In this document: positions 1-40,995 of the stretch, in pieces
Layout of the letters: every line of letters starts with the position of its first letter
How positions within the stretch are numbered: position 1 is the first letter of the stretch
Assembly: GCA_001512945.1 (NCBI GenBank)
Contig: LFTF01000061.1
Coordinates: forward strand, 29,165 to 70,159
Origin: Clostridiales bacterium DTU023
GTDB taxonomy: Bacteria > Bacillota > Clostridia > Saccharofermentanales > DTU023
Reading direction: 5' to 3'
Length of the DNA: 40,995 nucleotides
Translations under genes and position numbers: made by a program
The notes under the pieces: generated by a model
Databases searched by the model: none
What the model was told of the DNA's origin: nothing
The model's input: the letters and a program-made list of their open reading frames with translations, nothing else

Positions 1-60
1 AAGTCACCTGTGAAAGTGGATTGTAACTATATTAGCAAGGTGATGTAAGGAGTACCGTCA

Positions 61-1017
61 ATGTCTTATTCAGATCGAATGCAGGGCAATCACCTCTACA
101 GTGTGCTTCTCTCTCCCCGCGGCGCACCGCGTATGGTGGACCAGGGAAGACAGATCGCGCAGCAATTTCTGTCACCATTTGATTCTCTAATTGGCTTAAT
201 CGGGGACAGTGGGTCGGGGAAGAGTATCTTGCTAAAAGGAATGTTTCCCGGTCTCGAGCTCACGAATGACGACGAAGGAGTCAACGTGCGCCCCTTGCCA
301 ATTCTGGATCAAGATGACACAGGTTTTTTCACCCCCCACACATACCACATCGACATACGGTTCGAGATGGGGTTTAGTCAGGTACATGAATTGGCAGACG
401 CGATCCGCCTCGCATTGGAGCGGGGAAAGCGCGTGGTCGTCGAGCATTTCGATCTGATTTATCCGCATCTTGGGATGAACGCACATCTCCTCATTGGTAT
501 TGGGGAGGAAATTATTATCACTCGGCCAAGTGTATTCGGCCCAGAACCGGATGACATCAAAAAAGTGGTATTCGCGTCAATTAACAACCGGCGGATGGCA
601 CATACGGCGGAAGATCTTTTGGAACATTGTCTCATTGATCAACGAGTTTATCACTTTGATCACAACGACGTGCGCTCGGGGTTCATCCTTTCATTTCACG
701 ACCGCCCTACACTTGACCTTCGTGCGCTTGAAAGAGATGTAAAATCGTTGATCGCACAGAATCTTCCAATTTCTTATCTCGACAATACACACGTCATGAT
801 CGGGGATCAGCGTCACTACTGTACGGGACCGCGCATGCACGTCAAATCGACGGGGGAGATCCGAAATTTTCAACTTTACCACGAATTTCTAGTACATCCG
901 ATCACGAAGGATTCTCAGATACTCGGTCTAGTAAATATACCGTCAGATTACAAGCTTTCCGAGCTCAACTCACTTCAATTGATGACGTTCTCTGAACCGG
1001 ACAGCGACGGATCATAA
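61..1017 (+). CDS. Stand-alone P-loop NTPase/kinase-like protein, function unknown
   Basis: 318-aa ORF with AAGGAG (47-52) 8 nt upstream of the ATG. Walker A is GDSGSGKS. The following context, ...GLELTNDDEGVNVR, resembles the GDSGxGKS...LVADDxVxIR context of HPr-kinase catalytic domains and the GSGKS...viDaD context of CoaE-type kinases. RVVVEHFD is Walker-B-like. The stop lies 4 nt before the next start, suggesting translational coupling. The C-terminal ~170 aa are unrecognised. Confidence 0.5.
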   Translation: MSYSDRMQGNHLYSVLLSPRGAPRMVDQGRQIAQQFLSPFDSLIGLIGDSGSGKSILLKGMFPGLELTNDDEGVNVRPLPILDQDDTGFFTPHTYHIDIRFEMGFSQVHELADAIRLALERGKRVVVEHFDLIYPHLGMNAHLLIGIGEEIIITRPSVFGPEPDDIKKVVFASINNRRMAHTAEDLLEHCLIDQRVYHFDHNDVRSGFILSFHDRPTLDLRALERDVKSLIAQNLPISYLDNTHVMIGDQRHYCTGPRMHVKSTGEIRNFQLYHEFLVHPITKDSQILGLVNIPSDYKLSELNSLQLMTFSEPDSDGS

Positions 1018-1021
1018 GAGA

Positions 1022-2515
1022 GTGCCCGGTTGTAATGAATTTTCGGCGACACATAACAGGGCAGTGACTCTGGATGAGATGCTGTCTGCGCGGGATCTCC
1101 GCGTCCTTAAGCAGCGAGAGATGTTGAAGCAATTCGGCTGTCCAGTCATCTCCATGACGCTTAATATGCCGGGCGCTATAAAGCGAACACGACTCTCAAA
1201 TTACTTCTTCGAACGCGAACTGCGTGCTTTAAAATCAGTTTTGATAAGCCTTGGGGCAACGGTCGTTCAGGAAGAATCGACACATGTGGCAACGGGTGAT
1301 GAAGCTCTGATCGCCGTTCGCGATTTCATACCGGAGGCGATCAAGTCACTTGCGGTCGTGATCGAAGAACACACCAAGGCATCAAGACTCCTTGATCTTG
1401 ATGTGTTTCGTGAAGACGGAACAGCGATCGATCGCAAATCACTCGCGATGACTCCCAGAAGATGTCTGCTTTGCGAAGAATCTGCCGTTCTCTGTGCCGC
1501 AACCGTTCGCCATTCCTCTGAAGCCTTGCAAGAGGAAGTACGACTCCTCCTTGACGGTTACGCGTGCAATGAATTGGCGGATATTCATGCGGGGATGGCA
1601 ATGGAAGCATCGTCATTTGAGCTTATGGTTTCGCCCAAACCCGGACTGGTGACTTTTTATGAAGCTGGTTCCCACGAAGATATGGACCGTTTTACTTTTG
1701 TAAAAAGTCAGTCTGTTCTAGCAAATTATTACCGCGCATCGTTTCAAACGGGGTGGAAGCGAAGTCTCCCACAGACAGAAAAGGCAATGTGGCTCAGGCA
1801 CGAAGGTATTCTCGCGGAACAGGCCATGTCTGAGGCGACAAAAGGTGTTAATACACATCGCGGTTGGATTTATCTATCGGGGATTTTGTTAAACGCGATG
1901 GGTGAATACTGGAGCGAATTTTTCTCCGGCGATGGAGTAGTTCCAGTTGCGGCACAGCCGAGCAGTGTGTTGCAACCATCCTTTGAGGGCGCACAACTGT
2001 CGCGACGTTCGGCTGACATTGCGCGAGAACTCGAACAATCACTCAGTCAAATCACTCATTTCTCCTATTTGAATGAACGTTTAAATGCAGAGGACAGCAT
2101 AAAAGGGATTCGCGAAGAAGCATGTCACGGTTTCCCTAGCTTGTTTGATGTCGGCTATCCCGTTCTGCGTGATTCGCTTGTAATGGGGCACGATGACAAT
2201 ACGACCGGCTTGCGCACGCTGATTGCGCTTCTCGGCATTACGTCGGATACAACACTCATCCGACGGGCAGGTCGCGAACGCGCATCGGATATCAGGGAGA
2301 TGGTACGTGATCGGCTGATCGCAGGCAGCCGCGGGGCAACCGATGAAACTGCGATTGTAACGGGAGCGCTAGCTTTAACAGAAAATGAACTCCATGAGTT
2401 CCTGGATGATTTGTGCAGAATGTTCGTCGGGAAGCGCTTAAGCTGCGGAGGCGTTGCTGATCTTATAGCAGGGAGCCGTCTCGTTTATCGATTTTTATTT
2501 GAGATATGTCATTGA
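1022..2515 (+). CDS. citXG: Fused CitX-CitG: apo-ACP 2'-(5''-phosphoribosyl)-3'-dephospho-CoA transferase plus triphosphoribosyl-dephospho-CoA synthase
   Basis: 497-aa ORF. The N-terminal ~185 aa match CitX: [19 protein letters not shown]... and [22 protein letters not shown], compared with E. coli CitX [22 protein letters not shown]. The C-terminal ~300 aa carry the CitG/MdcB hallmark [15 protein letters not shown]..F. The start is GTG at 1022; an alternative ATG lies at 1079. Confidence 0.8.
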   Translation: [497 protein letters not shown]

Positions 2516-2533
2516 CCTGTAATACTGTCTGTA

Positions 2534-2562
2534 TTGAAGGGTTTCGGAGACGGTGCTATACT
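2534..2562 (+). promoter_or_regulatory. Sigma-70-type promoter for the SH3b/NlpC-P60 gene
   Basis: TTGAAG (2534-2539), 17-nt spacer, then TGc-TATACT (extended -10, hexamer 2557-2562). Confidence 0.5.
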
Positions 2563-2617
2563 GACACAAAGTCGGCGATAGTAATCGATGTCTTTATGTG
2601 TGGGAAGGAATTATAAA

Positions 2618-4618
2618 ATGCTCGATAGAACCCCTGATAAGGGAAGCGAATCCGATCAGACAACGCGTCCGCATCAAGCAGTAACGCGTAGCCGTCCTAA
2701 GGTTCGCAAACGTAGAATCGTCACCGCGGGAACACGTGGGCGTCTTCTTTTCTACGGACTTCCTATCACTGCTTTCGTCTTGATATTGACACTTTTTGTA
2801 GTAAAAGTTTCAACTGTTAAACAGACACATGTCCCTTTCCAAGAATTTGCCGGTCTTCAGCAAGCCGATGGACTGATCGACCGAGACAATCCCGTATTGA
2901 TCCACTCACCCACCGAAACTTCTCCCAGTCAAGACATTAAACCAACTATAACAACTCAAACAACCGTCACAACTCAACCAATTGCAATAACTGACCCTTC
3001 ATCAGTGTTGCCTGAAACGGAACCGTCTCCTTCGGACTCGACTGATCCTGCGGAGGACTTGCCCGAGGCAACCATTATTATGATTGAGAAAGTTAAGACT
3101 GTTTTCGTAATCAAAGAGTTAGCTGAGATATATGACTTGCCTGCTGAGACATCAGATATCCTTGCCACCGCCGGTTTGAATAACGTATTAATCAAAATTG
3201 GAGAGGCGGATGGATGGACTTCCGTAAGAAATAATCGAGGCGTTGAAGGTTTTGTCAGGAGCAATCTTGTCGGAGAGACCCAGGTCTTTATCCCCCAGAC
3301 TGGAGCGACCTATTACGTTCAAAATTACCAAAGCAATATCCGGGTAGGTCCCGGCCGCCAGTATGAAACTGAGGGCTTTGGTCTGCGAGGCATGACATTG
3401 AAAGTGCTGGAGGCAGGTGATGAATGGTCGAAAGTCAGGACGGAAAATGGTGTCTCCGGCTACATGCTGAATGATTTGTTTGGTCCGGCCAAGCCGGCTC
3501 AAGAAGTCGGCGAGATTGATCGTGGACGCTACATGTACGTCGACACAGACGTAGCAAATTTGCGTGACGCGCCGTCGCTCGATTCTGAACTTATCGGAGC
3601 GGCATTTATGGATGACCGAGTGTACCAGGTCGCTGATAACGGTGGGTGGTCAAGAGTTAAGACAGAAGGCGGCATTACTGCATATGTTAACAATGACCTT
3701 CTACGCGCCACCCCCCCAGCCAATCCATTCCAAAAAACAAACAGAACATTCTACGTCGCGACAAGTTCTGTCAACGTGCGCAGTTCACCGACAACAGATT
3801 CTGAAGTTCTAGAGAGAATGAAACTTGATCAGGCTGTGCTTGAGCTCGAGGCTAACGACGCATGGTCGAAAGTTAAGTTGAGTAATGGGAAAATCGGTTT
3901 CATAAGCAGTGATCTTTTAACATCAGTTGTACCTCCGCCCGCCGGATTCAAAAGAACAACAGGTTCGATTTATGTGAATACAGGCGCGGCAAATATTCGC
4001 TCGCAACCAAATACTAATTGCACTATTGTTACAGTCGCCCGCTATGGGAATAAACTTACACTTAAAGCGACCGGACCTGACTGGTCAATGATTGAAACGT
4101 CAACCGGCCAGACAGGGTATATCTCCAATGATTTGATCTCAAAGGATAAGCCGGCCCCACCTACTACTGGTAGTGGAACGGGCAGTGGTGGCGGAACGAA
4201 TAATGCTGGCGGAACAAGTAGCAGTGACAAGGATGCCGATGCAAGGCAACGCGTCGTTGAGATCGCGAAATCTTGTCTGGGATTGCCTTACCGTCTGGGC
4301 AGCAGCAATCTGAGTGCTATGGATTGTTCAGGGTTGGTCAAATACTGTTATGGAGCTATTGGTTATAAGAATATACCGCACGGTTCAGATCCTCAGGCAC
4401 GCCAATTAGGCACGAGAGTAACCTTTACAGGCCGCGATTTCTCCAACCTTTTGCCAGGCGATCTCATATTCTTCAGCAGAGGATATGGTTACCACCATGT
4501 CGGAATCTATATCGGCAACAATAAGATGATCCACGCCGTTAGTCGCAGGGGCGTCATCTGTGATGATCTTACGACCTACTCCGTGGTGCCAGTGCGTGTC
4601 AACCGAGTTCTCAACTGA
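2618..4618 (+). CDS. Membrane-anchored cell-wall hydrolase: N-terminal TM, Pro/Thr/Ser linker, 5 SH3b repeats, C-terminal NlpC/P60 cysteine peptidase
   Basis: TM segment LLFYGLPITAFVLILTLFVVKV. Five repeats of the G/A-W-S/T-x-V-(x4-5)-G-x-x-G-(F/Y)-(x3)-(D/N)-L type, e.g. EWSKVRTENGVSGYMLNDL and AWSKVKLSNGKIGFISSDL. A Gly/Ser/Thr linker follows. The catalytic motifs are intact: MDCSGLVKY, HHVGIYIG and MIHA. ATG 2618 is preferred because GGAAGGA lies upstream; the ORF is open from 2588. Confidence 0.8.
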   Translation: MLDRTPDKGSESDQTTRPHQAVTRSRPKVRKRRIVTAGTRGRLLFYGLPITAFVLILTLFVVKVSTVKQTHVPFQEFAGLQQADGLIDRDNPVLIHSPTETSPSQDIKPTITTQTTVTTQPIAITDPSSVLPETEPSPSDSTDPAEDLPEATIIMIEKVKTVFVIKELAEIYDLPAETSDILATAGLNNVLIKIGEADGWTSVRNNRGVEGFVRSNLVGETQVFIPQTGATYYVQNYQSNIRVGPGRQYETEGFGLRGMTLKVLEAGDEWSKVRTENGVSGYMLNDLFGPAKPAQEVGEIDRGRYMYVDTDVANLRDAPSLDSELIGAAFMDDRVYQVADNGGWSRVKTEGGITAYVNNDLLRATPPANPFQKTNRTFYVATSSVNVRSSPTTDSEVLERMKLDQAVLELEANDAWSKVKLSNGKIGFISSDLLTSVVPPPAGFKRTTGSIYVNTGAANIRSQPNTNCTIVTVARYGNKLTLKATGPDWSMIETSTGQTGYISNDLISKDKPAPPTTGSGTGSGGGTNNAGGTSSSDKDADARQRVVEIAKSCLGLPYRLGSSNLSAMDCSGLVKYCYGAIGYKNIPHGSDPQARQLGTRVTFTGRDFSNLLPGDLIFFSRGYGYHHVGIYIGNNKMIHAVSRRGVICDDLTTYSVVPVRVNRVLN

Positions 4619-4646
4619 CGGACCGGTGAATAACTATGATTTCGAG

Positions 4647-4678
4647 ATGGACGCGGTCATTGAACGCGTCCATTTTTA
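4647..4678 (+). terminator. Rho-independent terminator
   Basis: ATGGACGCG (4647-4655), 9-nt loop, CGCGTCCAT (4665-4673), then TTTTT. Confidence 0.7.
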
Positions 4679-4703
4679 ATAAGAGAAAGTGAAGGACGGG
4701 CGC

Positions 4704-5729
4704 ATGCAACAGGCGGAAGATATTTACATTGAAAATGCCTCGGAGTCAGACAAAAAATGCGATGCTGTTATTTCTGTAATTGTTCCCTTTTATAATGAAG
4801 CCGGGCAGATTTTGATGACGCTTGAATCGATCGGGAAGGTTTTGGAAGCAACCGGGTTGCGTTATGAAATCCTTGCGATTGATGATGGTTCACATGATTC
4901 AACATGGGACGAACTCGTTGCCTGCGCGGCCAAAGATTCAGCCATACGGCTGTTTCGTTTTTCCCGTAACTTTGGCAAGGAAGCGGCAGTCTGCGCAGGA
5001 TTGGACGAAGCGTTAGGGGACGCTGTTATCGTAATGGACGGTGATCTACAACACCCACCGCGCTACATTCCTGAAATGATCAAACTGTGGCAGGAAGGAT
5101 TTGAAGTCGTTGAAGGTGTAAAAACGGCGAGAGGCAAAGAGCCCCTATTTTCGCGACTTTTTGCCAATGTGTTTTACGGTATGTTCGGCAAACTGTCAGG
5201 CTATAAATTGAAAAATGCTTCCGACTTTAAACTGCTTGATCGGAAGGTTGTAGACAGTTGGAATATACTGCCTGAAAAGGAAACGTTCTTTCGCGCACTG
5301 TCAGCCTGGTTGGGTTTCAAGCGTGTGACGTTCCCGTTTTTTGTCGACGAACGGTCGACAGGAAAAAGCAAATGGGGTTTTCGAAAGCTTTTCCGACTGT
5401 CTATTAACGCGTTGACCGGTTTTTCCTCGCGTCCTCTCCTATTGATTAACAGTTTGGGAGCAATTTTTCTGATTGGTTTTTTCATACTCTCCATTCAAAC
5501 ACTTATTAAATATTTTAGCGGGCAGGCAGCTACCGGTTTTACAACGGTTATTTTGCTCCAGCTTCTCATTGGTAGCATGGTCTTGATCAGTCTTGGATTG
5601 ATTGGTATATATATTGACAGTTTGTTCCGTGAAGTTAAGGCGAGGCCGCGCTACCTTATTTCGGAAACATTTGAGAAGTCTGCGGTCGAAACTATGGATG
5701 AGTCCTCGTATGAGGGAGAAGCTTCCTGA
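4704..5729 (+). CDS. Family-2 glycosyltransferase (GtrB/CsbB-like polyprenyl-phosphate glycosyltransferase) with two C-terminal TM helices
   Basis: VSVIVPFYNE...AIDDGSHDST...DGDLQHPP (GT-A fold, DxD) plus two hydrophobic C-terminal helices. ATG 4704 has GAAGGA 7 nt upstream; the ORF track begins at GTG 4689. Confidence 0.75.
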   Translation: MQQAEDIYIENASESDKKCDAVISVIVPFYNEAGQILMTLESIGKVLEATGLRYEILAIDDGSHDSTWDELVACAAKDSAIRLFRFSRNFGKEAAVCAGLDEALGDAVIVMDGDLQHPPRYIPEMIKLWQEGFEVVEGVKTARGKEPLFSRLFANVFYGMFGKLSGYKLKNASDFKLLDRKVVDSWNILPEKETFFRALSAWLGFKRVTFPFFVDERSTGKSKWGFRKLFRLSINALTGFSSRPLLLINSLGAIFLIGFFILSIQTLIKYFSGQAATGFTTVILLQLLIGSMVLISLGLIGIYIDSLFREVKARPRYLISETFEKSAVETMDESSYEGEAS

Positions 5730-6660
5730 TTCGCGGCTTGTCCGCTTCCTAGAAGACACGACCCAGTCGGGTGGAGTTGATTTTCATTTGCACTCCTATT
5801 TCTCTGACGGCGCTCAATCTCCAACAGCATTGGTTGAAGAAGTGTTGCGCAAAAAGCTGTTCGCTTTTTCCCTGACAGATCATGACACAATGGCAGGAAA
5901 TTTTGAAGCGCGAGACGCGCTCAGGCAGATATGTCCCACCTCGCGCGACATATCTGATTATAAGCCGGGAGATGAAAAGCGTAAGGGGGAGATTCCTTGG
6001 TTTGTTCCGGGTGTCGAGTGCAGTACTCAATTTGAAGACCAAGAGATTCATCTGCTCGGCTACTTCACAGAAGTCGACCCCCCTGAAATGAAGCAATTTC
6101 TTAAAAAACAAGCAGATCTGCGAGTAAAGCGCAATGAGGCGATGATCAATAAATTAAATGCGCTAGGTTACCAGATCACACCATTCGAATTTCGCCGATA
6201 CGGCGTAGATCAAACCGTACTCGGTCGAGTCCATATGGCGCTTTGGCTCGTTGAATATGCTGGATTTCCGTCGATAAAAGAAGCATTTCGCAGACTCCTA
6301 AATGAAGGATGTCCTGCCTTTGTTCCGCGCGAAAAGCACACCGTAGAAGAAGTAGCGGGTGCGATCGCCAAGTCAGGCGGCGTGACGGTTCTTGCCCATC
6401 CCCAACAGTACCGTTGGTGTGAGGATATAAACTCACCGGAAACGACTCAATCATTAACGCGTTGTTTCTCTGACTGTCAGTCGATGGGAGTTCTAGGCGT
6501 TGAGTGCTTCCACGGACAAGCGAGCCAAGAGGAATCGCAGTTGATGAGCGAAGTCGCAAAGGGACTGGGAATGATCTGTACCGCCGGTTCGGACAGCCAT
6601 GGTCGTGACGACCAGCATGCGCACATGTATGAAGGTGGAACTGTTTTTAACCTAGATTGA
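5698..6660 (+). CDS. PHP-domain metallophosphoesterase (TrpH/YciV family)
   Basis: VDFHLHSYFSDG...FSLTDHDTMAG...AHP...GSDSHG, the PHP metal-ligand motifs. The start is uncertain (ATG 5698 or 5710, neither with a good SD). It overlaps the 3' end of the glycosyltransferase gene. Confidence 0.7.
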   Translation: MSPRMREKLPDSRLVRFLEDTTQSGGVDFHLHSYFSDGAQSPTALVEEVLRKKLFAFSLTDHDTMAGNFEARDALRQICPTSRDISDYKPGDEKRKGEIPWFVPGVECSTQFEDQEIHLLGYFTEVDPPEMKQFLKKQADLRVKRNEAMINKLNALGYQITPFEFRRYGVDQTVLGRVHMALWLVEYAGFPSIKEAFRRLLNEGCPAFVPREKHTVEEVAGAIAKSGGVTVLAHPQQYRWCEDINSPETTQSLTRCFSDCQSMGVLGVECFHGQASQEESQLMSEVAKGLGMICTAGSDSHGRDDQHAHMYEGGTVFNLD

Positions 6661-6894
6661 GCGTTCGTCTTCTAAGTCATTTACTCGACATCGTGGACTC
6701 AGTAGAATATCTGTTTTGGCTACCGCGTTCATTATTGTGATCAAAACTAATAAAAAGATGTATGAAAAGTTACTGTCGCAAACGACAAACAGCGTTAAAA
6801 TAGATGGGTTAACAGTGTAGTTGTTACATTGGGAAGAAATTACAGATGGGCGTCCGATTTAAGAGATACCTATGGAGATAAGGGGAGGATCAAG

Positions 6895-8841
6895 ATGATT
6901 ATTTACGACAAGAAAACGATTGATGATGTAGAGGTTAAGGGGAAACGCGTATTGCTTCGTGCGGAGTTTAACGTGCCGCTCGACAAAAAGACCAACGAAA
7001 TCACAGATGACCGCCGGATCCGGGCGGCGCTTCCGACTATCCGCGCGCTCTCGAGCCGCGGAGCGCGACTGATTATTGTTTCCCATCTTGGTAGGCCCAA
7101 AGGGTTTGATACAGCTCTATCATTGGCTCCCGTGGCCAAACGTCTTTCCGAATTGCTCGGCCAGCCTATCGAAATGGCCGAAGATGTCATAGGTGATAGC
7201 GCCATGACGAAATCGAAAGCTCTCGGGGACGGGGAGATACTTCTTCTTGAGAATGTGCGTTTCCATAAAGAGGAGACAAAAAATAAGCCTGAATTTGCTC
7301 GTAAGCTTGCATCCATGGCTGAGCTCTACGCAAGTGACGCGTTTGGCGCAGTTCATCGCGCTCATGCCTCAACAACAGGTGTCGCATCGTTTCTCCCCGC
7401 CGTTGCGGGATACACAATCAATCGGGAACTCGAAATGCTCGGCCGAGCAGTTGGTGACCCTAAGCGTCCATTGACAGCTATTCTGGGTGGTGCCAAGGTA
7501 TTCGACAAAATCGGTGTGATTAAAAATTTGATTGATAACGTCGACAACCTCTTGATCGGAGGAGGTATGGCGTATACATTCCAGGCGGCCAAGGGATGGC
7601 CGGTGGGAACATCTCTTTGCGAGACAGACAAGCTCGATCTTGCCAGAGAACTTATGAAACTTGCGGAGGAAAAAGGCGTCAATCTCGTTCTTCCTGTCGA
7701 CACGACCGTGGCTGACAGATTTGCAGAAGACGCTATCCCGGTGGTTGTCCCCGCAGACAAAATCCCTGATGACATGATGGGTCTTGACATCGGTCCTGAA
7801 ACAGCCAATCTTTTTAGCGAGATTATCAAGAAATCCGGAACCATCGTCTGGAATGGACCAGTGGGTGTTTTTGAGTTTGAAGCGTTCAGTAATGGAACAC
7901 GCCAAATCGCACGCGCCATTGCTGAATCGGATGCTATCTCCATTATCGGAGGCGGTGATTCAGCGGCAGCAGTCGAACAGCTCGGTTTCGCTGATAACAT
8001 GACGCACATATCTACGGGCGGCGGAGCTTCACTCGAGTTCTTAGAAGGCAAAGTACTGCCTGGGATCGACTGTCTGCTTGACCGCGACCCACGAAGCCGC
8101 GTAGTCGCCGGCAACTGGAAGATGAACCTTGGCGTACCGCCAGAGGCAGTATCTTTTATAGAAAAGTTGCAACCACTGGTTGCCGACTCACCGTCAAAGG
8201 TGATTGTCGCCGTTCCGTATACAGCATTAGATGCGGCAGTGGCACTTTGTGCGGGAACGCCCATCCGCGTGGCGGCACAAAACGGCTACCAAAAGGATCA
8301 AGGAGCTTACACGGGTGAGATTTCGATGAAAATGCTAGCTGAAATGCACGTTTCTTATGTGCTAATCGGCCATTCAGAGCGCCGCGGATACGCGAAAGAA
8401 ACGGACGAAAATGTCAACGAAAAACTCAAAGCGGCTCTCGCATGGGGTGTCCGTCCGATCGTCTGCTGTGGTGAATCTAAAGAGCAGCGTTTGAATGGAG
8501 AGACGGAAGCGCACCTTGCAAAACAAATTGAAAAAGCATTTAATGGCATATCGGCTGGATCACTTTGTCAAATTATGGTCGCGTATGAACCAATCTGGGC
8601 AATCGGAACAGGTGATACCGCGACGCAGGAACAAGCGGAACAGGCTTGTGCGCTGATACGCACCGAGTTAGATCGATTGTACGGCGAACAATCCGCAGAG
8701 TACATTAAAATTCTCTACGGCGGTTCCATGAATGCAGCAAACGCCGCAGGTCTCTTTTCGCAAACTCACATCGATGGCGGTCTTGTGGGGGGCGCCTCAC
8801 TGAATGCAGATGATTTCAGCGTCATCGCGAAGGAAAAATAA
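6895..8841 (+). CDS. pgk-tpiA: Bifunctional phosphoglycerate kinase / triosephosphate isomerase fusion protein
   Basis: AAGGGGAGGA SD, then ATG 6895. The PGK part runs from MIIYDKKTIDDVEVKGKRVLLRAEFNVPLD to ...GGGASLEFLEGK. A ~6-aa linker (RDPRSR) follows. The TIM part runs from 8101 (VVAGNWKMN...) through IGHSERR to YEPIWAIGTG. It is a single uninterrupted frame with no stop and no internal start/SD at the junction. Confidence 0.9.
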   Translation: MIIYDKKTIDDVEVKGKRVLLRAEFNVPLDKKTNEITDDRRIRAALPTIRALSSRGARLIIVSHLGRPKGFDTALSLAPVAKRLSELLGQPIEMAEDVIGDSAMTKSKALGDGEILLLENVRFHKEETKNKPEFARKLASMAELYASDAFGAVHRAHASTTGVASFLPAVAGYTINRELEMLGRAVGDPKRPLTAILGGAKVFDKIGVIKNLIDNVDNLLIGGGMAYTFQAAKGWPVGTSLCETDKLDLARELMKLAEEKGVNLVLPVDTTVADRFAEDAIPVVVPADKIPDDMMGLDIGPETANLFSEIIKKSGTIVWNGPVGVFEFEAFSNGTRQIARAIAESDAISIIGGGDSAAAVEQLGFADNMTHISTGGGASLEFLEGKVLPGIDCLLDRDPRSRVVAGNWKMNLGVPPEAVSFIEKLQPLVADSPSKVIVAVPYTALDAAVALCAGTPIRVAAQNGYQKDQGAYTGEISMKMLAEMHVSYVLIGHSERRGYAKETDENVNEKLKAALAWGVRPIVCCGESKEQRLNGETEAHLAKQIEKAFNGISAGSLCQIMVAYEPIWAIGTGDTATQEQAEQACALIRTELDRLYGEQSAEYIKILYGGSMNAANAAGLFSQTHIDGGLVGGASLNADDFSVIAKEK

Positions 8842-10455
8842 ATGACGAACAGACGTAAGGGCCCCGTCGCCTTGATTATTTTGGACGGATGGGGGATATC
8901 GGATAAAAAAGAAGGAAACGCTGTACTCGCGGCGCACACGCCATATATTGACGGCCTTTTGGAAAAGTGGCCAAAGGCGGCGATCAAAACAAGTGGTCAC
9001 GATGTGGGACTCCCGGACGGTCAGATGGGCAATTCCGAAGTCGGTCACACAAATATCGGCGCGGGCAGAATTGTTTATCAGGATCTGCTCAGAATTGGCA
9101 ATGCGATTCGAGATGGTTCATTTTACGAGAACGATGCCCTTCTTTGGGCCATGAAACGCGCTGTCGAAAAAAATGTCACGCTTCATCTTGCCGGCCTACT
9201 GTCAGATGGCGGCGTCCACAGCCATCTCACGCATCTTTTCGCTCTGCTCGATATGGCAAAGAATGCGGGAGTGCGTGACGTAGCCATTCATGCGTTTTTT
9301 GACGGTCGCGACACGCCGCCTTCGTCGGGTGCCGGCTATATGGAAGCGCTTCTTGCTCATATTGAAAAAGCAGGGATTGGGAGAATCGCGACGCTTTCAG
9401 GGCGCTACTATGCCATGGACCGCGATAACCGTTGGGATCGCGTAGAACGAGCATACCGCGCATTGACGGCTCAAGGGTTTGCAGGTGAACGGGCAGTTGA
9501 TCCGGTTGCGGCAATTCGTGAATCATACAAACGCGGCGTGACAGATGAATTTATTGTTCCTGTTTTGATGACCAATCCGGACGGCACGCCCGTTGCGCCT
9601 ATAAAAAAGGGTGACAGTTTCATCTTCTTCAATTTTAGGCCTGATCGCGCTCGCGAACTGACGCGAGCATTCTGCGATCCGGATTTTGACAAATTCCCTG
9701 TCGCCCATTCACCGCTTGGTCTCACATATGTAGGGATGGCGGAATACAGCGCTGAATTCGCAGCGTACAAAGATTACCGAACGGCATACCTGCCTCAGAA
9801 CTTGACAGGCATTTTCGGTGAAATAATCGCAGACGCTGGCTTGACGCAGCTTCGCATCGCGGAGACTGAAAAATATGCCCATGTTACATTCTTCTTTAAT
9901 GGCGGTCGTGAAGAACCGTTTGTGGGAGAAGAACGAATCCTTGTGCCTTCACCGTCAGTTGCGACTTATGATCTTCAGCCCGAGATGAGTGCGCCTGAAG
10001 TGACGGACAAATTGCTTGACGTGATTGCCGGGTGTCCGCCTGATGTAATTATTCTCAACTTCGCCAATGGCGATATGATCGGCCACACAGGCATTTTTGA
10101 TGCAGCTGTTATTGCGCTGGAAACGGTAGACCGTTGCCTTGCGAAGATTGTACCTGCTATCCTTGAACGTGGCGGCCTTGCGCTGATCACAGCAGATCAT
10201 GGCAATCTTGAGGAAATGATCGATCCGATCCATGGTGGTCCGTTTACCGCGCACACCACCAATCCTGTCTGGCTCATCGGTGTGGGGCTTGAATGCGGAA
10301 CGCTCGATGAAGGGCGGCTGGCTGATCTTGCGCCTACAATGCTTGATCTGATGGGTTTGAAAAAGTCACAAGACATGACGGGTCATTCGCTATGGCAGAG
10401 GGACAACCGCTGCCAAGACGTGACTATGGAAAAAGACGGCAAGCATTCGGACTGA
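8842..10455 (+). CDS. gpmI: 2,3-bisphosphoglycerate-independent phosphoglycerate mutase
   Basis: 537 aa. PVALIILDGWG, GNSEVGHTNIGAGR and ITADHGN are characteristic iPGM motifs. The ATG directly abuts the pgk-tpiA stop. Confidence 0.9.
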   Translation: MTNRRKGPVALIILDGWGISDKKEGNAVLAAHTPYIDGLLEKWPKAAIKTSGHDVGLPDGQMGNSEVGHTNIGAGRIVYQDLLRIGNAIRDGSFYENDALLWAMKRAVEKNVTLHLAGLLSDGGVHSHLTHLFALLDMAKNAGVRDVAIHAFFDGRDTPPSSGAGYMEALLAHIEKAGIGRIATLSGRYYAMDRDNRWDRVERAYRALTAQGFAGERAVDPVAAIRESYKRGVTDEFIVPVLMTNPDGTPVAPIKKGDSFIFFNFRPDRARELTRAFCDPDFDKFPVAHSPLGLTYVGMAEYSAEFAAYKDYRTAYLPQNLTGIFGEIIADAGLTQLRIAETEKYAHVTFFFNGGREEPFVGEERILVPSPSVATYDLQPEMSAPEVTDKLLDVIAGCPPDVIILNFANGDMIGHTGIFDAAVIALETVDRCLAKIVPAILERGGLALITADHGNLEEMIDPIHGGPFTAHTTNPVWLIGVGLECGTLDEGRLADLAPTMLDLMGLKKSQDMTGHSLWQRDNRCQDVTMEKDGKHSD

Positions 10456-10466
10456 ATATCCGGACG

Positions 10467-10475
10467 TGTTATACT
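10467..10475 (+). promoter_or_regulatory. Possible extended -10 promoter for the PFOR gene
   Basis: TGtTATACT sits 45 nt upstream of ATG 10521. The -35 is poor. Confidence 0.3.
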
Positions 10476-10520
10476 ATTTTAGCTAAATGCGAATGGTTGT
10501 TTTACTTTAGGGGGATTACA

Positions 10521-13500
10521 ATGCCAAAAAATAAGAATTATATAACAATGGATGGGAATACGGCGGCTGCTTACGCATCCTATGCCTTCACAGAGGTTGC
10601 CGGGATCTATCCGATTACACCGTCATCAGGAATGGCGGACAGCGTAGACCAGTGGTCACAGCAGGGAAGAAAAAACCTTTTTGGTCAGAGCGTTCGCGTT
10701 GTTGAGATGCAATCCGAGGGCGGCGCCGCAGGTGTCGTTCATGGGTCGCTTGCGACGGGAGCTTTGACAACAACCTATACTGCATCACAGGGATTGCTCC
10801 TGATGATTCCGAATATGTACAAAATGGCGGGCGAACTGTTGCCGGCTGTTTTCCATGTTACAGCTCGCTCCATTGCCGGTCATGCGCTGTCGATCTTTGG
10901 TGATCACGGCGATGTCATGGCCACTCGACAAACGGGTTTTGCGATCCTTGCCTCTTATGGTGTCCAATCAGCGATGGACCTCGGAGTTGTTGCCCATCTG
11001 GCGGCGATCAAAGGACGAGTGCCCTTTATGCACTTCTTTGACGGATTTAGAACATCACACGAAATCCAAAAAATCGAACAGCTCGACTATTCCGATCTTG
11101 CCGGCCTTATCGATATGGATGCGGTCGAGGCGTTCCGCAGTCGCGGCCTCACGCCCAACGAACCATGTCTGCGCGGGTCAGCACAGAACCCTGACATATT
11201 TTTTCAGGTAAAAGAGGCTGCCAATAAATACTATCTCGCCCTGCCGGAGATTGTCGAACATTACATGGATGAGATCAGCAAACTGACAGGCCGTGAGTAC
11301 AAACCATTTGTCTATCACGGGCATCCTGAAGCTGACGAGATTACAATCTGCATGGGGTCGGTCTACGACACAATTTGTGAAACGGTCGATTACCTGAACG
11401 GCCAGGGCAGAAAGACAGGCGTGGTTCACGTTCATCTCTTCAGGCCTTTTTGCGCGGACCGTCTCCTCAAGGCGATTCCTGCGACAGTAAAAAAGATAGC
11501 AGTGCTCGACCGCACCAAGGAACCCGGCGCACAGGGCGAACCGCTCTTTCTCGATGTCGTATCAGTGCTTTGCGCGGCAGGGCACCAGGCGACCGTTATT
11601 GGTGGCCGCTATGGTCTCGGATCAAAAGATACAACGCCGTCCCAAATCAACGCAGTATATGATTTGCTGACCCAGGATAATCCGCAACCACGCTTCACGA
11701 TCGGAATCAAGGACGATGTGACGAATCTCTCGTTGCCCATTGTCAATCGGATCCAGGTATCACCGAAAGGTACATTTGCCGCGCGCTTCTGGGGACTTGG
11801 CTCTGACGGTACCGTTGGCGCGAATAAGAACTCAATTAAGATCATCGGCGACAATACGCCGATGTACGCGCAGGCTTATTTCTCGTATGATTCAAAAAAA
11901 TCGGGTGGAGTTACCATCTCTGACTTGCGTTTCGGAAATTCGCCGATCCGCGCGCCTTATCTTGTGGAAAGTGCCGATTTTGTGGCCTGTCATAACCAGG
12001 CATATCTCAACCAGTACGACATGCTAAAGACTTTGAAACGAGGAGGATCCTTCCTGCTCAATACGACACGTACGGAAGAGGAGCTCGATGCTTTCCTGCC
12101 CAACCATGTCAAACGCTATCTGGCGGACAACGACATCCGTTTCTATGTCATAGACGCGGTTGCCATCGCTCAGGACTTGGGATTGGGTAACAGGATCAAT
12201 ACGATCTGTCAGGCAAGTTTCTTTAAAATCAGTGAGGTTATTCCCGTCGACGAAGCGATCAGGCACATGAAGACTGCCATTGTCCGTTCGTATGGCGACA
12301 AGGGTGAAGAGATCGTTAATATGAACTACAAGGCCGTTGACGCAGGCATCGCGCAAGTTCATGAGATCAAGGTTCCGGAAAGCTGGCGCGATCTGGAAGA
12401 AACGGCTGTGAAATTCCGCGAAGCCCCTGCGTTCGTGATGGAAATCGCCGACGTGATGAACCGTCAGGAGGGCGATAATCTTCCGGTGTCGGCATTTATG
12501 GATCATGTTGATGGCACATTCCCGCAAGCCACGTCTCAATACGAAAAACGCGGTATCGCTGTGAACGTTCCCAAGTGGATTCCGGAAAATTGCATCCAAT
12601 GCAACCAGTGCGCGTATGTTTGTCCTCACGCCGTTATCCGACCCTTCCTTTTGACAAAAGAAGAGCAGGCTAACGCGCCTGATGGCTTTAAGGCAGTCTC
12701 GGGCAACCGTCCATACGAACAGTACGGTTTCCGTATCCAGATTTCCGCCTTGGATTGCACGGGCTGCGGGTCGTGTGCCCAGGTATGTCCCGCCAAGGAA
12801 AAAGCGCTTGTCATGGAACCACTAGAAGATCACATGGAACAGGCTGATAACTGGAAGTACGCGACCTCGTTATCGACAAAACCAAATCCGATGAACAAAT
12901 CGACCGTCAAAGGCAGCCAGTTTGAGCGGCCGCTGCTCGAATTTTCCGGCGCTTGTGCAGGATGTGGCGAAACGCCCTATGTGCGCCTCGCAACGCAGTT
13001 GTTTGGTGACCGAATGATGATCGCGAACGCGACGGGTTGCACTTCTATCTGGGGAGGATCCGCGCCATCCATGCCTTACTGCGTAAACGACCAAGGATTT
13101 GGTCCCTCATGGGCGAACTCGCTGTTTGAAGATAACGCGGAATATGGACTCGGTATGCACCTCGGTGTCAAACAGCTTCGTGAGCGCGTCAACGGCTACG
13201 TCAAAGAATTATCAGAGCTCGGTGATTTACCGGCTTCGCTGGCGGATGCCATTGCTGTTTGGTTCGACAAAATGGACGAAAAGGAAGGCGCGCGCGCAAC
13301 GGCCGACGCGTTTATTGAGGCGTTAACGAGCGCTGACCTTTCTGTGGAAGCGTGCGTGATCCGTGACAAAATCATGGAACTCAAAGACTATCTGATGCTC
13401 CGCTCAATGTGGATCATCGGAGGAGATGGATGGGCGTACGACATCGGTTACGGTGGTCTCGATCACGTCATGGCCTCGGGTGAAGATATCAATGTGCTTG

Positions 13501-14060
13501 TGCTCGATACAGAAGTTTATTCAAATACCGGAGGGCAAGCCTCCAAAGCAACGCAGCTAGGAGCTGTCGCGCAGTTTGCCGCCGGTGGTAAGCCTATGAA
13601 GAAGAAGGATCTCGGCGTGATGCTGATGACCTATGGTTACGTTTATGTTGCGCAGATCTCGATGGGCGCGAACCAGGCACATACGCTGCGCGTACTCAGA
13701 GAAGCTGAAGCCTGGAATGGTCCCTCGATTGTGATCGCGTATGCTCCATGCATCAACCACGGCATTCGCGGCGGTTTGACACTTTCACAAGAACGTGAAA
13801 AAGCGGCTGTCGAAACAGGTTATTGGCACCTCTGGCGCTACAACCCGGCCGTTCTTTCGGAAGACGGGGACAAGAATCCATTCACACTCGATTCTAAGCC
13901 ACCGACTCGCGATTACAAAGAATTCCTGACACAGGAAGTACGCTACACTTCGCTTTACAAGAAATATGCGAACGATGAAGTCGAGGCAATATTTGCCCGT
14001 GCCCATGAGGCAGCAGAGGAGCGTTATAAAGGCTATCTCAAGCTTGCAAAATCTGAGTAA
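10521..14060 (+). CDS. nifJ: Pyruvate:ferredoxin (flavodoxin) oxidoreductase, single-chain
   Basis: 1179 aa starting MPKNKNYITMDGNTAAAYASYAFTEVAGIYPITPSS, with AGGGGG SD. It has two ferredoxin-type 4Fe-4S motifs (CIQCNQCAYVCP, CTGCGSCAQVCP) and a TPP-binding GGDGWAYDIG...N motif. The upstream extension to 10392 is rejected. Confidence 0.92.
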   Translation: MPKNKNYITMDGNTAAAYASYAFTEVAGIYPITPSSGMADSVDQWSQQGRKNLFGQSVRVVEMQSEGGAAGVVHGSLATGALTTTYTASQGLLLMIPNMYKMAGELLPAVFHVTARSIAGHALSIFGDHGDVMATRQTGFAILASYGVQSAMDLGVVAHLAAIKGRVPFMHFFDGFRTSHEIQKIEQLDYSDLAGLIDMDAVEAFRSRGLTPNEPCLRGSAQNPDIFFQVKEAANKYYLALPEIVEHYMDEISKLTGREYKPFVYHGHPEADEITICMGSVYDTICETVDYLNGQGRKTGVVHVHLFRPFCADRLLKAIPATVKKIAVLDRTKEPGAQGEPLFLDVVSVLCAAGHQATVIGGRYGLGSKDTTPSQINAVYDLLTQDNPQPRFTIGIKDDVTNLSLPIVNRIQVSPKGTFAARFWGLGSDGTVGANKNSIKIIGDNTPMYAQAYFSYDSKKSGGVTISDLRFGNSPIRAPYLVESADFVACHNQAYLNQYDMLKTLKRGGSFLLNTTRTEEELDAFLPNHVKRYLADNDIRFYVIDAVAIAQDLGLGNRINTICQASFFKISEVIPVDEAIRHMKTAIVRSYGDKGEEIVNMNYKAVDAGIAQVHEIKVPESWRDLEETAVKFREAPAFVMEIADVMNRQEGDNLPVSAFMDHVDGTFPQATSQYEKRGIAVNVPKWIPENCIQCNQCAYVCPHAVIRPFLLTKEEQANAPDGFKAVSGNRPYEQYGFRIQISALDCTGCGSCAQVCPAKEKALVMEPLEDHMEQADNWKYATSLSTKPNPMNKSTVKGSQFERPLLEFSGACAGCGETPYVRLATQLFGDRMMIANATGCTSIWGGSAPSMPYCVNDQGFGPSWANSLFEDNAEYGLGMHLGVKQLRERVNGYVKELSELGDLPASLADAIAVWFDKMDEKEGARATADAFIEALTSADLSVEACVIRDKIMELKDYLMLRSMWIIGGDGWAYDIGYGGLDHVMASGEDINVLVLDTEVYSNTGGQASKATQLGAVAQFAAGGKPMKKKDLGVMLMTYGYVYVAQISMGANQAHTLRVLREAEAWNGPSIVIAYAPCINHGIRGGLTLSQEREKAAVETGYWHLWRYNPAVLSEDGDKNPFTLDSKPPTRDYKEFLTQEVRYTSLYKKYANDEVEAIFARAHEAAEERYKGYLKLAKSE

Positions 14061-14104
14061 TGCCGGGCGCAGGAAGATAGTGAATAATTGACTATCAATT
14101 AACA

Positions 14105-14132
14105 AGAGGAGAACCGTTTCTGGTTCTCCTCT
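14105..14132 (+). terminator. Terminator hairpin after the PFOR gene
   Basis: AGAGGAGAACC (14105-14115), 6-nt loop, GGTTCTCCTCT (14122-14132). The downstream T-tract is weak (CTGTCTT). Confidence 0.55.
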
Positions 14133-14235
14133 CTGTCTTACAATAAATCAATTATAAAGACTGTTGGCATTCATCGGTCTTTTTTTGCTAGTATGAGTGC
14201 ACAACAAAAAATTAATGGGAGGAGCCAAGCAACCC

Positions 14236-15255
14236 GTGCGTATTAAAGACAGCCGTTCGATTATGTTCAGTGATACACCTGTTCCAGATCTTTTTATCCA
14301 GGATATGATGCCCAAGTTGAGCGGAAACGCCGTCAAATGCTACCTTTTTCTCAATAGTGTCTTTCACAATGGATCGCGGGACGCAACACGCGCAGATGTT
14401 GCCGATCGTCTGGGTATCTCAGAAGCAGCGGTCGATGAATCGCTCCTGGAGCTGCAAAGCATGCAGCTTATCACAGTCGGGGACCTGGATATTGCCATCA
14501 GCGACCTCAAGATGCATGAGTTGCTAAAACGCTACCGTCCCGTATCATCTTCGTTACCCGGAGATATTGTTGAACGTGAAAACCTCCATGAAGGGCGCGA
14601 AACAATGGTCAATCAAATCAATATGACGTTCTTCCAGGGAATGATGACCTTCACGTGGTACGACCATATTGATCGATGGTTTGAAGGGTATGGCTTTGAT
14701 GCGGAGGTAATGTATGCGCTCTTTCAGGAGGCCGCAAATCATAACCGTCTAGATGGGCCGGGCTATGTGATACGGATTGCCGAAGATTGGGCCGCAGCCG
14801 GTGTGAAGACCTACGATCAGTTATCGGTCTATTATTCGCAGTTCCTTGAAAAAAATAAGCTCAAAGCGCTTGTTGGCAAACGGTTGAGACGGCACCTGTC
14901 TGAGTACGATCTCGAAGACATCGATCGATGGATTGACGAATACGGCTATGGCAAGGAGATCATTGAAGAAGCGTTGTCAAAGACGCGCGGAGCATCGACG
15001 CCAAGTGTGCGATTTGTGAGTGCGATCCTTAAAGACTGGCATGAGCAAGCACTTAAAACGATCGATGACGTGAGAGACTATGAAAACAAACGCCAAGCGG
15101 ATATCACCCGGACAAGGGGCAAGTCACCTTATCGACGTGACAATCGCGACAACTTCACACAAGAGGAAGATCTTTTGCCTGACGATGATGCAGGGTTTGA
15201 TACGCGGATGCCCCGGATCATTACCGAAAACGACCAAGATGAAATAAATTCATGA
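14236..15255 (+). CDS. DnaD-domain replication initiation / helicase-loading protein (Bacillus DnaB/DnaD family)
   Basis: N-terminal winged-helix-like region (PDLFIQDMMPKLSGNAVKCYLFL). Two DnaB_2/DDBH2-like repeats: YGFDAEVMYALFQEAA...VIRIAEDWAAAGVKTYDQL and YGYGKEIIEEALSKT...VSAILKDWHEQALKTIDDV. The start is uncertain: GTG 14236 lies after GGGAGGAG, and the ORF is open from 14197. Confidence 0.7.
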   Translation: MRIKDSRSIMFSDTPVPDLFIQDMMPKLSGNAVKCYLFLNSVFHNGSRDATRADVADRLGISEAAVDESLLELQSMQLITVGDLDIAISDLKMHELLKRYRPVSSSLPGDIVERENLHEGRETMVNQINMTFFQGMMTFTWYDHIDRWFEGYGFDAEVMYALFQEAANHNRLDGPGYVIRIAEDWAAAGVKTYDQLSVYYSQFLEKNKLKALVGKRLRRHLSEYDLEDIDRWIDEYGYGKEIIEEALSKTRGASTPSVRFVSAILKDWHEQALKTIDDVRDYENKRQADITRTRGKSPYRRDNRDNFTQEEDLLPDDDAGFDTRMPRIITENDQDEINS

Positions 15256-16271
15256 TGAGTCTGTCCCAAAAAATTAACGCGGATGTTGTCCGCATTTACG
15301 AACAAAGGCGCAATCAAGCTTTTTATTTGCGCGAGGAACGAGTCAAGCGCATATACGATCAATATCCTGTTTTGGAATCGCTTGATCGCGAATTGAGGAC
15401 TGCAGGACTTGAACAGCTTCAATCCTCACTGGATTGTGTTGCAAGTCAAGGAATAGACGGGAGATCCAAGTCGCTCGCACAAGTTCTTTGTGAACGTACC
15501 GATTTTCTTGCGGAACATGGCATAGCTGACGGCTACTCCAATCTGGCGCACACATGCCGCGCATGTCGCGACACTGGCCGTATCGACGGTGGATGGTGTT
15601 ATTGCCGCAGGCTAATTGTTCAACGTATACTGCCAGATTATTTCCCGGATCCAATGTCTGACGATGCCGTATTTGCCAACTTTAATCTCAATGTATTTGA
15701 CAGCAAACCCCCTGTGAAAGGCAAGGAGGCGTCCGCACGCGATACAATGGCGGACTACCTTCAGATGGCACAGTTCTACTCAGGAAACTTTGACCGTGTT
15801 CGTGATCGCAATCTTTTCTTTTCGGGAGCACCTGGGACAGGGAAAACATTTCTCATGCAATGCATCGGGCACCGGCTCATGGATGAGGGCAAATCGGTTG
15901 TTTATATCACGGCGCCCAATCTCTTTGACCTGATAACACGCTACAAGCGCCAACTTTTAGCTTATCGTCCCGATCCGGAGATGTTAGAGGAGGTCACCAT
16001 GCTCCACAACGCGCTCCTTACCTGGGATCTTCTGTTGCTAGATGATCTGGGTACGGAACCCGCGACGCCGGAGACTTATTCAAATTTGATGATGCTGCTG
16101 GACTCGAGGCAAAATCGAAATCTCGCGACCGTTATCGCATCTAACCTCGCATCACGTGATTTCACAAAGCAATATGACAGTCGTGTCGCCAGTCGTCTTA
16201 GAGGCAATTTTCTCGTCTACCGATTCCCGGGTGATGATCTGCGCCTTCGCGCAAAACATTGCGATAATTAG
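15252..16271 (+). CDS. dnaI: Primosomal helicase loader DnaI (AAA+, DnaC/IstB-like)
   Basis: ATGA overlap with the upstream gene. N-terminal zinc motif CRACRDTG...CYC. Walker A FSGAPGTGKTFL and Walker B LLLLDDLG. Confidence 0.75.
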   Translation: MMSLSQKINADVVRIYEQRRNQAFYLREERVKRIYDQYPVLESLDRELRTAGLEQLQSSLDCVASQGIDGRSKSLAQVLCERTDFLAEHGIADGYSNLAHTCRACRDTGRIDGGWCYCRRLIVQRILPDYFPDPMSDDAVFANFNLNVFDSKPPVKGKEASARDTMADYLQMAQFYSGNFDRVRDRNLFFSGAPGTGKTFLMQCIGHRLMDEGKSVVYITAPNLFDLITRYKRQLLAYRPDPEMLEEVTMLHNALLTWDLLLLDDLGTEPATPETYSNLMMLLDSRQNRNLATVIASNLASRDFTKQYDSRVASRLRGNFLVYRFPGDDLRLRAKHCDN

Positions 16272-16280
16272 GAGAGCGTC

Positions 16281-16652
16281 ATGCAGATCGGAGTTGATCT
16301 CATTCAAGTGGAGCGATTCGAGCAGGTTTGCAACCATCATGGTGATCGCTTTCTTGCACGCGTTTTTACGGACAGGGAACGGGAGATCTGCCGAGGTGAC
16401 TTGCGCCGACTTGCGGGACGATATGCGGCGAAAGAGGCTGTCTCAAAGGCTCTCGGCACTGGCATTGGCACCGGGGGTATTTTGTTTCACGATATTGAGG
16501 TTTTGCGAGACCAAGCAGGTGCTCCTGTGGTCACGCTCCACAACGCGGCAAAAATACGTTTTGATTCAATGTCAGGCTGTTCGCTTGCACTCAGCATCTC
16601 GCATGAGAACGACTACGCAGTCGCTTTTTGTGTTATCGAGACGCTGAACTGA
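16281..16652 (+). CDS. acpS: Holo-[acyl-carrier-protein] synthase (4'-phosphopantetheinyl transferase)
   Basis: 123 aa. MQIGVDLIQVERF...FTDRE...AGRYAAKEAVSKALGTG...ISHENDYAVAF, the typical AcpS layout. Confidence 0.85.
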   Translation: MQIGVDLIQVERFEQVCNHHGDRFLARVFTDREREICRGDLRRLAGRYAAKEAVSKALGTGIGTGGILFHDIEVLRDQAGAPVVTLHNAAKIRFDSMSGCSLALSISHENDYAVAFCVIETLN

Positions 16653-16671
16653 TCGCAAGAAAGAAGAGATC

Positions 16672-17895
16672 ATGGATGAGATAAAACGACCCGAGAACGA
16701 GATTCTGTCTGACAAGATAATCAAACCAGGCAGCCTTGAAGAAGGTCGTTCAGATAAGGATGTTGAGCAATCGGCAAAGATAGCGATTGATCGAGGCCTT
16801 GGGCAAATGCCCGACCTGCAGGATCATGAATCGCCTAAGGACCTGAAAGGAAACCCTGTCTATCTTGATAAAGTTAAGCGCAGGATCCCCCCCTGGCTGA
16901 TTGCGTTTGTAGTTTTCGCCACCTTGATGGCAGGATTATTCCTCGTTGTGCCACAACTGGTGTCGCGACAACCTACTCCGGATATCACGCAACCATCTGA
17001 TGGGACTATGATCCCGGGGTGGGAAGATCATCTCGCTGACAAAGATTCGGCAGTGGTATCTGCTTCATCAGCACCTTTGTTTGCGAAGCCGGATGGGAAC
17101 AGCGCCCGTGTTGCGGAAGCGCTCTTTAACGAACACGTCACCGTGCTTGACGCGAACAGCCGCGATTTTATGAATGTGCGTCTTGATGACGGTGTTACTG
17201 GTTTTATTAAACGATCGTATCTGACGGCGGATACCAGTTCATTGTCGCCAGAAGGTTGCTTGGCAAGAGTTGTTGTTCGGATCCCTTTCAAACGCGTCAT
17301 GAGCCATGCCAGCCAAGGTTCTCTCGTCATCGAGGCCCCTATGGGAAGCACTTTTTTTGCTGATTATCGGAATGGCGATTTGTTGCGGGTCCGTCTTCCC
17401 AACGGAGAATCCGGATGGATCAACGCTTCCGGCGTTCTCTTGCTTGCGCCCACGGGTGTCATTACGCCTGGAGATGATTTTCACCAGCTATTTATCGTGA
17501 CGTTGATGGCGTTTCACGACAGCCCGTTCGTCCCGGGCGGTGTGACAGCCAGGGGGATTAGCCCTGAAGGGGCATTGTTTGTAGCGGGACAGCTGAACGG
17601 TATGAATTTTGCGCGAGATCGCCGGGTGCTTATGCGCCAAGGGCTGGAAGTCGATCTTTCGTTGGACGCAGAAGGTTTGCCTGCTCTCGCGTCAATGGCG
17701 GAAGGCGATATTGTATTCATTCACAAAAAGGGAGATGATACCGCGATTCAAACGATTGGCATCCGCGTCGACGACGATCAGTTGCTCATCGCGCTTGCTA
17801 ACCGATCAACATTTAGAGTCATTGACCTCGCCTCGAGCGAGGCTGTAGAACTTGCTTCGCGTGTCATGGCAGTCAGGCGATTGGTTGCGCCGTAA
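16672..17895 (+). CDS. Membrane-anchored SH3-domain protein with a catalytically degenerate NlpC/P60-like C-terminal domain
   Basis: TM segment WLIAFVVFATLMAGLFLVVPQLV. Two SH3b-like units (FMNVRLDDGVTGFIKRSYL, LLRVRLPNGESGWINASGV). The C-terminus aligns to the P60 domain at 2618-4618, but DCSG is replaced by SPEG, HHVGIYIG by QTIGIRVD, and MIHA by LLIA. Confidence 0.6.
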   Translation: MDEIKRPENEILSDKIIKPGSLEEGRSDKDVEQSAKIAIDRGLGQMPDLQDHESPKDLKGNPVYLDKVKRRIPPWLIAFVVFATLMAGLFLVVPQLVSRQPTPDITQPSDGTMIPGWEDHLADKDSAVVSASSAPLFAKPDGNSARVAEALFNEHVTVLDANSRDFMNVRLDDGVTGFIKRSYLTADTSSLSPEGCLARVVVRIPFKRVMSHASQGSLVIEAPMGSTFFADYRNGDLLRVRLPNGESGWINASGVLLLAPTGVITPGDDFHQLFIVTLMAFHDSPFVPGGVTARGISPEGALFVAGQLNGMNFARDRRVLMRQGLEVDLSLDAEGLPALASMAEGDIVFIHKKGDDTAIQTIGIRVDDDQLLIALANRSTFRVIDLASSEAVELASRVMAVRRLVAP

Positions 17896-17983
17896 GAGCG
17901 GAGGGAACAATATGCCTGTTATGAACATGGGTGGTTGCACTTAAAATGAAGCTTTTCAAGCTGGTGTATAAGGAGAAAATTTA

Positions 17984-18012
17984 TTGACGTTAACCGTATA
18001 AATGTGTACAAT
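17984..18012 (+). promoter_or_regulatory. Sigma-70-type promoter of the nucleoside ABC transporter operon
   Basis: TTGACG (17984-17989), 17-nt spacer, TACAAT (18007-18012). Confidence 0.6.
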
Positions 18013-18018
18013 GTGCTA

Positions 18019-18255
18019 TAGTATTTGCGGTCAAGCGATAGTGCTGTGTAGTACACCAAATAGCATGTCGCAGGATCGTAGCGGTCGTTTTTCGTGGAAT
18101 ATCGATGGAAGAGGCAGGACGACCAGGAGTACGTGAATCGCCGTGTTACGGTCTCACATACGCAAACCAAAGGTGTTTGATCTGCTTTGCAGCATTGAGA
18201 CAGGATAAGCCTCTTCAAGTAAGAAGAATTTAGCAATCATAAGGAGAAAGAAAAG
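18019..18255 (+). promoter_or_regulatory. Long (~235 nt) 5' leader of unknown function upstream of the BMP lipoprotein gene
   Basis: It runs from the predicted transcription start to ATG 18256. It has no convincing ORF and contains local helices, e.g. GGTCGT 18083-18088 pairing with ACGACC 18119-18124. I could not match it to any riboswitch class. Confidence 0.35.
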
Positions 18256-19389
18256 ATGAAAAAACTACTCGCAATTTTGCTTGTCGTATTGATGGCATTC
18301 ACCATCGTTGCTTGCGATAAGAAGCCGGAAGAACCGGCAAAAACGGATCCGGTAGCTACAGAACCGGCCGGTGATGTGTATAAAGTCATCAACCTCGTCA
18401 ATGGGAACCTTGGCGACAAGTCGTTCTTTGACTCGGCAGAAGCCGGGCTCAAGAAACTGGCTGATGCCGGACGCATTACATACGAAACCAAAGAGATGGG
18501 TGCTACTGACGCTGACCAGCCTAAGTGGCAGCAAACCATTAACGACGTCGCGGCTGAAGGTAAATATGACCTGATCATCTGTGGCACATACCAAATGCCT
18601 GACTACCTTAAAGAAGCGGCAACCGCCTATCCTGACCAGAAGTTCCTCATCTATGATGACACAACTTATGTTGGTGATAACAGCAATGTCGTTAACGTAA
18701 GCTACCGTCAGAATGATATGGGCTATCTTATCGGTGTTTTCGCGGCATCGATGACATCTCAAACAGACGTTGAAAACATGAATCCGGAAAAAGTTCTCGG
18801 CTTCATCGGCGGCATTGACAGCCCCGTTATCAACGACTTCCTTTATGGTTTCCTCGAAGGCGCCAAGGCGACCGACCCTGAAATCAAAGTGGATACACGC
18901 TATGTCAACAGCTACGCAGATACAGCGACAGCCAAAGAGATGGGCCTTGCCATGATCAATGACAACAAAGTTGACATCATCTGGGGTGTTGCGGGTCTAT
19001 CCGGCAACGGCGGCGCAGAAGCGGCATTAGAGACCGGCAAAGCCTGGTTTGTCGGGGTTGACTCCGATCAGGAGCTCACGCTCTCCAAGGAACTGGCTGC
19101 TATCACGCTTACATCAGGCCTCAAGAACATTGGCGATTCACTTATGTGGATTTTCGACGAGTGGGATGCCGGCCGCACCTATTGGGGCAAGGAAGTAAAC
19201 CTTGGTCTCCCCGAAGGCGGTGTTGGTATTGTTACCGATAAGAACTTCGCAAAATATGCGCCACAGGCAGTGCAAGATAAAGTCGCTGAAGCTGAAAAAG
19301 GCGTGCGCGATGGATCCATTAAAGTTTCCTCTGCAATCGGCGATGAGACAGACGGTGTTGTCAAGCTGCGCACAGAGCTACAGCCATAA
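18256..19389 (+). CDS. BMP-family (Med/PnrA/NupN-like) ABC substrate-binding lipoprotein, probable nucleoside binding
   Basis: AAGGAGAAAG SD. Lipoprotein signal peptide MKKLLAILLVVLMAFTIVAC with lipobox Cys. BMP-like body (GFIGGIDSPVINDF, GVAGLSGNG). Confidence 0.8.
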   Translation: MKKLLAILLVVLMAFTIVACDKKPEEPAKTDPVATEPAGDVYKVINLVNGNLGDKSFFDSAEAGLKKLADAGRITYETKEMGATDADQPKWQQTINDVAAEGKYDLIICGTYQMPDYLKEAATAYPDQKFLIYDDTTYVGDNSNVVNVSYRQNDMGYLIGVFAASMTSQTDVENMNPEKVLGFIGGIDSPVINDFLYGFLEGAKATDPEIKVDTRYVNSYADTATAKEMGLAMINDNKVDIIWGVAGLSGNGGAEAALETGKAWFVGVDSDQELTLSKELAAITLTSGLKNIGDSLMWIFDEWDAGRTYWGKEVNLGLPEGGVGIVTDKNFAKYAPQAVQDKVAEAEKGVRDGSIKVSSAIGDETDGVVKLRTELQP

Positions 19390-19440
19390 GAAGCGATTGC
19401 TTCTAACTGACAGCATTATCGGGAATTAGTTGATTGAATG

Positions 19441-19469
19441 AAAGGGGATCTGCTCGCAGGTCCCCTTTT
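19441..19469 (+). terminator. Intercistronic hairpin / partial terminator after the binding-protein gene
   Basis: AAAGGGGAtC...GgTCCCCTTTT. A second hairpin follows: GTGCCG (19484-19489) pairing with CGGCAC (19498-19503). This arrangement commonly raises the ratio of binding protein to the other transporter subunits. Confidence 0.5.
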
Positions 19470-19567
19470 GCCTATCAGGAGGAGTGCCGGTTCCGGACGG
19501 CACGCTTTGTAAGTGACGATCAGACCGGTTATTTTTACAAAATGATGTAGACGGGGGAACGAATCGA

Positions 19568-21127
19568 ATGGAGCAAAACGAACTCGTTGTCCAGATGAAG
19601 GGGATATCAAAAATCTATCCCAACGGTGTTGCGGCGAATCGGGATGTTAATTTTTCTGTGAAAGCTGGTGAAATCCATGCACTGATCGGAGAAAACGGTG
19701 CAGGGAAATCGACGCTGATGAAAATTCTCTTTGGGCTTGAACGGCCCACGGGAGGAGAGATTATAGTCAACGGCGAACCGGTGCATTTCTCATCTCCTAC
19801 TGATGCCATTGAAAAAGGCATCGGGATGGTACATCAGCACTTCATGCTCGTCCCGAGCCTGACAGTTGCTGAAAACATCGTGCTTGGGATGGCACCGAGA
19901 AAATCTGGATTATTTATTGACTATAAGCAGGCAGTTGACTTAACCAAGGAATACGCGGAACAATTCAATCTTCACGTTGAACCGACCGCACGAGTCGCTG
20001 ATATAGCTGCAGGTATGAAACAAAAAGTAGAAATACTCAAGGCACTTGTGCGTGGAGCACGCGTCCTTATACTCGATGAGCCGACAGCCATCTTGACGAC
20101 TCAGGAAACGGTAGGTTTGTTTCGGGAGTTGAAGGAACTCAAGGCCAAGGGCTTCACAATTATCTTTATCTCTCACAAGTTGAATGAAATCAAAGAACTC
20201 ACAGACCGCATCACGATTATGCGTGGGGGCAAAACAGTCGGTGTCTACGAGACCGACTCTATAACGGAGCAGGAGATTTCAGGACTCATGGTTGGCCGCG
20301 ATGTCATCCTGACTGTTGAGAAAGACCAATCTGAGCCAAAGGAAGTCGTCCTTCAAGTTGAAGACCTCAACTTCGTTAACGAATGGGATAAGCGTGTGCT
20401 CGATGGTGTCACGTTTTCTGTTCGCAGTGGAGAAATTGTCGGCATTGCAGGTGTTGAGGGCAACGGTCAACGTGAGCTTGTCGATGTACTCTTTAGCCTC
20501 AAGCTTCCGGAAAAAGGTTCAGCGACAGTGGGTGGAAAGAGTCTGATCGGGTTGCCACAGGCTATGATTCGGGAACTTGGCGTATCTTATATACCAGAGG
20601 ATCGTATGACATTCGGCATTGCTGATATCGCGACTATTGAAGAAAATATGATTTCAGACCGTTTCAATCAAAAGCGTTTCAATCGTGGACCTCTGTTTAA
20701 AATGAACGAGCTTCACAAGGAAACTGATCAGCTGATCGTAGACTATTCTGTTCTCTGTAAGTCGCGCAGCCAAGAGGTTGGGATGCTGTCCGGTGGCAAT
20801 ATCCAAAAAGTGGTCGTTGCGCGTGAGTTTTCAAGTGATCCGATCCTTATCATCGCTGACCAGCCAACGCGCGGCATTGATGTCGGCGCAACGGAAATGA
20901 TCAGAAAAAGACTCGTTGAGCTATCGAGGGCAGGAGCTGCGGTGCTATTAGTTTCGGCAGACTTGAATGAAGTTATGGAACTATCTGATAGCCTGATCGT
21001 ATTCTATGAAGGCAAGATCGCAGGCTATTTCGACGATGGACAGTGGGACGATATCATGATGGGTGAATACATGCTCGGGCTGAAACGCCAGAGCGATGAG
21101 GAGATTGCGAGGGCTTCCTATGCGTGA
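19568..21127 (+). CDS. ABC transporter ATP-binding protein, duplicated ATPase (sugar/nucleoside CUT2 type)
   Basis: 519 aa. Walker A GENGAGKST and Walker B LILDEPT in the first half. LSGGNIQKV signature and IIADQPTRGID in the second half. Confidence 0.85.
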   Translation: MEQNELVVQMKGISKIYPNGVAANRDVNFSVKAGEIHALIGENGAGKSTLMKILFGLERPTGGEIIVNGEPVHFSSPTDAIEKGIGMVHQHFMLVPSLTVAENIVLGMAPRKSGLFIDYKQAVDLTKEYAEQFNLHVEPTARVADIAAGMKQKVEILKALVRGARVLILDEPTAILTTQETVGLFRELKELKAKGFTIIFISHKLNEIKELTDRITIMRGGKTVGVYETDSITEQEISGLMVGRDVILTVEKDQSEPKEVVLQVEDLNFVNEWDKRVLDGVTFSVRSGEIVGIAGVEGNGQRELVDVLFSLKLPEKGSATVGGKSLIGLPQAMIRELGVSYIPEDRMTFGIADIATIEENMISDRFNQKRFNRGPLFKMNELHKETDQLIVDYSVLCKSRSQEVGMLSGGNIQKVVVAREFSSDPILIIADQPTRGIDVGATEMIRKRLVELSRAGAAVLLVSADLNEVMELSDSLIVFYEGKIAGYFDDGQWDDIMMGEYMLGLKRQSDEEIARASYA

Positions 21128-22253
21128 CAAACGGATGACGATGTTTAATATGCTCCGCGGCGCGGCGGCAATCGCGCTTGCGCTTGGGGTCGGAGCGATC
21201 TTTATCTTTTTGAGCTCTGATGAACCTTTGACTGCGCTTCGGTACCTCCTGATCGGACCTATTGTGAGCTTTAGGGACTCAGGAGTCTCCTTCAATGCTC
21301 AATATCTGTTTCAGATTTTTGCAGGTATGATCCCGATAACATTCACGGGACTGGCTGTCTGCGTGATGTTCTCCGCTAACCAGTTCAACCTGGCAGCCGA
21401 GGGCTGTGTTCTCGCGGGCGGTTTCGTCGGAGGTATTCTCGGCGTCTACTTGAATATCAATTCAGGATGGCACGCTGTTGTCTGTGTTTTGGTCGCAACC
21501 GTTGTGGGCGGCTTAATAATGCTGATTCCAGCATTACTTAAAGTCAAGCTTGGTTCCAGCGAGATGGTGACAAGCTTGATGTTGAACTTTATTATTCTTT
21601 ACATAGCGATGCATTATCTCAACTTTCACTTTGCCGACCGCTCCAAGGGTTCGACGATGACGTACCCGTTCAAACCGACTGCCATCATCCCTTCGCTTGT
21701 TCCGGGGAATAGTAAAATGACGGTTGGAATCATTGTTGCGCTACTTGCAACCGTGCTCATTGCATTCTTTATGTATCGAACACGTTGGGGTTATTCCATC
21801 CGCATGATCGGTATAAATGAGTCATTTTCACTGTACTCAGGTATGAAAGTGGGGAGTACGATTGTTCTGGCACAAGTGATTGGCGGTATGCTGGCGGGCA
21901 TGGGTGGAAGCTTAGAAGTTCTAGGCCGTTATCAGACGTATTTGTGGCGTGACCTGCCCGGCTACGGCTGGGTAGGCATTACGATCGCCATTCTGGCTAA
22001 AAATAATCCTGCTTTTGTGCCATTGGCAGCTTTCTTTATCGCTTACCTCAACAAGGGTTGTCTACTGATGTCTACGTATTGTGACGTTCCTGTCGAAATG
22101 ATTGACATCATCCAGGCAGCGATTTTCCTCTTCTTTGCCGCGGAGCAGTTCATGTCAGGATTCCGTCAAAAACTAGTCGTTAAGACAACACGGGAGGATT
22201 TGATGAAGCTCGAGACACAACGACGATTAGAGGGGGGTAGTAACAATGCTTAG
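21120..22253 (+). CDS. ABC transporter permease (NupP-like)
   Basis: Polytopic membrane protein. The start is uncertain: ATG 21120 lies after GAGGG, and alternatives are 21096 and 21135. It overlaps the ATPase stop. Confidence 0.75.
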   Translation: MRDKRMTMFNMLRGAAAIALALGVGAIFIFLSSDEPLTALRYLLIGPIVSFRDSGVSFNAQYLFQIFAGMIPITFTGLAVCVMFSANQFNLAAEGCVLAGGFVGGILGVYLNINSGWHAVVCVLVATVVGGLIMLIPALLKVKLGSSEMVTSLMLNFIILYIAMHYLNFHFADRSKGSTMTYPFKPTAIIPSLVPGNSKMTVGIIVALLATVLIAFFMYRTRWGYSIRMIGINESFSLYSGMKVGSTIVLAQVIGGMLAGMGGSLEVLGRYQTYLWRDLPGYGWVGITIAILAKNNPAFVPLAAFFIAYLNKGCLLMSTYCDVPVEMIDIIQAAIFLFFAAEQFMSGFRQKLVVKTTREDLMKLETQRRLEGGSNNA

Positions 22254-23193
22254 CCTCTTACAATCTCTTTTTAAGCCAGATTTTCTTTTTGCTGTTTTGC
22301 GAATTACTGCGCCGATACTCTTCGCAACACTCGCGGCGGTCGTCGCGGAAAGGGCAGGAGTCGTCAACATCGGTCTTGAAGGCATGATGATGATTACGGC
22401 TTTGTTCGGTTTTCTGTTCAGCTACTGGACGCAAAGCTGGGTGCTTGGTGTCCTCGGCGCGATTATGGTTGGTGTGCTGCTGGGCTTGATGATGGGCTTT
22501 TTTGCCTTAAAACTTAAAACAGACATCATCCTGGCCGGTATCGCTATCAATATGCTCGGCGCTGGCGGAACCATATTTATGCTTAATATGTTTACGGGAC
22601 TGCGTGGCAACACGGGCAATCTGGTTTCTCCCAACCTTCTGATTCCGACAATCCAAATCCCTTTAATCAACAAAATTCCCATTCTCGGCGAGATACTGAG
22701 CGGCCATGCCGTCCTCACGTATGTCGCGTTTCTGTGTGTTTTCTTGGTGTGGATATTGATTTATAAGACGCCGATTGGATTGAATATCCGGGCGGTGGGC
22801 GAGAACCCCGACGCTGCTTCCAGTGTGGGTGTCAGTGTGCTCAAGATCAAATATATCGCGATTGGGATTTCAGGCGGATTGGCCGGTTTGGGCGGCGCAT
22901 TCATGTCGATGTATTATTCGCAGGGATGGAATTCCGGCATGGTCGCAGGACGTGGATTTATTGCGCTTGCTGCTCAGGCGATGGGCAGAGGGGAACCGGT
23001 TGGCGCTATGTTGTCCTCGTTGCTATTCGGACTTGCTCAGGCTTTACGAACCAAAGTTTCGGGGCTCCAGGGTGTCTCAAGCTTCCTTGTCTCGATGATT
23101 CCCTATGCTGCTACACTTCTGGGACTTGTCGCTTATTCTATTAGCCTCAAGCGGAAAGCGCGCAAACACGTCATCAAGGTGGTTAAAAATTAG
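22246..23193 (+). CDS. ABC transporter permease (NupQ-like)
   Basis: 315-aa polytopic membrane protein with an 8-nt overlap with the previous permease gene. Confidence 0.8.
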   Translation: MLSLLQSLFKPDFLFAVLRITAPILFATLAAVVAERAGVVNIGLEGMMMITALFGFLFSYWTQSWVLGVLGAIMVGVLLGLMMGFFALKLKTDIILAGIAINMLGAGGTIFMLNMFTGLRGNTGNLVSPNLLIPTIQIPLINKIPILGEILSGHAVLTYVAFLCVFLVWILIYKTPIGLNIRAVGENPDAASSVGVSVLKIKYIAIGISGGLAGLGGAFMSMYYSQGWNSGMVAGRGFIALAAQAMGRGEPVGAMLSSLLFGLAQALRTKVSGLQGVSSFLVSMIPYAATLLGLVAYSISLKRKARKHVIKVVKN

Positions 23194-23220
23194 ACTCCGA
23201 GATTCGGAATGGGGGACGGC

Positions 23221-24165
23221 ATGAAAAAAACTCCGGTGATTCTCGACGGTGACCCGGGTCACGATGATGCGATTGCCTGGGTGCTCGCGAAAGCGAGCAC
23301 CCAGCTTGATATTCTGGCGGTAACAACGTGTTGCGGCAATCAGACGCTTGAAAAGACGACTTACAACGCGGGACGCATCATGGCTCTTATCGGGCTTGAC
23401 GTCCCCCTTGCAGCCGGTCGAATAAAGCCACTTCTCGCTGATCCGATGGTGGCGCCTTCCGTGCATGGTGTATCAGGACTTGACGGACCTGATTTGCCGT
23501 CGCCGCTCCGCGAACCGCTCACAATTGATGCGGTAACACTCATGGCGCAATGTGTGGAGCAACAAAGTGACCAGGTCGCATTGATCCCGACAGGTCCCAT
23601 GACGAATATCGCGGCATTTTTGCTCTTATATCCACAACTCAAAAATAAGATCAGCCATATCTATTTGATGGGCGGCGGCATTGGGCATGGAAACTGGACC
23701 CCGGCAGCCGAGTTCAACATACTGGTTGATCCTGAGGCGGCTGATATTGTTTTCCGCTCGGGTATCCCGATCACGATGGCAGGTTTAGACGTCACAGAGC
23801 AAGCATTGCTCTATCCTGAAGATTTTGACAGGATAGGCGCTATCGGAAGTGAGGTCGCCAAAGTCACGGCCGGATGGCTTGAGTTTTTTTACGGATTTCA
23901 TCGTGCGCTGGGTTACCACGGTGCTCCCGTGCACGACGCTGTCGCTGTGGCGGCACTCATCCGTCCTGATCTTCTCACATTCCAAGATTTGTATGTTGAG
24001 ATTGAAACAACGGGTGATTACAGCCGGGGCGCAACCATCGGGGATGTTTATGGCATCTCGAACAAACCAGCCAATGTGAGATGCATTGTGGACATCGACC
24101 GTGAAGGATTTGTCGATTTGCTCGTCGACGCTGTGAGGTTTTACGGGAGAGATGCAGATGAGTGA
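23221..24165 (+). CDS. Ribonucleoside hydrolase (inosine/uridine-preferring, IUNH family), copy 1
   Basis: VILDGDPGHDDAIA (the DxDxxxDD Ca2+/ribose motif), GPMTNIA and AEFNILVDPEAA. ATG 23221 lies after GGGGGA; the ORF is open from 23209. Confidence 0.85.
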   Translation: MKKTPVILDGDPGHDDAIAWVLAKASTQLDILAVTTCCGNQTLEKTTYNAGRIMALIGLDVPLAAGRIKPLLADPMVAPSVHGVSGLDGPDLPSPLREPLTIDAVTLMAQCVEQQSDQVALIPTGPMTNIAAFLLLYPQLKNKISHIYLMGGGIGHGNWTPAAEFNILVDPEAADIVFRSGIPITMAGLDVTEQALLYPEDFDRIGAIGSEVAKVTAGWLEFFYGFHRALGYHGAPVHDAVAVAALIRPDLLTFQDLYVEIETTGDYSRGATIGDVYGISNKPANVRCIVDIDREGFVDLLVDAVRFYGRDADE

Positions 24166-25213
24166 TTTAACACAACACAAGGCAGGCAATCTTGACATCT
24201 TAAGAAAAATTCCTGTGAGAAAGACGCCTTTTAAAGCGCAAGCACCCGACAAATTCGAGTCGACCTGTTTTTCAAAACAACCGAAAATTCCCGTATGGTT
24301 CGATTGTGACACGGGGGTTGACGACGCAATTGCGCTTCTCCTACTGCGGCATCTCACTTGCTTTGATCTGATCGGGGTTTCTACCGTGGCGGGCAATGTT
24401 GAACTCGAAAAAACGACGCACAACACGCTCTGTGTTCTCGAACTGACAGGTGACGACGTGCCTGTTTATCGCGGCGCATCACAGCCTCTGATCCGCGATC
24501 AGATTATGGCGCCTGAGGTTCACGGCAAAAACGGACTAGGCGATGTCGAGTTGCCGCAACCTTCCAAACAATTGGAGGCTAAGAATGCCTGGGATGCACT
24601 TTACGACGCGGCACTCGCACACCCCGGCGAACTCGTACTGATTGCTGTGGGACCTATGACAAATATTGGTCTCGCGCTCGCAAAATACAAAAACCTCCCT
24701 CAACTGCTGAAACGTATCGTTATTATGGGAGGCGCGGCGAAAGGCGGGAACACAACGCCGTCGGCGGAGTTTAATATTCTGGTGGATCCTGAAGCGGCCG
24801 ATATGTTGTTCAATTGCGGGGTCCCTGTCGCAATGTGCGGACTTGATATGACGTTGAAGGCATACCTGACTCCGGAAGAGCTTGACGAACTTGGGAATCT
24901 CGGCTCGCCGCAGGCATCGTTTGCGCGCGACTGTCTACAGAATGCGTTACGCTACTCGCTTTCCCTTGGGTTTGGGGGAATCAGCCTACACGATCCGGCC
25001 GCAATACTCTATGCTGCAGACGAATCGATCTTTGAACAGTATCCTGCATGGGTGCGAGTTGAAACAAAAGGCGCAATAACGTATGGAAAGACAGTGACGG
25101 ATCTCTACTCCGACAAAAAGATGCCGGAACGCAATCACATGGTGGTGACCGATGTCGACCGTGAAGCGTTCAAAGCCCGTTTATTTAATTTGATGAAAAG
25201 GTATAACGGTTAA
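24152..25213 (+). CDS. Ribonucleoside hydrolase (IUNH family), copy 2, with a ~45-aa N-terminal extension
   Basis: WFDCDTGVDDAIAL, GPMTNIG and AEFNILVDPEAA. There is no in-frame ATG/GTG/TTG near the canonical N-terminus except GTG 24215, which has no SD. It overlaps copy 1 by 14 nt. Confidence 0.8.
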   Translation: MQMSDLTQHKAGNLDILRKIPVRKTPFKAQAPDKFESTCFSKQPKIPVWFDCDTGVDDAIALLLLRHLTCFDLIGVSTVAGNVELEKTTHNTLCVLELTGDDVPVYRGASQPLIRDQIMAPEVHGKNGLGDVELPQPSKQLEAKNAWDALYDAALAHPGELVLIAVGPMTNIGLALAKYKNLPQLLKRIVIMGGAAKGGNTTPSAEFNILVDPEAADMLFNCGVPVAMCGLDMTLKAYLTPEELDELGNLGSPQASFARDCLQNALRYSLSLGFGGISLHDPAAILYAADESIFEQYPAWVRVETKGAITYGKTVTDLYSDKKMPERNHMVVTDVDREAFKARLFNLMKRYNG

Positions 25214-25214
25214 C

Positions 25215-25811
25215 GTGATTAAAGTACTTTATATAGACTGTTGCATTAGGGGTGAACAATCGAGAACGCGAACCCTCTCCCAGGCATTTCTCGAAGTGCT
25301 CGGGAAACGCGGCAATTTTATTATCGACCATCTGTCTCTGATGGAAGAACCGCTTGTTCCATTAGCGGGCGATTTCTTTTTGCAGCGTGAGAAGCTGCTC
25401 GAGGAGGGGACACTCGACCACCCTCGATTCCGCTACGCGCATCAGTTTGCCAAAGCCGATCGGATTGTTGTGGCAGCTCCATTTTGGGATTTGAGTGTTC
25501 CGGCTCTCTTGAAAATCTATTTTGAAAATGTCTGTGTACAGGGAATCACATTTGATTGCGACACCGAAAACGGGTCATTGTATGGACTTTGCCGCGCCGA
25601 CAAACTGTGTTTTCTCACGACTCGTGGCGGAACGTACAATGATTCTCCTCTTGAAACAGGCATACCGATGATACGTAACCTGAGTTTATTTTTGGGGATT
25701 GATCATTTTGATTGGATTGCAGCTGACGGCGTTGATCTTCTTCTCGAGCCACCCGAACTGATTGTGAAACGGGCTGCTACGCAAGCACAGCATCTTGCGG
25801 CCAAATGGTGA
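25215..25811 (+). CDS. Flavodoxin-like-fold NAD(P)H-dependent oxidoreductase (AzoR/AcpD-like)
   Basis: 198 aa. The N-terminal MIKVLYIDCCIRGEQSRTRTL and the later VVAAPFWDLSVPALLK are typical of FMN-dependent NADH-azoreductase-like proteins. The start is GTG. Confidence 0.6.
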   Translation: MIKVLYIDCCIRGEQSRTRTLSQAFLEVLGKRGNFIIDHLSLMEEPLVPLAGDFFLQREKLLEEGTLDHPRFRYAHQFAKADRIVVAAPFWDLSVPALLKIYFENVCVQGITFDCDTENGSLYGLCRADKLCFLTTRGGTYNDSPLETGIPMIRNLSLFLGIDHFDWIAADGVDLLLEPPELIVKRAATQAQHLAAKW

Positions 25812-25830
25812 CCCATTTTACGTTTCTGAT

Positions 25831-25859
25831 TTGACAGTCATGGGATGCTGTGCTACTAT
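25831..25859 (+). promoter_or_regulatory. Sigma-70-type promoter of the rpmG-secE-nusG cluster
   Basis: TTGACA (25831-25836), 17-nt spacer, TGc-TACTAT (hexamer 25854-25859). Confidence 0.6.
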
Positions 25860-25867
25860 ACTTCTGC

Positions 25868-25904
25868 TTGTCAGATGCGCGAGTCTTTTTTTTTGCGCTG
25901 ACAA
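25868..25904 (+). promoter_or_regulatory. 5'-proximal leader hairpin with a U-rich loop
   Basis: TTGTCA(gat)GCGC, then a 14-nt loop GAGTCTTTTTTTTT, then GCGCTGACAA. It lies immediately downstream of the predicted transcription start. Confidence 0.35.
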
Positions 25905-25938
25905 TAGTTCTTGATTCGACGAAATTGGAGGTACCGCT

Positions 25939-26103
25939 ATGGCGAAACCTGGCGCACGTGATCGGATTACGCTGGCCTGTTCTGAGTGTAAACAGCGCAA
26001 TTATGATACGATGAAAAATAAGATGCAAACACCTGACAAACTTGAATTGAACAAATTTTGCCGTTTTTGCAATAAACACACGATTCATCGCGAAACGAAG
26101 TAA
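25939..26103 (+). CDS. rpmG: 50S ribosomal protein L33
   Basis: 54-aa ORF, too short for the ORF track: [61 protein letters not shown] upstream and the CxxC...CxxC zinc ribbon typical of L33. Confidence 0.9.
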
Positions 26104-26127
26104 TCGACAGTTCTCGGGAGTGATGAT

Positions 26128-26523
26128 ATGGCCGATAAAACAAAAAAAATAGCAGCGGACACCCGCGCAAAGAAATCCACAAAAAAATCCGATAAGCCTT
26201 CTTTGGGAGCGCGTATTAAAAAATGGTTTACAAACATAATCACCGAGCTTAAGCGTGTCATCTGGCCTGATCGAAAAAGACTCAGACAGAGTACGCTGAC
26301 AGTTCTTATGATTATTGTGCTTTCAGTTGTGGTCATCCTCGTTTTTGATACGCTGATCACGTTTGTGATGCGAACAACAGGAATCTATTCCTCTAAGCCA
26401 AAACCTGTAGAGACATTGCCGCAAACTGCCATTACTGAGCAGCATAATGCTCGGCTGATGACAGATGGTACGGCTCCTCTCTTATTCGTTTTTGATGGTG
26501 TTCGTATGTGGGTTGAAGGATAA
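26128..26523 (+). CDS. secE: Preprotein translocase subunit SecE with a ~50-aa C-terminal extension
   Basis: Lys-rich N-terminus, ELKRVIWP motif and a single TM, located between rpmG and nusG. At 131 aa it is about twice the usual Bacillota SecE length. Confidence 0.8.
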   Translation: MADKTKKIAADTRAKKSTKKSDKPSLGARIKKWFTNIITELKRVIWPDRKRLRQSTLTVLMIIVLSVVVILVFDTLITFVMRTTGIYSSKPKPVETLPQTAITEQHNARLMTDGTAPLLFVFDGVRMWVEG

Positions 26524-26527
26524 TTAA

Positions 26528-27070
26528 ATGAGCGATACGCCCGAAAACACAGAAGCGCTCTGGTATGTCGTACACACTTATTCCGGCTATGAGAACCGGG
26601 TTAAGGCTACGCTTGATTTAATTATTGAAAACCGCGGACTTCAGGAAATGATTCACGAAGTTCTCGTTCGGACCGAAACGGTCATTGAAATCAAAGACGG
26701 CAAGCGCAGGAACGTAGAGCGCAAGGTTTACCCCGGGTATGTCCTGGTTAAGATGATTCTCACCGATGAAATCTGGTATATCGTCCGCAATACACGAGGA
26801 GTTACGGGTTTTGTTGGTCCTTCGAGTACCAACCCTGTTCCCCTGACAGAAGATGAACTTGGCATGATGGGCCTTGATTCCGAATGGGAACCGGTGATGG
26901 ATTACGAAGTCGGCGATGACATCCGCGTTATCAACGGGCCGCTTGAGGGATTCGACGGCAAAGTCGAAACTATTAATATGGACAAGAAGAAGGTGACCGT
27001 ACTGATCTCCATGTTTGGCCGGGAAACCCCGGTTGAGTTGGAGCTCACTCAGGTTATCAAGCAGAATTAG
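26528..27070 (+). CDS. nusG: Transcription termination/antitermination factor NusG
   Basis: WYVVHTYSGYENRVK (NGN domain), C-terminal KOW (GDDIRVINGPLEGFDGKV), and conserved synteny. Confidence 0.92.
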   Translation: MSDTPENTEALWYVVHTYSGYENRVKATLDLIIENRGLQEMIHEVLVRTETVIEIKDGKRRNVERKVYPGYVLVKMILTDEIWYIVRNTRGVTGFVGPSSTNPVPLTEDELGMMGLDSEWEPVMDYEVGDDIRVINGPLEGFDGKVETINMDKKKVTVLISMFGRETPVELELTQVIKQN

Positions 27071-27143
27071 GCGACCAGACAGCGGATAGCTGTCTTACGC
27101 ATATAGAACAAGACTAAGTTAAAAAGAAATGGGAGGTGGCAAA

Positions 27144-27575
27144 ATGGCTAAGCCAGTAACCGCATACGTTAAGCTTCAGATACCAGCGGGACAAGCAACG
27201 CCAGCGCCGCCGGTAGGACCAGCTCTTGGCCAACATGGGCTCAATATTGCCCAGTTTGTAAGAGAATTCAATGAACGAACAGCAAAAGATATCGGACTGT
27301 TAATTCCCGTGGTAATCACGGTGTACCAGGACCGTTCCTATTCGTTCATCACGAAAACCCCGCCGGCGTCTGTACTGTTGAAGAAAGCATGTAATCTGGA
27401 AAAAGCATCGGGAACACCCGATACCGTGAAGGTAGCGACCGTCGCATGGTCTGAATGTAAACGCATTGCAGAGATCAAGATGGAAGATACGAACGCGGCC
27501 GACATCGAATCTTGTGCCAGGATGGTAGCAGGTTCTGCCCGCAGCATGGGCATTGTTGTCGATTACGACAAGTAG
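27144..27575 (+). CDS. rplK: 50S ribosomal protein L11
   Basis: [32 protein letters not shown]... with GGGAGGTGG SD. Confidence 0.93.
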
Positions 27576-27585
27576 GGGGGCCAAT

Positions 27586-28278
27586 ATGAAACGTGGAAAA
27601 AGATACATTGAAGCGGCGAAATTGGTTGATCCTCAAACGATTTATGAACCAGATGAAGCCCTCGCGATAGTCGTAGAAGCTGCGACCGCAAAATTTGACG
27701 AAACAGTCGAGGTCCATATGAAAATGGGTGTCGATTCACGTCGTGCCGATCAACAGATCCGTGGCACCGTTGTCCTGCCGCATGGCACGGGCAAAGAAAC
27801 TCGCGTAATTGTATTCGCGAAAGGACCCGCAGCGGATGAAGCTACGGAAGCCGGTGCTGACTTTGTTGGTGCTGAAGAACTTGCTGAAAAAATTCAAAAA
27901 GAAAACTGGTTCGAATTTGATGTCGCCATCGCGACGCCCGATATGATGGGTGTTGTAGGTCGACTTGGACGCGTTCTCGGCCCTCGTGGGCTGATGCCAA
28001 ATCCGAAGTCCGGCACAGTTACCACAGATGTGGGGCGTGCGGTCAACGAATCGAAAGCGGGCAGGATCGAGTACAGGCTCGAGAAACAGAACATCATTCA
28101 TTGCGCGATTGGTAAGGTTTCCTTTGGCCCTGAAAAGCTGCTCGACAATTTCGAAGCGCTTCTCGACGCCGTAATTCGCGCGAAACCAGCGGCCGCAAAA
28201 GGCCGCTACATTCAGCGCTGTACTCTGACGAGCACAATGGGACCTGGTTTGAAAACCAACCCTAAACTCTCAAAGTGA
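27586..28278 (+). CDS. rplA: 50S ribosomal protein L1
   Basis: [15 protein letters not shown]...[12 protein letters not shown]...[15 protein letters not shown] with GGGGGG SD. Confidence 0.93.
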
Positions 28279-28289
28279 GCGCATGCCTG

Positions 28290-28444
28290 CCATTGAGTGG
28301 TAGGCAATACAATTTAATAAATACCTAAAACGCCGAAGAAAGCAGGAATCCGTAAAAGGATGTAAACAGATCAAGCTGTCCCGCCGAGGTGGAAGTGTGA
28401 ACCATTGGTGCACCCCTCTGCCATAAGCGGAGGGGTGTTTATAT
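28290..28444 (+). ncRNA. Probable L10 (rplJ) autoregulatory leader ending in a terminator-like hairpin
   Basis: 190-nt untranslated gap between rplA and rplJ, where Bacillota carry the L10 leader. Hairpin CACCCCTC (28411-28418) pairing with GAGGGGTG (28430-28437), followed by TTTATATT. The assignment rests on position and the hairpin, not on a covariance model. Confidence 0.5.
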
Positions 28445-28468
28445 TAAGAACAAGGAGGAAAGTGTCGC

Positions 28469-29287
28469 ATGCCCAGTCTAAAAAAACTGGAAATTAAGAA
28501 AAAGCAAGTCGATAAGCTTACGAATGAACTGCAAAATGCTGAATCAATCGTATTCGCCGACTACAAAGGCTTGACTGTAAAACAGGATACTGAAATGCGG
28601 GCGGAATTCCGTCGGCAGGGCCTGAATTACAAGGTCGTCAAGAATTCGATCTCAGAACGCGCGTTTGAAAAACTCGGTATAGAAGGCTTGGAAGAGACCT
28701 TGCAAGGACCAACCGCCATCGCGTATAGCGATGCGGATGTTGTATTAGCGCCCCGTATGATGCGTATATTTGCTGAGAAATTCAAAAAAATGAGCGTCAA
28801 AGGCGGCGTAGTGGGTAAGCAAGTTCACGAACTTGACTACATCATGGCTCTATCACGCGTAGAATCGCGTGAAACGCTTTACGGTCAGCTATTGTTCATG
28901 ATGCTCTATCCGTTGACGGCGTTTGTACAGGTTGCCTCGCAGATTGCGGAAAAAGGCGCCGAAGCAGGCGTTGAGAACGTCGCAGATGTTGAGGCCGGAG
29001 AGATGGAACAGCAGGAGCAAGTAGCCCCTACCGATGAAGCCGTTGAAGTGCCGGAAGAATCAGCCCCTGCCGATGAAGCCGTTGAAGTGCCGGAAAAAGA
29101 AGCTGCTGTCGAAGAAGTCGTTGAAGTACCGGAAGAAGTAGCCGCTGTCGAAGAAGCCGTTGAAGTACCGGAACAAGTAGCCGCTGTCGAAGAAGCTGTT
29201 GAAGTGCCGGAACAAGCAGCCGCTGTCGAAGAAGTCGTTGAAGTGCTAGAAGAAGAAGCTTCAGTCGAATCGACGGATCAAGCATAA
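28469..29287 (+). CDS. rplJ: 50S ribosomal protein L10 with a ~100-aa acidic tandem-repeat C-terminal extension
   Basis: AAGGAGGAAAG SD. Residues 1-~170 look like normal L10 (ESIVFADYKGLTVKQDTEMR...). The protein is 272 aa, against the usual ~165-175. Confidence 0.9.
   Translation: MPSLKKLEIKKKQVDKLTNELQNAESIVFADYKGLTVKQDTEMRAEFRRQGLNYKVVKNSISERAFEKLGIEGLEETLQGPTAIAYSDADVVLAPRMMRIFAEKFKKMSVKGGVVGKQVHELDYIMALSRVESRETLYGQLLFMMLYPLTAFVQVASQIAEKGAEAGVENVADVEAGEMEQQEQVAPTDEAVEVPEESAPADEAVEVPEKEAAVEEVVEVPEEVAAVEEAVEVPEQVAAVEEAVEVPEQAAAVEEVVEVLEEEASVESTDQA
29024..29257 (+). repeat. Six head-to-tail 39-bp (13-codon) tandem repeats inside rplJ
   Basis: Units start at 29024, 29063, 29102, 29141, 29180 and 29219. 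They encode APTDEAVEVPEES / APADEAVEVPEKE / AAVEEVVEVPEEV / AAVEEAVEVPEQV / AAVEEAVEVPEQA / AAVEEVVEVLEEE. A degenerate partial seventh unit runs to the stop. Confidence 0.95.
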
Positions 29288-29392
29288 GGCTTAATCGCAA
29301 AGACGATAAAAAGTCGCAAAAAGCGCAAAGTAAAAACATTTTATAAAGGAGCTTGATGCTCCAATAGCTCTACAATAGGAGGAAAGACAATC

Positions 29393-29776
29393 ATGGATAA
29401 AGACAAAATCGCTTCGATTCTGGAAAGCGTAAAGAACCTGACGATTCTTGAGCTCAATGAACTCGTGAAGATGATGGAAGAAGAATTCGGTGTTTCAGCT
29501 GCTGCAATGGCCGTTGCCGCTCCCGGACAAGGTGGCGGAGACGCGGGTGCGGAAGAAGTCGAAAAGACAGAATTTGACGTTATTCTCAAGAACGCCGGTC
29601 AGGCGAAGATCGCTGTCATTAAGGCAGTTCGCGAACTTACGGGCCTCGGCTTGAAAGAAGCGAAGGGCCTCGTTGACGATGCACCGAAGCCGGTTAAGCA
29701 GAAGATCAGCAAAGACGAAGCTGAAGATGCTGCCAAAATGCTCAGAGAAGCAGGCGCGGAAGTCGAAATCGAATAA
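29393..29776 (+). CDS. rplL: 50S ribosomal protein L7/L12
   Basis: 127 aa. ...[19 protein letters not shown]..., an Ala/Gly hinge, then [24 protein letters not shown]. Confidence 0.93.
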
Positions 29777-29833
29777 CAGATAAATATCGTTTGTGGTAGC
29801 GTAATTGCAAGCAATGACGTCCTACCTCATCGT

Positions 29834-29875
29834 AAATGAAAGCGGCACAGTCACTCGACTATGCCGCTTTCATTT
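29834..29875. terminator. Bidirectional rho-independent terminator between convergent rplL and the CBS gene
   Basis: 14-bp perfect stem: AAATGAAAGCGGCA (29834-29847) pairing with TGCCGCTTTCATTT (29862-29875). It has A/T runs on both sides. Confidence 0.8.
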
Positions 29876-29915
29876 TGCGCAGAATTTAGTGTTTAGTGAA
29901 TTGTTCGAGGTGCCT

Positions 29916-30443
29916 TCAAATCGCCTTCTGATTTTCACGGGCGGAAACTATTTCCGCAGGACGCAGCGAAGCTTTGTCCTGGCGTGGTTTCACCTGATAA
30001 TAGATTTCAAAGTTGTGTGCCAGATGGTTAAGGCGTTTCAGAATCTGTTTACGTGCAATGATACCCAAAAAAATCCCCCTGTGATCAGTTACGCAAAGGT
30101 AATTCGAGTTGACTAGGAGGTGCAAGATGTCTTCAAAAGGTGAGTCATTGAAGACGATGGCGACATCTTTTGCCATAACGTCCTTGACTTTTTTTATATC
30201 AAGCAAATCCCAATTGTAATTGTCATCGCCTAGGATACCGTTAAAAATAGAAGGCATACTGATGATGCCTGCGAGGTGAGAAAATTCGTCTAGAACGGGA
30301 ACTGAAGTATATCCAACACTGGAAAGCAGTAACATCGCGTGTGTCAATGTGTTTTCTGTGCGAACCGTTGCGCAGTGTGCCGCCTCGATCATCAAGGGGT
30401 CGTCCCCCTGCAACAGAAATGGGCCGATATGTTTACCTATCAT
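29916..30443 (-). CDS. Stand-alone CBS-pair protein, DarB/CbpB (YkuL)-like candidate c-di-AMP receptor
   Basis: 175 aa. It is collinear with B. subtilis DarB as I recall it: LMIEAAHCATVRTENTLTHAMLLLSSVGYTSVPVLD...LAGIIS... vs FMIEADKVAHVQVGNNLEHALLVLTKTGYTAIPVLD...LHGLIG.... It carries an extra ~30-aa C-terminal tail. GGAGG SD (reverse complement of CCTCC at 30450-30454). Confidence 0.55.
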   Translation of the reverse strand: MIGKHIGPFLLQGDDPLMIEAAHCATVRTENTLTHAMLLLSSVGYTSVPVLDEFSHLAGIISMPSIFNGILGDDNYNWDLLDIKKVKDVMAKDVAIVFNDSPFEDILHLLVNSNYLCVTDHRGIFLGIIARKQILKRLNHLAHNFEIYYQVKPRQDKASLRPAEIVSARENQKAI

Positions 30444-30661
30444 TCAGTAACCTCCCTGTTATTGTTAGCTACACCATACAACAAATCCTTCATTAATTCA
30501 CAAACAAAGTGTGAACGTTGCGTACATATTTCGCTTAATTGTCAGATGATCCCAAATGTAATGTTGAGTGGTCCGAGTAATGATATAGTGATTTTGATAT
30601 ATCCCCTGTTGCTTCAGGCACAACTTCGAAGCACAAAATTCAGCGAAAGGTGATGGAATAA

Positions 30662-30904
30662 ATGACACAAGATAAAGACCAAATGACAGACGATATAAAT
30701 CAAAAACAAGTAAAAAATGATGCGCAATTAGATGATGATGAAATAGTTGACAAAGACGATCTTTGCGCTTTGTGTGACGATGAAGAAGCGGGTTGTGGTG
30801 GCTGTGGTAAGAAGAAGGGCAGGGCGGATACGGTTTGGTTTATCATCGCGATAATCGTCATTCTGCTTATAGCAATCCTGTTAAGGCCCGCTGGAGGTAC
30901 CTGA
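30662..30904 (+). CDS. Small tail-anchored protein: acidic N-terminus, CxxC-x6-CxxC knuckle, C-terminal TM
   Basis: 80 aa with AAGGTGA SD. Motifs are ...DDLCALCDDEEAGCGGCGKKKGR, then the TM WFIIAIIVILLIAILL. Confidence 0.45.
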   Translation: MTQDKDQMTDDINQKQVKNDAQLDDDEIVDKDDLCALCDDEEAGCGGCGKKKGRADTVWFIIAIIVILLIAILLRPAGGT

Positions 30905-31094
30905 GGCGTTCCTTGGTGATCGGTCGATCATCTGAATTATTGAAATCCATCAGCAGATTCCGTAAACTTTATATATTTGTGCTGACAGATGTTTTTTGGC
31001 GGAGTGATAGACTAAGTAAAGATAGATTTGCTTGCGTGACGGGCTACCTTGTGAACCAAGATTCATGTTGAGGTGTTGAGCAACGGAGAAGTAT

Positions 31095-32495
31095 TTGGAA
31101 GCACAATCATTTAAAGACAGACATATCCTGGAAGGACCCGTGACACCGGTTCTTTTTGCTGTAGCCGTTCCCCTGATGATCAATAACCTGATCAACTCTC
31201 TTTATAATCTCGCCGATGGGCTCTGGGTCGCGCAGCTGTCTTTGGTCGAGTTCGCGGCGACAAGCTTTGTATGGCCGCCACACTTTCTTTTTGTTTCGCT
31301 TGGCGTCGGAATTGCGATTGCGGGTACAGCCATTATTTCCCAGCTTATTGGCAGTGAGAACAAGCCGCGCGCCGAATCATATGCGACCCACGTTTTTTAT
31401 TTTTGTCTGGGGCTTGGGGTTGTGTTTTCTATTGTAGGATATTTTCTGTCGCCATCCATCGTCCAATGGATGGGGGCGACAGGGGAACTCAGAAGCTATG
31501 CTTCGACATATCTAAGCGTCCTTATGGCCGGATTCATTTTTGAGATGATTTATCTGTCTTATTTCGCCATTCTCGGCGCGCAGGGGAAAACTAAAATGAC
31601 CACGGTGATCAGTGCCAGCGCAGCCATACTCAATGCTATTTTGGATCCATTCTTTATCTTTGACCGTGTGCCCTTTTTAGGAATTCCCGGGCTTGGTCTC
31701 GGCATTTCCGGCGCTGCCCTGGCGACCGTTGTTTCTCAGATTGTTCGTGTGATTCTCGGCGCCTACGCCATCCATTCGCCGGCCAATGAAATCAGACTTC
31801 GTTTCCGTAAAGTTAGTCTTAAATGGGAACAGTTTCGGGAACTCATCCGTCTGGGATTCCCCACTGCCATGGGTCAGGGTAGCGCCGCCCTTGGTTTCAC
31901 CTTGCTCAATTCCGGGATAGCGGCGTATGGCAACGCAACGATTGCAGCCTACGCTGCCGTTAACCGGATTGGTAGCTTTGTCATGCAGCCGGCGGCGGGG
32001 ATTGGCGGCGCTTTGACTGCCATTATCGGTCAAAATATCGGTGCGGGGGAAATCGACCGCGTCAAACAATTTAATCGTGCGGCATTCCGTGTGATCACAA
32101 TCATGGCGGTCGCAGGCAGTTTGCTGCTTTGGCTTGTTCGTTACCCTACTCTATCGCTGTTTATTCGGGAGACAGGGAGTGAGGCGGACCTTGTCTGGAA
32201 GCTGGCGCTTGAATACACGCTGTTCAATGTATTTATGACACCCGCGATGGGTTATTTCAATGCCTTCACGGGAATTTTCAGCGGAGCCGGTTATCCGCGA
32301 TACGCTGCGTATATGTCTATCCTGAGGCTTTGGGGAATTCGTTTACCGATGATCTATTTATTGCGAAGATTCACAGATCTTGGACCAACGGGCGTTTGGA
32401 TTTCCATGCTGGCGTCCAATGTCCTTATCATTGTGTTTGCGGTATGGCTCTATTTTAAGGGCAAATGGCTTGAAAGTCCTAAGGTAAGTCATTAA
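31095..32495 (+). CDS. MATE-family efflux transporter
   Basis: 466 aa with 12 predicted TM helices. The N-terminus (ILEGPVTPVLFAVAVPLMINNLINSLYNLADGLWVAQL) is typical of the MATE/NorM family. TTG start with GGAGA SD. Confidence 0.8.
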   Translation: MEAQSFKDRHILEGPVTPVLFAVAVPLMINNLINSLYNLADGLWVAQLSLVEFAATSFVWPPHFLFVSLGVGIAIAGTAIISQLIGSENKPRAESYATHVFYFCLGLGVVFSIVGYFLSPSIVQWMGATGELRSYASTYLSVLMAGFIFEMIYLSYFAILGAQGKTKMTTVISASAAILNAILDPFFIFDRVPFLGIPGLGLGISGAALATVVSQIVRVILGAYAIHSPANEIRLRFRKVSLKWEQFRELIRLGFPTAMGQGSAALGFTLLNSGIAAYGNATIAAYAAVNRIGSFVMQPAAGIGGALTAIIGQNIGAGEIDRVKQFNRAAFRVITIMAVAGSLLLWLVRYPTLSLFIRETGSEADLVWKLALEYTLFNVFMTPAMGYFNAFTGIFSGAGYPRYAAYMSILRLWGIRLPMIYLLRRFTDLGPTGVWISMLASNVLIIVFAVWLYFKGKWLESPKVSH

Positions 32496-32511
32496 AAAAG
32501 GAGGACTTCGT

Positions 32512-33579
32512 ATGTACACATTTTGCTATCTCATGTTCGCGATTCCCATGCAAATGGCGACGAACCCATTGCCGCTAGGTCTCCTTATCATCTTAATCGG
32601 TCTGCTTGCCGTTGTACTCGCTTACATTACGTTTGAAGTGTATCTTGCCTGGTCACTGTTTCGATACTCGGTAAAAAGAGCTAAGAAGGACGACAGCGCA
32701 GATACTGCGTATGTGCCCGAGGAAACGCTAGATTGGTATAAAACGGTAGAAGAAAAGAAAAAAGATTTGTTTTCACGGCCGCACGAGAATTGGGAGATGG
32801 AACACGATGGATTGACGTTGAGAGGGATCTTTTTTCCCGCTCAAGAGCAAAATCTGTCTACACGTTTCGCTGGCGGCTGCGCAGTTGTTGTGCACGGTTG
32901 GCGTGATGTACGGTTTTCGCGTGCGATCGACGTAATATTATATCTTGATTCGGGATTCTCCGTTTTTGTTCCCTTCCTCCGTGGTCATGAACCGAGCGGA
33001 GGTAAGTATATTGATCTTGGTTGCCATTACCGGAAAGATCTCTTTGCCTGGATAGATCAAATACGTGCCCGATCAGACAATGAAAGCCCTTCGTTTTATA
33101 TTCTGGACGGCTTATCCATGGGCGCTGCCACAGTACTTACCACAAGTGGAGACGATGATTTACCCAGAGATGTTCGTGCTATTCTTGCCGATTGCGGATA
33201 TTCATCATTTTTGGAACAGGGAAAGTGGATGATCCGTGGGATGAAACCGATTATCCGTTACCCTGCATTCTTTTTTACGCTTGGCTTCTTGCGAATCATA
33301 ATGGGATACAAGAAGAGCGATCCTACTCCCTTGACACAGGTAGCCAAGGCATCTGTCCCGATTATGATTATTCACGGGGAGGACGACTTGTTCGTACCCC
33401 CTCCGATGGGAAAAAAGCTTCATGATGCCTGTGCGTCGGAACTCAAAGATTTCTGGCTCGTAAGTGGAGCAAAACACGCAATGTCACAGAGGGTGGCAGG
33501 GGATGAATATTTGGCAAGGAAACTGGCTTTCATCGAAGAGGCACTCAAGCGCGCCTCCGACGAACGCGGTCATTCGTAG
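32512..33579 (+). CDS. Membrane-anchored alpha/beta-fold hydrolase (serine esterase/peptidase S9-like)
   Basis: AGGAGG SD, N-terminal TM, nucleophile elbow GLSMGAAT, and downstream HGEDD...H. Confidence 0.65.
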   Translation: MYTFCYLMFAIPMQMATNPLPLGLLIILIGLLAVVLAYITFEVYLAWSLFRYSVKRAKKDDSADTAYVPEETLDWYKTVEEKKKDLFSRPHENWEMEHDGLTLRGIFFPAQEQNLSTRFAGGCAVVVHGWRDVRFSRAIDVILYLDSGFSVFVPFLRGHEPSGGKYIDLGCHYRKDLFAWIDQIRARSDNESPSFYILDGLSMGAATVLTTSGDDDLPRDVRAILADCGYSSFLEQGKWMIRGMKPIIRYPAFFFTLGFLRIIMGYKKSDPTPLTQVAKASVPIMIIHGEDDLFVPPPMGKKLHDACASELKDFWLVSGAKHAMSQRVAGDEYLARKLAFIEEALKRASDERGHS

Positions 33580-33953
33580 TTTAGCGGATGGCTTGCATGA
33601 TAGTGGAGTAGTTTGATTTCATCATCTATTTCCAGATCGCGGTCACCGGCGCGGTTTTCGAGATGGTGTGTGAGCTCGTGTTTTAAAACATGCTCGAGTT
33701 CCCGCAAGAACACCTCATCGGGCGCGTGCTGAAATACGCGATACAAAGATCCATAGTAGATCACGACGTAGCGTCCGAAAATTCTGTCACGGTAATATTC
33801 TCCAAGAATAAAAAGATCATCGGCACGCCGATTTGGGTGCAGTCTGATTTCATCCTTGAGCAGAACCCCGCCGTTGAGATCAATAAAAATCTCTTCCGGC
33901 AGCGCTTCAACCATTCTGGCCAGCGCTAGTTGCGTTTCTTCCAGTGTCAACAT
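33570..33953 (-). CDS. Small zincin-like metallopeptidase-family protein (DUF1025-like)
   Basis: HELTHH (HExxH) near the C-terminus. ~127 aa from ATG 33953; the ORF track starts at TTG 33962. Its 3' end overlaps the convergent hydrolase gene by 10 nt. Confidence 0.55.
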   Translation of the reverse strand: MLTLEETQLALARMVEALPEEIFIDLNGGVLLKDEIRLHPNRRADDLFILGEYYRDRIFGRYVVIYYGSLYRVFQHAPDEVFLRELEHVLKHELTHHLENRAGDRDLEIDDEIKLLHYHASHPLNYE

Positions 33954-34053
33954 ATAACACAAGTATACACCCGTGCATATGAACGCTGACGTTTGGATCG
34001 AATCCTGAATCCATTCATAACGAAAATGTTATAGTCATTGAGACATTTTGTAT

Positions 34054-34082
34054 TTGACGCTCCGCTGTCAGCGTGATAACTT
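34054..34082 (+). promoter_or_regulatory. Candidate promoter of the mdcA-like operon
   Basis: TTGACG (34054-34059), 17-nt spacer, TGa-TAACTT (hexamer 34077-34082). The spacer contains GTCAGCGT, one arm of an inverted repeat. Confidence 0.45.
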
Positions 34083-34179
34083 TTAGATAGGAGATCCGGC
34101 CTCACAGGCTGGATGTTTCTTGATATTTATTCGTACCGTTATGCTTATTTCAAAACATTGCGCGAGGGAGGTTTTTTAT

Positions 34180-35811
34180 ATGAATTGGCACAGTAGACGA
34201 GATGGGAAACGAGCACGACTTGAGCGCGCGTCTTCCTGGGTCGATCACAAACTTGTCGGGACGGAGTCGATCGCCGCTGTGCTCGAAGCTATCATGCGGC
34301 CGGGAGACCGTGTGATCCTCGAAGGTGACAACCAGAAACAGGCGGCATTCCTGGCAAAAGCGCTGACGCAAGTAGATTCGGGCAAAATCAACGGCATTAC
34401 GATGATGATTCCCTCCATTTCCCGGGACGAGCACCTTGATGTTTTTGACAAGGGCATTGCAAGCGAGATCAATTTTGCCTATGCCGGTGTACAGAGTGTG
34501 CGTCTTGCCAAGATGCTCGAAAACAATAAGCTAAAGATTGGCGCCATCCACACTTATCTGGAATTGTACTCACGACTTTTTGTTGATCTCATTCCTGATG
34601 TTTGTCTTATCGCGGCCGAAAAAGCCGACGAAGATGGCAATCTTTACACAGGGTATAGCACGGAAGATACCCCTGTCTTGGTCGAGGCAGCTGCCTTTAA
34701 CCATGCGGTTGTGATCGTACAGGCTAATGAAATCGTGGCAAGAGGCAAGTTGCCTCGTGTCGATATTCCCGGTGACTGGGTTGATCTTGTTGTTGAATCT
34801 GACGAACCGTACCAGATGGAAGCGCTGTTCACGCGCGATCCACGTAAAATTCGTGATTCTCATATCCTTATGGGTATGATGACAATCAAAGGTATTTACG
34901 CCAAACACGGCGTCGTATCGCTTAACCACGGCATCGGCTACAACGGCGCCGCGATCGAGCTACTCTTGCCGACCTACGGGGAAGAGCTGGGTCTCAAAGG
35001 TAAAATTTGTCGTCACTGGGTTCTGAACCCACATCCCACTATGATTCCCGCCATCGAAAAAGGATGGGTCAAGAGCATGTACACGTTCGGCGGGGAGAAG
35101 GGTATGGAGCGATACACACAGGCGCGTTCTGATATATTCCCCACCGGTCGTGACGGGACGCTCCGCTCGAACCGGGCATTTGCTCAGATAGCCGGTCTCT
35201 ACGGGATCGATCTGTTCCTCGGGGCCACACTCCAGATGGATTATCTAGGCAATTCATCGACCGTGACAAGCGGGCGACTCACAGGTTTCGGAGGGGCTCC
35301 CAACATGGGGCACAACACGCTTGGACGTCGTCATTCGTCAGACGCATGGATGGATATGATGCCCAATCCGGGTAAATCGCTGATTCGCGGAAAAAAACTT
35401 GTCGTCCAGATGCTGGCTAGCCAGGGACGTTTTGGCGTGAATTTTGTTCCGGAACTTGACGCCGTCAGGATCGGACGCGAAGCTGGTTTCGACGCGCCGC
35501 CTGTCATGATTTACGGAGAAGATGTCACACATGTTGTAACAGAGCAGGGGATTGCGTACCTCTACCTCGCAGAAAGCGATGAGGAAAAGACGCAGATGCT
35601 CGGTGCTGTCGCACAAGGCACCCCGATCTCAGAGCACGCAGGGGTAAAGGTAGTCGAGGCGCTCCGGAAAGCCGGTAAGATCGCGCTCCCGGAAGACCTG
35701 GGTATTGATCCTGTCAAGGCTACGCATGACCGTCTTGTGGTACAGTCGCTCGACGAACTTGTTGAATTATCCGGCGGTCTTTATGATATCCCGGAAAGTT
35801 TTCGAAAATAA
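34180..35811 (+). CDS. mdcA: Malonate decarboxylase alpha-subunit (MdcA/MadA)-family acyl transferase
   Basis: 543 aa from ATG 34180 with GAGGGAGG SD. The N-terminal WHSRRDGKRARLERA...RPGDRVILEGDNQKQAAFLAKALTQVD... matches the MdcA pattern as I recall it (...GDRVCLEGNNQKQADFLS...). The length is right for MdcA (~550 aa). Confidence 0.7.
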   Translation: MNWHSRRDGKRARLERASSWVDHKLVGTESIAAVLEAIMRPGDRVILEGDNQKQAAFLAKALTQVDSGKINGITMMIPSISRDEHLDVFDKGIASEINFAYAGVQSVRLAKMLENNKLKIGAIHTYLELYSRLFVDLIPDVCLIAAEKADEDGNLYTGYSTEDTPVLVEAAAFNHAVVIVQANEIVARGKLPRVDIPGDWVDLVVESDEPYQMEALFTRDPRKIRDSHILMGMMTIKGIYAKHGVVSLNHGIGYNGAAIELLLPTYGEELGLKGKICRHWVLNPHPTMIPAIEKGWVKSMYTFGGEKGMERYTQARSDIFPTGRDGTLRSNRAFAQIAGLYGIDLFLGATLQMDYLGNSSTVTSGRLTGFGGAPNMGHNTLGRRHSSDAWMDMMPNPGKSLIRGKKLVVQMLASQGRFGVNFVPELDAVRIGREAGFDAPPVMIYGEDVTHVVTEQGIAYLYLAESDEEKTQMLGAVAQGTPISEHAGVKVVEALRKAGKIALPEDLGIDPVKATHDRLVVQSLDELVELSGGLYDIPESFRK

Positions 35812-35839
35812 ACGATAGATGACGTAGGAGGGTAAATTT

Positions 35840-37387
35840 TTGCTCACTGAAAAACAGAAAAAATTGACGCAACTCAAAGAAGTGCTGGCGAAAGGCGGCG
35901 GAGACAAAGCCGTTGAGCGTCAGCATGACCGTGGAAAAATGACAGCCCGCGAGCGCGTTATCGCACTCTTCGACGACAAGAGCTTTGTAGAGACGGGACT
36001 CTTTGTCAAACACCGCGCCACGCAGTTTGGTATGGATACAAAACAGGCGGCAGGTGACGGAGTGGTCACGGGATATGGCACGATTGACGGGCGCCTTGTC
36101 TGTGTTGCCGCACAGGATTTCACTGTAATCGGTGGTTCTTTAGGCGAAATGCATGCTGACAAGATTGTTCGTACGCAGGAAATGGCGATGAAAGTCGGCG
36201 CCCCTATGATCTGCATCAATGACTCGGGGGGCGCGCGTATTCAGGAGGGGGTTGATAGCCTCGCCGGATATGGGCGCATCTTTTACAACAACACAAAGGC
36301 TTCGGGCGTTATCCCTCAGATTTCGGTCATCATGGGACCGTGCGCGGGAGGCGCCGTCTATTCGCCGGCATTGACTGATTTTGTCTTTATGGTGGATAAC
36401 ACGAGCGAGATGTTCATTACGGGACCGCAGGTTATTAAGGCAGTCACCGGAGAAGAAGTGACAGCTCAGGAGCTTGGCGGCGCGATGACCCACAATAGCG
36501 TCAGCGGCGTCGCCCATTTCCGGGCCGCGGATGAACAGGAGTGCCTGCTTCAAATCAAGACGCTTCTTAGTTATCTGCCACAAAATAATTTGGAAAAACC
36601 AAATACTGTTGACTGTTTCCAGGATCCCAATGCTATGATCGAATCCCTGAACTCACTGATCCCGGCAGATCCGCGGACACCCTATGATATGAAGGATCTC
36701 ATTCACAGCGTTGCGGACGGCGGCGAATTTTTAGAAGTGCAGCCCTATTATGCTCAAAACATAATCACGGGTTATCTGCGACTTAATGGGGAGAGTGTTG
36801 GGGTGATCGCGAATCAGCCGCGCGTGATGGCCGGTTGTCTCGATATCAACGCCTCAGACAAAGCCTCCCGATTTATCCGAACGTGCGATGCATTTAACAT
36901 TCCGCTGCTGACACTTGTGGACGTACCGGGATTCCTTCCGGGCACACAGCAAGAATACGGTGGGATTATACGTCATGGCGCAAAATTGCTGTTTTCATAC
37001 AGTGAAGCGTCTGTTCCCAAAGTGACGCTGATCGTGCGCAAAGCTTACGGCGGAGCCTACATCGGTATGTGCTCCAAGCATCTAGGAGGAGATATTGTGC
37101 TCGGGTGGCCCGATGCGGAGATCGCAGTCATGGGGGCAGAGGGGGCGGCGAATATCATCTTCTCGCGCGAGATCAGAGCAGCGGACGATCCGGAGGCCAA
37201 GCGTCAAGAAAAGATCGCTGAATACTCAGAGGGAATGATGAGCCCTTATATCGCGGCGGAGAGAGGATATCTGGATGATGTCATTATGCCGGAGGAGACG
37301 CGTCAGCGGTTGATCTCATCATTTGACACGCTGCGAGGGAAACGCATGACCGTGATCTCGAAAAAACATGGCAACATGCCTTTGTAA
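35840..37387 (+). CDS. Acyl-CoA carboxyltransferase, single-chain 12S/MmdA/PccB type (decarboxylase alpha subunit)
   Basis: 515 aa, TTG start with AGGAGGG SD. GKMTARERV..., DFTVIGGSLGEMHADKI, INDSGGARIQEG, GPCAGGAVYSPALTDF and the second-half KAYGGAYIGM are all canonical. Confidence 0.85.
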   Translation: MLTEKQKKLTQLKEVLAKGGGDKAVERQHDRGKMTARERVIALFDDKSFVETGLFVKHRATQFGMDTKQAAGDGVVTGYGTIDGRLVCVAAQDFTVIGGSLGEMHADKIVRTQEMAMKVGAPMICINDSGGARIQEGVDSLAGYGRIFYNNTKASGVIPQISVIMGPCAGGAVYSPALTDFVFMVDNTSEMFITGPQVIKAVTGEEVTAQELGGAMTHNSVSGVAHFRAADEQECLLQIKTLLSYLPQNNLEKPNTVDCFQDPNAMIESLNSLIPADPRTPYDMKDLIHSVADGGEFLEVQPYYAQNIITGYLRLNGESVGVIANQPRVMAGCLDINASDKASRFIRTCDAFNIPLLTLVDVPGFLPGTQQEYGGIIRHGAKLLFSYSEASVPKVTLIVRKAYGGAYIGMCSKHLGGDIVLGWPDAEIAVMGAEGAANIIFSREIRAADDPEAKRQEKIAEYSEGMMSPYIAAERGYLDDVIMPEETRQRLISSFDTLRGKRMTVISKKHGNMPL

Positions 37388-37399
37388 AGGAGACAACGG

Positions 37400-37762
37400 A
37401 TGGATTTTCAAAATCTGACTTTCGGCAATAGCCTTCTCGTCTCGGCTTTCAGTATTCTGATCGTGTTTCTCGTGCTTCTTTGTATCTCTTATCTCGTGGA
37501 TGGCACAGCATTTTTTGCTAACCGAAAAAAGAGAGGCAAAGAATTACTTGCATCAGGTGATGCCTCACAAGATAACTCGTCTGAAGACGCAGAGAGTCAA
37601 AATGAAGTAGATATGAAAACAGCTGCCATCATTATGGCGGCGATTACAGCCTATTCACAGAGCGATACGCGCTTTGTTATAAGAAAAATCGAACGCCGCG
37701 AGGCGACTCTTTCCGACTGGGAAGCAGCGGGCATCCGGGATACGCTCCGGCGCCCGTCATAG
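37400..37762 (+). CDS. OadG/MmdD-family small membrane subunit of a Na+-translocating decarboxylase
   Basis: 120 aa. N-terminal TM ([22 protein letters not shown]) and C-terminal [11 protein letters not shown] motif. Confidence 0.7.
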
Positions 37763-37778
37763 AAGGGAATCGTATACC

Positions 37779-38177
37779 ATGACGATCAAAACATTTCGTA
37801 TTGTGATTGACGGCGTTGAGCACTACGTCGAAGTCGAGGAGATCCGAGAGGGTAGTTCGGCGGCGCCCGTGCCTACGGTATCGCGTCCAATACCAACAGC
37901 GGCTGTCGCGCCCCCCGTGAGATCAGCTCCAAAAGTGGCCCCGCCCCCTCAGGCGTCTGCTTCGGGCAATGTCGTCACCGCGCCCTTACAGGGCACGATA
38001 CTCGAGATTGCGGTCAAAGAGGGTGACACGGTGAAAGCCGGTGATATCCTCGTCGTCATTGAAGCCATGAAGATGGAAAATGAGATCGTCGCGCCGGGTG
38101 ATGGCGTAATTGGCGGTATTCATGTCAATAAAGGAGATGTTGTCCGGGCAGGCGAACTGCTCATTTCTTTCAAGTAG
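37779..38177 (+). CDS. Biotin carboxyl carrier subunit
   Basis: 132 aa. Ala/Pro-rich linker, then a biotinyl domain with EAMKMENEI. Confidence 0.85.
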
Positions 38178-38186
38178 GAGATCACA

Positions 38187-39350
38187 ATGCTGAAAATCCT
38201 CGTCGATTTTTTCCAAAATTCAGGCGTCGTGGAATTGTTTCGCTTCGACACGGAGTTGTTCGGAATCATGTTACCCGGCAAGCTGATTATGATTGCGCTT
38301 GCCTGCCTGTTCATCTATTTGGGAGTAAAAAAAGGATATGAGCCGTATCTGCTGATCCCGATCGCGTTTGGGATGCTTCTGGCCAATCTCCCGCTGACAG
38401 GTCTTCTGGACGGACCGCTTGGCAATCAGCCGGGCGGCCTCATATACTATCTGTATCAGGGGACGGCACTTGGTATTTACCCGCCCTTGATCTTCCTCTG
38501 TATCGGAGTAGGGACGGATTTTGGTCCTCTGATCGCCAACCCGAAAAGTCTGCTTCTGGGTGCTGCCGCACAACTCGGCATCTTTGCCACTTTCCTAGGC
38601 GCGATGGCGCTCAAGTTCACTCCGCAACAAGCGGCCTCGATCGGCATTGTCGGAGGCGCGGACGGGCCGACGGCATTGTTCTTGACGAGCCGGCTTGCGC
38701 CGGAACTACTGGGACCGATCGCAATCGCCGCCTATTCTTATATGGCACTGGTGCCGATTATTCAGCCTCCGATCATGAAGGCGCTCACGACAAAAAAAGA
38801 GCGCGAAATCAAGATGGAGCAACTCCGCGAAGTCAGTCAGAAAGAGAAAATTCTCTTTCCGATTATTGTCACGCTTTTCACCGTTGTGCTGCTTCCCTCG
38901 GCCGGAGCGCTGATCGGAATGCTGATGCTAGGGAATTTGTTGAAAGAGTCGGAGCGGGTGCCGCTTCTTGTCAACGCGATCCAGAATTCACTGATGTATA
39001 TTGTCTCGATTCTGCTTGGTTTGACAGTGGGAGCCACAGCGACGGCAGAAACATTTCTGACGCCCAGTACGCTTATGATCATAGGTCTCGGGCTTGCCGC
39101 ATTCTCTTTTGGAACTGCGAGCGGTGTGCTCTTGGGCAAACTGATGTGCTTGCTCACCAAGGGCAAAGTCAATCCGTTGATTGGCGCGGCTGGCGTATCA
39201 GCCGTACCGATGGCTGCCCGTGTCGTCCAGAAAGAAGGCCAAAAGTATAACCCGTCTAATTTCCTGCTCATGCATGCGATGGGGCCCAACGTGGCAGGCG
39301 TAATCGGCTCTGCGGTTGCCGCCGGTCTGCTGTTGAGTTTCTTCGGTTAA
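38187..39350 (+). CDS. Na+-translocating decarboxylase beta subunit (OadB/MmdB/GcdB family)
   Basis: 387-aa polytopic membrane protein. Family-typical segments are LLIPIAFGMLLANLP, LLGAAAQLGIF and GGADGPT. Confidence 0.85.
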   Translation: MLKILVDFFQNSGVVELFRFDTELFGIMLPGKLIMIALACLFIYLGVKKGYEPYLLIPIAFGMLLANLPLTGLLDGPLGNQPGGLIYYLYQGTALGIYPPLIFLCIGVGTDFGPLIANPKSLLLGAAAQLGIFATFLGAMALKFTPQQAASIGIVGGADGPTALFLTSRLAPELLGPIAIAAYSYMALVPIIQPPIMKALTTKKEREIKMEQLREVSQKEKILFPIIVTLFTVVLLPSAGALIGMLMLGNLLKESERVPLLVNAIQNSLMYIVSILLGLTVGATATAETFLTPSTLMIIGLGLAAFSFGTASGVLLGKLMCLLTKGKVNPLIGAAGVSAVPMAARVVQKEGQKYNPSNFLLMHAMGPNVAGVIGSAVAAGLLLSFFG

Positions 39351-39385
39351 CGAACAATAGTCCGAGTTAAGAAAGGGGTTCTTTT

Positions 39386-40864
39386 GTGAAACGGTTTGAT
39401 GTGATGGAAACAACGGTCGCGCAAGTCCACGAAGCCATGCGATCGGGTCGTTTGAGTGCCCGTGAGCTTGTTGAAACGTATCTCGCGCGCATTGAAGCGT
39501 TCGAGGACAAGGGCCCCGCGATTAATGCCATCATCTTGGTTAACCCGAAGGCTTTAGATGAAGCTGATCGCTTGGATCAGGCGCTACAGAAAACAGGAGA
39601 ATTGCAGGGCACGCTCCACGGTATCCCTGTGATGTTAAAAGACAACGTCGATACATACGACATGGCAACGACGGCTGGGTCAAAATCGCTTCAAGGTTAC
39701 ATCCCCGATGAAGACGCGTTTATCGCTAAAAAGCTCCGTGAGGCCGGCGCGATCATACTTGCCAAAACCAATCTGCATGAGTTCGCAATCTGGGGTGAGA
39801 CCATCAGTTCGATGCTTGGGCAGACGGTCAATCCGTACGACTCGACGCGCACTCCCGGAGGCTCATCGGGTGGGACAGGTGCCGCGATTGCGTGTAATAT
39901 CGGCATTATCGGGATCGGAACGGATACTATTAATTCGATCAGGAGTCCGGCGTCCGCCTGCAGTCTGGCAGGTATTCGACCTACTATCGGGCTGGTTAGT
40001 CGTACGGGGATTGTGCCTTATAGCTTGACACAGGATACAGCCGGTCCCATTTGCCGTACAGTTGAAGATTGTGTGAGGACGCTTGACGTTATCGCCGGCT
40101 ACGATCCCAACGATGATGAGACGGCGTGGAGTGTCGGCAGACAGCCTGTCAGCTACATGCCATACCTTCGCCCGGATGGGTTGAAAGGAAAGCGTCTGGG
40201 CGTCTTAGAGAGCTTCTTCGGGTGTGATGAGATCAATCAACCTGTCAATGATGTTATGAAGGAGGCAATGCTCTGTTTTGAGGAGGGAGGCGCCACCTTG
40301 ATCGCAATCCCGGACCACATTGACAGCGACTGGATGATCAAAGAGGTCAGTGTCCATCTAGATGACTTCAAAACACACTTGAACGGATATCTGGCCAAGT
40401 TGCGGCCCGACGCTCCGGTTCACTCCGTAGAGGAAATCATCGAAGGCGGTAAATATCATCCCGGTATCGAGGAAAATCTCAAGACAGCGCTCCAACTTGA
40501 TGTCGGCACACCCGTTTATAATCAAAAATTAATCCGTCAGGCGGAGATGCGAACTCGGATCATGAAAATTATGGCTGATCACGAACTTGACGCTTTAATC
40601 TATCCGCATCAGCAGCAACTCGTATGTAAAATTGGAAGTGGGCAGCAGCAACGCAATGGTGTTCTGTGCTCGGCAACGGGATTTCCGTCAATCGCTGTGC
40701 CCGCAGGCTTTGCCCCCGACCCGCAAGCACCGATTGGTGTGCCCGTCGGACTAGAGGTTATAGGAAGACCATTCAGCGAACCTGTCCTGATCGAAATCGC
40801 ATTCAGTTTTGAGCAGATTTCATGCTTGCGTCGACCGCCGGCGGCGGCTCCAGCCCTTCTGTAA
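39386..40864 (+). CDS. Amidase-signature (AS) family amidohydrolase
   Basis: 492 aa, GTG start with GAAAGGGG SD. Catalytic Lys context VMLKDNV, GGSSGGTGAAIA, and IGTDTINSIRSPAS (Ser-cisSer-Lys triad). Confidence 0.85.
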   Translation: MKRFDVMETTVAQVHEAMRSGRLSARELVETYLARIEAFEDKGPAINAIILVNPKALDEADRLDQALQKTGELQGTLHGIPVMLKDNVDTYDMATTAGSKSLQGYIPDEDAFIAKKLREAGAIILAKTNLHEFAIWGETISSMLGQTVNPYDSTRTPGGSSGGTGAAIACNIGIIGIGTDTINSIRSPASACSLAGIRPTIGLVSRTGIVPYSLTQDTAGPICRTVEDCVRTLDVIAGYDPNDDETAWSVGRQPVSYMPYLRPDGLKGKRLGVLESFFGCDEINQPVNDVMKEAMLCFEEGGATLIAIPDHIDSDWMIKEVSVHLDDFKTHLNGYLAKLRPDAPVHSVEEIIEGGKYHPGIEENLKTALQLDVGTPVYNQKLIRQAEMRTRIMKIMADHELDALIYPHQQQLVCKIGSGQQQRNGVLCSATGFPSIAVPAGFAPDPQAPIGVPVGLEVIGRPFSEPVLIEIAFSFEQISCLRRPPAAAPALL

Positions 40865-40881
40865 CGAAAAAATAATGGGTG

Positions 40882-40995
40882 TCAGGCACTCTCTTGCGAC
40901 ATCGATAATTTGCGGAAATAATCGATCAAAAAATCTGCAAACAAGATCTCGTACTTGCTGAGTTCTCGTCGGTCAAGTGTGCTGAGGTTAATGAA
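40882..40995 (-). CDS. Possible 3' end of a convergent gene running off the window
   Basis: 37 open codons on the minus strand (…FINLSTLDRRELSKYEILFADFLIDYFRKLSMSQESA*) ending at TGA (reverse complement of 40882-40884). This is too short to distinguish from chance. Confidence 0.25.
   Translation of the reverse strand, partial: FINLSTLDRRELSKYEILFADFLIDYFRKLSMSQESA

Follow-up and report, generated by a model that had tools for sequence, protein, structure and literature searches.

The soluble malonate decarboxylase MdcACDE, known from Klebsiella pneumoniae, Pseudomonas, and Acinetobacter, is biotin-independent and includes the acyl carrier protein (ACP) MdcC, the split carboxyltransferase MdcD/E, and the maturation genes mdcB, mdcG, and mdcH. 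MadABCDEF(GH) of Malonomonas rubra relies on an MdcA/MadA-family transferase to activate malonate; a biotin protein then accepts the carboxyl group, and Na+ is pumped by a subunit of the OadB family. This system uses the ACP MadE and the split MadC/MadD. MmdADCB of Veillonella parvula and Propionigenium modestum is a Na+-translocating methylmalonyl-CoA decarboxylase that presumably acts on a free CoA thioester, and the Veillonella and Propionigenium enzymes decarboxylate malonyl-CoA too. Dehning and Schink are said to have described, in 1994, the breakdown of malonate via malonyl-CoA in Sporomusa malonica, and classical malonate decarboxylases, among them that of P. ovalis (cited in PMC8307300), reportedly also work as malonate CoA-transferases when given free CoA esters. 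S. malonica, a strict anaerobe, makes its living by decarboxylating malonate (PMC8085960), and malonate CoA-transferase (EC 2.8.3.3) appeared in a 2021 review as an orphan activity with no KEGG orthologue (PMC8307300).

The window analyzed here (the whole 40,995-nucleotide stretch, from Clostridiales bacterium DTU023) carries an operon of five genes on the plus strand (34180-39350). Its MdcA homologue has malonate-binding, oxyanion, and diphosphate-binding residues in common with that of MdcACDE (5VIT), but the operon is without MdcC, MdcD/E, and the maturation genes, and its proposed decarboxylation would be biotin-dependent and membrane-linked, not soluble. With Mad it shares the logic of malonate activation, carboxyl transfer to biotin, and Na+ pumping. 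It has no counterpart to the Mad ACP, and its acyl-CoA carboxyltransferase is a single chain rather than split. With the MadB equivalog, its pump subunit reaches 183 bits (cut-off 597), but the general model of the Na+-decarboxylase beta family (TIGR01109, cut-off 190.6) gives 475 bits. Genes 2-5 have the families and A-D-C-B order of MmdADCB, and the substrate would presumably again be a free CoA thioester. The operon differs from MmdADCB in the preceding mdcA-family gene, the missing mutase/epimerase context, mmdA and MmdC scores below cut-off, and the proposed physiological substrate, malonyl-CoA. The proposed chemistry matches the route described for S. malonica, in which acetyl-CoA donates CoA to malonate and the resulting malonyl-CoA is decarboxylated, although that work was biochemical and without gene assignment. 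A literature search found no published characterization of an identical operon, in agreement with the sequence-only reading, which had not recognized the architecture as characterized.

Re-reading the open reading frames reproduced the starts and ends given in that reading, together with its intergenic gaps of 9-28 nt (in order, 28, 12, 16, and 9 nt) and the motifs GDRVILEGDNQKQAAFLAKAL, DFTVIGGSLGE, NDSGGARIQEG, GPCAGGAVYSPA, and EAMKMENEI in the translations. Its five family calls also matched by HMM. The mdcA-like product scored 786.8 against TIGR01110 (cut-off 789.15), the anchor scored 36.6 against TIGR01195 (cut-off 36.05), and the biotin carrier fell under the NCBI cut-off of the MmdC model. 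Aligned to Salmonella OadB (6IVA), the pump subunit retains D159, Y185, N329, G333, S338, and R345, corresponding to D203, Y229, N373, G377, S382, and R389. A Shine-Dalgarno sequence, GGGAGG, lies 8 nt 5' of the mdcA-like ATG at 34180; the mechanical open reading frame opens at a TTG at 34120, but MdcA homology starts only at the ATG. Within the upstream intergenic region, a consensus scan found a hairpin with a T-run at 34094-34114, and a search of Rfam found no family match.

Features of the operon and its borders in the window
Feature	Position	Strand	Remarks
Upstream intergenic region	33963..34179	+	Ribosome-binding site of first gene; promoter and regulator-binding region presumed
Clade-II MdcA homologue, 543 aa	34180..35811	+	PF16957 Mal_decarbox_Al, 830 bits
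Single-chain acyl-CoA:biotin carboxyltransferase (MmdA/PccB/12S type), 515 aa	35840..37387	+	PF01039 Carboxyl_trans, 670 bits
OadG/MmdD-type membrane anchor, 120 aa	37400..37762	+	PF04277 OAD_gamma, 40 bits
Biotin carboxyl carrier protein, 132 aa	37779..38177	+	PF00364 Biotin_lipoyl, 73 bits; EAMKM biotinylation motif
OadB/MmdB-type Na+-translocating carboxybiotin decarboxylase, 387 aa	38187..39350	+	PF03977 OAD_beta, 523 bits
Amidase-signature amidase, 492 aa	39386..40864	+	PF01425, 314 bits; sixth gene
Convergent LysR-family gene, 3' end	40882..40995	-	Fills last ~110 nt; runs off window

The first gene product is 59% identical over its full length to P. aeruginosa MdcA (PDB 5VIT), which bears out its earlier assignment to the MdcA family. 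Across 160 fetched loci, the MdcA proteins that share 61% identity or more with the window protein make up a clade of their own, clade-II. In a tree of MdcA sequences, clade-II formed a separate bipartition (bootstrap 100/100). Gene linkage followed the same division. In the 80 loci taken from genomes, mmdA follows every one of the 13 mdcA genes at ≥61% identity, with the D, C, and B genes too where the contig extends, while all 67 at ≤60% identity were flanked by classical mdc genes only (mdcB/C/D/E, plus G/H in most, and fewer on the shortest contigs). A separate metagenome scan gave the same pattern, with 19 clade-II loci (14 with mmdA) and 47 classical ones. Overall, mmdA lies immediately 3' of mdcA in 30 of the 35 clade-II loci, and classical mdcBCDEGH genes were found directly 3' of mdcA in none of them. 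Because the identical order recurs in independent lineages, the five-gene arrangement is not a product of chance. The two leading genes also co-diverge (Spearman 0.66, 325 pairs).

To compare residues between 134 clade-II and 67 classical sequences, we took their roles from the Pseudomonas MdcA structure (PMC5534430). Ten residues for malonate binding or catalysis were carried over from this structure, and the window protein keeps them all (N51, Y126, R219, N249, I252, N283, F303, R332, Q336, and G372). Both sets retain R228 along with the oxyanion and malonate-binding residues, and the malonate pocket (R341, N292, Q345, F312, N59, Y134, and G381) is the same throughout clade-II save for one alignment gap. 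The MdcC-contact positions present a different picture. In the window protein, A413, Q415, P424, Q456, Q479, G480, and P511 replace E, F, E, E, G, I/V, and R, respectively. Interface changes that run through the whole of clade-II and are confined to it include F424 to Q/R/S/K/A, E466 to Q/H, and I490 to G; R521 becomes mostly P, and E422 to K/A/S and E434 to P remove a local acidic patch. The mutation F424A breaks the malonate decarboxylase holoenzyme (PMC5534430). In an unbiased column scan, 6 of the 15 discriminating columns fell among 37 predefined interface columns (odds ratio 10.7, Fisher P = 2e-4). Judged from these alignments, clade-II MdcA has lost its carrier-protein docking surface and kept its malonate pocket, and we propose it as a candidate ACP-independent malonate:acetyl-CoA CoA-transferase.

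A carrier encoded elsewhere would offer another explanation, in which MdcA loads a CitD/MdcC-type ACP, matured for example by CitXG, and the transferase moves the carboxyl of malonyl-ACP onto the biotin system. All characterized MdcA/MadA proteins act on an ACP, the C-terminal segment of clade-II MdcA, which contributes to the holoenzyme interface, keeps its length, and the window has a CitX-CitG fusion at 1022-2515 with a CitD-type ACP ~8 kb upstream of it. However, this ACP belongs with CitE-like and CitF genes, ~5-8 kb from citXG and just outside the window, in a set that adjoins glutamate mutase and methylaspartase, as in the methylaspartate pathway of glutamate fermentation. The fusion is thus explained by a citramalate/citrate-lyase-type cluster with a client ACP of its own. 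Searching the window and seven related loci by tblastn (E ≤ 1), we found no MdcC/MadE/CitD-like ACP and no MdcB/D/E/G/H near the operon, as had been claimed for the ACP; the only matches were the CitG part of CitXG and both halves of the operon's own carboxyltransferase. ACP, MdcB, MdcG, and MdcH are likewise absent from all 35 clade-II loci, and the transferase is of the acyl-CoA class. Because CitXG has its own client cluster and clade-II MdcA is without the ACP-contact residues, the remote carrier, which the sequence-only reading had kept as its second option, is disfavored and in our estimate improbable.

The carboxyltransferase has its nearest structures among acyl-CoA enzymes (1VRG, 1ON3 [12S], and 3N6R), with GcdA a distant match, and by sequence is of the PccB/12S class rather than the split MdcD/E or MadC/D type. 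Its best NCBIfam match is mmdA (TIGR01117, 858 bits), under the cut-off of 998.8. The position of PccB D422 is Ile, and I, L, or V also occurs there in genuine propionyl-/methylmalonyl-CoA enzymes; acyl-CoA specificity is not legible in the sequence, and we propose a putative malonyl-CoA carboxyltransferase. This latitude, with the canonical order and families of genes 2-5, would also suit a plain methylmalonyl-CoA decarboxylase in succinate-to-propionate conversion, with MdcA as a succinate (or methylmalonate):propionyl-CoA CoA-transferase. We regard such a role as quite unlikely, given the sub-cut-off mmdA score and the neighbors, which are an amidase, a Mo-hydroxylase, and AllFGH-like genes rather than succinate-pathway genes; no methylmalonyl-CoA mutase or epimerase was found in the window or any clade-II flank. 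The unchanged narrow malonate pocket also argues against the longer succinate as substrate. Methylmalonate, for example from thymine, is a possible second substrate.

The pump module is not an obligatory neighbor of mdcA. Two lineages (L010 and L101-103) carry mdcA and the transferase only, with no anchor, carrier, or pump genes nearby, and in a human-gut lineage of five loci, clade-II mdcA has a LysR gene upstream and no adjoining transferase (BirA is downstream in L119). The L101-103 lineage is very abundant. These loci would fit a soluble MdcA-transferase pair as the real unit, acting as a malonyl-CoA-dependent transcarboxylase or non-pumping decarboxylase, with the pump a lineage-specific addition or shared with another decarboxylase. 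Against this, both mmdC and mmdB follow directly, at gaps of a few nucleotides, in 16 of the 18 clade-II loci with enough sequence, and the catalytic and Na+-site residues of the pump are intact in the window. We give the pair little chance as an account of this operon; it bears more on energy coupling in the other lineages than on function here.

We therefore favor, with a probability of about 0.68, reading the operon as a biotin-dependent malonate decarboxylase that would translocate Na+ and use free CoA thioesters, independently of any ACP. Clade-II MdcA would move CoA from acetyl-CoA onto malonate, yielding malonyl-CoA and acetate (EC 2.8.3.3 chemistry), by the anhydride mechanism and pocket of classical MdcA, with free CoA replacing the MdcC-bound dephospho-CoA arm. 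After carboxyl transfer to biotin, the OadB-type subunit would decarboxylate carboxybiotin and export Na+, with the OadG-type anchor holding the complex. The net reaction would be malonate + H+ to acetate + CO2, with acetyl-CoA acting catalytically and a sodium-motive force conserved. We infer the CoA-transferase activity, malonyl-CoA specificity, Na+ coupling, and physiological direction from the genes. The CoA-transfer route, first put forward in the sequence-only reading, is well supported along four independent lines: clade linkage, the kept pocket and lost docking surface, the nearby biotin genes without mutase or epimerase, and neighbors suited to malonate supply. The operon probably lets many uncultured anaerobes draw energy from malonate via free malonyl-CoA, and would give genes to a route reported from biochemistry decades ago and not known to have been assigned to any.

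The probable source of the malonate is the amidase encoded just 3' of the pump gene, along with the rest of the wider cluster. The amidase gene starts 35 nt after mmdB with no terminator-like site in between, and is probably co-transcribed with the operon. Of 14 loci whose sequence extends far enough, 8 have an orthologue 3' of mmdB; orthologues also occur without any mdc or mmd genes. Its nearest structures are peptide amidases, with MAE2 distant; we consider it a candidate malonamate (or ureidomalonate) hydrolase yielding malonate. No malonate transporter adjoins the operon in the window. A biotin ligase gene lies beside the operon (with BioY too in L098/L096), and other neighbors could plausibly generate or import malonate. 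Among these, the Mo-hydroxylase, AllFGH-like genes, and permease point to malonate derived from an N-heterocycle.

In the anaerobic allantoin pathway of E. coli, the oxamic transcarbamylase AllFGH acts with carbamate kinase (PMC11326118). Similarly, AllF-, AllG-, and AllH-like genes are clustered with either the operon or its Mo-hydroxylase, and carbamate kinase is present in Acetonema. Unlike the E. coli pathway, the cluster has no allantoinase, allantoate amidohydrolase, or ureidoglycolate dehydrogenase genes and instead has the Mo-hydroxylase, a cyclase-family hydrolase, the amidase, and the malonate module. This difference suggests that the substrate may be a homologous acyl-urea, for instance ureidomalonate in place of oxalurate. 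LysR genes adjoin mdcA in L006, L011, L012, L098, L101, and L119, and the convergent LysR gene at the window's end is a full 299-aa HTH_1/LysR_substrate gene on window-identical contigs (L081, 11065-11964).

The five genes that follow one another on the forward strand at 34180-39350 of the window were borne out as the sequence-only reading had described them, in their coordinates, in their intergenic gaps of 28, 12, 16 and 9 nt, and in family, as each of the five Pfam families proposed was matched by profile search. We propose, with a probability of about 0.68, that their products would convert malonate to malonyl-CoA and decarboxylate the latter in a biotin-dependent reaction that pumps Na+. 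The mdcA reading frame starts with ATG, with GGGAGG 8 nt upstream, and the pump subunit retains equivalents of OadB D203, Y229, N373, G377, S382 and R389, residues that are essential in OadB. No terminator-like site was found between the OadB-type gene and the amidase gene beyond it, and a search for regulatory RNA upstream of the operon gave zero Rfam matches across the entire window. The other window content is housekeeping (PGK-TIM, iPGM, PFOR, DnaB/DnaI-like, secE-nusG-rplKAJL), together with a nucleoside ABC transporter accompanied by two nucleoside hydrolases.

Features of the window in order of position
Feature	Position	Strand	Match or remark
ORF, 318 aa	61-1017		4-nt gap to CitX-CitG
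CitX-CitG fusion (CitXG)	1022-2515		
Phosphoglycerate kinase-triosephosphate isomerase fusion, 670 aa	6829-8841		one ORF
Nucleoside cluster	18256-25213		Bmp/PnrA-like binding protein, ABC ATPase, two permeases, two tandem inosine-uridine-preferring nucleoside hydrolases
Ribosomal protein L10, 272 aa	28469-29287		
ORF with HELTHH motif, 130 aa	33570-33962	-	divergent from mdcA
MdcA homologue	34180-35811	+	PF16957, 830 bits; TIGR01110, 786.8, just below cut-off 789.15
Single-chain carboxyltransferase, 515 aa	35840-37387	+	PF01039, 670 bits; best NCBIfam match mmdA
OadG-type anchor	37400-37762	+	PF04277
Biotin carrier	37779-38177	+	PF00364 (Biotin_lipoyl); EAMKM motif
OadB-type subunit	38187-39350	+	PF03977 (OAD_beta), 523 bits
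Amidase-signature amidase	39386-40864		35 nt past the OadB-type gene

The gene order is conserved. An MdcA-alignment scan of a genome collection yielded 80 loci among the matches listed, and their flanks were classified by tblastn with the window proteins and Klebsiella mdcB-H. Where MdcA was at least 61% identical to that of the window, an MmdA-type transferase lay directly downstream in 13 of the 13 listed loci, with the D, C and B genes next wherever the contig extends far enough. We refer to these mmd-linked homologues as clade-II; their hosts are MAGs labelled Mageeibacillus/Saccharofermentanales, Clostridiaceae, Erysipelotrichaceae, Angelakisella, Lachnospiraceae and Spirochaetaceae. Where identity was at most 60%, all 67 listed loci were adjoined only by classical mdc genes (mdcB/C/D/E plus G/H in most, with a few short contigs showing fewer), in Bacillus relatives, enterobacteria, Burkholderiales, Pseudomonas and actinomycetes. 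The same split between clades and neighbours appeared in an independent metagenome scan. Surveyed across clade-II, mmdA lies directly 3' of mdcA in 30 of 35 loci, and the amidase gene comes next after mmdB in 8 of 14. Pairwise identities of MdcA and of the transferase co-vary over 26 loci (Spearman 0.66), as expected if the two were inherited together. Metagenomes from anaerobic digesters, rumen and gut commonly contain the clade, which comprises more than 130 clusters at 90% identity; cultured hosts sought through cluster membership returned MAG names only. The operon is widespread in uncultured anaerobes and is consistently mis-annotated; the database label for its parts is "malonate decarboxylase subunit alpha."

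One alternative reading is a soluble core of MdcA and transferase with variable coupling. Four comparison loci (L010 and L101-L103) hold mdcA and the MmdA-type transferase gene only, without genes for anchor, carrier and pump; mmdC and mmdB are present in 16 of the 18 clade-II loci with enough sequence. The lineage of L101-L103 is very abundant, its MdcA occurring on 336 contigs, and the divergent neighbours there encode a LysR regulator, an M20 amidohydrolase, an ATC_hydrolase-like protein and a sodium:solute symporter, which may represent another route to malonate. Human-gut contigs (L115 and L117-L120) carry a clade-II MdcA alone, at 65-66% identity and with the full clade-II signature, between an upstream LysR gene (annotated in L119) and a downstream gene for a BirA-type biotin ligase (L119). 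No carboxyltransferase was found within 10 kb of mdcA in these contigs, and the partner is presumably encoded elsewhere. Four soil contigs (L158, L173, L143 and L178) represent a third, orphan context for MdcA-family proteins: their homologues are 56-58% identical, mostly with the classical signature, and no mdc or mmd partner was detected at E ≤ 0.01. In the two that are annotated, L158 and L173, the gene is flanked by genes for an Asp/Glu/hydantoin-racemase-family protein, a PAS histidine kinase and a branched-chain-type ABC transporter; that racemase family includes arylmalonate decarboxylase.

In a neighbour-joining tree built within MdcA only, without MadA or CitF, the mmd-linked sequences form a single bipartition with 100/100 bootstrap support. 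Identity is 53-63% between the clades and 56-100% within classical MdcA, so the divergence between clades is barely greater than that within the classical one. The clades were compared residue by residue (134 clade-II and 67 classical sequences), using the structure of Pseudomonas MdcA as reference. In that enzyme, malonate is contacted by R341, N292, Q345 and F312, with N59, Y134 and G381 nearby; N258 and I261 are oxyanion residues and R228 lies near the diphosphate (PMC5534430). The interface with MdcC and MdcE comprises F424, E466, I490, R521, R500, helix 501-508 and residues 515-525, and the F424A substitution abolishes the hetero-tetramer of the Pseudomonas holoenzyme (PMC5534430). Both residue sets were transferred to the window MdcA through its alignment with P. 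aeruginosa MdcA (5VIT), to which it is 59% identical.

All ten pocket and catalytic residues are conserved in both clades, and interface residues are altered only in clade-II. The window MdcA has Q415, Q456, G480 and P511 where P. aeruginosa has F424, E466, I490 and R521.

Interface positions of MdcA (P. aeruginosa numbering) in the two clades
Position	Classical	Clade-II
E422	E	K/A/S
F424	F/Y in 66/67	Q/R/S/K/A, aromatic in none
425	residue present	deleted in 12/14 sequences checked
E434	E (D in 6)	P
E466	E in 65/67	Q or H
G489, I/V490	G then I/V	Q then G
R521	mostly R	mostly P

When every alignment column was scanned without bias, 15 positions discriminated between the clades; 6 of them lie inside the 37 interface columns defined beforehand (odds ratio 10.7, Fisher P = 2e-4), and the 19 metagenome clade-II loci share the same residue signature. 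The simplest reading of these substitutions is that clade-II kept malonate chemistry and gave up docking to a carrier protein. Loss of negative charge from an acidic patch at the entrance to the pocket would also suit free CoA, which bears an extra 3'-phosphate. In this way an ACP-transferase would have become a CoA-transferase along a clean evolutionary path, with its catalytic pocket retained and nothing lost but the surface that docks the carrier.

The partner carboxyltransferase has as its best NCBIfam match the mmdA model TIGR01117, with 858 bits, below the cut-off of 998.8. Its nearest solved structures are Thermotoga PCC-beta (1VRG), the 12S transcarboxylase subunit (1ON3) and PccB structures, with glutaconyl-CoA decarboxylase GcdA a distant match. 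Since the closest structures are acyl-CoA enzymes, the donor of the carboxyl group for this transferase is expected to be a CoA ester of the malonyl or methylmalonyl type. We considered the position of Streptomyces PccB D422 as an indicator of acyl-CoA specificity; the window protein has I408 there, but 1VRG, 12S and 3N6R also have I, L or V, so the position is uninformative, and the preference for malonyl- or methylmalonyl-CoA is not readable from the sequence. The Mmd enzymes of Veillonella and Propionigenium accept malonyl-CoA too. A second alternative is a true methylmalonyl-CoA role. Window genes 2-5 do constitute the four-subunit MmdADCB set in one operon; however, the carrier, like the transferase, falls outside the curated family (NF047903 MmDecMmdC, 84 against 200), and the succinate-pathway context is absent around them, as neither methylmalonyl-CoA mutase nor epimerase, which would supply (S)-methylmalonyl-CoA as the physiological substrate, was found in the 41-kb window or in the flanks of related loci. 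mmdA serves in gut metagenomics as a marker for the succinate pathway of propionate formation, and where it is so used clade-II operons could be miscounted as propionate producers.

The sequence-only reading had also allowed for an ACP-dependent system with a remotely encoded carrier served by CitXG. In contigs with an identical CitXG (L087/L088, positions 1-5000), genes for glutamate mutase E and methylaspartate ammonia-lyase lie about 5-8 kb upstream, just outside the window, in a set that also encodes a CitD-type ACP (PF06857), a CitE-like lyase subunit and CitF. Glutamate fermentation by the methylaspartate route employs citramalate lyase, a citrate-lyase-type ACP enzyme, and the upstream set resembles a cluster for this pathway that includes an enzyme of that type. 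Because CitXG already has this client nearby and the ACP-docking residues are replaced in clade-II MdcA, we regard the ACP-dependent variant as unlikely; it shares with a true methylmalonyl-CoA role and a soluble core with variable coupling the probability that our proposal leaves. Oxalate or oxalyl-CoA as the substrate, derived from oxamate in a route of the allantoin type, was rejected, because nothing in the malonate pocket has changed and a biotin-dependent carboxyltransferase should need an enolisable alpha-carbon. The ORF of 318 aa preceding CitXG is conserved with it, has no Pfam or NCBIfam match, and might be an unrecognised ligase or accessory gene.

Set beside known systems, the operon shares with MdcACDE an MdcA-family acetyl-thioester:malonate transferase with a malonate pocket. 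However, the ACP MdcC with its 2'-(5''-phosphoribosyl)-3'-dephospho-CoA, as well as MdcB, MdcG and MdcH, was not found by tblastn at E ≤ 1 in the window or the clade-II loci, in agreement with the earlier claim that no ACP-sized gene lies in or next to the operon; apart from CitXG and the transferase, the same search gave no sequence in the window that resembles an ACP or MdcB/D/E/G/H. The window MdcA, though MdcA by sequence, also lacks the docking feature that defines the Mdc holoenzyme, and in place of the split, biotin-independent MdcD and MdcE there is one Carboxyl_trans protein, whose two halves the MdcD and MdcE models match weakly. With the Malonomonas Mad system the operon has in common the logic of activation, carboxyl transfer to biotin and Na+ pumping, as well as a biotin carrier and an OadB-family pump. 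It differs in having no ACP-like ORF corresponding to MadE and a single-chain acyl-CoA-type transferase instead of MadC and MadD, and its pump subunit does not reach the MadB equivalog TIGR03136 (183 against 597). A 1997 paper on the cloning of Propionigenium mmd is said to describe flanking ORFs. The system is a variant of the biotin-dependent Na+-translocating decarboxylases.

Three observations, namely that the pocket is conserved, that the docking surface is lost and that mdcA is linked to a gene for an acyl-CoA carboxyltransferase, all support the other alternative of the sequence-only reading, in which the MdcA homologue acts as a malonate:acetyl-CoA CoA-transferase feeding a Na+-translocating malonyl-CoA decarboxylase, and from them we infer EC 2.8.3.3 activity for clade-II MdcA. 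A malonate route via malonyl-CoA was reportedly described biochemically in Sporomusa malonica by Dehning and Schink in 1994, and the chemistry proposed here, EC 2.8.3.3 plus a membrane malonyl-CoA decarboxylase, would be that of this route. S. malonica grows by malonate decarboxylation (PMC8085960), and EC 2.8.3.3 was listed without a KEGG orthologue in a 2021 review (PMC8307300). In the full-text literature searched, with most subscription journals outside its coverage, we found no description of an mdcA+mmdA operon or of the S. malonica genes. If our proposal is correct, malonate CoA-transferase, long an orphan activity, would gain a gene, anaerobic malonate decarboxylation via malonyl-CoA would gain a genetic basis, and the small set of decarboxylation-driven sodium pumps would gain a variant that uses malonyl-CoA as a free thioester.

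The neighbourhood of the operon bears on the source of malonate. Past the amidase gene, contigs identical to the window encode LysR (-), a biotin ligase, a xanthine/uracil-family permease (-) and the Mo subunit of an XDH-family hydroxylase (-). A Fastidiosipila-like contig (L098), syntenic with the window from rplJL onward, has the order amidase, LysR, BirA, BioY, Mo/FeS/FAD subunits, PucR, AllH, AllF. Two loci (L011 and L012) read mmdB-amidase-AllF-AllG-cyclase-FAD subunit on one strand, and in L010 mdcA-mmdA lies between the FAD subunit and XdhC genes, with PucR, AllH, AllF and AllG alongside. In Acetonema longum (L095, AFGF01000115), genes for AllF-AllG-cyclase-carbamate kinase-amidase-FAD-FeS-Mo run in one direction, and the Mo-hydroxylase is orthologous. 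Acetonema longum is a cultured member of the Sporomusaceae and would be tractable for probing the substrate of the cluster.

Opening of the barbiturate ring yields ureidomalonate, a one-carbon homologue of oxalurate. In E. coli, the oxamic transcarbamylase AllFGH converts oxalurate and Pi to carbamoyl phosphate and oxamate (PMC11326118). We tentatively suggest, at somewhat worse than even odds, that the operon conserves energy as the last module of an anaerobic pathway for the oxidative breakdown of pyrimidines. In such a pathway, the NCS2 permease would import uracil (possibly thymine), the three-subunit Mo-hydroxylase would hydroxylate it to barbiturate, and the cyclase-family (isatin-hydrolase-like) amidohydrolase would open the ring to ureidomalonate. 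AllFGH-like phosphorolysis would then give carbamoyl phosphate and malonamate; carbamate kinase would draw ATP from the former, the amidase would hydrolyse the latter to malonate and NH3, and clade-II MdcA with MmdADCB would convert malonate to acetate and CO2, pumping Na+. A single task would thus fall to every conserved gene in the extended cluster, and the whole would be an anaerobic pyrimidine catabolic pathway yielding both ATP and a Na+ gradient. The same literature search, with few subscription journals covered, returned no paper on anaerobic barbiturate or ureidomalonate metabolism.

We regard this pathway as tentative because the Mo subunit reaches no equivalog cut-off, the nearest structures of the amidase are peptide amidases, and amidase orthologues occur elsewhere. 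The latter, at 68-79% identity, follow an SCFA_trans transporter gene in L097, L099 and L100, preceded in L097 and L100 by HutP; these three loci contain no mdc or mmd genes, and the arrangement suggests that other Clostridia import a small amide and hydrolyse it. Malonamidase E2 was rejected as an orthologue of the amidase, being distant (87 bits), with peptide amidases closer. Also against the pyrimidine pathway, loci of rumen Erysipelotrichaceae have an AEC-family transporter gene after the operon and no other such neighbour. The AEC family is the superfamily of the malonate carrier MdcF, and its presence there fits direct malonate uptake. Orthology to MdcF itself was rejected for the AEC-family gene following mmdB in L006 and L007, where similarity is at superfamily level only (26% identity, E = 0.02) and the L006 copy is frameshifted. 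The neighbouring LysR likewise shows only generic similarity to Klebsiella MdcR (22% identity).

The nucleoside cluster of the window would free nucleobases, and may be relevant to the heterocycle-catabolic cluster beside the malonate operon. The ORF with the HELTHH (HExxH-like) motif upstream of mdcA matches no Pfam family, and is conserved and syntenic in L001, L003, L004, L081 and L098. A fusion of phosphoglycerate kinase and triosephosphate isomerase like that in the window is known from Thermotoga. The L10 ORF carries a C-terminal extension of ~100 aa built of acidic repeats (AVEVPE/EEVVEVPE-like units), an uncommon feature among bacterial L10 proteins.
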